A stretch of 64,000 nt of DNA from Candidatus Krumholzibacteriota bacterium. GTDB lineage: Bacteria; Krumholzibacteriota; Krumholzibacteriia; JAJRXK01. A program made the position numbers and the translations under genes. Position 1 is the stretch's first letter, and every line of letters begins with the position of its first letter. Below, piece after piece: positions 1 to 64,000 of the stretch. The notes beneath the pieces were generated by a model. The model worked only from the letters and a program-made list of their open reading frames with translations, was not told the DNA's origin and did not search any database. The DNA lies in NCBI GenBank assembly GCA_963764625.1, contig CAVXTH010000009.1, positions 928,001 through 992,000 on the forward strand, given 5' to 3'.

Positions 1-27
1 GGTTTCCTTTGCGCGGCTCCGCCTCCC

Positions 28-43
28 GGGCACAGTCATTGCT
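28..43 (+). promoter_or_regulatory. Putative sigma-54 (-24/-12) promoter of the giant surface-protein operon
   Basis: GGGCACAGTCATTGCT: GG(29-30)-N10-GC(41-42) with GGCAC and TTGC cores, 35 nt before ATG 79. Confidence 0.65.
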
Positions 44-78
44 TTCCAAGTTCTTGATCCACAGACACTTGGGTTGCG

Positions 79-3000
79 ATGAACACTATGCCGAGGCTAC
101 TGACCTTCCTTCATGATCGTCTCGGGGTTTCGAGACGGGTCTGCCTGCTCGTCAGCGCGGCAGTCGTGTGCCTGCTTGCGCCGCGAGCCGCTCTGGCCGT
201 GACCGGCGTCAACGTGATCTCCACCGATTCGACGGTGGCGGCCACTACTACGTACCAGATCGATTTTTCCACACGAGACCGACCGCGAGAGCGGCTCCTC
301 GGTTCGGATCGAGCTTTCCGTCCGGCTTCGATCTGAGCGCAGTGGCGCTTGGCGCGATCACCGGCTTTGCCGGAGGAACCCTCGACCTAAGCACGGAACA
401 ACAGACGGTGATCCTCACCTTGGCGGATTCGTCCGCCACGGCGGGGCCCAAGACGGTGACTCTCCTTGCCGTCGGGCAGCCCACCACGGCCGGTTCCTAC
501 AGCGTGAGCGTGGAGCTTCGCGACAGCGGCGACGGCGTGGTCGAGGTCGCGACCGCGTCTTCACCTTTCCTTTTGACCGCGCGAGCTCCGGTCGCGCTGC
601 AACTGCAAGCGAGTTCCTCTTGGGTCATTGCGGGGGACGACTTGCCGCTCCGCGTGACGAGCGTCGACTCCTTCGGCAATTCCTCACCGGTCGCTTCGGG
701 TCAGATCCTCGATCTTCTGAGCGACAACTCCTCCGGAAGCTATCGCCTGTTCGTGGGCGGGCCCGCCGTGACGTCGGCCAGTCTGGCCGCCGACTCCTCC
801 GGGGTGGATCTGTTTTACCGTGCCACGCAGGTCGCGTCGGGTTCAATCGGACTCACCGTCGTCGACGGTGCGCCCTCGGCTCCCGATTTGGGGTTCGCTC
901 AGGCTTCGGTCACTCTGCTTCCGTCTCAGGTGGATTCCCAGCGGAGCTCGGTGACCGCGACTTCCCCGGTGGTGGCGGACGGCAGCGACGTTTCCGCGGT
1001 GACCCTCGTCCTCCGGGATGAATTCGGGAACATTCTGGCCGGCGTCGACAGCTCGCGGATTTCCGCTTCCCTCGATGCTCCTTCCTTCGCGGTGGTCAAA
1101 TTGAGCGCCGCCACCGCAGCCGATGGGAGCTTTCCTCTGCGTCTTTCCAGTTTGTTCGCCGGAAGCTGGACCCTGCAGGTGACGGTGGACGCCTCGACTC
1201 TCGCTGACCAGCCTCTACTCGAATACACGGTGCGTCCGATCGACGGCACGCAGTCCACCATGAGCGCCGGACCGGCGGGGATCGCCGACGGGAGCGACAG
1301 CATCGAGGTGGATCTGCAGCTTCGCGACACCAACGGCCTCGCAGTCTCGGCGGTGGACTCCGCGTCGATCGTGTTCACCGTCCTGGGAGACGGTCTGGCC
1401 CTCGAGAAACTGGCCCCGAGTTCCGCACTCGACGGCTCGTTCACCGCTCTTCTGCGCACCACCCTGGCGTCGACACGCCGGCTGGCGGTCACGGTCGGGG
1501 GCGTCGCGCTGAGCGATACCCTCCAGCTCGATTTCCTCGCCGGACCCGTCGATCCCGATCGCTCGTCGGTCGCTCTCAGCGGTCCGGCCCTGGCCGACGG
1601 CGTGGACTTCGTGACCCTCGACACCACCCTGCGTGACGCCTACGACAATCCGATCGCGGACTTGGACAGCGCCCAGATCGCGATCAGCGCCAGCGCGGTG
1701 TCGGTGGAGAAGACGGCCTCGTCCACCGCCCTCGACGGCAGCTTCTCGGCTCGCTTGCGCTCGACCGGTGCGGGCGCGCGACCGGTCAACGTGACCGCGG
1801 CGGGGATTCCACTCAGCGCGCAGCCGTCTGCGGTGTTCAACGCAGCTGGCCCCGACTCCACGCACAGCAGCCTGGTGGCAAATTCCTTCGCGGTGGCGGA
1901 TGGAGTCGACACCATCGATTTGGTCCTCACGCTGAGGGACGCCTTCGACAACCCCGTCGCCGGGGTCGATTCGGCACGCATCGACTTCGCGATTCCCTCT
2001 CCGTGGCAGCTTACGAAACTGGACGCCAGCACCGATGCAGCCGGAGAGTTTCACGCCAGCCTGCGTTCCCTTTTGGCCGGTACCGGCCAGGTGCAAGCAC
2101 GGCTCGACGGGGCTGCACTGGGATCCTCCCTGATGCTCCAATTCGTGTCCGGTCCTCTGGATCATTTCGCGGTAAATCTTCCCGGCGGGAGTAGCGCGAT
2201 CGCGGGAGTGCCTCTCGCGCTGGAGATCCTGGCGCTCGATTCCACCGGAAATCGCCTCACCGGCTACGGCGGAACCATGCACGTGCAGAGCACGAGTTCC
2301 GGCAGTGGAAGTAATCTGAACTGGGCAAGCAGCGGCGCCGGCACCCTCACTTCCTTGCCCGCCGGCGAGGCCGATTACTCCTTCGCCCCGGTGGATTCAG
2401 GACGCGTCGTTCTGCAGTTCCAAGACACTCTGGCCGAGAGTTTGAGCGTGATCGTGAGTGATGCTTCTGCCAGCGGAAGCGCCGGACTCGTGATTCTCCC
2501 CGCCGCCGCCAGTGCTCTCGAACTGGTCGACGGGGACGGACAGAGCGCGACCGTGGGCACGAACGTGGCTCAACCGTTGCGGACGCGCGCAGTCGACGCC
2601 TTCGGAAATCCGGTGAGCGGAGCCATGGTCGAATTCGCTGCCGCCGACGGCGGGCGCGTGGATGTCGATCCAGTTCTGCCGGGGGATCAGACCACCTCCC
2701 TCAGCGATTCGCTCGGGATCGCAGCTTGCCCTGTCTGGCAGTTGGGACCGGTGGCGGGACCGCAGAGCCTGTCGACCATGACTTCATTCGCGCCCCCTTT
2801 GACCTTCGACGCGACCGCGATCGCGGGGGCGGTGAGTACTCTCGTCCTTGCGCCCACGGGTCCCAGAAGCCTGCAGGTGAACGCGCTGGAAACCGTGGCC
2901 GCCTTGGCCTCCGATTCCTTCGGGAATCCGGTTTCCGGAGTCGAGGTCTCGATCTTCGTGAGCGATGCGCTCGACGGTACTCTCGCCTCGGTGGGCGAAA

Positions 3001-6000
3001 CGGACTCCCTGGGCATCGCCTCCCAACGCGGGTTGACGGGCGCCGACGGCCTCGTCCACGTGCTCTATCGTGCTCCCTCGGTCGCCGGACTCCAGGACGT
3101 CCTCGACGCGGCCGCAAGTGGCATTCCCTCGGGTACGGTCGCCGACCTCATCTACACCTCGGTGGTCGGCAACCCGGTGGCCCTTGCCCTGTCGCTCCCC
3201 TCCGGCGGAGTGACCGCCGGGGTAGAGGGAAGCTTCAGCCTGGCGCTGGTGGACACCTTCGCAAACCTCACCCCGGCTGCTTCGGCCACAGTGACGGTTC
3301 ACGCGGATCCCGCGACGGGGCTGGGCTTTTCCTCCGTCAGCGGAGGGCCGTACCTCGACACCCTGAACCTCCCGGTCACCGGCCAGGCTACCGTGTATTT
3401 CCAGGGGGGGCCGGCCGGAATCCATGCGTTCGCGGTTAGCGACTCCGCCTCGGTCTTACTGGGGGACGCGGGGAACCTGGAAATTCTGGCCAGCGCCACC
3501 GTGGCCACCTACCAGCTCAGCTACCCCTCCACCGCGACGGCGGGGACTGTGTTCAGTCTCAATGCTGAGGCCTTTGACGCCTTCGGAAATCCGGCCGTCG
3601 CCGCTGCCGACAGCTTCACGCTCGATCTCGTCGACGGTGCCGACAGCACGCTCGTCGTGCCGCTTCCGCTCGGAGTCAGCGCTGGGCAACTGGTGCAGGG
3701 GAGCTACTCGACCTCGTTTGAGCGAATCAATCAGGCCGGCGCTTTCCGTATTCGTCTGAATGCGAAGGGAAGCGGATTCACTGGACCACTCTTGAGCGTG
3801 AGTCCGGCCGGCGCGTACGAATTGGTCACGGTGGGGCCGGACAGTCTCTCCCAGATCACGGCGGGGTCCTCGGTAGATCTGACCGTCGAAGTTCTGGATG
3901 CCTGGGGAAATGCGGTCAGCGGTGAGACTCTGAACGTCGTGCAGCTCGTGGGTGGGGTTCTGGAGTCGAGTCCCCCGCTTAGCTCCGGTGCCGGTCTCGC
4001 CACCTTCACCCTGCGCACGAACGCGATCGTGGGCACCGCGCGGCTGCGGATCTCGATCCTGGATGGCACCCCGACAGGAAGGGAGACCGCGCTCTTTTTG
4101 GTGGAGACGGTTGCGGGTCCCATCGCCTCGCTCAGTGTGAATCCCTCGCTGACGAACGTGACGGCGGGGCAGAGTTTTTCGTTCTCGGTCACTGCTCTCG
4201 ATGGCGCGGGCAATCAGGTGCTCGCGGCCGCGGATTCGCTTCAATTGAGTGACACGGGTACCGGGGTGAGTTTGAGTCCCGTGAGCGGTCCTCTGAGCGC
4301 GGGTCTCTTCACTTCCAGCGCGCGTGACACTCTGAGCGAAGTCTTTTCCATCGGAGCCGCTCTGAAATCGCAGCCGGCGATCAACACCCAGAGCCCACCC
4401 ATCACGGTGGGTCCGGGAGCGGCCATGCGCCTGGTGGCCGTGGGAGACACGCTCCAGACCGCCGCCGCCTCAAGCGATGTGATTCTTCACGCCCGCGTGG
4501 TCGACGCGTACGGCAACCCCGTTCCTTCGGTGCCGGTACACTTGAGTCTCTCGAGCAGCCCTCAAGGAGCGTCGATCGAAGATCCGGATCCTCCCGCTGA
4601 CGACGGCCTTGCTTCGACCGATAGCAACGGGGAACTCGCGTTCGTTCTCCACCTCTCCGCGCTGAGCGGGGATCATCGAGTGAAGGCGTCGATCCTCGAT
4701 GGACTTCCCGCCGATCTGGAGACGGTTCGTTGGACGGTACAGGGTACGCCAGGTTCGGCCAACCACCTCGAGTTCACCATCGCCGACAGCGTGCTCACCG
4801 CGGGCATCGCGACCCAGCTCGAGATTCGCGCCAAGGACTCGGCCGGAAACGATGTCGATGTCAGCGGCGAGCTCGCATTCGTCTCGGTTCCCGCCGGAGT
4901 CAGCGTTCAACCCTCCCCGGCGTCCTTGGCGAACGGAAGCGCCACCGTCGCTCTGAGCGCGTTTGTGGCGGGACCGCTCGCGATCGACGTCTCGCTGACG
5001 GCTTCTCCCTCCGTTGCCGGCAGTCTGAGCGGACTCGCCGTGGTTGCGGCCGCACCCTCGGGAACCATCGCGGTACCGGTGATCGATCCGCCGGCGAACA
5101 CGGCGAACGGACTATCGGTGACACGCCTGAACGCGGGCCCGATTCGGGACGCCTTCTCAAATCTGGTCGCCCTCGGTACCGCGGTCGACGTGGCCGCGAG
5201 CGGTGGCACGATCATCTCCGACGATCTCGATCCCGCGCTCAACGGGATCCAGAGACTCACGGATGCTTCCGGCATGGTGGACCTCCGACTCGTATCTCCT
5301 CTCAGCGCGGGCACGGTCAACGTGTCCTTCGTCTCGGGGAGCGCCACCGGAAGCGCGGACGCGACTTTCGAGGCTCGGGCCTCTCTCTCCGCCGATGGCG
5401 CACTCGCGCCCGGGGCGGCCGTGCCCGGCCAGGCCATCAACTTCTCGATCTCCTTCGCGAACGCGGGCGGAGTCGACGCGATTCTGGATGCCGCTCTTTC
5501 TGAACTGCGAATCGAGGACGGGCAGGGGGGGGTCCTCACCGCTCCGCTTCTCAGTGACACCGTGGTCGGGGCTTCTTCCACCCAGACGCTCGTCTTTGCC
5601 ACCGCGACCCTTCCCGCAAGCTTCGCGCTGGGGGGGTTCCGGCCCACTCTCACCCTCATGGGGCAGGACTCCCACTCTCAGGCCGTCTCCGCGTTCGTCG
5701 TGCTCCCGCAGGGCTCCTTCCTGGTCAGTGCTCTGGCCCTGCGCGGGGTGGCTCACGAGACACAGGCGGCCGCGGGCGACACTCTCCACCTTCGGGTTTC
5801 GGTGGAGAACATCGGCGCCGGAGCGGTGGAAATCTCCCAGCTCGCGGTGCAATCGTCCCCAGCGGGAGACTTCAGTTTGGTCGGACAGGATCCACTTCCG
5901 GTGCTCGCGGCCGGAAGTCAGACCGACCTGCTCTCCCGCTGGTTGGTGGGAAGTGCGACTGCGCCGGGAAGCTATCGCTTCGTGGCTCGCGTCACCGGGA

Positions 6001-9000
6001 GAGTCGCGGGCGTGGACTTCGCGGCTCCGGTCGATTCATCCGCCGTAGCTCTGGTGGTGAGCTCCGCATCTAGCCTGGAACTGGTCGCAGGAAGCGTGAG
6101 TCCCGCTCTCATTCATCACGGAGCCACGCTTTTGTTGAAGGTGAGAGTGAAGAACAACGGCGGCGCCACGGTGGCCCTGAATCCGCAGACTTCCTCGGCC
6201 AGCTTCGGAGGCGGGCTCTGGAGCGGCGCCTTGACCGCGCCCACGGCCCTGGCTCCCGGTCAAGAGGCGGAATTGAGCTTCGGACCCACCACCGTCGATG
6301 CGGCTCTGGGCAGCCAGAGCCACGATCTTCGGCTCCACCTCGAGGGCACCGAGAACAGCTTCGCCTTCCAGGCGGATCTGCTCGCCGCCACCGCGATCGC
6401 CACCCAGACCCCGGCTGATCTGGCTCTGCAGACTCCGGCTCTCGATCCGGCGGCGGCTCTGCGCGGCTCCGTGGTCGGCTTTACCCTCGCGCTGCAGAAT
6501 CTGGGGGAAGCAGAGGTGGAGCTCGATCCCCTGGCCACGCGGCTTGCGCTCGGTGAGCCGGGGGGACAGAGGATCAGCGCGTTGCTTTCCGCCAGCTCGG
6601 ATCAGGCCGTCTCCACCGGTGCACATCAGCTGGTCTTCTCCTCGCTGAATCTCCCGGCGGATCTCACCTTGGGCACCCCAGAAGGCACCCTCGAGCTCAG
6701 GGGCACCCAAAACGGTCTGCCTTACTCCCTCAATCTCGCCCTGCCGATCGGGACCCTGTTCCTGCAGGATCCATCGGGACTGAGAATCTTCTCCACCGTG
6801 GCGTTGAATCCCAGAGTTCCGCGGCCTGAAGTCGACACTGGGCAGCTCATCCCGGTGCGCGTGGTGGTGGGCAACAACGCCGGGGAGGCGATCGATTCGC
6901 TCACGGTACGGCTCACCGGGAGCGCGGCGCCGGCCTCCGCCGCGGCGGACATCTTGATTCCGCGGCTTCAGTCCAGCGAGGTCGACACTCTCATCTTCCC
7001 CACGACCCTCACCTCGAGCCCGGGACCGGAATCACTCAGGGCGTCGATCGTGCGCGCGCTGTCCTCGACCACCGGCCAACTGGTCGTCCCGCAGAGCCCG
7101 CTGGATGATTTGGCGAACCTCGTGGTCCAATCACCGGTCTCCCTCGCCTTCGAGGCGGCACTGGAGGAGAGCACCGATCCTCTTTCGATGCGGGTCACGC
7201 CCGGCCAGATCTTCTCCGTCCGGATCGCGATCGTCCCGGATACCTCGGTGGAAAGTTCGGGTACCTGGCTGCCGGTCGATGTCGACCTCAGCGGTCTGCA
7301 GGGGTTCAGCTTGAATCCTCCCAGCAGTCTGCCGGTTCAGCTCGATCCCAACAATCCCGAGGCTTCGATCGAACTCGTGGCGCCCTCGACCGCGCAGACC
7401 GTCGATCTCCTGGCTGCTCTGTCCCGCGTCGACCTGGATGCCAACGATCCCGATGCCCGCCCTCTGACCACCGCCTCCAGTCGCTCGCTGCAAGTCGAGG
7501 TCTTCGGCGGTGGCTCTTTCGATCTCTGCGGCCTGAGCATCGTGACGCCACAAGGAGCTCTCGACGGGGTCGTGAGCACGGGGCAGCGAATCACTCTGGA
7601 AGGCGAAGTCGATGGACCTTCCAACCTGGAGCAACGCGCCCTCGAGTTGCTTCTTCCGCCCCAGCTGGCCCTGGTGGGGGGAACCGCGTTGCAGCCGCTG
7701 GCCGACGGGCAGACCAAAGTGAGTTGGGAGTTGCTCTGTCCCGAGACTCCGATCTCCGGACTGGTTCTGCGCACCGTAGCGCACGCCACCGACGTCCAGA
7801 GCGGCAGCGTGCTGGCCGATACTTGCGCCACTGCGAGTCTGGATATCGTGCAAGCGGCGCGAGCGGCCCCGCGCTTGAGCGTGCTCGAGCCGAACAGCGC
7901 GCGCGACCGGGGTGAGCTTCCGCCGGGCGCGGTCGTCGAACTCCGCGGGGAGTTCGCTCTTTCGGGAAGTGCGGGCGTCACCGGTCCGGCGCGCCTGCAT
8001 CTGGAAGTGCCGGCGGGCTTCACCATCCTCGACGGCCAAGCGGCCAGCATCGATCTCGGCGATCCGAGCGATCAGATCCTCTGGCGGGTCCAGGGTCCCA
8101 CAGAGCCTGGATTTGGGAGTGCAGCAGCTTCGATTGACGGCGGAGCAGATGCCGCGGGACGAGAACAGCGGCCTTGTGGCCGGGAATCCCGCGGATTCGA
8201 GCTCGGTATCACTCTCGATCCTGGCCGATCCCCTGCGCGTGCAGGTCAGCGATCTTCCGGGCACCGGCCCGCTGGTCGGGAGTGATCGCATGTATGAACG
8301 CTTCGCCCTGAACCTGAGAAACAGTCATCCCGAAGCGGTTCACTTCACGTCTCTCACCTTGAGCATCGTGGACGATGCCGGCAACAGCTTCGCGGATCCT
8401 TCGGCATTTCTGCAGACGGTTCAGCTGCGCCGTACGGACGGCAGTGGAAGCTGGAGCGCCTCGGTTGGCTCGAATCCAGTGAGCATTTCAGTCGATCTCG
8501 TTCTCGACTCGGACACCTCGGCTGCGTTCAATCTGGGGGTTCAGGCCAAACCCGACGCCGCATACGTGTCCTTTGCTTTCGTGATCGACGGCAGCAGCGC
8601 TTCGATCGAGGACACGGGTGGATTCAATCTGAGCTACGCCCTGCTCGACGCAAAGGGCAATGGTCTGCCGAGCATCGTCGCCGGCGCGAGCGTCACCGCG
8701 GTCTTGTCCGACCGGCTCGACGCGCACAGCTATCCCAACCCCTTCGTTCCCAGCCGCGAGCCAGCGACGCTCTCGTATTCGCTTCCCCAGAGCGCTCCGG
8801 TGGAGATTGAGATCTTCGATCTCTTGGGAAAGAGAGTTCGTTCGTGGAGTTTCGCGGAGGGGCAAACCGAGAGCGAGGCCGGCGTCCACGACGGCGACGT
8901 GGTATGGGACGGCCGAAACGGCCTGGGTCAGGACGTGCGCAACGGAGTGTATGTGTGCCGGGTGCGCGCGGCGGGAGAGGAAGTCTTCTTCAGAATCGCG

Positions 9001-9012
9001 GTGACCCGATGA
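79..9012 (+). CDS. Giant (~2,975 aa) invasin/intimin-type Ig-repeat surface protein with signal peptide and C-terminal FlgD-Ig/T9SS-like sorting domain; split by frameshifts at ~270-315 and ~8112
   Basis: Joins ORFs 79..336 (signal peptide ...LLAPRAALA-VTGV), 168..8285 (Ala/Ser/Gly/Val-rich beta repeats, more than ten Dx[FY]GN-like motifs) and the 3' part of 7912..9012 (SYPNPF...IFDLLGKRVRSW...WDGRNGLGQDVRNGVY). Confidence 0.8.
925..2150 (+). repeat. Four tandem Big_1/invasin-like Ig repeats (~101-103 aa) inside the giant protein
   Basis: ADGxD motif codons start at 975, 1284, 1593 and 1896 (periods 309, 309, 303 nt), each followed by LRD-x-x-[GD]-[NL] and a DG-S-F/GEF motif. Confidence 0.8.
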
Positions 9013-11030
9013 TGGTCCACCGCGCGCAAGTTGTGTCCACCGCGACGTCCTCTTTGCATCCCGTGAGAGCAAAGGAGACACGGCAGCGTCTCGCGCGGTG
9101 GTTCGTGTTCTTGCTGTGCGTCTTCTGCTCCGTTCCGTCCTCGTTCGCGGCCGATGATGGCGGCGGGACGGAGTCGATCTTCAAGCTGGGGCCCACCGCG
9201 CGAGGCGTGGGCTTGGGCTCGGCGATGGTGGGTTTGGCTTTCGATGCGAGCGCTCCCTACTGGAATCCCGCTCTCCTGCCGCACGCCCGCGGCTCGGAGC
9301 TCACTTTCAGTTACAACCGCCTGTACGGCCAGGCCGGGGGCGCTTCCTACGGGTACCTCGGACTCGCCTATCCGACTCTGAACGCGGGAGGATTCGGGAT
9401 CGGGATTCTCCGTCTCAAGCTGGGGGAGATAGAGACCTACGACACCAGCAGTCGTCCCACCGGAACCATCGACTACGGCGAGACACAGCTTCTTCTGAGC
9501 TACGGATATGGAGGCAGGCTCCCGTATGTGGGCGGCCGGCTCGATCTGGGATTGAGCGCGAAGATCCACAGCCTGGATCTCGCCGAAAAGAGCACCAGCG
9601 GCGGGATGGACCTGGGGCTGGCCTGGACCGTACCCCGTCTTTCCGGCACGCGACTCTGCTTTGTCTACCAAAATCTGATCGCACCGAGCTTCCGTCTGAT
9701 CGAACGCGAGGACAAGCTTCCCTCCACCAAGAGGTTCGCGCTGTCCAAGCGTCACGAATTCAACCCGAGCACGAGTGTGGAAGTGGCTGCGGTCTACGAC
9801 AGTCCCCAATACGCGGACCACCGGGTGGGTCTGGGAGCGGAAGCCGAGTACCTCGACCTGTACACCCTTCGGCTCAGTTACGACGACGGACATTTCAATG
9901 CCGGCCTCGGTGGGCGCTGGCGCGATTATGCCCTGGACTATGCTTTCCGTTCGGGAGGGGAGTTGGGCTCTTCACAGTTTTTGAGTCTGTCGTGGTACTT
10001 CGGAGAAGACATCGAGGATCGACGCTCGGGCCAAGCAGAGCTGCGCGCGCAGGAGCTCGCGCAGGCCAGGTTGGAAGCGGTGGAGATCTGGCGCAAGGAC
10101 CAGATCCACGGCGCGGTCGAGGACTTCCGCACCGCGCTGGATCAAGAATCACTCGAAGCGGCCGAGGCGGGTCTGGCCCGGGCGCGAAGTCTCGGAGCGG
10201 CCGAGGATTCGCTTGCCTCGGACCTGCGGCGATTGCAGGAGTTGAAGCAACGAAAACAGCGGATCCGTGACGATGAGCAGCGTCGTACTCTCCGGATCGA
10301 GGACACCGAGACCCAACTAGAAGCCGCCCTGCGCCAGGGGGACGCACAACGCGCGCGTACCGAGCTGAATCTACTCGCGAAGCTGGCCGCGGATCATCCA
10401 ATGCTGCCTCGCTTCGTCCAGCAGGTGGAGGATCTCGAGGCAGGCTCGATCGCCTCGGCCTCATCGGAGGCCACCGCGGCGGAGGAGGCGGGTGATTGGG
10501 AATCGGCCCTCAACGCCTGGAGCGTCGTCGCCTCCCTGGATCCCAGCAATCCCGCCCCGGCTGCGGCCCTGAAGCGCTGGAAGGCGGAACTCGACGCGGC
10601 TCGCAACCAGAGCAACCGCGCAGAGACGGATGCGGCGCGGGCCCGCCGCGAGTTGGCCCAGGAAAAACGCTTCAGCTCCGCGCTGCAGGAGTTCGCGCAG
10701 GGCAAATTGGATGAGGCCGAGACCCTGTGCCGCCAAGTCTTGACAGTCGAGCCGGGCCACTCGGGGGCGAAAGGACTTCTGAATCAGATCGCGCACCGCC
10801 GGTCGGGTCCGTCGAATCTGAGCCCACAGCAACAGCAGCAAGTGCGGGCCTACTATCTCTCGGGTCTTCGATCCTTCACCGACGGCGACTACGCGGCGGC
10901 GATCGTCCAGTGGCGCCGCATCCTCACGATCGATCCCGGGAACCAGGGCGCACAGAACAACATCGCGGAGGCGCAAGCGCGCATCGAGCGTCTCGAGGCA
11001 AACCCGGGCGCGAAGGATGAACAGAAGTGA
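9009..11030 (+). CDS. PorV/UPF0164-like outer-membrane beta-barrel fused to a C-terminal coiled-coil/TPR region
   Basis: ATGA overlap with the upstream stop; signal peptide; PorV-type N-terminus GPTARGVGLGSA...DASAPYWNPALL; barrel ends near LSLSWYFG; TPR-like repeats (GDYAAAIVQWRRILTIDPGNQGA). Confidence 0.75.
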   Translation: MMVHRAQVVSTATSSLHPVRAKETRQRLARWFVFLLCVFCSVPSSFAADDGGGTESIFKLGPTARGVGLGSAMVGLAFDASAPYWNPALLPHARGSELTFSYNRLYGQAGGASYGYLGLAYPTLNAGGFGIGILRLKLGEIETYDTSSRPTGTIDYGETQLLLSYGYGGRLPYVGGRLDLGLSAKIHSLDLAEKSTSGGMDLGLAWTVPRLSGTRLCFVYQNLIAPSFRLIEREDKLPSTKRFALSKRHEFNPSTSVEVAAVYDSPQYADHRVGLGAEAEYLDLYTLRLSYDDGHFNAGLGGRWRDYALDYAFRSGGELGSSQFLSLSWYFGEDIEDRRSGQAELRAQELAQARLEAVEIWRKDQIHGAVEDFRTALDQESLEAAEAGLARARSLGAAEDSLASDLRRLQELKQRKQRIRDDEQRRTLRIEDTETQLEAALRQGDAQRARTELNLLAKLAADHPMLPRFVQQVEDLEAGSIASASSEATAAEEAGDWESALNAWSVVASLDPSNPAPAAALKRWKAELDAARNQSNRAETDAARARRELAQEKRFSSALQEFAQGKLDEAETLCRQVLTVEPGHSGAKGLLNQIAHRRSGPSNLSPQQQQQVRAYYLSGLRSFTDGDYAAAIVQWRRILTIDPGNQGAQNNIAEAQARIERLEANPGAKDEQK

Positions 11031-13549
11031 TCGGTAGCCGAGTGAAGAAGGCCGAGCTTGTGATCGAGGCCCGGGAGAGTCACTTGGCTCAGGTGCGCGA
11101 TTTTATCGCCCGCATCTGCATGCAGGCCGGGTTCGACGCCGCCGACATCGCCAACTTCAAGCTCGCAGTCGATGAGGCCTGTACCAACATCATTCAGCAT
11201 TCCTATTGCAACCAGGGCGGAGAGATCAGCATCCGGGTGAAGTTCTTTGCCGGTCAGGTCGAGATCATCCTTCAGGACGAAGGAGAGTCCTTCGACTTCG
11301 GATCGGTGGCGGTTCCGGACCTCGATCATTACGTGGCCATCGGCAAGCGTGGTGGGCTCGGGATCTATCTCATCAATCGGATCATGGATGAGGTGGAGTA
11401 CGCGACCGTCGGCGGGACCAACCAGCTCAGAATGCGCATGGATCGGCGTCCCTCGATCGATCGCTGGATCCCGGGAATCCAATTTTCTGCCTTGCACCGG
11501 AGTTTGCGCATGCGGTTCACCCTGCGCGCATCCTTTGGTTTGGCGCTCCTGGTCGTTCTCGCTCTCTCGGTCGTCCACTATCGCCAGCGGCAAGCGATCT
11601 TCGATCAGGATCTCAGCCGGGTCGAGGCGGTGGCGCGCGACTTGGCGGTGCAGTCCCGAAGCGTGCTTGCCAGCAGTGATCCGTATTCGGTGGAGAGGAC
11701 GCTTCTGGAGCAGAGCGTCAGCGAGCTCTCCCGTCACGATTCCACCATTGCTTTCGCGCGCGTCGTGCACGGGACGGACGGCAGCATCTGGGCCGACAGC
11801 AACCTGGACAATCTCTTCAGATCCTGGCAGCCCGAACCGGGCCGGCTGATCAACCACGGCCAGGGGGTGGGAGAGTGGACACGAGTCCAGTTCGACACGG
11901 GAGCGGTTCTGCAGTTGAACTTTCCGGTGAACATGACTGCCCCCACCGGCAAGACCGTGGAACTCGGACGAGTCGTGGTGGGTCTGAGCACCTCGCAACT
12001 GGAGCGTGGCTATCGCTCGGCGCTCCTGCATGCCATGGGAATCGGGTTCATCATTTTGCTGGTGGGAATCCTCCTCATCCTGGTGATGGTGAATCTGTTC
12101 GTCCGACCCATCCAGCAGCTCACCGATGGGGTTCTCGCCATCGGTGACGGTGTGTTGGAGGAGGACATCGAAGTCCATGGGCCCGAGGAGATCTCGACCA
12201 TTGCCGCGGCGTTTAACGAGATCGCCGCCAAGTTCCGCCACGCGCAGTCCCATCTCGTCGAGCAGGAACGTCTGCAAAAGGAAATGCAGCTCGCGCGGGA
12301 GATTCAGCACACCTTGCTCCCCACCACGATGCCTGAACTCTCGGGCTTCGAGATCGCCGCGATGTACCGGGCGGCGGCGGAAGTTGGTGGCGACTACTAC
12401 GACTTTTTCGCGGTGGACGAGGATACCATCGGGATCGTGGTGGCCGACGTGTCGGGAAAGGGAATCCCCGGCAGCTTGGTCATGACCATGATCCGGACCG
12501 CGATGCGCATGGAGGCCAGGGGAAATCACTCGGCCAGCGACGTGCTGAGTCGCGTGAACACCTTCATCACCGAGGACATGCGACGAGGCATGTTCATCAC
12601 CCTGTTCTATATCATTCTCGATTCGCGCAATCGCGTGATCAGCTACTCCTCGGCCGGCCACAATCCCATGCTGCTGTATCGCATCGAGACCGACGAGGTT
12701 TTCTTCCTGAATCCGGCCGGCTTCCCGGTGGGGATTTCGCTGCCCGATCCCGAGTTGTTCTCCAAGACGATCGAGGTGGAACGGGTCCAGTTGCAACAGG
12801 ACGACCTGCTCTTGATCTACACCGACGGGGTGACGGAGGCGATGAACGCGGCACGGGAGCAGTATGGCGAGCAGCGCCTCATCGATTGCGTGCGCAAGAA
12901 CGCGGGCCGGACCGCGGAGGAGTTCATCGCCGCGTTCAACGAGGACATCGCGGCCTTCACTGGCGGCAACGCCCAGAACGACGACATCACCGCAGTCGCG
13001 GTGAAGGAGAAGATGCGTCCGGCCTCTCTGGAGATCGAGCGGCGGCAGCAACTTCTGGACATGGTGGAGCTTGAGGAAATGCCGATCGAGGACGCCTGCC
13101 GGGCCTACGGCACCTCCGTCTCCACTTACTACCGCTGGAGGCGTCTGAAGGAGATGGGTGGGGAAGAGGCTCTGGCCGGCCGGGCGGTCCAGTCCGGATT
13201 GCGCCGGCTCACCGTGGAGGGAAGAGAAGCGTTGGTGGGGTTGGTGCGGACGGATCCGAGCCTAGGTGCCAAGCGCCTGGCCGATCGGCTCTGTGGCTTG
13301 GGTCACGAAGCCAGTGCAAAACTCGTCTACGATGAACTCCTCCGCCTCGACCTGAACAACGAGACCAAGCGGCGCCTCTACTTGCGCCGCCGAGGTTTGA
13401 ACCCGAAAGAGCCCGATTCCCGCCTCAATGGATCCGAGGGATCCCACGGCTTGGACCAAAGCTTGCACGGGGAAAACCAGAGATCACCGGGGGAGGGAGG
13501 GCCGGAAACGCCTTCGCTCGACCCGGAAGACATAAAGTCTCATAACTAG
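11027..13549 (+). CDS. Membrane partner-switching fusion: RsbW-type HATPase kinase - TM - periplasmic domain - TM - HAMP - SpoIIE/PP2C phosphatase - C-terminal HTH
   Basis: LAVDEACTNIIQHSY, DEGESFD, GGLGIYLI (RsbW boxes); two hydrophobic helices; RPIQQLTDG (HAMP); VGGDYYD, ADVSGKG, AGHNP, YTDGVTEA, DDIT (SpoIIE); IEDACRAYGTSVSTYYRWRR (HTH). Confidence 0.9.
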   Translation: MIGSRVKKAELVIEARESHLAQVRDFIARICMQAGFDAADIANFKLAVDEACTNIIQHSYCNQGGEISIRVKFFAGQVEIILQDEGESFDFGSVAVPDLDHYVAIGKRGGLGIYLINRIMDEVEYATVGGTNQLRMRMDRRPSIDRWIPGIQFSALHRSLRMRFTLRASFGLALLVVLALSVVHYRQRQAIFDQDLSRVEAVARDLAVQSRSVLASSDPYSVERTLLEQSVSELSRHDSTIAFARVVHGTDGSIWADSNLDNLFRSWQPEPGRLINHGQGVGEWTRVQFDTGAVLQLNFPVNMTAPTGKTVELGRVVVGLSTSQLERGYRSALLHAMGIGFIILLVGILLILVMVNLFVRPIQQLTDGVLAIGDGVLEEDIEVHGPEEISTIAAAFNEIAAKFRHAQSHLVEQERLQKEMQLAREIQHTLLPTTMPELSGFEIAAMYRAAAEVGGDYYDFFAVDEDTIGIVVADVSGKGIPGSLVMTMIRTAMRMEARGNHSASDVLSRVNTFITEDMRRGMFITLFYIILDSRNRVISYSSAGHNPMLLYRIETDEVFFLNPAGFPVGISLPDPELFSKTIEVERVQLQQDDLLLIYTDGVTEAMNAAREQYGEQRLIDCVRKNAGRTAEEFIAAFNEDIAAFTGGNAQNDDITAVAVKEKMRPASLEIERRQQLLDMVELEEMPIEDACRAYGTSVSTYYRWRRLKEMGGEEALAGRAVQSGLRRLTVEGREALVGLVRTDPSLGAKRLADRLCGLGHEASAKLVYDELLRLDLNNETKRRLYLRRRGLNPKEPDSRLNGSEGSHGLDQSLHGENQRSPGEGGPETPSLDPEDIKSHN

Positions 13550-13605
13550 TGAACTTACAATGGGTTCACTGGCGTAGTTCAAGTAGAGAAAGAGATGGGC
13601 TTTCG

Positions 13606-13965
13606 ATGGATGGGATCATGGTCATTTCGAAGGCGCACGAATCCTGCCCGGAGCAGCAAGTACTCGAGGTGGCAGGCTACATCGACACGACCACTTCGGC
13701 CGAGTTCGAACGGGAGATAAAGTCCCTGATTCAATCGAAGCGCTACAAGATCGTCGTGGACCTGTCGAGGGTCTCCTATATCTCCTCGGCTGGCTGGGGG
13801 ATCTTCATCAGTGTCATTCGCGAGATCCGGGAGAACGGTGGCGACTTGAGGCTGGTCGGAATGGTTCCCGACGTCTACGAGGTGTTTGAACTGCTCGAGT
13901 TCCAGAACATCCTCGAGGCTTTCGCCACGGTGGAAGAGGCGGTGGGCGCTTCGGCAGCCACCTAG
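13606..13965 (+). CDS. STAS-domain anti-sigma-factor antagonist (RsbV/SpoIIAA family)
   Basis: GYIDTTTS...VDLSRVSYISSAGWGIFI with conserved phosphoacceptor Ser; ATG 13606 preferred over GTG 13549. Confidence 0.9.
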   Translation: MDGIMVISKAHESCPEQQVLEVAGYIDTTTSAEFEREIKSLIQSKRYKIVVDLSRVSYISSAGWGIFISVIREIRENGGDLRLVGMVPDVYEVFELLEFQNILEAFATVEEAVGASAAT

Positions 13966-13990
13966 AATGCCGATCGATCCGAAATTCGAT

Positions 13991-14023
13991 AGCGCCGGCG
14001 CCTGACGCCGGCGCTTTTTGTTT
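13991..14023 (+). terminator. Rho-independent terminator closing the 79-13965 operon
   Basis: 10-bp stem AGCGCCGGCG/CGCCGGCGCT, loop CCTGA, followed by TTTTGTTT. Confidence 0.85.
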
Positions 14024-14179
14024 ATGGGTGGCGAAGCCGAGCGGATCGTTCTTAGAGTATGCAGCGAGCCCTCCACGGACATGTCCGTTCTCGCCGCGGG
14101 TGATCTCGCCATGATCGAGCGACGGCGGGAGATTCTGCTCGACCTCTTACGAGAGCCTCCCCGGAGAATTGGATTCGCG

Positions 14180-16415
14180 GTGACCCTCTCAAGTTCTTTC
14201 CTTCCCCTGGCGAAACTGAGTGTCTGGCCGGACGGACTGGCGGACTGGACCCTCGTCACGATCCTTCTGGTCGTCGGACTCTTCGTGGCGTATTTCGCCT
14301 ACCACCGCACCCAACCCGCGCTCGAGAGGTCGAAGCGGTGGACTCTGCGGCTCTTGCGCGCGAGCGCGCTCCTCTTGCTCCTCTTTCTCATCCTCGAACC
14401 GATACTTTTCACCAAGCACAGTAAGGTGCTTCCTCCTTCGGTTCTCTTGCTCGTCGACGACAGCGGCAGCATGAACCTGCAAAACCACGATGGGCGAACG
14501 CGTCTACAGCAAGCCCGGCAGGAGGCGGAGTTCGCGCAGAGGGGACTCGAGTCGCGGCACGAAAAGCCCCAGCTTCTCGTGGCCGAGGGTGCGCGTCGTC
14601 TACGCCGTGCTCCCAACTCGGGACAGTCCGAGGGAACCAATCTGCCCGCTCTCCTGTTGTCCGCCGCGCAATCCCATCTGGAGGACAACCTCCAGGCGAT
14701 TCTGCTCCTGAGCGACGGCAGAAGCACGGATCCCGATCTGCCCTCGCTTCGCGGTCTGCAGCTTCCCGTTTTCACTCTGGCCGTCGGGGACAGCAACGGT
14801 CCGGGGGATCTCCGGCTCGATCGAGTGCACTACCCCACGGTTGCCTACCGGGGTGAGACGATCGAGGTCACGGCCGAAGCGGTGGTGGAGGCGAGTGACG
14901 CGGGGCATAGCCGCGCCATCCTCGAGAGTGGCGCGAGCGCCGACACTGTCAGCTTCTCCTGGCCCCGAGGGGGCGGGAGAATCCCTCTGAGCTTCCAGGT
15001 GCGAGCGGACAGCTTGGGAATGCTGCGTCGCACACTGCGGCTGACTCCCCTCAAAGCGGAAGCACTGCTCGAGAACAACGCCATCGAGATCGGGGTGGAG
15101 GTCTTGAAGGATCGCCTGCACGTTCTTCTCCTCGAGTCGCGACCGAGCTGGGATTTCCATTTCTTGCGACGTCGTCTGGCCGAGGACCCTCGCTTCGAGG
15201 TCCAGGGAGTCTACCGCGGGGTGAACGGGTGGCAGGTCGCGGGAAGTGACAGTTCCTGGACACCGCCCGTGGACGCGGCCGCCGCGTCGGGAGTCGATGC
15301 CTGGGTCTTTGCCTCGCTGGAGGACTTCGCGGAATTGAGTGAGAGAGCGCCGGGGAGTGGGAGCTTCGGTGAAAGCCGGAGCCGGTCTCTTCGTCCTCCT
15401 CGGCGAGGCACACGGCCAGCCGCTCCCTTCGCTTCCGAGCGCCGCCGATGAGCTCCTGCCGCTTCGTCTCTCCCCTTCCGCGCATTGGGAGCGGGCACGC
15501 CATCGGGTGGATCTCCTTCCGGCGGGGGTCAGCCATCCCATCTTCGCCTTTCCCGCCTCGGTGGGAGATGCGGCCACGCGTCTCGCGCAGATGCCGCCCC
15601 TGTGGGACGCGGTCCACGGCCTCAGCCCCAAGCCCGACGCCGATGTGCTCCTGCAGGCCCAGGGACCAAAGAGCACGACGCCTTTACTCGTCCTCGGTCG
15701 CGAAGAGAACGGCACCGTCGCGACGTGGTCGGCGTCGCCGTTGTGGAGTTGGTCGTTTTGGCGACTGGGCAGTCGGGAAGGAGAGGACGTCTACCGGGCC
15801 CTCGTGGGCAACCTCATCTACTTCTTGGCCGAGGGCGCCAGCCGTGACCGTCTGCAGCTCATTCTGCCGCGTCCAGTCGTGGCCAGAGGCGAGGACGCGC
15901 TCCTGCGCGCGGTGGTTCTCGATTCGCGCCGCCAGCCCGACGAGTCCAGTGATCTCTGGATCGAGTGGAGGAAGGAGCTGGCATCTACCTCCGATTCGAA
16001 CGAAGCCGTGTTGGGTCGAGCTCTCATGCAACCCTCGCCGCAGGGACCCGCCGGGGGAAGACAGCTCGCGATTCCTCCTCTGCCTCCGGACCACTACCAA
16101 TTCCGCCTCGCACTCGAAGAGAGCTCGGGCCGCATCGTCTCTCCCTGGAGCTCGCTGACCGTCGATCCCTATTCGGTGGAATACCGGCGGCCCGGTGTCG
16201 ACTACGCCCAACTGACCTCCATCGCTCGAGCCACCGGGGGCCGCGAATTGACCATGGACGAACTGGGTGCGTGGGCCCGCGATTTGCCCCTGAGTTCGAA
16301 GATCAAAGAGAGCCGAGGGCGCACCGCCCTCTGGGCCAGTTTCAAGCTCTTCTTCCCCTTCCTGTTGCTCTTGAGTCTGGAGTGGATGCTGCGGCGCCGA
16401 TGGGGACTCGTCTGA
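14180..16415 (+). CDS. Membrane-anchored VWA-domain protein with Ig-like and GATase-like regions; frameshift at ~15352
   Basis: Two N-terminal TMs; MIDAS elements DDSGSM, GTNL, LLSDG; C-terminal TM ending LSLEWMLRRRWGLV; joins ORFs 14018..15451 and 15339..16415 at a G4 run; start uncertain. Confidence 0.75.
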
Positions 16416-16493
16416 TCCGAGCTTCTCCGTAGAGCCGCCCGTTCCTGCGGACCCTTCCCCCTCATCGCCTCCACCACGCGAGTCTCCCGGGAG

Positions 16494-18131
16494 GTGCGGC
16501 CAGTGGCACGCATTCTCGGAGTCCTCCTGTTTCTACTTTTGCCCGCCGACGCGCTGGCGCAACTCGTCTTGAACGAAGTTCTCTACGACCCGGCGGGCAG
16601 TGACGGAGGCAAGGAGTTCGTCGAACTCTACGCGCGCGGCGAAAGCGCGCTCTCTCTGGACGGAATCCGGCTCCTCTTCGTCAACGGCGCGGCGCCCGAG
16701 CAACCCAGCGAGATCTGGACGGCTCCGGCGGGACTCACGCTATTGCCCGGCGAGTTCTTCGTGATCGGAGGTAGCGAGGTTCTTCCGCGTGACGTCGAGG
16801 CGACCCTGAGTTTGCAGAACGGTCCGGACGCTCTGTGGTTGGCGCGCGGGGAACAGGTCTTGGACCGGCTGGCCTGGGGCGAACTCGAGGGCCTCGGCGA
16901 AGGTGCGCCCGCGCCGGACGTCGCCAGCGAGAGTCTGGGCCGCATTCCCGACGGGCACGATCTGGACGACAACGCAGCGGATTTCCATCCTCTGAGTCCT
17001 CCGTCTCCCGGACTTCCCAACGCGTCCGAAACGAGCTTGCACCTCTTGAGATTCGAGGCCACCCCGGCCTTCGCGCCCCTGCCGGCCGCGGTCACGATCG
17101 AACTGATCGCCGAGGCCGATGGATTTGCTCCGCAGCAGGAATTCTCGCTGCGTTGGAGACTGGACGATGCTCCCCTCGATCAGATGGTGCTTGGCGTCGC
17201 CGCAAAGGACAGCTTGCGAAGCCGCGTGGAGGCATGGATGACGCGCGGGCGCCACCTCGTCGAAGTGAGCTGGGGCTCCGACTCCTCCTCCGTCGCGCGG
17301 ATGGGCTATCAGGTGGGGCCGGGATCGGTCCTGCTCAACGAAGTCATGGCAAAGCCCCGGGCAGGTCATCCCGAGTGGATCGAGCTGAAGCAGGGAATCG
17401 GGGCTCCCGAGTTCCTGGACGGTTGGGAAATCACGGACGCGACCGAGAGCTGGAAAGGGCTCGACGGACTCGGCTTCTCCCCCGACGGGTTCGCGCTCTT
17501 GAGCTCGGACCCCGACGCGATGCGTTCGATCTTCTCCCTCTCGTCGAAGCTCCCGATCATCACCCCTTCGGGCGGTTGGCCTTCGCTCAACAACACCCAG
17601 ACCAAGGGCAGCCCCTTCGCCGACCAGATTCTCTTGCGCGACGCAAGCGGCACCGTCGTCGACCAGCTCGCATACGGCGAAGATCTCATCGCGGACGCCG
17701 GTCGGAGCATGGAGCGCGGCATCGTCAGTTTCGATTCTCCCCGCGCCTGGTTCATCTCGCCCGGTGAGCCCAGTCCCGGCCGGGAGAACGCCGCCGCCGC
17801 GCTCGACACCCCGGCCCAGGGCTTGGCGCTCGAGCCCAACCCCTTCAGTCCCGACGGAGATGGCGAGGGCGACGTCTTGCACGTGCTGCTCCACGCGGAT
17901 CTGACCGGACTGACCGTGCAGGCCGAGGTCCGCGATCTCTTGGGCTCCAAAGTGATCGAGCTGGGCAGCGAGGAGGCGGGAGGAGATCTCCGCCAGTGGC
18001 TGTGGGACGGTCGCGCCGCCAACGGACAGCGCGTTCCCATGGGAGCCTACGTCGTGGTGGTGCAAAGCGAGGGCGGGCAGCACGCGCCGCGGCGCTGGAC
18101 CGCGCTGGTGGCCTTGGGGCGGCGACGATGA
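16494..18131 (+). CDS. Secreted protein with two lamin-tail domains and a C-terminal FlgD/type-B-CTD-like sorting domain
   Basis: Signal peptide (ALA-QLV); LVLNEVLYDP...EFVELY and LLNEVMAKP...EWIELK; C-terminal PNPFSPDGDGEGD...WDGRAANGQRVPMGAYVV. Confidence 0.8.
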   Translation: MRPVARILGVLLFLLLPADALAQLVLNEVLYDPAGSDGGKEFVELYARGESALSLDGIRLLFVNGAAPEQPSEIWTAPAGLTLLPGEFFVIGGSEVLPRDVEATLSLQNGPDALWLARGEQVLDRLAWGELEGLGEGAPAPDVASESLGRIPDGHDLDDNAADFHPLSPPSPGLPNASETSLHLLRFEATPAFAPLPAAVTIELIAEADGFAPQQEFSLRWRLDDAPLDQMVLGVAAKDSLRSRVEAWMTRGRHLVEVSWGSDSSSVARMGYQVGPGSVLLNEVMAKPRAGHPEWIELKQGIGAPEFLDGWEITDATESWKGLDGLGFSPDGFALLSSDPDAMRSIFSLSSKLPIITPSGGWPSLNNTQTKGSPFADQILLRDASGTVVDQLAYGEDLIADAGRSMERGIVSFDSPRAWFISPGEPSPGRENAAAALDTPAQGLALEPNPFSPDGDGEGDVLHVLLHADLTGLTVQAEVRDLLGSKVIELGSEEAGGDLRQWLWDGRAANGQRVPMGAYVVVVQSEGGQHAPRRWTALVALGRRR

Positions 18132-18886
18132 AGTGGCGGCACCTCGGGTGCGTCGTGCTTCTCTGCGCGTTCCCCGCATTCGCCTACTGCACTTCCTTCT
18201 CGGGCTCGAAGCGACTGGAGGCTCTGCCCGGCGACACGTGGATGAGACCGCCATCTGCGCGCTTGCGTCTGGCGGTCGGAGCCCCGGTGGCCTTCACTCC
18301 GTGCAGCCAAGGGTGGATGGAGAGTTCCTGGCGGCTCGGCTCCTCCTGCCTCCTCTGGACCTTGGCGGGACAGCTGCGGGCGGGCGCCTATTCGGAGCAA
18401 GACCTGGGGCTGGGACTTCGGGTCGGCGGTGAGTCACTCTGCGCTCAAGCGCGAGTTCACCGGCAAGGCCGACGAGTGGACGGAATCGCCGGCGAGAACA
18501 CCATGCGCGGCGAGCTGGCGTTGGTTCTGAAGGCGAACGGATTTCGCTTTGGGGTTCAGCAGGAATTCTCTCTGTCCCATGGCCCGGTTGAATTGCCGTC
18601 GATCAGCGCCTACGCGTTCGCCCTCACGGGCGAGTTCTGGTCCGCGACTCTCTTGCGAGAAGACTCCCCGTTTGAAGCCGAGGGCGCCTGGAGCGCGGGT
18701 CTTCAGCTGACGCTTACGGCGCTCTCGCTCGGATTCAAAGGCGACGAAGAGGGAGGAAGTCTTCAGCTGGGTCTCCGTCGCGGGCCCTGGAATTTTCTGC
18801 TGGCACTTCCCGTGGCTTCGAGCATCGACGCGGGTCCCTACCTCGCCTTGGAGATCGGCTGGCCGGAAGGGGGGGCGTCACGATGA
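18128..18886 (+). CDS. Hypothetical exported protein, probable beta-barrel
   Basis: ATGA overlaps at both ends; signal-peptide-like N-terminus; alternating Gly/aromatic/hydrophobic strands. Confidence 0.55.
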   Translation: MKWRHLGCVVLLCAFPAFAYCTSFSGSKRLEALPGDTWMRPPSARLRLAVGAPVAFTPCSQGWMESSWRLGSSCLLWTLAGQLRAGAYSEQDLGLGLRVGGESLCAQARVHRQGRRVDGIAGENTMRGELALVLKANGFRFGVQQEFSLSHGPVELPSISAYAFALTGEFWSATLLREDSPFEAEGAWSAGLQLTLTALSLGFKGDEEGGSLQLGLRRGPWNFLLALPVASSIDAGPYLALEIGWPEGGASR

Positions 18887-20472
18887 CGCGCGCGGGCTGG
18901 GCTGGCTGGCTGCTCTTTCTTCTCCTCGTGCCGCGGCCGCTCGTTCTTCCCGCGCACTCCCAGGAGAGCGACGAGCTGATCGATCAGTTGGAGGAATGGT
19001 TGGTGGAGCCTCTCGATCTCACCACTGCTACCGCGGACGAACTGGCGCTGTTGCCTTGGTTGGACATGGGATTGGCCACCGCGATCGTGAGCCTGCGGGA
19101 CCACGGCGGACTCTCCACTCTCAGCGATCTGGATCAGGTGGTGGGAATGGACGCGGCGCGCCGAACCGCGTTGACTCCTTTCGTCACCCTGCCCCTACAC
19201 GCGCACGATACGCGCTTTCAATTCGATGGACGCAGTAGCTGGAGGCGAGGTGCTCCCTCGGGTCGGCGCTCCCGGCTGACTCTGCAACGCGATCAACTCA
19301 CGGTTCTCGCACAGCGGGACGAAAGAGTGGATTCCCCTGCCTGCGGCGCAGCCAGTTTGAACGAGAGCTGGGGCGCGCTCGTCCTCGGGGACTTTCGGCC
19401 CTCGCTTTCCTGGCCTCTGCTCCTTTCGAATCCCTCTCTTCGCTCCCGTACCGCGAGTCCTTCCCTGTCGAGCGAGAGCCATCTCAGGCCGCGACTTTCG
19501 AGCACCGGCGAAAGCTGGCGCGGTGGGGGTCTCGAGATCGAAGCAAGAGCGTGGCACCTTCTCCTCGCGAGCGGAACGAAGCGCGGTAACCAGGACACGC
19601 CATTTCTCGCCCTCGTCGAGCATCGGTTTCTGAAGTCGAAGCACTCGACGGTGGGGCTTGCTCTGAGGGACGGTCACCAGGCCGGACTCTTCCTGGGCCT
19701 TATGACCAAGCCGCTCAGCGCACGGTTCGAATGGGTGCGCCGGCTCGTCTTTGCTTCGCCCGGTTCGGATCGCATGGCGGCGGCCCTTCGCTTCCAGCGC
19801 GGTCCGCTGCGCTGGAGCCTGGCCCTGACGCAAGCCGGGCCTTCGGTCCTCGGCGGACAGGATCCAATCACCGGGCAAACTCTCGATCGCGAGCACCGGG
19901 TCCTTCAGACGAGCGGGCGCATCAGTGGTGGAGCTTGGACTTTCGCCGCTTTGGCGCGGCAGCGCCGGCGGGGCCGGATCGGAGGCGCTGAGCTTTCCCG
20001 CCGGTGGCAGTTGGAAGCGGCGGGTCCGCTCGCCACGGCTCGTCTCGACTGCCGCCTGAGGGCCGACGAAGCGCCGGGAACGCCCTCATCTTTCACCCTC
20101 AGTGCGCGCTGGCGAGAACGCTCGCGGACGGGGGCTTGGGCGCGGGGACTTCGCGTCCGTCATCAGAGGGACGGCGTGTCGAGCGCCACTCTCGTGGCCT
20201 TGAGCCTACAGAGAGGCGAGTCCTGGCTCTGGCGCGGAGAATGGGCTCTGGCCCGGGGCGACCGCTCGTCTCCCTGGGCGGTCGGGGTTGCCACGGCGGG
20301 CCTCTCGAGCACTTGGCTTTCGCCCGGAGACTCGGGCTTGCTTCTCGCGCTGGCCCGAAGGGACGCCACCTGTAGCGGGGCGCTCTACCTGCGACTGCGC
20401 GGGGATCTGGGGGGCTCCCCAGAGCTTTCGGGAGGGCTCGGGGTTTCCCTTCGACTTCAAACCCCGCCCTGA
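18883..20472 (+). CDS. ComEA-like helix-hairpin-helix domain protein with probable C-terminal beta-barrel
   Basis: Signal peptide; PLDLTTATADELALLPWLDMGLATAIVSLRDHGGLSTLSDLDQVVGM matches the ComEA/HHH_3 pattern; amphipathic strands downstream. Confidence 0.7.
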   Translation: MTRAGWAGWLLFLLLVPRPLVLPAHSQESDELIDQLEEWLVEPLDLTTATADELALLPWLDMGLATAIVSLRDHGGLSTLSDLDQVVGMDAARRTALTPFVTLPLHAHDTRFQFDGRSSWRRGAPSGRRSRLTLQRDQLTVLAQRDERVDSPACGAASLNESWGALVLGDFRPSLSWPLLLSNPSLRSRTASPSLSSESHLRPRLSSTGESWRGGGLEIEARAWHLLLASGTKRGNQDTPFLALVEHRFLKSKHSTVGLALRDGHQAGLFLGLMTKPLSARFEWVRRLVFASPGSDRMAAALRFQRGPLRWSLALTQAGPSVLGGQDPITGQTLDREHRVLQTSGRISGGAWTFAALARQRRRGRIGGAELSRRWQLEAAGPLATARLDCRLRADEAPGTPSSFTLSARWRERSRTGAWARGLRVRHQRDGVSSATLVALSLQRGESWLWRGEWALARGDRSSPWAVGVATAGLSSTWLSPGDSGLLLALARRDATCSGALYLRLRGDLGGSPELSGGLGVSLRLQTPP

Positions 20473-20478
20473 GGGCAG

Positions 20479-20494
20479 TGGTGTGAGGATTGCA
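20479..20494 (+). promoter_or_regulatory. Possible sigma-54 promoter
   Basis: TGGTGTGAGGATTGCA, GG-N10-GC with TTGCA; intergenic, 54 nt before ATG 20548; CAC core missing. Confidence 0.4.
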
Positions 20495-20547
20495 TCTCCT
20501 TTCACGAGGATCCTCCGACGCGAACGTTCTCTCCCTCATGAGGAATC

Positions 20548-22137
20548 ATGAGTCAGTCTCAGGCACCAAGCCGTCTCTTGCCGAGTGAGCCCCTGCTCGA
20601 AATCCGGACACACGCCCTGGCGCACTGCCGGCCCCGACCGGAGGTGCGACGCTGGTTGCGTGACCTGGAGGGGGAGGGCGATCTCGTCGAGCGCGCGAGG
20701 CTTCTCGCGAATACCCTGCGCAAGCGCTTGGGAAGCGAGCTGCTGAAAGACATGCTCGAGGGCCTTCTGGCGCTGGCGGCCGACGGCGACAATTCGGGCA
20801 TTAGTGGACTGGCCGCGCTGGTGGCGGTGAGGGCCCAGGGATCCTCGGTCATCGAAGGCATCTTCGAGTTCCGCCACCTCCACCGGGTTGGAGCGCGCTA
20901 CCGTCACCGCCGCGCGCGCGGCCGCCCGCTCGAGCCCCAGGAAGAGGCTTTGCTCGCAGAGGTCGATGCGGTCGAGAGCGAACTCGTCACGCTCATCCCC
21001 CGTGAGGTCGATCCCTTCGCGCTGCCCTCGCCCCTCGATCTGGGCGCGGCGCGAGTGCCCCGGAAAGTCTTCGCGGTTCTGCACGACGAGTTGCGCGAGC
21101 GAGGCGAGCTCGACGAGCAGAAACTCCTGGCTTTCCTGCGGCTCGCGCGCCTGGAGCAGCGGGCGGCCCAGCAACGTGCATCCGCCGTCGCGGGGGGCAT
21201 CAACCCCTTTGCGGTCAAGGCGGTGAGCGAAGTGATGCCGCGCCTGGCGGATCTCGACACCGAGATCCGGGACGTGGCAAACTTCCTAGATGCCTTGGAG
21301 GAAAAGCGGAATTGCAATCTCTTCCACCAGCAGGACTCGGTGCTCCGTGACGCTCTCGCCCCTGACGAGTTCGCGCGACTCGAGCAGCTGTGCGCGTCAG
21401 AGGAAGCGCTACATCCTCTGGAAGGTCTACTGAGAGGTCTCACCGAGAATCCTCTGGAGGGCAAGGCGCTGGCCTATTACTCCCAACAGATCATGAAGAT
21501 CGGCCAGCAACTCTTCTTGGCCGGAATCCGACCCATCCCCATCGACTGTCTCGAATCCGTTCTCTACTCGTACCAGTACGCACAAGAACACGGAGTGCGG
21601 ATTCCAGTGGGGCCAAGCGTGGCCTCCAGGCTGGGCGATGCGATGATCGAAGGGGTCAGCATCGCCGACGGCGCGCTGATCGTGCCCTTCGATCTGCACG
21701 CCGCGCGACGGGTGAGGGCTCCTCTGGGCCTGCCATTCCCTCCATCGTCGCAAGAGGACGAGAGCGAGGACAAGGGCGACGTGAAGAAACTCGTCATGAC
21801 CAACATCAACAACACCAGCATCCTGCTGGGTTTGTTGCGGAACCCGAAGGTGGTGAACAAGCCGGGGATGGTGGGCTTCATCGCGAACGCGTGCCGCATG
21901 CCCGCGGTGCTCGAATACATCGCCACCACCAAGAGGCTTCACTCCGGCTTCGCCAACAAAGACGTGCCCCTAGCGATCGTCCGCTCGCCGGTGCGGCTGC
22001 CGGTGAAACTGGTTCGGCGCTTCATCCACGTGAAGTACATCCGCGGTGTCGAACTGCGACGTCTCGCCCGCGACAAGTCGGGCCTGCGCCGTGAAATCTA
22101 CGACGAGATCCAAGACTACCTCGGCAGCCTGGGTTAG
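20548..22137 (+). CDS. Hypothetical cytoplasmic alpha-helical protein (529 aa)
   Basis: Long ORF with GAGGA SD and typical codon bias; basic C-terminal helical domain (LLRNPKV...LAIVRSPVRLP...LRRLARDK). Confidence 0.75.
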   Translation: MSQSQAPSRLLPSEPLLEIRTHALAHCRPRPEVRRWLRDLEGEGDLVERARLLANTLRKRLGSELLKDMLEGLLALAADGDNSGISGLAALVAVRAQGSSVIEGIFEFRHLHRVGARYRHRRARGRPLEPQEEALLAEVDAVESELVTLIPREVDPFALPSPLDLGAARVPRKVFAVLHDELRERGELDEQKLLAFLRLARLEQRAAQQRASAVAGGINPFAVKAVSEVMPRLADLDTEIRDVANFLDALEEKRNCNLFHQQDSVLRDALAPDEFARLEQLCASEEALHPLEGLLRGLTENPLEGKALAYYSQQIMKIGQQLFLAGIRPIPIDCLESVLYSYQYAQEHGVRIPVGPSVASRLGDAMIEGVSIADGALIVPFDLHAARRVRAPLGLPFPPSSQEDESEDKGDVKKLVMTNINNTSILLGLLRNPKVVNKPGMVGFIANACRMPAVLEYIATTKRLHSGFANKDVPLAIVRSPVRLPVKLVRRFIHVKYIRGVELRRLARDKSGLRREIYDEIQDYLGSLG

Positions 22138-22315
22138 CTACGCGGACCCGGTGGCACGAGCCCGAGAGAATCGACTTGGCCGCCGAACGCCCTCGTTCGC
22201 GCATCCTTCCCATCCTTATTTTCTTTCTCAGGGGTGCTTGGAGTTTTCCCCCCGGAAGGACTACATTCGCGGAGTCTGATCTCAAATCCCGAACCCAGGT
22301 GGGGAGGTAGCCATC

Positions 22316-23488
22316 GTGGCGAAAGAACTGGCGTCTAGGATGGATCGACTCGGCACGGAGACCGCGTTCGAGGTCTTGGCTCGGGCCAAGAAGCTCGAGG
22401 CCGAGGGAAAGAGCGTCGTGCATCTGGAAATCGGCGAACCCGATTTCGATACTCCCGCCAACATCGTGGAAGCCGCGGTCAAGGCGCTGAAGAACGGCGC
22501 CACGCACTATGGGCCTTCTGCCGGTCTCCCCGAGGCGAGGAAGAGCTTCGCGAAGTGGTTCAGCCAGGATCGCGGGGTTGAGGTCAGTCCCGATCAGATC
22601 GTGATCACGCCGGGCGCGAAGCCCATCATCTATTTCGTCCTCACCGCGCTGGTCGAGCCGGGTGACGAGGTCATCTATCCCAACCCGGGTTTTCCCATCT
22701 ACGAATCGATGATCCAGTTTTCCGGGGGCAAAGGGATCCCGCTTCCTCTGCGCGAAGAAAACGGATTTAGCTTCGATCCCGACGAGTTGCGCCGTCTCGC
22801 AAGCAACAAGACCAAGTTGATCATCATCAACACTCCGGGCAATCCCTGCGGGGGGGTCCTGTCTCCGGAAGATCTGAATGCGGTGGCTGAAGTGGCCAAG
22901 GAGCACGATTGCTGGGTGCTGAGCGATGAGATCTATTCCAAGATCATCTACGATCGCAAGCATCACAGCATGCTCGAGATCGATGGGATGAAGGATCGCG
23001 CCATCGTGCTCGACGGACATTCGAAGACCTACGCCATGACCGGTTGGCGTCTCGGCTTCGGGGTCATGCCCGAAAGTCTCGCGCCCAGCATCGCGCGTCT
23101 GCAGACCAACTCCACTTCGTGCACCTCCACCTTCACCCAGATCGCGGGAGTGGAAGCTCTGCTCGGCGATCAATCGGGTGCGCAGGCCATGGTGAAGGAG
23201 TTCAAGGCGCGCCGGGACCTTGTCGTGGGTCTCTTGAACGACGTGCCCGGAGTGAGCTGCCTCACCCCCGGAGGCGCTTTCTACGTCTTTCCCAACATCA
23301 AGAAACTGGGCGTACCATGCCGCGAATTCGCGTCGACCCTGCTCGACGAATACGGAGTGGCGGCGTTGGCGGGCACTTCCTTCGGTTCCTACGGCGACGG
23401 TTATCTCAGATTCAGTTACGCCAACTCGCGAGAAAATCTCGCGGAGGGGGTCTCCCGTCTGAAGTCCTACGCGGAATCCCTGCAGTGA
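22316..23488 (+). CDS. PLP-dependent class I/II aminotransferase (aspartate aminotransferase-like)
   Basis: HLEIGEPDFDTP, NTPGNPCG, SDEIY, GHSKTYAMTGWRLG (PLP lysine); GGGAGG SD. Confidence 0.92.
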   Translation: MAKELASRMDRLGTETAFEVLARAKKLEAEGKSVVHLEIGEPDFDTPANIVEAAVKALKNGATHYGPSAGLPEARKSFAKWFSQDRGVEVSPDQIVITPGAKPIIYFVLTALVEPGDEVIYPNPGFPIYESMIQFSGGKGIPLPLREENGFSFDPDELRRLASNKTKLIIINTPGNPCGGVLSPEDLNAVAEVAKEHDCWVLSDEIYSKIIYDRKHHSMLEIDGMKDRAIVLDGHSKTYAMTGWRLGFGVMPESLAPSIARLQTNSTSCTSTFTQIAGVEALLGDQSGAQAMVKEFKARRDLVVGLLNDVPGVSCLTPGGAFYVFPNIKKLGVPCREFASTLLDEYGVAALAGTSFGSYGDGYLRFSYANSRENLAEGVSRLKSYAESLQ

Positions 23489-23545
23489 GGACTTCGCCGC
23501 GGCGGCCGAGTTCTAAAGGCGGTCCCGGTTGAGTCGAAAGGAAGC

Positions 23546-24811
23546 ATGGCTGGCAGAGTCTTGATCATCGGAAGCGGCGGTCGCGAACACGCCCTTGCCT
23601 GGAAGTTGGCCGCGTCCGAGGGAGTGGAAGAGGTCCTGGTGGCGCCGGGCAACGACGCCATGAGTGACTGCGCCCAACTCATCGACGCCGACGATGAGCA
23701 AGGGTGGATCGACGCGGCGCGTCACCACCGGGTCGATCTGGTGGTCATCGGTCCCGAGAAACCTCTGGTCGAGGGTCTGGCCGATCGCCTGAGAGCGGAG
23801 GGCTTTCTGGTCTTCGGTCCCTCGGCGAGGGCCGCTTTACTAGAAGGCGACAAGGCGTTCGCCAAGGAATTCATGCGGGCCGCCGGCGTTCCCTGTGCGC
23901 GCTCCGAGAACTTCACGCAATTCGACGACGCTTTGCACTGGCTCAAGCGCAATGGGGGCCCCTGCGTGGTGAAGGCCAGTGGGCTGGCCGCGGGCAAGGG
24001 CGTGAGCGTCTGCGATGACGCAGGCCAGGCAGAAACGGCTCTCCGGCGGATGCTCGTCGAGAGAGCATTCGGGGTGGCGGGAGACGTGGTTTTGCTGGAG
24101 GAGAGGCTCTTCGGGCCGGAGCTTTCCGTGTTCGCGCTGCTCGATGGAACGCGCGCGGCGTGGTTCGCGCCGAGTCGTGACCACAAGCGCCTGCGCGACG
24201 GCGACCAGGGGCCCAATACCGGCGGAATGGGCGCCTACACCCCGGTGGCCGAGGCGAACCAAGCCCTGATGGAACGGGTTCACGAGGAAATTCTAGGTCC
24301 CACGCTTGTTGAATTGCGTCGCCGCAGGCTGGAGTATCGCGGTCTGCTCTACCTCGGTCTGATTCTCACGAAAGACGGACCAAAGTTGCTCGAATACAAT
24401 TGCCGCTTTGGAGATCCGGAAACCCAAGTCGTTCTTCCCGTGTTCCCGGGGGATCTTTACGCCCTGCTCGCAGGTGTGGCGAGGGGTGAACTGCCCGTGC
24501 AAGGCGCTCTTGCGGCCGAGGGCGCGGCAGTGGGAATCGTCTTGGCTTCGGAGGGATATCCGGCGCGGCCGAGGGTGGACCGCGTCATTTCGGGTCTGGA
24601 TTCGTTGGCGGAAGAAGCTCTCATCTTCCACGCGGGAACCCGCCGGGAGGGAGGGAGCTGGCGGACCGCCGGAGGGCGCGTACTGTGTGCCGTGGCGCGC
24701 GCCGCGACGGTGCCCTTGGCCCAAGAGAAGGCTTTGGCTGTGGCGACGAGCTTGCATTTCGAGGGAGTACAACTGCGCACGGACATCGCAGCAAAGGAGG
24801 GAAGCGCTTGA
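23546..24811 (+). CDS. purD: Phosphoribosylamine-glycine ligase
   Basis: GSGGREHALAW, KASGLAAGKGV, GPNTGGMGAY, EYNCRFGDPETQ. Confidence 0.97.
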   Translation: MAGRVLIIGSGGREHALAWKLAASEGVEEVLVAPGNDAMSDCAQLIDADDEQGWIDAARHHRVDLVVIGPEKPLVEGLADRLRAEGFLVFGPSARAALLEGDKAFAKEFMRAAGVPCARSENFTQFDDALHWLKRNGGPCVVKASGLAAGKGVSVCDDAGQAETALRRMLVERAFGVAGDVVLLEERLFGPELSVFALLDGTRAAWFAPSRDHKRLRDGDQGPNTGGMGAYTPVAEANQALMERVHEEILGPTLVELRRRRLEYRGLLYLGLILTKDGPKLLEYNCRFGDPETQVVLPVFPGDLYALLAGVARGELPVQGALAAEGAAVGIVLASEGYPARPRVDRVISGLDSLAEEALIFHAGTRREGGSWRTAGGRVLCAVARAATVPLAQEKALAVATSLHFEGVQLRTDIAAKEGSA

Positions 24812-25287
24812 GTCCTGAATCTCAACCCATGGTCTGCATAATTTCGGGAAGTCCCAGTGACGCCGAGATGGTGAATGCCTGCGCCGCCGTCCTCGACCGC
24901 TACGGGATACCCCACGAGGACCGGGTCATCAGCGCCCACCGTCAGGCGGATCGTCTCCGCGCGTGGGTGAAAGAAGTCGAGGGACGTGGATGTGAGCTCT
25001 TCATCGCCATGGCCGGCATGGCGGCGCACCTCCCGGGCGTAGTCGCGTCGCTCAGCCCCAAGCCGGTGCTCGGAGTGCCCCTGCCGGGAGGCATCCTGGA
25101 CGGCATGGATGCCCTGCTCTCCATCGTTCAGATGCCGGGTGGGGTCCCGGTGGGAACTTTGGCTGTCGGCAAGGCGGGAGCCATGAACGCCGCCCATCTG
25201 GCCGCCCGGATCCTGGCCCTGTCCAAGCCCGAACTCGGCCATGAGGTCGAGGCAGTCCGGCGTGAAATGGCCGAGGGGAGACCTTGA
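24808..25287 (+). CDS. purE: N5-carboxyaminoimidazole ribonucleotide mutase
   Basis: GSPSD, ISAHR, AGMAAHLPG, DALLSIVQMPGGVPV; TTG start with AAGGAGG SD overlapping the purD stop. Confidence 0.95.
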   Translation: MSPESQPMVCIISGSPSDAEMVNACAAVLDRYGIPHEDRVISAHRQADRLRAWVKEVEGRGCELFIAMAGMAAHLPGVVASLSPKPVLGVPLPGGILDGMDALLSIVQMPGGVPVGTLAVGKAGAMNAAHLAARILALSKPELGHEVEAVRREMAEGRP

Positions 25288-25853
25288 ACGCGGCGGAGAC
25301 CCTCCGCGCGGGCAAGGTCGTTCTTCTGGACACGGACACCCTTCCCGGTCTGCACGCTCTGGCCTCAGGGAAAGGCGCGACACGGAAGCTACGCGATCTC
25401 AAGGGCTCGCCACAGGGGCGCCCCTTCCTGCTCCTCTTTGCCTGCCTCGAAGACGTGCTGCGGTACGCGCATCCACCCCAAGAGGACAGACTCGCCCTGC
25501 TCCGCCGCGCCTGGCCCGGTCCTCTGACCGCGCTGCTTGGGCCCAGCGAGCGGGCGTTGCCGGAATGGGTGGCGAAGGAGGGAAGCATCGCGGCGCGCGT
25601 GCCCGCCTGCGCCCCTCTGCGATCGCTCCTCGCCGAGCTGGGAGCGCCTCTTTTCAGCACGAGCGCGAACCGGGCCGGTGAATCCCCAGCGACGAGCCTT
25701 CAGGAGGCTTCCGCGCGCTTTCCGCAGCTTGCCGCCTTCTCGCTGGGGGACGCTTCGCCCGGGGTTGCTTCGACTTTGGTGGATCTGCGCGGCGAAACCG
25801 TCGAGATTCTACGTCGCGGACACGCGCCGTGGCCACCAATCGCCCCGGCTTGA
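25284..25853 (+). CDS. tsaC: L-threonylcarbamoyladenylate synthase (YrdC/Sua5 family, short form)
   Basis: DTDTLPGL, LKG, WPGPLT, FSTSANRAG, ASTLVDL. Confidence 0.85.
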   Translation: MNAAETLRAGKVVLLDTDTLPGLHALASGKGATRKLRDLKGSPQGRPFLLLFACLEDVLRYAHPPQEDRLALLRRAWPGPLTALLGPSERALPEWVAKEGSIAARVPACAPLRSLLAELGAPLFSTSANRAGESPATSLQEASARFPQLAAFSLGDASPGVASTLVDLRGETVEILRRGHAPWPPIAPA

Positions 25854-25911
25854 CTTTGCGCCACTGGGCGGATAGCTTTCAGCGGCGAAACTCACAACTT
25901 ACGATTTCACT

Positions 25912-26382
25912 ATGAGTTCTCTTCTTTTTGTGTGTACCGGCAACAGCTGCAGGAGCCCTATGGCCGAGGTTCTGGCCCGCCGCCTCTTGGCTTCGCCCGG
26001 AACCCTCGTGCACGTGTCCTCCGCCGGCTTGCATGCTGAGGCGGGACAACCCGCCAGCGAGAACGCGCGCGCGGTGGCTCGCGAGAAGGGGGAGGATCTC
26101 TCCACGCATCGCACGCGCATGCTCGACCGCGCGCTCGTCAGGGAGAGCGATCTGATTCTCACCATGACACGGGCTCACCGAGACGAGATCTTGCGAGAGT
26201 ATCCTTCGGCCCGGGGAAGGGTTTATTCTCTGTCCGAATTCTCCGGACTGAGCGGACAGGGTGACCTGGTCGATCCGTACGGGGGCGATCTGTCGCGTTA
26301 CCGGGAAACCTGGGCTTCGATCGAATCCCACCTGCGAGCGGCTCGGACGCGACTCGTGAAGACCCTGGAGGAGAGCCGATGA
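25912..26382 (+). CDS. Low-molecular-weight protein Tyr/Arg phosphatase (YwlE-like)
   Basis: P-loop [29 protein letters not shown]; position between tsaC and glyA. Confidence 0.85.
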
Positions 26383-27627
26383 ACGACCTGAAATCCGTTG
26401 ATCCCGCCATCGCCGAAGTGCTGACGAACGAACTCAACCGTCAGCGTGGGCAACTCGAGATGATCGCCAGCGAGAATTTCACCAGCCTGGCGGTCATGGA
26501 GGCGATGGGAAGCGTACTCACGAACAAGTACGCGGAAGGTTATCCCGGACGCCGCTACTACGGGGGCTGCGAATTCGTGGACGAGGCGGAGAGACTGGCG
26601 CGCGACCGGGCCAAGGAACTCTTCGGGGCCGCCTACGCCAACGTGCAGCCTCACTCGGGCTCTTCCGCAAATCTCACCGCCTACCTCGCCTTCGTACAGC
26701 CCGGTTCCAAGGTCTTGGGTCTCAGCTTGAGTCACGGAGGTCACCTCACCCACGGGCATCACGTGAATTTCAGCGGTATGCTCTTCGATGCTCACCACTA
26801 CGAGGTGGACCGCGAAACGGAGACGATTGACTACGACGCTTTGCAGAAGCAGTGCGAGACCCTGCGCCCCGCGCTCTTGGTCACCGGCAGCAGCGCGTAT
26901 CCTCGCGCGTGGGATTTCAAGAGGCTGGGCGCGATCAGCCGCGAACTGGAGATTCCTCTGCTAGTGGACATGGCGCACTTCGCTGGACTCGTCGCGGCGA
27001 AGCTGCATCCGGATCCCGTTCCGTACGCGACCGTGGTCACCTCCACCACGCACAAGACCCTGCGTGGTCCGCGCGGGGGGCTGATTCTTACCAAGGATCC
27101 CGAGAGCTCGAAAGCGGTCAACAAGATCAACTTTCCCGGAACGCAGGGCGGGCCGTTCATGCACGTCATCGCGGCCAAGGCGGTCTGTTTCCTGGAGGCG
27201 ATGCGGGAACCCTTCCTTCTCGACCAGCGCCAGACCGTCGCCAACGCCAAGAGACTCGGGGAAAAGCTGGTGGAACAGGGCCTGCGATTGGTGAGCGGTG
27301 GAACCGATACACACCTGCTCCTGGTCGACGTGCGGGGCAAGAACCTCACCGGCAAGATGGCCGAAGAAATCCTCGAAAAGCGTCGGAATCACGGTGAACA
27401 AGAACACGATCCCCTTCGATCCCGAATCCCCTTTCGTCACCAGCGGGATCCGCATTGGTACTCCCGCGTTGACGACGCGGGGCATGAAGGAAGACGAGAT
27501 GGACGAAATTGCCGAGATCATCGGACGGGCTCTGAGCGTAGGGATGCAGAGCTCGGAGCTCGAGGGTTTGAGAAAGCGGAGCCGGCAGCTCGCCGATGCT
27601 CATCCGCTCTACCCGGAATTGGGTTGA
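26379..27627 (+). CDS. glyA: Serine hydroxymethyltransferase; frameshift at ~27378
   Basis: [38 protein letters not shown]; C-terminus ([12 protein letters not shown]...[14 protein letters not shown]) lies in ORF 27298..27627 after an A4 run. Confidence 0.95.
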
Positions 27628-27644
27628 GAGGGAAGGTCTAGCGC

Positions 27645-28124
27645 GTGCGTTGCCCGAACTGCGGAAATCTCGAGGACAGAGTGGTGGATTCGCGTTCCAC
27701 CAAGGAAGGCGCGGCGATCCGACGGCGCAGGGAATGTGTGAACTGCTCGCATCGATTCACCACCTACGAATACGTGGAACGCACGTCGGCTCTGGTCGTA
27801 AAGAAGGACGGCCGCCGGCAGAACTACGATCGTGATCGTCTCTTGGCGGGAGTGATTCAAGCTTGTCACAAGCGACCGGTGACCCGCGAGGAAATCGATG
27901 CTCTGGCCGATCGAGTCGAAGCCATCATCTTCGCTCCCGCGCGCGAAGAAATTCCCAGCGAGGAAATCGGAAGAGCGGTGATGGAGGAACTCGAGAAGCT
28001 CGACGACGTGGCCTATCTCCGTTTCGCGTCGGTCTATCGGAGTTTCCAGAGTGCCAACCAGTTCATGGACGAGTTGCGTTCCCTCCTGAAGCGCGACGCA
28101 GGGCGGTCCACGAAAGGTACGTGA
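27645..28124 (+). CDS. nrdR: Transcriptional repressor NrdR
   Basis: MRCPNC...DSR...IRRRRECVNCSHRFTTYE; ATP-cone; VAYLRFASVY. Confidence 0.97.
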   Translation: MRCPNCGNLEDRVVDSRSTKEGAAIRRRRECVNCSHRFTTYEYVERTSALVVKKDGRRQNYDRDRLLAGVIQACHKRPVTREEIDALADRVEAIIFAPAREEIPSEEIGRAVMEELEKLDDVAYLRFASVYRSFQSANQFMDELRSLLKRDAGRSTKGT

Positions 28125-28128
28125 AGCC

Positions 28129-28888
28129 ATGGGCCCGCGAGCTGGCAAGTCCGGCCATGAGATGACGATGTTCGAGCACATCGCGGAGCTCAGAAAGACC
28201 ATACTCTGGGCTTTCGGCATGGCTCTCGTCGCCACCATCGTCGCCTGGTTCTTCAGCGATCAGATTGTGAACGGGCTGCTCGGACCGGCCCGTAAAGCGG
28301 GGCAGGAGAGTCTTTACTTCACTGCTCCCATGGAGGCCTTTCTGCTCAAGCTGAAAGCCTCCACCGCGGTGGGACTCTTCCTGGTGCTTCCGCTTCATGC
28401 TCCTTAAAATCTATAGCTTCGTCACGCCCGGCTTACGCCCTCGTGAAAAACGAGTCGTGACTCCAATGTTGTTGACGGCGACTGGATTATTCTACGTGGG
28501 AGTCGCCTTTTGTTTTTTCATCCTCTTGCCCTTGGTAATCCGCTTTGCGGTCGGTTTCGCGACGGAACAGCTGCAACCTCTCCTCACGGCGCGCGAATAC
28601 TTCGATCTGGCGGTAAGGCTCTGTCTGGCGTTTGGGCTGCTCTTCGAGCTGCCGATGGTGGTCCTGGCCCTCTCCTGGGCCGGCGTGGTGCATCCCAGAA
28701 TGTTGCTCAGAGGCTGGCGCTACGCTCTCATCGCCATCCTGGCCGTCTCGGCGATCTTGACCCCTCCCGACGTGATCAGTCAGGTGATGCTGGCCGGTCC
28801 GGTCATGCTTCTCTACATGGGCAGTGTGATCGTGGCGCTGGTCATCCGCAGGCGCAAGGACCGTAACTCGGCCGACATTGACAGCTAG
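28129..28888 (+). CDS. tatC: Twin-arginine translocase subunit TatC; frameshift at ~28395
   Basis: EHIAELRK, TAPMEAF, FVTPGLRPREK, FGLLFELP, AILTPPDVISQ across ORFs 28129..28407 and 28397..28888. Confidence 0.93.
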
Positions 28889-28906
28889 CAGCGACAATTG
28901 TATACC
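28878..28906 (+). promoter_or_regulatory. Putative sigma-70 promoter for polyprenyl synthase-rsfS-argS-pfkB
   Basis: TTGACA-17 nt-TATACC. Confidence 0.55.
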
Positions 28907-28976
28907 TGTAAGGCTCTTGCGCGATCCCTCCGGGGCTCGCCCGAAGGTCACATCTCCTTTGAAGGCAGGGTTTCCA

Positions 28977-29976
28977 GTGCCTCTGGCCGGCGAGGACCGC
29001 GTCAAACTCCAGTCGCTTCAGTCCTTCGTGGCCGAGGAGTTGGGCTCCTTCGAGCGGGAGTACGAAACTCTGCTCAACGGAGAACTGGAGCTCCTGGGGA
29101 CAGATCTGCGAGCACCTGAAGCAGGGCAAGTCCAAGCGCTTCCGACCGATGCTCCTGCTCATCACCTCCAAGAACGGCAGCGAGATGCACCCGGATACCG
29201 CGTTCGCGGCCGCCTGTGTCGAGCTGGTACACACCGCCACTCTCGTCCACGACGATTTCATCGACGATGCCTCGACGCGTCGCCGTCTTCCCACCGTCAA
29301 CGTGAAGTGGGGACCGGCCGCTGCTCTCATCATGGGAGATTTTCTCTACACGAAAGTCTTCTCTCTGCTCACCGCGCGGGGAATGGACGACGCGATGAGG
29401 ATCATCGCGGCCACCACCCACCGGATGAGCGTGGCGGAGATGATGCAGCTGGAGAGTCGATCTCGTCTGGATCTGCCGGAAGAGGACTACTTCACGATCA
29501 TCTCGGAGAAAACGGCCTGCTTGATCGCGGCCTCCTGCGAGATCGGATCGCTGTTCCACCCCGGGCTCAGGATGCATCGCCCCGTACTTTCGTCGTTTGG
29601 ACAGAATCTGGGGATGGCATTTCAAATTACTGATGACATCTTCGATTACCGGGGTGATCCCAAGCGGCTCGGCAAGCCAGTGGGAGGAGATTGGCGAGAG
29701 GGGCGGATCACGCTTCCATTCATCGCAGCCTGGCGCAACGCGCCGGCTCAACTGAAACAGCGATTGCGCGAAGCGATCTCGGCCGGCCCGGAAGATCCGA
29801 GGCTCTGGGCCGAGGTCCGTGAGATGGTTCAGCAGTATGGCGGATTGGATTATTCTCATCGCATGGCCGCGCACTACGGGGAGCGGGCGAAGGAAGGCCT
29901 CATTGGTCTGGCGACGCATCCCCAGACCGCGATTCTCACCGACGCGGTAGATTATGTGCTCCGCCGCCTCAACTGA
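28977..29976 (+). CDS. Polyprenyl diphosphate synthase (IspB/HepT-like); frameshift at ~29098
   Basis: KRFRP, ELVHTATLVHDDFIDDASTRR (first Asp-rich motif), EKTA, AFQITDDIFD (second); N-terminus is in frame 28878 before a G4 run. Confidence 0.9.
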
Positions 29977-30012
29977 GCAGCATCTCCCGTGGAATCCAGT
30001 ACGGACGAGGTC

Positions 30013-30381
30013 ATGAGCAAAGAGCAAAGCCATGAGTTGGCTCGCGCCATCGTGGAATGGGGCCTTGCGAAAAAGGCCGAAGACGTGGTGGTGCTGGACG
30101 TCAGCGAACTCAGTGACGTCACCGACTACTTCGTACTGCTCAGCGGGGGCTCCCAGTCGCAAGTGCAGACCATCGCGGAGGCCATTCTGGACGCCGCGGT
30201 GAAGTGGGGCGAAAAACCCCTTCACGTGGAGGGAAGAGAGCTGGGAAGCTGGATCTTGATCGATTTCTTTGACGTGGTGGCTCACGTGATGCAGCCTCGA
30301 ATTCGGAACTACTACTCTCTCGAGCGACTCTGGGGAGACGCGCCTCTCACCCGCTTCGATGAGGAAGGGGCCTCGCAATGA
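30013..30381 (+). CDS. rsfS: Ribosome silencing factor
   Basis: KKAEDVVVLDV, TDYFV, WILIDFFDVVAHVM, RNYYSLERLWGD. Confidence 0.95.
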   Translation: MSKEQSHELARAIVEWGLAKKAEDVVVLDVSELSDVTDYFVLLSGGSQSQVQTIAEAILDAAVKWGEKPLHVEGRELGSWILIDFFDVVAHVMQPRIRNYYSLERLWGDAPLTRFDEEGASQ

Positions 30382-39156: not shown

Positions 39157-39830
39157 ATGCGCGTCATGGAAGCCAGAGAGAAACTACCGATCGCCGTCCT
39201 GTTGAGCGGCACCGGTCGAACCCTGGCGAACCTGCTCGACAAGATCCAAACGGAAGCCTTGCCGGTGCGGATCGTGGCGGTGGCCAGCGACCGAAAAGAC
39301 GTTCGTGGCTTGAAGTGGCGGCGGCCGCCGGCGTCCCCGCGAGGGTCTTTCGCAAAGCGGAATACGTGGGGCGCCGCGAACGCGATGCGGAGCTGTTCAA
39401 GTGGGTGCGTGAGCAGGGAGCGCACGTGCTCTGCCTCGCGGGCTATCTCTCCCTCCTCGACCTCTCGGCCAGCCATGGCCTCCCCGTTTTGAACATTCAC
39501 CCTGCGCTCCTTCCTCGCTTTGGAGGTGCCGGTTTCTACGGTGACCGCGTCCACGCCGCGGTGTTGGCGGCAAAAGAGAAGGAGAGCGGAGCGACGGTGC
39601 ATCTGGTCGACGAGAACTACGACGAGGGCCAAATTCTGGCCCGCATCAAGGTTCCGGTACTGCCTGGGGACGATCTCGCCGCGCTGCGTGCCCGTGTGTT
39701 CGAGGCCGAATGTAGGCTCTACCCCGGGGTCCTGCGCTGGGTCGCCGAGGGGAGCTTGAAACTGCGGGCGAACCGGGTCTCGGGAAAATCTGGACCTTGG
39801 GAACCACTCACTCTGCGCCATGGGGAATGA
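39157..39830 (+). CDS. purN: Phosphoribosylglycinamide formyltransferase; frameshift at ~39312
   Basis: IAVLLSGTGRTL in ORF 39157; CLAGY, LNIHPALLPRFGG, SGATVHLVDENYDEG in ORF 39315. Confidence 0.93.
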
Positions 39831-39896
39831 TCGAGAAGCGATCGGGTGGGGGTGGGGCGGGCACAAAAAAATCCGCCGGAGGACGAAAATGGAGGA

Positions 39897-40073
39897 CTCC
39901 AGAACTACACTCACCACACGATCTCTGGGGGGGACGACTTTGTGGTGAGCCCGAATTCGTTCTGACCTTCTCCACTCCGCCCTCCGGCGAAATCGAGTTC
40001 GTAGCACCACAAAGCAACCCGGATGCCACCTGGAAATCGGGAGCGGCTTCGGGGACGACGGGGTACTCTGGGG
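39897..40073 (+). ncRNA. Candidate structured RNA (~177-nt irregular rod with an alternative fold); identity unknown
   Basis: Nested helices 39897-39903/40067-40073, 39919-39932/40026-40039, 39938-39947/40005-40014 (perfect 10 bp), 39952-39959/39994-40001; G-U pairs favour the + strand. Confidence 0.35.
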
Positions 40074-40145
40074 AATCATGGGGAAGCACTGCGGAGCGCC
40101 TCGGGGGTGAACCACGGAGCGACCAGGATGCAGGGGGTAGAGCCG

Positions 40146-40883
40146 ATGTTCACTTTGCACGGTCGAAAGGCGCTCATCACCGGAGGGGGAAGTGGGATCG
40201 GCGCGGCCACCGCCCGCCAGCTCAGCCGGGCCGGCGCCTCCGTCTTTCTCGTGGGCCGTACCGAGAGTAAACTGCTCGCGGTGCAAACCGAGATCGAGAA
40301 CGAAGGACGCAGCGCGGCCATTCTATCGGCCGATCTGTACGAACCCGACGCGCCCGCCTCGATCGTACGAGAGGCGGCGGCGAGCCTGGGTGGACTCGAT
40401 CTCCTCGTGAACAACGCGGCCGTCTATCGTCCCGGCCCCGTGGCCGAGCTCGAGCTCTCTCAGTGGCAGGCGCATTTCGATTTGAACGTGCGCGCCCCGT
40501 TTCTGCTGTGCCAGGCAGCCCATCCCTGGCTTGCCGCGGCGAACGACGCCGTGGTCGTGAACGTGCTCACCAATCTCGCGCATCGCCCGGTGCCGGGGGT
40601 CGCCGCCTACAGCGCGTCCAAGGCGGCTCTGCTCTCCTTGGGACAGACTCTGGCGCTGGAATGGGCGAAGGATGGCATTCGCGTGGTCAGCGTGAGCCCG
40701 GGAGTGGTGCAGACTCCCATCCACCGGGGAGCCGACATCAGCTCCGCCGCGAAGATGCATCCGCTCGGCCGCATTGGCACCGCGGAGGAAGTGGCGGCCG
40801 CGATTCTCTTTCTCGCCACGAGCGAATCTGGCTGGACCACCGGAAGCGATCTGTGCGTCGACGGGGGATTGCATCTGGCATGA
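40146..40883 (+). CDS. Classical SDR-family oxidoreductase (possible pterin reductase by context)
   Basis: TGGGSGIG, LVNNAA, YSASK, VSPG, HPLGRIG, TGSDLCVDGG; alternative start at 40128. Confidence 0.9.
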   Translation: MFTLHGRKALITGGGSGIGAATARQLSRAGASVFLVGRTESKLLAVQTEIENEGRSAAILSADLYEPDAPASIVREAAASLGGLDLLVNNAAVYRPGPVAELELSQWQAHFDLNVRAPFLLCQAAHPWLAAANDAVVVNVLTNLAHRPVPGVAAYSASKAALLSLGQTLALEWAKDGIRVVSVSPGVVQTPIHRGADISSAAKMHPLGRIGTAEEVAAAILFLATSESGWTTGSDLCVDGGLHLA

Positions 40884-41018
40884 GCGAGAGTTCCCGGCGC
40901 GCGTTCCTGCGGGTCGTGGCGGGGGCGGGCCGAGAATCATATCCTGTGAAAACTTTTGCGAATCGTCGTCAGGAAAACCCTAGTCGATCTCGGCTCCGCT
41001 CTTTGAGGAGGCTTTCTG

Positions 41019-41459
41019 TTGACTACAACGTCCCGCTTGCGAATCCTCCGGACCGTTCGCTTCTGCGCTGGGCACCGCTATCACAATCCCACTCTGAGCG
41101 AACAAGAGAATCGCGAAGTGTTCGGAGCCTGTAACAACCCCCACGGACACGGACACAACTACCGACTCGAAGTTGGCGTGGAGGGCCCGGTGGACGCGGT
41201 GACGGGGATGGTCATCAATTTGGCCGATCTGGATCGGCTTCTGCGCGAGCTCGTGGTCGAGCCCATGGATCACTCGTTTCTCAACTACGATCTGAAGTAC
41301 TTTGCCGAGGTCATTCCGAGCTGCGAGAACATCGTGTCCTATCTCTGGTCCGTCCTGGAGGAGCCCATCGAGAAACTGGGCTCCTGCCGGCTCTCGTTGA
41401 TCCGGCTATGGGAGAGCGAGGACCTCTTTGCGGAATTGGAGAAGGAGCTGGCGGGATGA
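41019..41459 (+). CDS. 6-pyruvoyl-tetrahydropterin synthase family protein (PTPS-II motif)
   Basis: FCAGHRY...CNNPHGHGHNY (C-x5-HGH), TGMV, DHSFLN, ENI; GAGGAGG SD, TTG start. Confidence 0.9.
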   Translation: MTTTSRLRILRTVRFCAGHRYHNPTLSEQENREVFGACNNPHGHGHNYRLEVGVEGPVDAVTGMVINLADLDRLLRELVVEPMDHSFLNYDLKYFAEVIPSCENIVSYLWSVLEEPIEKLGSCRLSLIRLWESEDLFAELEKELAG

Positions 41460-41846
41460 GGGTCGGAAGGGTCTACCGCTTCGAGGCCTCGCATCGTCTC
41501 CACTCGTCTTCCTTGGGCGAGCCGGAAAACGTGGAGGTCTACGGAAAATGCTCGAACGAAGGCGGTCACGGTCACAACTACGAACTCATCGTGGTCTTCG
41601 AAGGACAGCCAGATCCGACGAGCGGAATGCTCTTTGAATCGTCAGAAGGTCGATCGTCGCATCGAGGAGTGCCTGATCTCCAAGGTCGATCACCGCAACC
41701 TCGATACCGTCATCGACGAAGTGACGACGGGGGAGAATCTCGCGCTGATCTTCAGGCGTTGGCTCCTGGAGGAGTTCACCGATGGACCTCGAGTTTCGTC
41801 CGTCGAAGTCGTCGAGACCCCACGAAACCACTTCGTGGCGAGCTGA
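41456..41846 (+). CDS. Second 6-pyruvoyl-tetrahydropterin synthase paralog; frameshift at ~41635
   Basis: FEASHRL...CSNEGGHGHNY; continues DHRNLD...TTGENLA...ETPRN in ORF 41634..41846. Confidence 0.85.
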
Positions 41847-41928
41847 GTCCACCGCGAGCTCCGCGCAATCCGCAAAAGGGAGGTGAGCCGGAGATCGGGG
41901 TCATGCATCAGAGCTTGGAGGAATCGAA

Positions 41929-42474
41929 ATGGAAGGGCTGATCGAGAAGATGCTCGTCGAACTCGGCGAGGATCCGAGCCGCGAGGGCTTGAGGAGAACT
42001 CCTCAACGAGTTGCGGAGGCGTGGAAATTCATGTGCTCCGGCTACCAGGGCGACGTGGAGGCGGCGATGAACGATGCCATCTTCAAGTCGGAAAACCGGG
42101 AAATGGTGCTGGTGAGGGACATCGATTTCTACAGCATGTGTGAGCACCACATGCTGCCGTTTTTCGGCAAGGCCGCCATCGCGTACATCCCAGACGGCAA
42201 GATCATCGGTCTGAGCAAAATGGCGCGCATCGTCGAGATCTTCGCTCGACGGCTCCAGGTTCAGGAGCGCCTGACGACGCAGATCGCGAACGCTCTCAAC
42301 GACTACCTGCACCCTCAAGGCGTTGCGGTGGTGATCCGGGCCCAGCACCTGTGCATGATGATGCGCGGGGTGGAAAAACAGAATTCGATGGCGATCACCA
42401 GCGAAATGCTCGGGGCCTTCCGCAACCGGGCCGCGACCCGGGCCGAGGTGTTGAGCTTGCTTCACAGCTTCTGA
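41929..42474 (+). CDS. folE: GTP cyclohydrolase I
   Basis: [44 protein letters not shown]. Confidence 0.97.
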
Positions 42475-42522
42475 GAGTGAGGTCCAAGGGCGCGAGGCTG
42501 GTTTGCCCTCGAGCGCCCGGAA

Positions 42523-43455
42523 TCACTCGATTCCCTGCTCGCCCAGCCAGCGTTCCGCGCGGATGGCGGCCTGGCAGCCGCTTCCCGCCGCCGTGACCGC
42601 CTGGCGGTAGTAGTGGTCCTGGACATCGCCGGCAGCGAAGACTCCCTCCACGTTTGTGAGAACCTCGTCGTGGGTCTTGATGTACCCGTGCTCGTCGAGC
42701 TCGAGCTGTCCCTCGAAGATCTTCGTGTTGGGCACGTGCCCGATGGCGAGGAAGAAGCCCCCGCATTCGATGGTGGATTCCTCGCCGGTCTGGGTGTCCT
42801 CCACGCGCACCCCCTCGACTCTCTCGTCGCCCAGGACCCCGGTGACCACCTTGTTCCACGCCACTTCGATCTTCTTGTTGGCGAGCGCGCGATCTTGCAT
42901 GACTTTCGAGGCGCGGAGGTGGTCCCGCCGGTGGACGATGATCACCTTGCTCGCGAACTTCGTGAGGAAGAGAGCCTCCTCCATCGCGGTATCTCCACCA
43001 CCCACGATGGTGACGACCTTGTCCTTGAAGAAGAAACCATCGCAGGTGGCACACGCACTGACTCCGTGACCTCGAAGTCTCGTTTCGTTCTTCAGTCCCA
43101 ACCAGCGTGCGGAACTCCCGGTGGAGACGACGAGCGAATGCGCCACATGTTCGCTACCGTCGTCCACGGTGATCCTGAATGGTCGCTTGGAGAGGTCGAC
43201 CGAGGTCACGCTCTTGAACTCACACTCCGCTCCGAAGCGCTGGGCTTGGCTGCGGAACAGGTCCATGAGCGCGGGGCCCTGAATCCCCTCGGGGAAGCCG
43301 GGGAAGTTCTCCACCTCGGTGGTGATCGTGAGCTGTCCCCCCGGCTGTTCGCCTTCAAAGACCTGTGGATTCAAGTTCGCGCGGGAGAGATAGAGGGCGG
43401 CCGTGAGACCGGCCGGCCCCGACCCGATGACGATGCTCTTGCGAATCTCGCTCAT
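42523..43455 (-). CDS. trxB: Thioredoxin-disulfide reductase
   Basis: [47 protein letters not shown]. Confidence 0.97.
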
Positions 43456-43592
43456 GGATTCCCTTTCTGCGTTCGAGGGCCAAGCGGCCCAAACGAGGAG
43501 GAATCGGGCCCGAGAAAGAGGCGCCAGACCCCTCGACCGAACAAGTACTAAGCCCGGGGGAGGGCTTTGGCAAGCCGCCCGGAGCAGCGCCC

Positions 43593-43621
43593 TTGACGAG
43601 CAGGGGCGCCATTGATACCTT
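43593..43621 (+). promoter_or_regulatory. Putative sigma-70 promoter of rplU-rpmA
   Basis: TTGACG-17 nt-TACCTT with an upstream TG (extended -10). Confidence 0.55.
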
Positions 43622-43726
43622 TCGGGGTCTGTGCAGAGCACCGCTTCGGGGGTTCCGCCGGGGTCTTGCATGAAAAGCGGTTGGAACGCGCGAAAAGAGC
43701 GCAATCGAAACAAGTAGGGTGTGATC

Positions 43727-44041
43727 ATGTCTCAGTCCGCCGTAGTCCGGATCGCGGATGTCCAGTTCCGAGTGAGTGAAAACGACATCATCCGGGTGCC
43801 CCTGATGGAAGCCGAAGTGGGGGCGAAGCTGGAGTTCGACCAGGTCCTGTTGATCGGCGGTGAGGAGGTCCAGGTGGGCCTACCCTTGGTCGAGGGCGCG
43901 AAGGTCATGGCGGAAGTCGTCGGCCAGGGCAAGGAAGAGAAAGTCCTCGTCTTCAAGAAGAAGCGGCGCAAGAACTACCAGAGAATGCAGGGCCACCGTC
44001 AGCTCTACACCGCCCTCAAGATCACCGGCATCCAAGGCTAA
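43727..44041 (+). CDS. rplU: 50S ribosomal protein L21
   Basis: [31 protein letters not shown]. Confidence 0.96.
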
Positions 44042-44053
44042 GGAGAGAACACA

Positions 44054-44311
44054 ATGGCTCACAAGAAGGGTGTCGGCTCCAGCCGCAACGGACGCGACAG
44101 CAACGCGCAGCATCGCGGGGTGAAAGCCTACGGCGGCCAGCAGGTCAGCGCGGGCAGCATCCTCGTTCGCCAACTGGGCACCAAGATCCACGCTGGAACC
44201 AACGTGGGTACGGGCAAGGACTATACCCTCTACGCCAAGGTCGATGGCCAAGTGCAGTACGAGGAGTGGGGCAAGGGCCGCAAGCGGGTCAACATTCTCA
44301 CGGTCAACTGA
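44054..44311 (+). CDS. rpmA: 50S ribosomal protein L27
   Basis: [37 protein letters not shown]. Confidence 0.98.
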
Positions 44312-44337
44312 GGCCGCAATGCCCAATGATTCTCCGA

Positions 44338-44374
44338 GCGCCCACCTCCCAGCCGGGGGGTGGGCGTCTCTGTT
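44338..44374 (+). terminator. Stem-loop after rpmA (terminator or processing site)
   Basis: 13-bp stem GCGCCCACCTCCC/GGGGGGTGGGCGT, loop AGCC, weak U-tract CTCTGTT. Confidence 0.5.
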
Positions 44375-44437
44375 GACAAAGCGATCACGCGCGGGTCTAA
44401 GTAGGATGAAGAGCAGCCCCGAACTCGAGGATCCCAA

Positions 44438-45283
44438 ATGACGCAACCCGTGACCCGAATCGCGAAGGATCAAGTCGTGGCGGTGATCCCGGCTCGCTAC
44501 CAGAGTTCGCGCTTCCCGGGCAAGCCGCTGGCGCTCTTGGCGGGGAGGCCCCTCGTGTCGCACGTCGTCGCAATGGCCCTGAAAGCAAAGCGCGTGGGCC
44601 AAGTCATCGTGGCGTCCGACCATGTGGAGATCGCTCGGGCCGCGCGGGAGGCGGGCGCTCTGGCGGTGCTCACCCGAGAAGATCACGCGAGCGGAAGCGA
44701 TCGCATCGGCGAGGTGATTCAGGCGCGCGAGGAGACGGTGGTTCTGAACATCCAGGGAGACGAACCCCTGATCCCACCGTCAGCCATCGATCGACTCGTG
44801 GAGCTTCTCGAGGAGAATCCCGAAGCGGCCGTGAGTAGCTTGGCTTCCCCTCTGGCGCGCTTCAGCGAGGACTATTTCGATCCCAACGTGGTGAAAGTCG
44901 TCCGAGACGCGCGCGGCTTTGCTCTCTATTTCTCGCGAGCCCCCATTCCCGGTCACCGGGCGGACCAAGCGGCGGGCCCCTCGCCCTCGGGCGAGGACGC
45001 ACTCCGGCACGTGGGTCTCTACGGATTTCGTCGGCAGGCTCTTCTGGATTTCCTCGGCCGCGCGCCCGGCCGGCTGGAGAAAGCCGAGAACCTGGAGCAG
45101 CTCCGCTTTCTGGAAAACGGCGAGAGGATCATCGTGGGCGTGATCGAAGCGATCCCGCCGGGCGTCGATACCCCGCGCGATCTCGAGCGGATTCAGGGGC
45201 GATTCACGGCGAACGAAGGGCACGGCGGGGATCCTTCGGCCGGTTCTTCCCCGCCAGGCAAAGATGGGGTAGGGTCGGGCTGA
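44438..45283 (+). CDS. kdsB: 3-deoxy-manno-octulosonate cytidylyltransferase
   Basis: IPARYQSSRFPGKPL, SGSDRI, NIQGDEP, LYFSRAPIP, LEQLRFLENG. Confidence 0.96.
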   Translation: MTQPVTRIAKDQVVAVIPARYQSSRFPGKPLALLAGRPLVSHVVAMALKAKRVGQVIVASDHVEIARAAREAGALAVLTREDHASGSDRIGEVIQAREETVVLNIQGDEPLIPPSAIDRLVELLEENPEAAVSSLASPLARFSEDYFDPNVVKVVRDARGFALYFSRAPIPGHRADQAAGPSPSGEDALRHVGLYGFRRQALLDFLGRAPGRLEKAENLEQLRFLENGERIIVGVIEAIPPGVDTPRDLERIQGRFTANEGHGGDPSAGSSPPGKDGVGSG

Positions 45284-45307
45284 GTTCGCAACCTCAAGGA
45301 GGATACG

Positions 45308-46988
45308 GTGGACGGTAGACACACCCGCTACATTTTCGTGACCGGAGGAGTCGTCTCGAGTCTGGGCAAGGGAATCGCCACCGCTTCCTTGGGTAAGCTC
45401 CTGAAAGCGCGTGGGCTCAACGTGGTGCTGCAGAAATTCGATCCCTATCTCAATCTGGATCCGGGCACGATGAGCCCGTTTCAACACGGCGAAGTGTACG
45501 TCACCGACGATGGCGCCGAGACCGACCTTGATCTCGGCCACTACGAGCGCTTCATCGACCGCAGTCTGAGACGCATTCACAACGTTACCAGCGGTCAGAT
45601 CTACGACGCCATTCTCAACCGCGAACGCAAGGGCGAATACCTGGGCCGCACGGTGCAGGTCGTTCCCCACGTCACCGACGAAGTCAAACACCGCATCAAG
45701 CTCACTGCGCTTCCCCAGAGCAAGGATGATCGACCGGTCGACGTGGTGATCACCGAGATCGGCGGTACCATCGGCGACATCGAAGGCCAACCTTTTTTGG
45801 AGGCTCTTCGCCAGCTCAGGTTGGAATTGGGGGAGCGCCGCTGCCTCTTTCCTTCACCTCACCCTGGTTCCTCACATCGCCACGGCCGGGGAGTTCAAGA
45901 CCAAGCCGACGCAGCATTCAGTGCGTGAGCTGAGGGGAATCGGGATCCAACCGGACTTCCTCATCTGCCGGGCGGAACGCGCCCTCCCCGAGGCGGAGAA
46001 GAAGAAGATCGCACTCTTCTGCAACGTGGCCGAGAGCCACGTCATCGACGCACCCGATGCGGAATCCATCTACCAGATTCCGCTCTCCTTCGAGGCCCAG
46101 GGAATGGCGGATCGAATCTGCGAGCGCCTGGGGTTCCCACAGACCGTCCCCGACCTGACCGCCTGGCGTCAGATGGTCGAGAAGGTCCTCCACCCGAAAG
46201 GCACGGTGCGTATCGCGGTGGTGGGCAAGTACACCGGTTTGAAGGACTCGTACAAGAGTATCATCGAGGCGTTCATTCACGCCGGAGTGCCCCACTCCGT
46301 TCGCGTCGAGCTGGAATGGGTGCCGGCGGAGGACGTGGCCGATGACGGCGCCGCAGTGCATTTGGGCAAAGTGGACGGGCTGCTCATCCCGGGAGGATTC
46401 GGCGAGCGAGGGACCGAGGGAAAGATCGCCGCGGTGCGCTTCGCGCGCGAGAACGAATTGCCCTATCTGGGCATCTGTCTGGGACTGCAGATCGCAATCG
46501 TCGAATTCGCGCGCTCGGTCCTGGGTCTCAGCAAAGCCAACTCCACCGAATTCGATCCCGATTCTTGTGATCCGGTCATCGCCTTGCTCAGCGAGCAAGA
46601 GGGGGTGGAAGATCTCGGCGGAACCATGCGCTTGGGCTCGTACCCCTGCCAGCTCAAGGAGGGGACGATCGCGCATCAGCTCTACTCGGACCTCGCGATC
46701 CACGAACGGCATCGGCACCGCTACGAGGTGAACAACAACTACCGCTCCCGCCTTCAGGCCAAGGGCATGGTGTTCAGTGGGCTCTCGCCCGATGGATCCC
46801 TGGTGGAGATCATCGAACTGGCAAGTCATCCTTTCTTCGTGGGAGTGCAGTTCCATCCCGAACTGAAGAGCCGTCCGGAGCGGCCGCATCCGCTATTCCT
46901 GGGGCTGGTGGCCGCCGCACTGAAGCACGCCAAGGAGAACGACCGCCCAGCGGATTCCGCGCAATCCATGCACCGGGAAGAGGCCTGA
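45308..46988 (+). CDS. pyrG: CTP synthase; frameshift at ~45850
   Basis: [31 protein letters not shown] in the shifted frame, GICLGLQ, HRHRYE, QFHPE. Confidence 0.96.
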
Positions 46989-46989
46989 G

Positions 46990-47832
46990 GTGGTAGCCGC
47001 GCGCAGCTTCAAGATCTCGAGAGTCGCGGTGGGGGCGGAGGCTCCACTCCTTCTCATTGCCGGCCCCTGCGTGCTGGAGAACCCCGACGAAATGCTCGAG
47101 ACCGCATCGTATCTGGCGCGGCTCGCGGAGCGTCTGGGCTTGGGCTACGTGTTCAAGTCGAGCTATCTGAAGGATAATCGTACCCGCGGCGAGAGTCCTC
47201 GTGGACCTGGATCGCAAGAGGGCCTGCAGCTTTTGTCCCGCATCCGGTCGGAAGTGGGATGCCCCGTCCTCACCGACGTCCATGCCACGGAGGAGATCGA
47301 AGAAGCGGTCGAGGCCGGCATCGACGTTTTGCAAATACCCGCGTTCCTGTGCCGGCAGAGTCGGCTCCTGGAAGCGGCGGGGCGCAGCGGACGGGCGGTC
47401 AACGTGAAGAAGGGACAATTTCTCGCCCCGGAAGATCTCGAACATCTGAGCGCCAAGATCACCTCCGCGGGAGGTGAGCGGATCCTATTGACCGAACGCG
47501 GCACCAGTTTTGGCTATCACGATCTCGTGGTGGATTTCCGTGGCTTCGCGTTCGCCCACGCGCTGGGTTGGCCCTGGGTGTTCGATCTCACGCACTCGCT
47601 GCAACGTCCCAGCGCGCAGGGATCCACCAGTGGCGGCACTCCCGCCCTCGCGCCCATGATGGCGCGCGCCGCGGTGGCGGCCGGGATCGACGGCCTCTTC
47701 CTGGAGGCGCACCCCGAGCCGGCCCGAGCGCTCTCGGACGCCTCGACCCAGCTTCCCCTGGAAAGCCTGCAGGACTGGCTGCCGCTGGCGGTGGATCTGC
47801 ACCAGCGGGTGCGGGAGGCGCGCGCGCGATGA
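46990..47832 (+). CDS. kdsA: KDO-8-phosphate synthase
   Basis: IAGPCVLE, FKSSY-KDNRT, QIPAFLCRQ, NVKKGQF, ERGTSFGY, FDLTHSLQ. Confidence 0.96.
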   Translation: MVAARSFKISRVAVGAEAPLLLIAGPCVLENPDEMLETASYLARLAERLGLGYVFKSSYLKDNRTRGESPRGPGSQEGLQLLSRIRSEVGCPVLTDVHATEEIEEAVEAGIDVLQIPAFLCRQSRLLEAAGRSGRAVNVKKGQFLAPEDLEHLSAKITSAGGERILLTERGTSFGYHDLVVDFRGFAFAHALGWPWVFDLTHSLQRPSAQGSTSGGTPALAPMMARAAVAAGIDGLFLEAHPEPARALSDASTQLPLESLQDWLPLAVDLHQRVREARAR

Positions 47833-48410
47833 ACACTCCGGCGCAGCAGAGCCTCTGGGAGAGGGCCAAGCTGATCGAGGCCCTCATTCTGGACGTCGAC
47901 GGAGTCCTAACCGACGGGCAGCTCTATTACGGGGAGGCGGGAGAATCGCTGCGCGCGTTCAGCGTGCGTGACGGCCTCGGCCTGGCCTTGCTCACCGAGG
48001 CGGGATATCGTGTCGGCATCATCAGCGGACGCGAGAGCGCTACGGTGCGCTCGCGAGCGCGAGAACTCGCGATCGACCCGGTGCTCCTGGGCCAGAACGA
48101 CAAGGCTGCCGCACTCGAGGAGGTGCTTCGCGCCTGGAATCTGCCCGCGAGCAAGGTCGCGGCCATGGGGGATGACATCCTGGATGCTCCCCTGCTCTCC
48201 CGCGTAGGCGTGAGCCTGTCTCCTCGCGACGCGCAGGAGGAAATTCTCGCCCGGGTCGATCTCGTCACGCGCGCGGCCGGAGGGAAGGGAGCGGTGCGCG
48301 AGGCGTGCGAGTGGCTCTTGAGAGCCAGTGGCCGCTGGGATCCAATCCTAAGACGTCTCTCCCTCCATGAGGACCAATCGTGGAAAACGCCACCAACCAC
48401 CACCGTCTGA
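47829..48410 (+). CDS. kdsC: KDO-8-phosphate phosphatase (HAD family)
   Basis: LDVDGVLTDG, FSVRDG, ISGR, MGDDILD, GGKGAVRE. Confidence 0.95.
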   Translation: MNTPAQQSLWERAKLIEALILDVDGVLTDGQLYYGEAGESLRAFSVRDGLGLALLTEAGYRVGIISGRESATVRSRARELAIDPVLLGQNDKAAALEEVLRAWNLPASKVAAMGDDILDAPLLSRVGVSLSPRDAQEEILARVDLVTRAAGGKGAVREACEWLLRASGRWDPILRRLSLHEDQSWKTPPTTTV

Positions 48411-49438
48411 CCCCGGCGCGGGCGGACCTGCACAAGGCGGCGCAGACCCCCGACGAGGAAGTGCTCGCCATGGGACACGCCGTGTTCGACGAAGAGGCGC
48501 GCGCGCTCCAGGCAACGGGTTCGCGCCTTTCGTCCAGCTTCGCGGCCGCAGTGCGGCGCATCCTGGAATGCCAGGGTCGGGTGTTGGTCACGGGATTGGG
48601 CAAGAGCGGGTTGGTGGGTCGTAAACTGGCCGCCACCTTCACCAGCACGGGAACCCCCGCGCTCTTCGTCCATCCAGTGGAGGCGCTGCACGGCGATCTG
48701 GGGATCGCGAGCGAGAACGACCTGGTACTGGCCGTCTCCCGCAGCGGCCACAATCCCGAGCTCCTGACCATGGTGTACTCCCTCAGGGCGCTGGGACTGA
48801 GCTCGATTGCCATGACCGGAGTGCCCGATTCCCCCTTGGGGAAGGCGGTGGAGATCGTCCTGGACACCGCGGTGGAGCGCGAAGTCTGTCCCCTGAACCT
48901 GACCCCCACCACCAGCTCGACTGCGGCCATGGTCATGGGGGATGCCCTCACGGTGGCCCTCTTGCGCTTGCGGGCCTTCAAGCGGGAGGACTTCGCGGTC
49001 TTCCATCCCAGCGGAAGTCTAGGCCGTACCCTGAGTCTGACGGTGGGAGAGCTCATGCACACCGATGAGGAACTCCCGGTGGTGCGGCAGGACCAGCCCC
49101 TGCGTGACGCACTGCTCGTCATCGCCAGCAAGCGGTTGGGGTGCAGCTGTGTCATCGACGAGGAGGGGAAGCTGAGCGGCTTCCTCACCAACGGAGATCT
49201 CCAGCGGGTGCTCCTCAACCACACCAGCCCCACCGACGATCCGCTGGGGCAACCGGTGGCGAAATTCATGAGCACGAATCCGCGCACCGTCGAGGCCGCC
49301 TGCCTGGCCCGGGCGGCCCTGAAGAAGATGGAACAGAATCCCAGTGGGCCGATCACGCAGCTGGTGGTGATCGAGGGGGAGCGCCCGGTGGGGCTGCTTC
49401 ACCTCCACGATATTCTGCAACAGGGACTCTCTGGATAG
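48380..49438 (+). CDS. kdsD: Arabinose-5-phosphate isomerase (KpsF/GutQ family, SIS plus CBS)
   Basis: GLGKSG, STGTPA, EALHGDLG, PTTSST, FHPSGSLG, CBS pair. Confidence 0.95.
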   Translation: MENATNHHRLTPARADLHKAAQTPDEEVLAMGHAVFDEEARALQATGSRLSSSFAAAVRRILECQGRVLVTGLGKSGLVGRKLAATFTSTGTPALFVHPVEALHGDLGIASENDLVLAVSRSGHNPELLTMVYSLRALGLSSIAMTGVPDSPLGKAVEIVLDTAVEREVCPLNLTPTTSSTAAMVMGDALTVALLRLRAFKREDFAVFHPSGSLGRTLSLTVGELMHTDEELPVVRQDQPLRDALLVIASKRLGCSCVIDEEGKLSGFLTNGDLQRVLLNHTSPTDDPLGQPVAKFMSTNPRTVEAACLARAALKKMEQNPSGPITQLVVIEGERPVGLLHLHDILQQGLSG

Positions 49439-49440
49439 TC

Positions 49441-49456
49441 TGGCACCATCCTTGCT
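49441..49456 (+). promoter_or_regulatory. Consensus sigma-54 site adjoining a sigma-70 -35 element
   Basis: TGGCACCATCCTTGCT matches TGGCAC-N5-TTGCW; its last T is the first base of TTGACA (49456-49461). Confidence 0.75.
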
Positions 49457-49490
49457 TGACACGCGCCCTCCCTCGACGTATCCAATCACT

Positions 49491-50411
49491 ATGGTTTCGG
49501 GCTCTTCACGGGATCTCCGCGACATGCCGGGCCGCAATCGCCGGCTGAGAATGGCCCGCCGCTACGCGTTCTATGCTTCGGTCCGAAGCCTGGCGTGGTT
49601 GCTGCGCCAGTGCCCTCGCACGGTGGCGGTGGGGTTCATGGAGAGTCTCGGGCTTCTGGCCTTCTCTTGTCGCCGCGGCGATCGGAAGATCGCGCTTGCG
49701 CAGCTCGCGTACGCCTTTCCCACCTGGGACGAGGAGACGCGCTTGCAGGCGGCGCGCGCGAGTTTCGTGTTCTTCGGCCGCAATTTGGTGGACTCGGTGC
49801 GCGGGCAGGCCCGAGTGAGGATCGCCCCCGCCGACGAGGAGCGCTTGGCGGGGGTCCAAGAAACCGGCGATCCTGTACTCGTGCTGAGCTTGCACCTGGG
49901 GAGCTGGGAACTCCTGGGCCGGTGGCTGACCGAACGCTTACCCGCCATGGGAGTCGTGACGGCGAATCCCCACAATCACTGGGTCGACGCCTGGCTCGTA
50001 CGGGAACGCGCCGCCTTCGGTCTGCGTAGTTTCGATCGTCGCCGGCATGCGTTGGAAGCGGCACGCTGGCTCAAAAGAGGAGGGTCTCTGGCGGTCATGG
50101 CGGATCATCGCAGCCAGGTGAGCAGCGTGCCCGCGCCGTTCTTCGGGCGATTGGCGCCGACCGCGGTGGGGCCCGGCCGATTGGCGCGGCGCAGCCGAGC
50201 GCGAATCCTGCCGGTGGGTCTGAGGCACGACGGCAAGGAGCACTGGGTGCTGGTGGGAGATGAGGTTCAGTGGGCGGACACACAAGACGATCGCGTCTTG
50301 ACCGCACGGTGTAATGCAGCACTCGAGGCGCTCATTCGGCGCGCGCCTCGTCAATGGACCTGGTTCCACGAACGCTATGGCGAAACGGTGGCTTCGGGGA
50401 TGAACTCATGA
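49491..50411 (+). CDS. Lipid A late acyltransferase (LpxL/HtrB family)
   Basis: HLGSWE, MADH, PFFG, LEALIRRAPRQWTWFHERY; start uncertain (49491, 49524 or 49551). Confidence 0.88.
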   Translation: MVSGSSRDLRDMPGRNRRLRMARRYAFYASVRSLAWLLRQCPRTVAVGFMESLGLLAFSCRRGDRKIALAQLAYAFPTWDEETRLQAARASFVFFGRNLVDSVRGQARVRIAPADEERLAGVQETGDPVLVLSLHLGSWELLGRWLTERLPAMGVVTANPHNHWVDAWLVRERAAFGLRSFDRRRHALEAARWLKRGGSLAVMADHRSQVSSVPAPFFGRLAPTAVGPGRLARRSRARILPVGLRHDGKEHWVLVGDEVQWADTQDDRVLTARCNAALEALIRRAPRQWTWFHERYGETVASGMNS

Positions 50412-50965
50412 CGCGTAGGATCTTCGCACTCCTCATCGTCCTCGGCTTGCTTCTGGCCTCGGGCTGCGGCGAGAAGGAAGCGGAATCTCCTTCTCCCACC
50501 ACCGAGTCACCCATTCAGACCATTTACGGCTATCGCACCGTGGAGACCGAGCGCGGACAGATGCGTTGGGAGCTCTTCGGCAATCGGGCCGAGCGCTACG
50601 CGGGCGAGGAGGACCTCCACCTCATCGGAGTGCGCATGTACTTCTACAGCGAGGGAAATCTGAGCGCCACCCTCACCTCAAAGACGGGGAGTGTGAACGA
50701 GAACACGCGCAACATGGTGGCCAAAGGGGACGTGAAGATCGTGACCGAGGACGATCGCACGCTGCAGAGTGAGGTCCTGAACTGGGACAACGAGCGCAGA
50801 ATCATCTCCACTGACCTCTTTTTCCGGGCTACCGACGCTGACAAGGTTTTGACCGGTATCGGCCTGGAGACCGATCCGAAGATGACCGATCTGGTGATCA
50901 AGCAGCAGGTGGAGGGGGATGCTCCCGAGAGTTCCCAGGAATCTGTTGAAGGGGGGCAGAATTGA
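50408..50965 (+). CDS. lptC: LPS export periplasmic protein LptC (lipoprotein-type signal)
   Basis: LLASGC lipobox; beta-jellyroll-like sequence ([23 protein letters not shown]); directly upstream of lptB. Confidence 0.8.
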
Positions 50966-51720
50966 GCGAGGTGGCATGGAAGTCGCTGTCATGTAGAGAA
51001 CTGGTGAAGCAGTACCGCTCGCGGCGCGTTGTGGATGGGGTGTCTCTCCACGTGCGCACGGGCGAAATCGTGGGTCTTTTGGGTCCCAACGGAGCCGGGA
51101 AGACCACGACCTTCTACCAGATGGTGGGCTTCATCAAGCCCAACTCGGGCAAGGTCTTCTTGGGCGAGACCGAGATCACGAGCAAACCGATGTACGTGAG
51201 GGCACGGCTGGGAATCGGCTACCTTCCCCAAGAGGCGTCCGTGTTCCGGCGCATGACGGTCGATGAGAACGTGAGGGCCATCCTGCAGACCATGAAGATC
51301 AGCCGTCAGGAACAGGACCAGAGGTGCGCCTATCTGCTCGAGGAATTGGGGGTGAGCCATCTCAAGTCCGCTAAGGGTTTCGAGCTCTCCGGAGGGGAAC
51401 GGAGACGCGTGGAGATCGCGCGGGCTCTTGCCATCGAGCCCCATTTCATTCTTCTGGACGAACCCTTCGCCGGAATCGACCCCATCGCTCTCAATGACAT
51501 CCAGGACATCGTCGCCGGACTCAAGAAGCGCGGCTTGGGCGTCCTCATCACGGATCACAACGTGAGGGAAACGCTCAGCATCACCGATCGCGCCTACATT
51601 CTTCACGAAGGCAAGATCATGGTGGAGGGAACACCCGACGAGATCGTGAAGGACGTGCAGGCGCGCCGGCTCTACTTGGGTGAGGGATTCCATCTCGAGA
51701 ACACGAGTTCACGCAGCTGA
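50962..51720 (+). CDS. lptB: LPS export ABC transporter ATPase
   Basis: [48 protein letters not shown]. Confidence 0.96.
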
Positions 51721-51731
51721 GAGGCTATCGC

Positions 51732-53153
51732 ATGGAGATGAAGCACGTATTGAGTCAGCGGATGGGTCAACGACTCGTCATGACTCCCAAGCTGCAACAG
51801 GCTCTCAAGCTCTTGCAGGTTCCCACCCTGGAACTCGAACAGATTCTCAAGCAAGAAATCCTGATGAATCCCTTGCTCGAAGAGATCGAGCCGGCGGAGG
51901 ACGAGGAGGAAGTCGAAGCTTCCGAGAACGACACTTCGAATGGAGACGAGAAAGACAACAGCGACAAAAACGGAGATCCGGTGGATTGGGAAGAGTACTT
52001 CAGTGACGGTTTCAGCCAGACTGGTTTCGAAGGGGAACGGGAGGAGATCGACGACCGCTTCGAGCGCGTCGCGGTCGCGCCGGAAAACGGCTACGAGAAA
52101 CTTTCGGTTCAGCTGCATCTGAATCTCAACGACGAGCTGGAGATCCAGATCGGCGAGTACATCATCGGAAGCCTCAACGAAGACGGTTTCTTGAGCTGCG
52201 AACTGAGCGAGGTGGCACGACAATTCGAGGTGGAAGAGGAGAAGGCCGAGCGGGTGCTGCGCGTCATTCAGGCCTTCGATCCTCCGGGGATCGGCGCGCG
52301 CAGCCTGCGGGAATCCCTGATTCTCCAGCTCACGGCGCTGGGCGAGGGCGACGGACTGGCCGCCACCATCGTCCGGGACCATTTCGAAGCGCTCAAGAAC
52401 CGCAAATTCAACGAAATCGCCAAGGAGATGCATCTCACCGCTCAGGACGTCCAGGCGATTGCGCTCGAAATCGGTCAACTCGATCCCCGCCCCGGTCTCT
52501 CCACCTTCGGGGAGGACGCCAAGTACGTCGTTCCCGATCTCATCGTCGAGAGGGTCGAGGGAGAGTACATCGTCTATCTCAACGACAGCAACATTCCCCG
52601 CCTTCGAGTCAGCCGCGCCTATCGCGAGGAGCTCGCTCGCAGCCGGCAGCAGGGAGACAAGGAGACCAGGGAATTCATCGTGGGCAAGCTGAACTCCGCG
52701 CGTTGGCTCATTCAGACCATCGAGCAGCGGCGGCGGACGATCGTCAAAGTGATGCAGTGCATCGTCGAGGAGCAGGAGGAATTTTTCGAGAAGGGAGCGG
52801 TGGCTTTGAAGCCGTTGACTCTCCAGCAGGTGGCAAATCGAATCGGCATGCACGAATCGACGGTGAGTCGCGTCACCACCAACAAGTATGTCCAGACTCC
52901 GCGTGGTGTCTTCGAGTTGAAGTACTTCTTCAGCTCCAGTCTCGATACCGACGATGGCGAAAACATGTCTTCGAAAGCAGCGAAAATCCGAATCCAGGGC
53001 ATCATCAGCAAGGAGGAGAAGAACCGGCCTCTCAGCGACCAAAAAATTGTGGATCTACTCAAGGTCGAGGGCTTGAACATCGCCCGGAGGACCGTGGCGA
53101 AGTACCGCGAACAACTGGGAATTCTGCCCGCGCGGATGCGTAAGACCTACTAG
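51732..53153 (+). CDS. rpoN: RNA polymerase sigma-54 factor
   Basis: MTPKLQQALKLLQ, HESTVSR, FELKYFF, RpoN box ARRTVAKYRE. Confidence 0.98.
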   Translation: MEMKHVLSQRMGQRLVMTPKLQQALKLLQVPTLELEQILKQEILMNPLLEEIEPAEDEEEVEASENDTSNGDEKDNSDKNGDPVDWEEYFSDGFSQTGFEGEREEIDDRFERVAVAPENGYEKLSVQLHLNLNDELEIQIGEYIIGSLNEDGFLSCELSEVARQFEVEEEKAERVLRVIQAFDPPGIGARSLRESLILQLTALGEGDGLAATIVRDHFEALKNRKFNEIAKEMHLTAQDVQAIALEIGQLDPRPGLSTFGEDAKYVVPDLIVERVEGEYIVYLNDSNIPRLRVSRAYREELARSRQQGDKETREFIVGKLNSARWLIQTIEQRRRTIVKVMQCIVEEQEEFFEKGAVALKPLTLQQVANRIGMHESTVSRVTTNKYVQTPRGVFELKYFFSSSLDTDDGENMSSKAAKIRIQGIISKEEKNRPLSDQKIVDLLKVEGLNIARRTVAKYREQLGILPARMRKTY

Positions 53154-53275
53154 CTCCGATTGCGTGCCAAGGAGCTTGGCACCGTCCCGGCAACGGGTTA
53201 CATTCCAGGGAGACGGTTGGTCGCCGCACTTCCGGCGGCGAAGAGCCGGGTGGTCCCTCACTTCCGGAGGCATAA

Positions 53276-53659
53276 ATGAACCTCGAGATCACGAACCGGA
53301 ACTACGAGCCCACCTCGCGCGTCCGCATCCACGCGGAAGAGCGCATCGCGAAATTCGACAAATATCTGCGAGATCTCGGACCGATTCACCTCACCCTGGC
53401 GGAGGAGAAGGTGGACAAGGTGTGCGAGATTCACCTCCGAGCCTATGGCAAGGATTTTCACGCCCGCGCCGACTCCGATGACATGTTGCAGTCGGTCGAC
53501 CGCGCCTGCGCGAGCATGGAACATCAGCTCCGAAAGCACCGCGATCGATTGACCGGCCAACGCAAGGGAGCCAAGCAGGAACTCTCGTCCGCGGCGGCCC
53601 TTGAGCAATTGACTCAGGCCGAGATCCTGCGCGGCGAGGGCGAAGACGAGGAGGCCTGA
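53276..53659 (+). CDS. hpf: Ribosome hibernation factor (HPF/RaiA, short form)
   Basis: MNLEITNRN...KFDKY...DMLQSVDRA...QLRKHRDR; GGAGG SD; follows rpoN. Confidence 0.88.
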   Translation: MNLEITNRNYEPTSRVRIHAEERIAKFDKYLRDLGPIHLTLAEEKVDKVCEIHLRAYGKDFHARADSDDMLQSVDRACASMEHQLRKHRDRLTGQRKGAKQELSSAAALEQLTQAEILRGEGEDEEA

Positions 53660-54625
53660 GTGGCCCATCCCATCCGGTTCGCCGATCTGGTGCAACGCCT
53701 CGGGGTGAGTACCGAGACGGAAATCCTGGTCAGCGGCTCGCCTGACGCTTCGGTCAAGGATGACGACGTCCATCGTCCCGGCATGGGTTTGATGGGGTAT
53801 ACCGACGGTTTCCTGAGCGATCGGCTGCAGGTCTTCGGCGAGAGCGAGGTCAGATACCTCGAGAGCCTGAGTACGACCCAGCAGCGCGCCGCGATTCGCC
53901 GCGTCCTGGACATCAAGGTCGCTGGAGTGTTCGTGGCCAAGGAACTCGCCATCCCCGGCTCCGTGCTCACGGAACTCGAGAACGACCAGGTTCCGGTGGC
54001 TCGAGTCTCACTGGAAACCGAGGACCTGGTCGATCTTCTTCGAGATCTTCTCAAGGACTGCTTCGCGCCCCGCTCGAACGTCCATGGCACCCTGGTCGAC
54101 GTCTACGGGGTGGGAATGCTCTTTACCGGCCGCAGCGGGGTCGGCAAGAGTGAAACCGCGCTCGACCTCATCGAGCGCGGTCACCGACTGGTAGCCGATG
54201 ATCTGGTGGAAATCACGCGGCGCGACGACGTCCTCTTGGGGACCGGGCGCGAGACGCTGAAGCACCATATGGAAATCAGGGGCATCGGAATCGTGGATGT
54301 CTTTCCGATCTTCGGCGTTCGTGCCCTGCGGATGCAGAAGCGGGTGGAAGTCGAGGTTCGTCTCGAAGACTGGGTCGAGGGAAAGAGTTACGATCGATTG
54401 GGTCTGGACCGGGAGGAGAGCGAGATCCTGGGGGTCACGATTCCGCGAGTGAACGTCCCGGTCGTACCGGGCAAGAACATCACCGTGATCACCGAGGTCC
54501 TTGCTCTGGATTTCATGCTCAAGGTCTATGGCATCGATTCCGCCGAGCTCTTGAACCGCAAGCTCATCGAGAGCATGGAGGATCTGGGGCGTACTGCACA
54601 GTATCTCCGTCACGATTTCGAATGA
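53660..54625 (+). CDS. hprK: HPr kinase/phosphorylase
   Basis: HRPG, HGTLVDVYGVG, GRSGVGKSE, LVADD, EIRGIGI. Confidence 0.96.
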   Translation: MAHPIRFADLVQRLGVSTETEILVSGSPDASVKDDDVHRPGMGLMGYTDGFLSDRLQVFGESEVRYLESLSTTQQRAAIRRVLDIKVAGVFVAKELAIPGSVLTELENDQVPVARVSLETEDLVDLLRDLLKDCFAPRSNVHGTLVDVYGVGMLFTGRSGVGKSETALDLIERGHRLVADDLVEITRRDDVLLGTGRETLKHHMEIRGIGIVDVFPIFGVRALRMQKRVEVEVRLEDWVEGKSYDRLGLDREESEILGVTIPRVNVPVVPGKNITVITEVLALDFMLKVYGIDSAELLNRKLIESMEDLGRTAQYLRHDFE

Positions 54626-54665
54626 TTCTAAGGCGCAGGATGCGATGCACACCGAAGCTACCGGC

Positions 54666-55049
54666 ATGCGCGGACTGATCGTCACTCATGGCGATCTGGG
54701 AAAAGAGTTGATGGCGTCGGCCCGTTTGGTCGTCGCTTCCGAATTCACTTTGTCCATCCTCAGCAATCGCGGCCGCGGGAAGCGAGAGTTGCAGCAGCTG
54801 ATCTCTCAGTGGCTGCAGGACGGGAGTGGTCCCGCGGTGATCATGGTCGACGAAGGTTTCGGCTCGTGCGGAACCGCGGCCTGTGTCGCGGCTTCCGGTC
54901 GAAAGGATACTTGGGTCCTCTCTGGTGTGAACCTGTCGATGGTCGTCACCTATCTGAGCCGAGTGGGCTGGCTGGCTCCGGCCGAGCTGGTGGAGAAGGT
55001 GACCCAGCGGGCCCGCGAAGCGGTCCGGATCATGGAGTTGGAGCTGTGA
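54666..55049 (+). CDS. PTS mannose-family EIIA component
   Basis: LIVTHG (phospho-His), SGVNLSMV. Confidence 0.85.
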   Translation: MRGLIVTHGDLGKELMASARLVVASEFTLSILSNRGRGKRELQQLISQWLQDGSGPAVIMVDEGFGSCGTAACVAASGRKDTWVLSGVNLSMVVTYLSRVGWLAPAELVEKVTQRAREAVRIMELEL

Positions 55050-55534
55050 ATTTGATCAGGGTTCGCGTCGATGACCGGCTGATCCACGGACAGGTGGTCG
55101 TGGGTTGTTGCGAAACTCTCGGCTTGCATAGGCTCATCCTGGCCAACGACGAGGTAGCCGAAGATCCTTTGCAGACTCGGCTCTATCGCTCCGTGGTTCC
55201 CAAGGCCATCGAGTTGAAGATCCTCACCGTCGACGCGGCGGCTTCGTACCTGCGTGGCTTGGAGGAGAGCGCGGATCGCAAGGCCACACTCGTGGTCCTG
55301 GAGACGCCTCAGGATGTGTCCCGGCTGATCGCTTCTGGGGCGAAGATCGCCAAGGTGATTCTGGGAGGAATTCACCACCACGAGGCAAGCCGGGAGATTT
55401 GGCCTGGCTACTTCCTGGACGAGGCGCAGATGAGTGCTCTCCGCGAGCTGCTCCACAGAGGGGTTTCGGTCGAGGTCCAGAGCATTCCGGGAGCGCGCCG
55501 CATCGACGGCCGCGCTGCTCTGGAGAGCCATTGA
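55046..55534 (+). CDS. PTS mannose-family EIIB component
   Basis: RVDDRLIHGQV, ANDEVA, LGGIH, QSIP. Confidence 0.92.
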   Translation: MNLIRVRVDDRLIHGQVVVGCCETLGLHRLILANDEVAEDPLQTRLYRSVVPKAIELKILTVDAAASYLRGLEESADRKATLVVLETPQDVSRLIASGAKIAKVILGGIHHHEASREIWPGYFLDEAQMSALRELLHRGVSVEVQSIPGARRIDGRAALESH

Positions 55535-56190
55535 TTTTAGCCGCGCTACTGGGGGGAGCGGCCGGAGCCGATCGGACGGCGGTGGGACAAACCCTCCTGG
55601 CTCACCCCGCGGTGGCGGCCACTCTCGCCGGTTTCCTCATGGGAGCGCCGGCCGAAGGGATCTGGCTGGGGTTCTGCCTCAGCCTGTTGAGTCATTCGAA
55701 TCTCCCCATCGGCTACGAGACTTTGCGCGATACGACCTCGGTCGCCGTCGCTATCCCACTGGCGCTTGGGGCTGACGCCGCGAGCTGGGCCTGGGGCGCC
55801 GCGCTCGTGCTGGGACTCCTGCTGGCGGGGCCGGCCGGGCAGGCGATCCGTGCCCTGCGGGAGCTCACGCTGCACAACCGGGTTCAACTGCGTCGGAGCG
55901 TCGAGTCGGGCGAAGTGCCGCACTTTGAGTTCTTCCATTTCGGCATGGTTCTCCTGCATTTCCTGCGCGGATTTCTGGTCTGTCTGGTCCTGGCGGCGGT
56001 GCTTCGACTCGCGCTGCAAGGGCTGGGATCGGTGATGGATGCAAGCGCGCGGCAGGCCCTGGAGTTGAGTTGGTGGGGAGCGCCCCTTCTGGGAGTGGGG
56101 GGATTGCTCCGCCAGCGCGCACGACTGTCTTGGGTCGTGCTCGGCCTCGGCCTCGCCTCCCTCTGGCTGCTCGTCGGGGGGATCTCGTGA
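55531..56190 (+). CDS. PTS mannose-family EIIC component (divergent)
   Basis: DRTAVGQTLLAHPAV...GFLMG...G pattern; hydrophobic; lies between EIIB and EIID. Confidence 0.75.
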   Translation: MILAALLGGAAGADRTAVGQTLLAHPAVAATLAGFLMGAPAEGIWLGFCLSLLSHSNLPIGYETLRDTTSVAVAIPLALGADAASWAWGAALVLGLLLAGPAGQAIRALRELTLHNRVQLRRSVESGEVPHFEFFHFGMVLLHFLRGFLVCLVLAAVLRLALQGLGSVMDASARQALELSWWGAPLLGVGGLLRQRARLSWVVLGLGLASLWLLVGGIS

Positions 56191-56912
56191 ACGGGCGTAG
56201 CTTTCTGAGCTGGCGGCTGTGGTTCCTGCAATCCTCGTGGAATCGCGAGGGCATGCAGAGTCTGGGGCTGCTCGTGTGCATGCTTCCCTGGGCGCGCCGG
56301 CGTGGTCTCTCGGGTCGCGAGCTGGCGGAGTGGGCGCGCCCGCGGCTTGCGTATTTCAACACGAATCCCTACCTGGCGGGACTCGTATTGGGGGCGACGC
56401 TGCATCTCGCCGAGCGGAATCGCGATGAGGAGAGTTTCAGACTCCAAAAGAGTCTATCGCGGAGCCTGGGGGCCCTGGGGGACCCCTTCTTTTGGGAGGG
56501 CGCGAGGCCCGCGGTGGCTTATCTTGGTCTGAGCGCAGCCTTCCTCACGGGTCCCATCGGGATTCTCGTCGCCTGGCTGTTCTTTCTCTTGGCTTCGGGA
56601 ATCGTGCGGGAACTGTGCCTGCGGATCGGGGTTGAGAGGGGACCGGGCGTTGTCGATCTCCTCACGCGCCCCTCGATCCACCGATGGTTGCGTTCAGCGC
56701 GCGCCGCGGCCGGATTGAGTTGCGGGATCGCGCTGGGGCTCGGATTCGCCACTCGTTGGGGCATGTTCGGCACCCCGCAGGCTTTGATCTCGGTGGTGGG
56801 AGCAGTACTATGTGGCTTCTTGGCGGCGTGGCGCCGCTGGCCACTCGAACGCGTGCTGCTTCTGGCCACCGTGCTTCTGTGGGGAATTCTGCGCTCGACC
56901 AAGAGTCTATAG
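56187..56912 (+). CDS. PTS mannose-family EIID component
   Basis: LQSSWNREGMQSLG, YFNTNPY, LGALGDPFFW. Confidence 0.9.
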   Translation: MNGRSFLSWRLWFLQSSWNREGMQSLGLLVCMLPWARRRGLSGRELAEWARPRLAYFNTNPYLAGLVLGATLHLAERNRDEESFRLQKSLSRSLGALGDPFFWEGARPAVAYLGLSAAFLTGPIGILVAWLFFLLASGIVRELCLRIGVERGPGVVDLLTRPSIHRWLRSARAAAGLSCGIALGLGFATRWGMFGTPQALISVVGAVLCGFLAAWRRWPLERVLLLATVLLWGILRSTKSL

Positions 56913-56928
56913 GAAGGATGAACTGGCA

Positions 56929-57198
56929 ATGCCGAGTTTGACAGCGCGCGTGGGCGACCCGGTCGGTTTGCACTTGAGGGCAGCCAGTCGCATCGTGAAG
57001 CGAGCAAAGCAATTCGAGTCGGAGATTCACATCCGCTATCAGAGCGTAGAAGCGAACGCGAAGAGCATCCTCGGATTGGCCTCTCTGGTGGCGCATCATT
57101 TGGAACCTCTGGAGATCAGCGCGGAAGGACCCGACGCCGAAGCGGCTCTCGCCTCTCTCGCCACCCTGATCGAACACGAACTAGCGGAACAGGGTTGA
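56929..57198 (+). CDS. ptsH: Phosphocarrier protein HPr
   Basis: GLHLRAA (His15), NAKSILG (Ser46), GPDAEAA. Confidence 0.93.
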   Translation: MPSLTARVGDPVGLHLRAASRIVKRAKQFESEIHIRYQSVEANAKSILGLASLVAHHLEPLEISAEGPDAEAALASLATLIEHELAEQG

Positions 57199-57202
57199 AG
57201 CA

Positions 57203-58984
57203 GTGCGTAAATTCAGCGGCATCGGAGCGTCGAATGGACTCGTCCTGGGCAAGGCCCTGGTCTTTCCCCCGACGAGTCTCGCGGAGGGGACGAGCTACTG
57301 TGAAGCCTCGGAAATCGATGCCGAACTCTCCCGTTTCGAGGAAGCGCTGGAAAAGACCAAGGTGGAGCTCGAGGAGCTGCGCTTGCAGCTCCACGGACAC
57401 CTGGGGGAGGGTCACGCCCGCATCCTCGACGCTCAACTGCTGCTTCTGGAAGACGAGGAGGTGCTCAGGGTCACCCGTGGCTTCGTCCGCGAGAAACTGA
57501 TGAGTGCGGGCTCCGCGTTCGCGCGGGCCATTGGAGAGGCCCTCGTCCCGCTTCATCTCTCGGGAGAGTCTCTCTTTCGCGAGAGGATCGAGGATTTTCG
57601 CGACGTGGAGCAAAGGGTGCTCCGCACCCTCAGGGGAGGGCAGGAGCCCCGACCTGAACTCGAGGAGCCGGTAATCATCGTCGCGAGCCAGTTGAGCCCC
57701 AGCGAGACGGCAGCGCTGGAGCCGGCCTTCATCCTGGGTTTCTGCATCGACGAGGGCGGACCGAGCAGCCACACCGCGATCATCGCGCGGAGCCTGGGCG
57801 TGCCCTGCGTGGTCGGATTGGGCTCGATGAGCCGTCAGGTGCGAAGCGGCGAAGACCTCATGGTCGACGGGATGTCGGGGCAAATCGTCGTCGGTCCCGA
57901 GGCCAAAGTGCGCGAGAGATTCGCCGCGCGCGTGCGCCGCCGTCGCCAGGCCGAAGAAAAACTCAACTCCCTGCGTACTCTCCCCGCCACCACCCCGGAC
58001 GGCCACACGGTGGAATTGGCGGCGAATGTCGAGCTGCCGGTCGAGATCTCCCTGGCCATCAAGAACGGAGCCGAGGGAATCGGGCTTCTGCGCACCGAGT
58101 ATTTCTATTTTCTCCAGGGCCAGATTCCCGCCGAGGAAGAGCAGTTCGAAGCCTATCGCGAGGTTGTGTCCAGCGCGAAAGGCAAGACAGTCATCTTCCG
58201 CGTGCTCGATGTCGGGGGAGACAAACTTCTGACCGCCATGGGCGGATTTCGCGAATACAATCCCTTCCTCGGATGGAGAGGAGTGCGCTATCTTCTCTCC
58301 AACCCCGACCTGCTCCGCAGCCAATTGCGGGCTCTGTACCGGGTCAGCGCGCTGGGACCGGTGAAGATCATGGTTCCCATGATCACCGACGTCAGTGAGT
58401 TGAGAAAGGTGAAGGAAATCGCCAAGCGCTGTCGCCAGGAACTCATCCAGGAGGGGAAGGCGATCGCGGACGAAGTCGAGTTGGGAATCATGGTGGAGAC
58501 TCCCGCGGCGGTAGCGATGGCGCCGGAACTGGCCAAAGAGTGCGATTTCTTCAGCATCGGAACCAACGATCTCACCCAATACATCATGGCAGTCGATCGA
58601 ACCAATGCGCGCGTGGCATACCTCCATCGGCCTTCGCATCCCGCGGTCTTGCGGGCCATCAAGCAGACGATCGACGCCGCGCACGAAGCGGGCATCTGGG
58701 TGGGGCTCTGCGGGGAAATGGGAGGCACTCCGAGTCTCGCCGTCCTGCTCATGGGGATGGGCATCGACGAGATCTCGACCAACGCCGCGACCGTCCCGCT
58801 CGTGAAGAAGGCAATCCGCAGCTTTCCCTTCGCCAAGGCGCGCATGTGGGCCGAGGAGGCGCTCGCGTTCTCCACCGCCGACGAAGTTGAAAACTTTCTG
58901 CGCGTCAAGGCCCAGAGGGGGCTTCGCGGAATTCTCCAGGAGGAGCAGAACGCCTCGATCGACCCTGCCGAGGGGATGGCATGA
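57203..58984 (+). CDS. ptsI: PEP-protein phosphotransferase (Enzyme I)
   Basis: GGPSSHTAIIARS, GIGLLRTE, NPFLGWRGVR, DFFSIGTNDLTQY, GLCGE. Confidence 0.97.
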   Translation: MRKFSGIGASNGLVLGKALVFPPTSLAEGTSYCEASEIDAELSRFEEALEKTKVELEELRLQLHGHLGEGHARILDAQLLLLEDEEVLRVTRGFVREKLMSAGSAFARAIGEALVPLHLSGESLFRERIEDFRDVEQRVLRTLRGGQEPRPELEEPVIIVASQLSPSETAALEPAFILGFCIDEGGPSSHTAIIARSLGVPCVVGLGSMSRQVRSGEDLMVDGMSGQIVVGPEAKVRERFAARVRRRRQAEEKLNSLRTLPATTPDGHTVELAANVELPVEISLAIKNGAEGIGLLRTEYFYFLQGQIPAEEEQFEAYREVVSSAKGKTVIFRVLDVGGDKLLTAMGGFREYNPFLGWRGVRYLLSNPDLLRSQLRALYRVSALGPVKIMVPMITDVSELRKVKEIAKRCRQELIQEGKAIADEVELGIMVETPAAVAMAPELAKECDFFSIGTNDLTQYIMAVDRTNARVAYLHRPSHPAVLRAIKQTIDAAHEAGIWVGLCGEMGGTPSLAVLLMGMGIDEISTNAATVPLVKKAIRSFPFAKARMWAEEALAFSTADEVENFLRVKAQRGLRGILQEEQNASIDPAEGMA

Positions 58985-60035
58985 GTCCTTCTTGCCCAAA
59001 CTTCCCGGGGAACCGATGCTGGGCCTCGTGGGAACCCTGCCGCGTCAGATCCGCGAAACCGAGTCGCTCTTCGGCGAGGCGCAGATTCCGCGAATTGTCT
59101 CTCGCCAGCGCATTCTCTTCTGTGGCATGGGAGGAAGCGCCGCGGCGGGGATGTTGGCGCAGGGACTGCTGCTCGAATCGCCGGTGCTCTTCGTTCTCAA
59201 TCGTGGATACCGCATGCCCGCCTGGGTGGACGAGAATACTCTTCTCATCTTTTCGTCGTACTCGGGGAATACCGAAGAGGTGCTTTCCTGCTGGACTCAG
59301 GCCGAGGAGAGCTTTCCCACACTGCAGAAACTCGTCATCACCTCCGGTGGCACTCTGGCCGAACACGCCCAAGACGCGGGCGTCCCGCGACTCATCATTC
59401 CACCGGGTTTGCCACCGCGGGCCAGTCTGGGTTATGGCGTCGGAGTTCTCTTCCGCTTGCTCGGTCACCTCGGGCTCATGGAGCAAGTGGAGGAAGGCCT
59501 CAGCGAAGCAGTTGAAATCCTGGAGCAAGGCGTCAAGAACATGGGGGTCGAAGCGAACGAAACCAACAATCCGGCGCGCCGTCTGGCCCGAAGGCTCTAC
59601 GGCAAGTTTCCCCTGATCTATTCGGCTGAAGGGATGGCAGCGGCAGTGGCGCGCAGATGGTGTGCGCAAATCAACGAGAACGGGAAGGCCCTGGCCCACT
59701 GTTCGGTTCTCCCCGAATTGAACCACAACGAAATCGTCGGCTGGGAACTGCCGACCCGGGTGCGTGCCGAGAGCTTCGTGATCGCCTTGCGCGATCGGGC
59801 CGATCACCCCCGCGTGCAGCGCCGTTTCGGGTTGACGAAGTCCGTCCTGGGTGCGCGCGTTCCCGGCTGGGAGAACATCGAGAGCCAGGGAGACTCGCCC
59901 ATCGCGCGCGCGATGAGTCTGGTGCTCTTCGGCGATTATCTCTCGGTCTATCTGGCGCAGGCGGGGGGAATCGAGGCCACTCCGGTGTCCGCGATCGACC
60001 TGCTCAAACAGAAACTCTCCGAGCCTCAGTCCTGA
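58981..60035 (+). CDS. Bifunctional phosphoglucose/phosphomannose isomerase (SIS family); probable frameshift near the start, or start at 59016
   Basis: CGMGGSA, SSYSGNTEE, TSGG, PPRAS, QINENGK, PELNHNEIVGW; ATG 58981 overlaps the ptsI stop but is out of frame. Confidence 0.88.
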
Positions 60036-60066
60036 GGCTCGAGAAACCGCTTGGAGGACCTGCTCG

Positions 60067-61044
60067 ATGAAAGCCCTGATTCCCGCCGCCGGAGCCGGAA
60101 AACGATTACGTCCCCACACCATCACCGTGCCCAAGGCGCTGCTTCTCGTCGCCGGTCGGCCCATCTTGGGACACATTCTCGAGGACTTGTCCAGCGCGGG
60201 GATCGAGGAGTTCGTAATCGTGGTCGGATACCGCGGCGACGCGATCCGCGAGTACGTGCAACGCGAGTATCCTCAGCTGAACGTCGCGTACGTGGAGCAG
60301 AAGCAACGACTGGGACTGGGTCACGCGGTGGGCATGTGCAAGGACGTCATTCAGAAGGGGCCGCTTCTGACCATCCTGGGTGACACCGTGGTTCGCGCCG
60401 ACCTTCCCTCGATCATTCGCAGTCCCGAGAACATCATCGCCACCTGCGCCGTCGACGACCCCCGGCGTTTTGGCATCGTCGAGCTGGACAAGGCCAGGGT
60501 GACCCGGTTCGTGGAAAAACCGGAGAACCCCACCAGCAACCAGGCGATCGTCGGACTCTACACCTTCCAGAAGAGCGAACTCCTCTTCGACGCATTGGAT
60601 CAGATCGTCCGCGACGAGATCCGCACCAAGAACGAGTATCAGCTGACCGACGCGCTCCAGTTGCTTCTCCAGAAGGGAGAGCAGTTCTTCTCGCGCGAGA
60701 TCGACGGTTGGTACGACTGTGGCAAACCCGAGACCCTGCTCGAAACCAATCGCGTGCTCTTGGGCGATGAGGGGAGGATCTACGCCGAGGGATCGATCGT
60801 GATCAAGGAGCCGGTGGCCATTCATCCCACCGCTCGCCTTACCGGCTGCGTACTCGGACCCCACGTCACGGTGGGCCGTGACGTGGTCATCAACAGCAGC
60901 ATCGTATCCAACAGCATCATCAACGAAGGCGCTTCCATCGAGGGCGTAATCCTGGAGGGCAGTTTGGTGGGCTCGCAGGCCCGAGTGGGAGGACACGGCT
61001 CGCATTTGAACGTGGGCGACTTCTCGCAGGTGGAATTGCGTTGA
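60067..61044 (+). CDS. Sugar-phosphate nucleotidyltransferase (glucose-1-phosphate thymidylyltransferase long-form-like)
   Basis: PAAGAGKRLRPHT-PK, GLGHAV, FVEKP, EYQLTDAL, WYDCG, C-terminal beta-helix-like tail. Confidence 0.9.
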   Translation: MKALIPAAGAGKRLRPHTITVPKALLLVAGRPILGHILEDLSSAGIEEFVIVVGYRGDAIREYVQREYPQLNVAYVEQKQRLGLGHAVGMCKDVIQKGPLLTILGDTVVRADLPSIIRSPENIIATCAVDDPRRFGIVELDKARVTRFVEKPENPTSNQAIVGLYTFQKSELLFDALDQIVRDEIRTKNEYQLTDALQLLLQKGEQFFSREIDGWYDCGKPETLLETNRVLLGDEGRIYAEGSIVIKEPVAIHPTARLTGCVLGPHVTVGRDVVINSSIVSNSIINEGASIEGVILEGSLVGSQARVGGHGSHLNVGDFSQVELR

Positions 61045-61164
61045 GAGTCGCCTTGGGTTAGCATGACTCGCTAAGGTCTCCGGAATCCAAGCGCAAGTGT
61101 CCGGAGCTCTCGGAAAATTCGCACGAAGCTCGATCTCCCCGGCAGAAACAAGGAGGGCCAGAAG

Positions 61165-62325
61165 ATGGCCGAGAAGCATCTATTCACCTCAGAGTCCGTC
61201 ACCGAGGGTCATCCAGACAAGGTCGCCGACCAAGTCTCGGACAGCGTAGTGGATGCGATTCTCGAGCAGGATCCCAATGGCCGGGTCGCCTGTGAAACCT
61301 TGGTGACGACAGGCCTCTGCCTGGTCGCGGGAGAGATCAGCACCGAGGTCTACGTGGATATTCCCGGGATCACCCGCGCCACGATTCGTTCGATCGGCTA
61401 TACCGATGCGGCCTATGGCTTCGATGCGCAGACCTGCTCGGTTCTCACCAGCATCGACGCGCAATCGCCCGACATCAAGCAGGGAGTCGATCGCGAGAAG
61501 CCGGAGGCTCAAGGTGCAGGCGACCAGGGACTCATGTTTGGCTACGCCAGTAACGAGACCGAGGAGCTCATGCCGGCCCCGATCGCTCTGGCCCACAAGA
61601 TGGCTCGCCGTCTGGCCGAGGTTCGTAAGTCGGGCATGTTCGGTTACTTGCGCCCCGACGGGAAGACCCAGGTGACGGTCGAATACGAGGATCATCGCCC
61701 GGTGCGCGTCTCTGCCGTCGTCATCTCCACTCAACACGGCGAAGCCGCCACTCTGGAGCGCATCCGCGAGGACATGATCAAGGCGGTGGCCAAGCCCACC
61801 CTCGAGGCCTCGGGATTGGACTTCGGCGCGACGAAGTTCTTCGTGAATCCGACCGGACGCTTCGTGCTCGGTGGTCCTCAGGCAGATTGCGGACTCACCG
61901 GCCGCAAGATCATCGTGGATACTTACGGGGGCATGGGACGCCACGGCGGGGGCGCGTTCAGCGGGAAGGACCCCTCCAAGGTGGATCGATCCGCTTCCTA
62001 CTGCGCCCGGCACATCGCCAAGAACCTGGTGGCGGCGGGAGCAGCCGAGAGGCTCGAGGTTCAGCTCGCCTATGCCATCGGCGTGGCCGAACCGGTTTCC
62101 GTGCGGGTCGAGAGCTTCGGCACCGCGAAAGTTCCCGACGAGCGCATGACCTCCATCGTACGCGAGCTCTGGAATCTGACCCCCAACGGGATCATCACCG
62201 GCCTGAACCTGCGGCGCGGCGGACTCTACCGCCGGACCGCGGCCTACGGGCACTTCGGTCGCGACGAAGAGGGCTTCAGCTGGGAAAAGCTGGACCGGGT
62301 GAGCGCAATCCGCAATCTGCTCTGA
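61165..62325 (+). CDS. metK: S-adenosylmethionine synthase
   Basis: [43 protein letters not shown]. Confidence 0.98.
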
Positions 62326-62328
62326 GGT

Positions 62329-63405
62329 TCAGCGGTTTGCCCGAAAGAAGAGGGTGAATCCCAGGATTCCGTACAAGATGTTGGGTCCCCAGGCCGAGAT
62401 CCACACCGGTAGCGCTCCGGTCTTTCCCAGGGAGAGCCCGAAGTCCATGAGGATCCAATAGGCGAATCCCAGCGCCACCGTCAGGCCGAAGCCCGCCCAC
62501 AGCGTGGTCTTGCGCCGTGCCGCCCCCAGCGAGAGACCGAGCACCACCATCAAGAGATTCACCATGGGGAAGGCCAGCTTGTTGGCCATGGTGGCCCGGT
62601 AGGGGGTGGGATTGCCCCCGTTGCGACCCACCCATTCCGCGAAGCGTCCCAACTGGAAGTAGTTCATGTCGGCGGGATCGATTTCGCGGCGACTGAAATC
62701 CTCCGGTTTCTCCATGGATTCCTCGATGCGATACTCCTTGAACGGTTGAACCGTCTCTTTGCCGTCCCGGAATTCACGCACCGCGCCGTTCTCCGCCACC
62801 CATTTCTGCCCGTCCCAGCGCGCGTGCTGCGCGTCGATGCGACGAACCATCACGCTGTCCGCGAAGACCTCCATTGAGAAGCCAGTGAGAGTGGGAGGGC
62901 TCGGCCGGAAGGAGGAAATGACGTAGACCTCGCCCTTCTGTCCGATGTAGGTGAAATTCCGCTTGGACATGAGGTCTTGGCGGATCTTGCCCTCGATCTC
63001 GTATTTGAGGATTTCTCGCTGCCGGCGGTTCGATTCTGGCACCACGTATTCGCGGAAGACCAGCGCGCCCATCGAGATCAAGACTCCCAGAATGAGGATG
63101 GACCGTGAGATTCGGGTCAGACTCACTCCGGCCGAAAGGAGGGAGGAGTATTCGTTGTTTTTGGAGAGGACCCCGATCGTGAAGAGACTCGCCAGGAGCA
63201 TTCCCACCGGCAGGCACAGATCGATGACCAGCGGCAACTGGTACATGTAGTAGCGAAGGATGACGATTAGACGCGCGTTGTCATCGAGGAAGTTGTCGAG
63301 ATGGTCGAAAAGATCGATCAACAGAAAGATGGCGACGAACGCAAGGATCGACCAGAAGAGCACCCGGAGGAACGCGACGAGAACGTAACGGTCGATGAGT
63401 TTCAT
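62329..63405 (-). CDS. lptG: LPS export permease LptG (LptF/LptG family)
   Basis: MKLIDRY, LSKNNEY-AGVS, EYVVP, KLAFP, AWGPNIL; follows an lptF-like gene. Confidence 0.85.
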   Translation of the reverse strand: MKLIDRYVLVAFLRVLFWSILAFVAIFLLIDLFDHLDNFLDDNARLIVILRYYMYQLPLVIDLCLPVGMLLASLFTIGVLSKNNEYSSLLSAGVSLTRISRSILILGVLISMGALVFREYVVPESNRRQREILKYEIEGKIRQDLMSKRNFTYIGQKGEVYVISSFRPSPPTLTGFSMEVFADSVMVRRIDAQHARWDGQKWVAENGAVREFRDGKETVQPFKEYRIEESMEKPEDFSRREIDPADMNYFQLGRFAEWVGRNGGNPTPYRATMANKLAFPMVNLLMVVLGLSLGAARRKTTLWAGFGLTVALGFAYWILMDFGLSLGKTGALPVWISAWGPNILYGILGFTLFFRANR

Positions 63406-64000
63406 GCTGTTCGCTTCCACAGTCGCTTGATCCGGGTCGGCAGGCGGAGCTCGACGATCTTCGTCTCCTGCACCGACTGATACAGAATGAGGATTCCCAA
63501 AGGACCGAGAACCAAGTTCGCCGCCCACATGGCCACCCAGGGCGAAAGGAACCCCCGGTCGGCCAGCTTCTCGCCTCCAGAGAGGAAGAGATAGTAGATG
63601 ATGTAGGCCGCGAGGCTCAGGCCGATCGAGACTCCGCGTCCTCCCCGCGAAGTCGTGACCGCCAGGGGGACACCGAGGAGAACGAATACCAGACAGGCGC
63701 CGGGAATGGCGAACTTCTTGTGATACTCCACCGCATAGCGCCCCGATCGATTGAGATGCGATCGGGAAACCTGCGACTTGACGGCCAGCGCGCGCGCCTT
63801 GCGGTCAAAATCATTGGCGAGCCGGCGGCGTTCGTCGAGCTGTGAGCCGTCCGCCCCGGGTTTCTCGACGCGTGCGTTCTGGGCGAGCCCCAGGATCGGC
63901 TCGAGCGCCTGGGCCACCAGTTCGTGCGATTCCTCGAGGGACTTCTGGTAGAGTTTGTACTCCGATCTCTGTTCGGTTTTGAGCTCTCCCAAATCCATCG
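63402..64000 (-). CDS. lptF: LPS export permease LptF, C-terminal part (truncated by the window edge)
   Basis: VEYHKKFAIPGACLVFVLLGVPL, GEKLADRG, AMWAAN. Confidence 0.85.
   Translation of the reverse strand, partial: MDLGELKTEQRSEYKLYQKSLEESHELVAQALEPILGLAQNARVEKPGADGSQLDERRRLANDFDRKARALAVKSQVSRSHLNRSGRYAVEYHKKFAIPGACLVFVLLGVPLAVTTSRGGRGVSIGLSLAAYIIYYLFLSGGEKLADRGFLSPWVAMWAANLVLGPLGILILYQSVQETKIVELRLPTRIKRLWKRTA

Follow-up and report, generated by a model that had tools for sequence, protein, structure and literature searches.

PorA, a T9SS cargo of P. gingivalis, binds the sensor kinase PorY in the periplasm through its C-terminal domain and activates PorXY-SigP, according to excerpts of PMC12152298. 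A T9SS cargo is in this way wired to an inner-membrane sensor via the periplasm (excerpts of PMC12152298), the type of arrangement that we propose here for a different set of proteins. Flavobacterium johnsoniae encodes SprB-SprF and other cargo/PorP-SprF-like pairs in which, as excerpts of PMC12618676 describe, the gene of a large T9SS adhesin adjoins that of a dedicated outer-membrane barrel serving as its shuttle or anchor, an adjacency resembling that at the present locus. The PorV (LptO) barrel of the SprA-PorV translocon complexes 6H3I and 8GL6 is of the 14-strand FadL type; members of its family bind cargo bearing a sorting domain and cooperate with PorU and the SprA translocon. An RsbW-type kinase and a PP2C phosphatase are combined in one polypeptide that acts on STAS in SypE-SypA (Vibrio fischeri), HsbR-HsbA (Pseudomonas) and Rv1364c (M. 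tuberculosis, PDB 3KE6), the last of which contains its STAS domain within the same protein. In SiaA/SiaB/SiaC of Pseudomonas aeruginosa (PDB 6K4E) surface behaviour is controlled through a small substrate protein on which a kinase is counteracted by a membrane HAMP-PP2C phosphatase.

Much work exists both on T9SS cargo-shuttle pairs and on partner-switching modules, but the two are not known to have been linked. The locus described here contains both. Our literature search found no paper describing a system of this composition, in agreement with the initial annotation of this DNA, which knew of none. The window, i.e. the whole stretch analysed, comprised 64,000 nt of a Candidatus Krumholzibacteriota bacterium (GCA_963764625.1, CAVXTH010000009.1:928,001-992,000, forward strand), and the cassette occupied approximately positions 28-14025 of its + strand. 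We read it as a sigma-54-driven, four-gene, envelope-spanning signalling cassette with the mechanism set out below, a reading that, taken as a whole, we give about an even chance of being right.

Organisation of the cassette and the giant surface protein

Four co-directional genes (+) encode a surface protein, a PorV-like barrel, a kinase/phosphatase sensor and a STAS protein, with a promoter at the 5′-end and a terminator at the 3′-end. Direct reading of the sequence located an ATGA overlap between genes 1 and 2 at 9009-12 and a GTGA overlap between genes 2 and 3 at 11027-30. The initial annotation had listed the promoter (28-43), the four co-directional genes, both overlaps and a strong terminator, and all were present where it had placed them. 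The 16 runs listed as containing this DNA included none of RNA.

A pattern match identified the promoter as a sigma-54-type -24/-12 element, GGGCACAGTCATTGCT (28..43, +), with GGCAC-N5-TTGC at 29-42. The window contained two matches to this pattern where chance would give 0.43, and two were reached in 4 of 100 shuffles. The element lies 51 nt 5′ of the ATG in 4/4 same-genus loci, where it forms the start of the sole block conserved between intergenic sequences that have otherwise diverged. A similar sigma-54-type element was found upstream in the genomes G005, G013 and G021, and rpoN is encoded in the window (51684-53150). Judged by its spacing, with GG and GC separated by 10 bases as in TGGCAC-N5-TTGCW, its positional conservation and the rpoN gene of this genome, the element is a putative sigma-54 promoter. 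A scan of 1-15000 for sigma-70-type promoters returned 0 sites (1.2 expected). The leader between the promoter and the start codon (44..78, +) was the sole conserved intergenic block among five same-genus sequences and could be read to contain a 6-bp inverted repeat, CCAAGT (46-51) and ACTTGG (67-72).

The intrinsic terminator closing the cassette (13991..14025, +) consists of a 10-bp stem (13991-14015) with nine G-C pairs followed by a T run, and its stem region ranked first in strength among the 12 terminator-like sites of 1-15000. Two downstream genes, one encoding a 774-aa weakly vWA-like protein and the other an LTD protein, were considered as further members and excluded because both lie past this terminator; they were present in 20/100 and 10/100 searched loci, respectively. 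Kinase, Cache, HTH and tail queries each matched only the window locus, revealing no second copy of the cassette in the genome.

Gene 1 (79..9012, +), delimited using Pfam, orthologues and frameshift-aware alignments, encodes a giant surface protein of ~2,950 aa when frame shifts are allowed for. Its predicted architecture comprises a signal peptide, Big_1/Invasin_D3-type Ig repeats (Pfam Big_1 1.6e-45, Invasin_D3 7.9e-40), CARDB-like repeats and a C-terminal T9SS sorting domain. The N-terminus, read from the translation without a predictor, is a hydrophobic signal-like segment ending in ALA in frame 1. The sorting domain (FlgD_ig / T9SS type A; 8731..9009, +) ends at the stop codon and scored 28.2 bits with FlgD_ig (cut-off 27), 24.6 bits with TIGR04183 (cut-off 23) and just 17.8 with Pfam Por_Secre_tail (cut-off 27). 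With its TIGR04183 match at the extreme C-terminus, the surface protein is classed as a predicted T9SS type A cargo.

The giant Ig adhesin of the initial annotation was recovered with respect to its Ig repeats and T9SS C-terminal domain; three frame shifts in its gene had been missed. Frameshift-aware alignments revealed that gene 1 is not one open frame here but contains +1 shifts at 274-283, 311-316 and 8103/8104, such that it runs through frame 1 (79 to ~280), frame 2, frame 3 (~315-8103) and again frame 1 (8104-9012). Such shifts could signify a cassette that is decaying in this strain, its surface protein gene a true pseudogene and its other genes relics or reused, and the listed contigs from other runs cover neither of the N-terminal sites (274-283, 311-316), those of X1 and X2 starting at 345 and 323, 3′ of both. 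We nevertheless regard decay as very improbable, as the same kind of +1 shift splits 11/92 ORFs compared with same-genus genomes, and SprA, the PorU-like gene and TatC are likewise fragmented over separate open frames. At 8104, and also at 15352, the extra letter is absent from contigs of three other runs (95-99% likeness). Shift sites aside, gene 1 aligned with its orthologues over 2,515 aa with no gap or stop codon; in G001-G005 these orthologues are single ORFs of 2,857-3,214 aa (stop to stop). Because the genome is full of such shifts and three runs lack the extra base at 8104, the shifts in gene 1 are most likely assembly errors.

A check for T9SS core genes, which had been suggested with the initial annotation, found SprA (C9:993505-1000012) and a PorU-PorV pair (C6:500978-505505), the PorU in pieces and the canonical PorV separate from gene 2. 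The genome contains 94 ORFs with a C-terminal sorting domain, and 6 of its 13 PorV-family matches directly follow a gene ending in one, a recurrence of the pairing of cargo and barrel. The GldL and GldM models had no match in the genome but also none in any of 14 control genomes, and GldK gave a weak match (89 bits, cut-off 350).

The barrel, the sensor and the STAS protein

Gene 2 (9009..11030, +) encodes a 673-aa protein with a signal peptide, a predicted outer-membrane protein of the PorV/PorQ family by profile, model and fold. A 14-strand barrel (aa 96-331, ~9294-10001) is followed by a helical coiled-coil/TPR tail of ~330 aa (aa 335-664, ~10011-11000). The PorV_fam profile (NF033709) matched at 85.8 bits, just under its cut-off of 90 (E 3.9e-24, model positions 7-324 of 326), and matched 21/21 aligned gene 2 relatives at E ≤ 0.001 (best 1.7e-35); PorP/SprF models also matched 7/21 of these. 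The AF2 model had a pLDDT of 80.9, with the 14 strands mostly at 85-96. Its best Foldseek target TM-scores were to PorV chains (6h3i_F 0.65, 8gl6_F 0.60), compared to 0.38-0.49 for FadL, TodX and related channels, and a PDB profile matched PorV at 4.7e-9. HMM, PDB profile and fold therefore all agree with the PorV-like barrel that the initial annotation had named, and the model predicts a barrel of the 14-strand FadL type. It is a candidate for the surface protein's own shuttle or anchor.

Gene 3 (11027..13549, +) encodes an 840-aa inner-membrane sensor, characterised using Pfam, NCBIfam, a structural model, Foldseek and a PDB profile. From the N-terminus it contains an RsbW-type Ser kinase (aa 13-137), TM1 (~165-187), a single-Cache periplasmic domain (~188-333) and TM2; these are followed by HAMP (354-402), a PP2C/SpoIIE phosphatase (465-660), a bipartite HTH (668-790) and a disordered tail. 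The kinase matched HATPase_c_2 (9.4e-28), an RsbW profile from the PDB (8.1e-24) and, by Foldseek, RsbW (target TM-score 0.89-0.92), and the phosphatase matched Pfam SpoIIE (4.6e-48). Beyond RsbW, the fold neighbours of the model were SpoIIE, SiaA and Rv1364c, SiaA being a neighbour in sequence as well. The initial annotation had correctly reported the kinase, the PP2C phosphatase and the periplasmic domain of an inner-membrane sensor, and had reported neither the Cache type of the periplasmic domain nor the conserved HTH module.

An alignment of 19 sequences showed that the kinase motifs DEACTN, DxG and GGxG are invariant. The PP2C aspartates in GGDYYD, ADVSGKG, YTDG and DD are invariant in the same 19 sequences; these are D456, D459, D474, D600, D652 and D653, presumably the metal-binding residues. 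The catalytic machinery of the sensor looks intact, and by its sequence the protein is a predicted RsbW-type serine kinase plus PP2C phosphatase of a partner-switching module. The HTH module is kept in 19/19 sensor orthologues, with weak Sigma70_r4_2 matches in 11/19 (best E 0.0015). No sigma factor gene was found in 1-22000 and no other obvious STAS target in the cassette, and this in-cis HTH module is the only visible candidate output.

Gene 4 (13606..13965, +) encodes a STAS protein of the anti-sigma-factor-antagonist type (STAS 8e-21; TIGR00377 68.1 bits, cut-off 53.45). It follows the sensor TAG (13547-49) and starts at either GTG 13549 or ATG 13606; counting from the latter, residue 58 is the first of the serine motif YISSAGWG. 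The Ser-Ser of Y[IV]SS[AG]GWG was invariant in 59/59 single-copy STAS proteins, and among STAS domains fused to the sensor the second Ser was invariant in 14/14 at each of three fused positions. We take the motif serine to be the equivalent of the SpoIIAA/RsbV phospho-acceptor site. The fourth gene is thus a STAS gene, as first annotated.

Co-conservation and the proposed tail-Cache link

At class level, 18 of the 20 loci fetched around gene 2 relatives encoded the barrel, tail, kinase, HAMP-PP2C and STAS in this order. These 18 loci represent 17 genomes and 6/8 sampled families of the class (f2 and f6 being covered by the match table alone), and the surface-protein sorting domain was present in 16/16 of those having upstream DNA. 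A sensor profile scan of genome contigs returned at least 620 relatives, from which the best 80 loci, chosen by likeness to the sensor, provided the phylum-wide counts. Where there was enough upstream DNA among these 80, the barrel was found in 65/66 loci and the sorting domain in 65/66; STAS was found in 70/72 with enough downstream DNA, and barrel, sorting domain and STAS together in 58/60 with both flanks, counts that come from related genomes and are hence not independent. One locus (L063) was counted as a miss as tblastn gave no barrel match, yet it had tail and sorting-domain matches, and two (L097, L104) were counted as misses for having no STAS match. Complete loci came from Krumholzibacteriota, Eisenbacteria, Latescibacterota, FCPU426, KSB1 and Calditrichota; the same cassette is therefore present in at least five FCB-group candidate phyla besides Krumholzibacteriota. 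The synteny across such genomes that the initial annotation had called for was found both in the complete loci and in the shared gene order at class level.

In 74/87 loci the tail encoded by the barrel gene was 298 aa or longer, and the stop codon of this gene lay no more than 40 nt from the position aligning to sensor residue 1 in 72/87. Across families, identity was ~65% for HAMP-PP2C and ~32% for the barrel. In other families the sensor ORF continues through two or three STAS domains (scanned examples of 1,455, 1,477 and 1,277 aa), and STAS matches lay inside the sensor ORF in 15/72 phylum-wide loci with enough downstream DNA. One locus (L032) contains a domain-permuted paralogous cassette encoding a giant protein, a PorV-TPR barrel, HAMP-SpoIIE-HATPase_c_2 and then STAS. 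Hundreds of genomes, belonging to at least six phyla that are mostly uncultured, have a T9SS cargo-shuttle pair and a partner switch locked together in a single cassette, a degree of conservation that argues for a shared function, and the cassette seems to link the surface protein to a phosphorylation switch.

The co-conservation of sorting domain and sensor (65/66 loci) also suits an arrangement closer to that of P. gingivalis, in which the PorA C-terminal domain binds PorY (excerpts of PMC12152298): the sensor would have the sorting domain itself, before export or after cleavage, as its periplasmic ligand. In that case the switch would signal a secretion backlog, and the tail would dock elsewhere, e.g. 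on the T9SS or peptidoglycan. We consider this improbable, as the universal tail and the tight coupling of barrel and sensor are left unexplained by it.

The initial annotation had proposed that the TPR tail contacts the periplasmic domain of the sensor. A predicted contact between the two scored 0.47, compared to 0.01 for the best of three controls; three runs agreed in at least 85% of contacts, and partner pLDDT was at least 78. Of the solved complexes 116/157 reached the pass mark, as did 2/215 mismatched pairs, and the passes at scores of 0.60 or less comprise 18 of those 157 complexes together with both mismatches, counts that hold roughly here as the tail-Cache pair used its own alignments. 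Without a good prior, a pass at the 0.47 level turns out wrong more often than right. The proposed contact therefore stands above its controls but is a weak pass at that score, and the modelling suggests that the tail may touch the Cache domain.

The Cache domain itself allows for another signal. sCache_3_2 matched the periplasmic domain in 12/19 sensor orthologues (best E 2.3e-7), and the Cache layout of a long helix plus a sheet is seen in the sensor model at pLDDT 84-91. Because single-Cache folds in other sensors usually bind small ligands, ligand sensing with no tail contact is viable: the sensor would be a regulator beside a cargo-shuttle pair, its Cache domain binding a nutrient or signal molecule and never touched by the barrel. 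The partner switch would regulate expression or use of the surface protein via the HTH, and the PorV-TPR barrel would just export or anchor its cargo. The HTH module conserved in all 19 orthologues fits such a regulator, and regulators are commonly encoded beside their target operon. What this account leaves unexplained is the barrel's constant periplasmic tail of ~300 aa and the abutment or overlap of the barrel and sensor genes over six phyla. In addition, the domain-permuted sensor of L032 is again paired with a PorV-TPR barrel, and the tail-Cache prediction beat its controls, if weakly. We think it unlikely, although it deserves more weight than the other alternatives.

In the signalling that we favour, the gene 2 barrel would act as a PorV-family shuttle or anchor of the surface protein, with its ~330-aa helical/TPR tail hanging in the periplasm. 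Gene 3 would provide an opposing RsbW-type serine kinase and PP2C phosphatase flanking the periplasmic Cache domain and a HAMP transmitter, and the gene 4 STAS protein would be the substrate of both. The Cache domain would read the state of the barrel tail (cargo bound, unloaded or under load), and HAMP would then tip the balance between kinase and phosphatase. Whether STAS binds the kinase domain would depend on how far its serine is phosphorylated, and this binding would free or block the C-terminal HTH module of the sensor or another target. Both the signal and the output are our deductions. The specific chain, in which the ~330-aa helical arm of a fibre-holding barrel touches the Cache domain of a partner switch contained in a single protein, and fibre loading or pull is converted to serine phosphorylation and then to release of a membrane-tethered HTH for gene control, is offered tentatively, as somewhat more likely to be wrong than right.

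Comparison with known systems

PorA-PorY-PorX-SigP is, in excerpts of PMC12152298, a two-component system with an ECF sigma factor whose ligand is the cargo's own C-terminal domain, whereas the cassette has a partner-switch kinase/phosphatase sensor and a tailed barrel as the co-conserved candidate link. Compared to SprB-SprF, the sorting domain here is type A/FlgD_ig and not type B, the barrel is nearest to PorV/PorQ and carries the ~330-aa periplasmic helical/TPR tail, and the kinase/phosphatase sensor and STAS are always next. Gene 2 differs from solved PorV in sharing only ~16-17% identity and in scoring 4 bits below the family cut-off, and nothing corresponding to its tail is present in those solved chains (345-402 residues).

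SypE, HsbR and Rv1364c are cytoplasmic and take their input from REC or PAS domains. The sensor, in contrast, lies in the membrane, has its kinase N-terminal to TM1 and contains a periplasmic Cache domain, HAMP, an HTH and one to three STAS copies; the fused forms resemble Rv1364c in this last respect, and the HTH module is a candidate new output for partner switches. SiaA/SiaB/SiaC differs in that its kinase, SiaB, is of a different type and encoded separately, in lacking both T9SS cargo and barrel, and in having a diguanylate cyclase as output.

In FecA-FecR-FecI-type signalling, information reaches an inner-membrane regulator from an outer-membrane barrel that has an extension into the periplasm. 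The cassette, which lacks a TonB-dependent transducer, an anti-sigma factor and an ECF sigma factor, resembles it in logic alone. If the arm talks to the sensor, the cassette would provide an inward route for surface or secretion information, comparable in logic to TonB-dependent signalling, and would be the first partner switch with outer-membrane input.

Architecture and flanking signals of the cassette

The cassette comprised four plus-strand genes encoding a giant surface protein (gene 1, 79 bp–9012 bp), a PorV-family barrel with a helical tail (gene 2, 9009 bp–11,030 bp), an inner-membrane sensor (gene 3, 11,027 bp–13,549 bp) and a STAS protein (gene 4, ending at 13,965 bp). It was single-copy in the source genome (3.57 Mb, nine contigs, 96% complete, approximately 62% G+C), and salt-marsh metagenomes sequenced in three studies contained contigs 95–99% alike to the window. 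Both overlaps reported in the initial annotation were present, ATGA at 9009 bp–9012 bp and GTGA at 11,027 bp–11,030 bp. The GTG start of gene 4 (13,549 bp) shared one base with the TAG of the sensor gene; an alternative start, ATG at 13,606 bp, followed a purine-rich stretch. A strong terminator had also been reported to close the cassette, and a 10-bp stem with nine G-C pairs and a T run was located at 13,991 bp–14,015 bp, the best of 12 terminator-like sites between 1 bp and 15,000 bp.

Analysis of the upstream region, in which a sigma-54-like promoter had been proposed at 28 bp–43 bp, revealed the element GGCAC-N5-TTGC at 29 bp–42 bp. At each of the four orthologous loci of the genus, the spacing from this element to the start codon was exactly 51 nt, and rpoN was encoded within the window (51,684 bp–53,150 bp), which agreed with the proposal. 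The window contained two such matches against 0.43 expected, a number reached by 4 of 100 shuffles, and across the 7.1 million positions of the source genome 133 sites matched the 16-letter sigma-54 consensus with one mismatch or none. A similar element was found upstream of the orthologue in compared genomes G005 (−132), G021 (−110) and G013. Alignment of the upstream regions showed the intergenic DNA to have diverged apart from a single block bounded by the −24 element and the ATG. After the −12 element, this conserved leader contained a 6-bp inverted repeat (CCAAGT and ACTTGG, 15 nt apart, 46 bp–72 bp), which was 7 bp long in same-genus genome G001 and may serve as an operator or form an RNA hairpin. 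The second exact GGCAC-N5-TTGC site (49,442 bp–49,455 bp) was just after a SIS-CBS gene and approximately 860 nt before the gene string lptC, ABC ATPase, rpoN, hpf and hprK.

Conservation of the gene order

A search with gene 2 over 41 genomes identified full-length relatives, and 20 loci around these were fetched. The barrel, tail, kinase, HAMP-PP2C and STAS were encoded in this order at 18 of the 20 loci, representing 17 genomes and six of the eight families sampled; the sorting domain of the giant protein was found at all 16 of these 18 that had upstream DNA. Identity across families was approximately 65% for HAMP-PP2C, 32% for the barrel and 28% for the Cache domain, the periplasmic part of the sensor. 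A scan with a sensor profile, using one genome per species, revealed at least 620 confirmed relatives, and the record titles of the best 80 named Krumholzibacteriota, Eisenbacteria, Latescibacterota, FCPU426, KSB1 and Calditrichota (including loci labelled Caldithrix), together with a few other labels. Among these best 80 of at least 620, which were picked by likeness to the sensor and include related genomes that are not independent, the barrel and the sorting domain were each found in 65 of the 66 loci whose upstream DNA reached 2.8 kb, STAS in 70 of 72 with at least 1.5 kb downstream, and all three in 58 of 60 with both flanks. The four-gene synteny expected across candidate phyla was therefore borne out. 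The tail was at least 298 aa long in 74 of 87 loci with barrel and kinase matches, and in 72 of the 87 the barrel stop codon was at most 40 nt from the position aligned to the first residue of the sensor.

In other families the sensor ORF ran through two or three STAS domains (1455, 1477 and 1277 aa in the scanned examples), and STAS matches were inside the sensor ORF in 15 of the 72 loci of the phylum-wide set that extended far enough downstream. Judged from gene structure, such fusion shows that the kinase, phosphatase and STAS domains work together. A paralogous cassette in compared genome G033 (locus L032) encoded a giant protein, a PorV-TPR barrel, a permuted sensor (HAMP-SpoIIE-HATPase_c_2) and a STAS protein; two forms are therefore known of a tailed PorV barrel paired with a kinase/phosphatase/STAS set.

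A ParA-like ATPase of approximately 250 aa directly followed the sensor-STAS gene in five of nine other-family loci examined (L020: 16,758–17,498; L021: 16,392–17,141; L027: 16,820–17,578; L029: 16,317–17,054; L030: 7978–8721). Next to it was a conserved protein without an assigned family and, in G021, also a free STAS protein 50% identical to that of the window. The ParA-like ATPase and its follower genes were absent from the cassette locus in the genus of the window, and the nearest ParA relative in the source genome (contig C8, 171.3 kb) was 34% identical. After the terminator, the window encoded a 774-aa membrane protein (14,006 bp–16,412 bp) with a weak vWA/MIDAS-like motif that stayed below cut-off for every Pfam family, and a lamin-tail-domain protein (16,416 bp–18,128 bp). 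These genes recurred beside the cassette in some phyla, at 20 and 10 of 100 searched loci, respectively.

The surface protein gene and its frame shifts

Gene 1 encoded Ig-like repeats (Big_1, 1.6e-45; Invasin_D3, 7.9e-40), weak CARDB-like repeats and, at the extreme C-terminus, a FlgD_ig/T9SS type A sorting domain, above cut-off in both models (FlgD_ig, 28.2 bits, cut-off 27; TIGR04183, 24.6 bits, cut-off 23). Translation from the ATG at 79 bp opened in frame 1 with a sequence resembling a signal peptide. The coding sequence then passed to frame 2 and to frame 3 (a 2722-aa open frame, 117 bp–8285 bp), with the last 300 aa again in frame 1. Frameshift-aware alignments to the orthologues of same-genus genomes G004, G001 and G003 placed single-base shifts at 274 bp–283 bp, 311 bp–316 bp and 8103 bp. 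The initial annotation, sound overall in what it observed, had left these shifts unreported. The orthologues in G001–G005 were single ORFs of 2857–3214 aa.

The shifts could mean that the locus has truly decayed in this strain. Splitting was found elsewhere in the source genome: 11 of 92 long ORFs of same-genus genomes G002 and G003, a denominator that takes in some shadow ORFs, were split over frames by +1 shifts, as was the gene just downstream of the cassette (approximately 15,354 bp), and the coding sequences of TatC, SprA and the PorU-like gene lay in pieces across separate open frames. At two shift sites one letter (8104 bp and 15,352 bp) was absent from contigs of three other public runs, which derive from near relatives and not necessarily from the same strain; the N-terminal shift sites are outside the listed contigs. 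Because the shifts were genome-wide and the letters were absent from the relatives' contigs, gene 1 was taken as functional. Every shift inspected was a single base in the same direction (+1), a pattern indicative of systematic base insertion in the assembly, and the shifts in gene 1 are very probably assembly errors rather than decay.

Outside gene 1, shifts in the window were located at approximately 15,354 bp, at 28,355 bp–28,404 bp and at approximately 45,750 bp. In the CTP synthase of the source genome, the N-terminal Pfam domain was incomplete, with model positions 1–159 missing. The surface protein varied within the genus at its N-terminal tip: the Ig-like domain that comes first after the signal peptide (255 bp–573 bp) was shared by the window, G004 and G001, and missing in the orthologues of G002 and G003.

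The barrel, the sensor and known systems

Gene 2 (673 aa) matched the PorV/PorQ family model over near full length (85.8 bits, cut-off 90), and all 21 aligned relatives matched the PorV_fam, PorQ and PorV2 models, 14 matching PorV and seven PorP/SprF. Its AlphaFold2 model (mean pLDDT 80.9) contained a 14-strand barrel (aa 96–331) followed by long helices together with TPR-like pairs, ending at aa 664. The best Foldseek targets by target TM-score were PorV of the SprA translocon (6h3i_F, 0.65; 8gl6_F, 0.60), with FadL, TodX and related channels below (0.38–0.49), and PorV was the only barrel matched when the alignment profile was compared with the PDB (4.7e-9). The PorV-like nature claimed for the barrel thus held by profile and fold, with a family-model score just under the cut-off. 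Even-stranded outer-membrane barrels have an established topology, and therefore the tail (aa 335–673) should be periplasmic.

The sensor (840 aa) encoded, in order, HATPase_c_2 (9.4e-28), a hydrophobic segment, approximately 145 residues, a second hydrophobic segment, HAMP, SpoIIE/PP2C (4.6e-48) and HTH_23/HTH_28/HTH_32. The closest solved kinase domains were RsbW (profile 8.1e-24; target TM-score 0.89–0.92) and SpoIIAB, and the closest phosphatases SpoIIE, SiaA, RssB and Rv1364c; ATP-binding motifs and PP2C aspartates were invariant in 19 sequences from six families. Gene 4 was a STAS protein (8e-21; TIGR00377 over cut-off). In an alignment of 171 STAS sequences, tabulated for single copies and triple forms only, both serines of the motif Y[IV]SS[AG]GWG were kept in all 59 single-copy relatives and the second serine in 14 of 14 triple forms at each position. 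We take the motif serine to be the equivalent of the SpoIIAA/RsbV phospho-site.

Between the membrane segments, the sensor model showed a long helix and then a six-strand sheet (pLDDT 84–91), and sCache_3_2 was matched in 12 of 19 orthologues (best E 2.3e-7). On a rival reading, the sensor would bind a small ligand through this Cache domain and do no more than regulate the operon beside it. The initial annotation had proposed instead that the tail contacts this domain, a claim given weak support by complex prediction: the tail and sensor aa 183–332, each with its own alignment, scored 0.47 (median of 0.50, 0.46 and 0.47) against 0.01 for the best of three controls, and the runs shared at least 85% of contacts, with partner pLDDT of at least 78. 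Of 157 solved complexes, 116 reached the pass mark, as did 2 of 215 mismatched pairs; at scores up to 0.60 only 18 of the 157 passed, plus both passing mismatches, counts that are rough as the alignments were self-made. A pass at so low a score counts only if the prior is good, and strict co-conservation and coupling make it decent. With this prior, direct contact between tail and Cache domain has an even chance or a little less.

The likeliest reading is that the cassette would be a partner switch coupled to cargo or envelope state, which upholds the earlier interpretation in part. PorA-PorY-like sensing of the sorting domain of the cargo (PMC12152298) is a rival to this reading. No sigma factor gene was found within the cassette. 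A bipartite, transposase-type HTH module was present in all 19 sensor orthologues, 11 of which gave weak sigma-70 region 4 matches (best E 0.0015). This in-cis module is the only candidate output of the switch, and the output is the weakest part of the reading; speculatively, the membrane-tethered module may bind DNA or be the partner held by the RsbW-like domain.

SprA (contig C9, 993,505–1,000,012) was approximately 1.5 kb beyond the end of the window on the strand of the cassette, and a PorU-like gene, in pieces, adjoined a high-scoring PorV; these are T9SS parts. The GldK match was weak, and the GldL and GldM models matched neither the source genome nor any control genome. A self-built HMM placed the sorting domain on 94 ORFs. 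Six of 13 PorV-family matches were directly after a sorting-domain ORF; cargo with its own PorV-like barrel is therefore a habit of this genome, which suggests many dedicated cargo-barrel pairs. Five further pairs were located at C9: 306,527–310,595, C9: 89,428–92,763/88,392–89,312, C9: 890,889–894,085, C9: 1,054,748–1,056,431 and C4: 50,127–52,154; among the pairs, only the barrel of the window had the tail and switch.

Cargo adjoining its cognate PorP/SprF shuttle is established for Flavobacterium (PMC12618676). Among the top-ranked papers listed from the openly accessible literature, none described partner-switching and type IX secretion linked in one system, and this agrees with the earlier statement that no system of such composition had been described; co-mentions among the papers listed were incidental (reference-list entries and, in one, passages on unrelated ECF regulation). 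By sequence comparison the system is widespread and conserved, and its parts are each of a known kind. Partner switches with kinase and phosphatase fused have precedents (SypE, HsbR, Rv1364c), as do membrane HAMP-PP2C phosphatases (SiaA); what appears to be new is the combination of a tailed PorV barrel with the architecture of this sensor.
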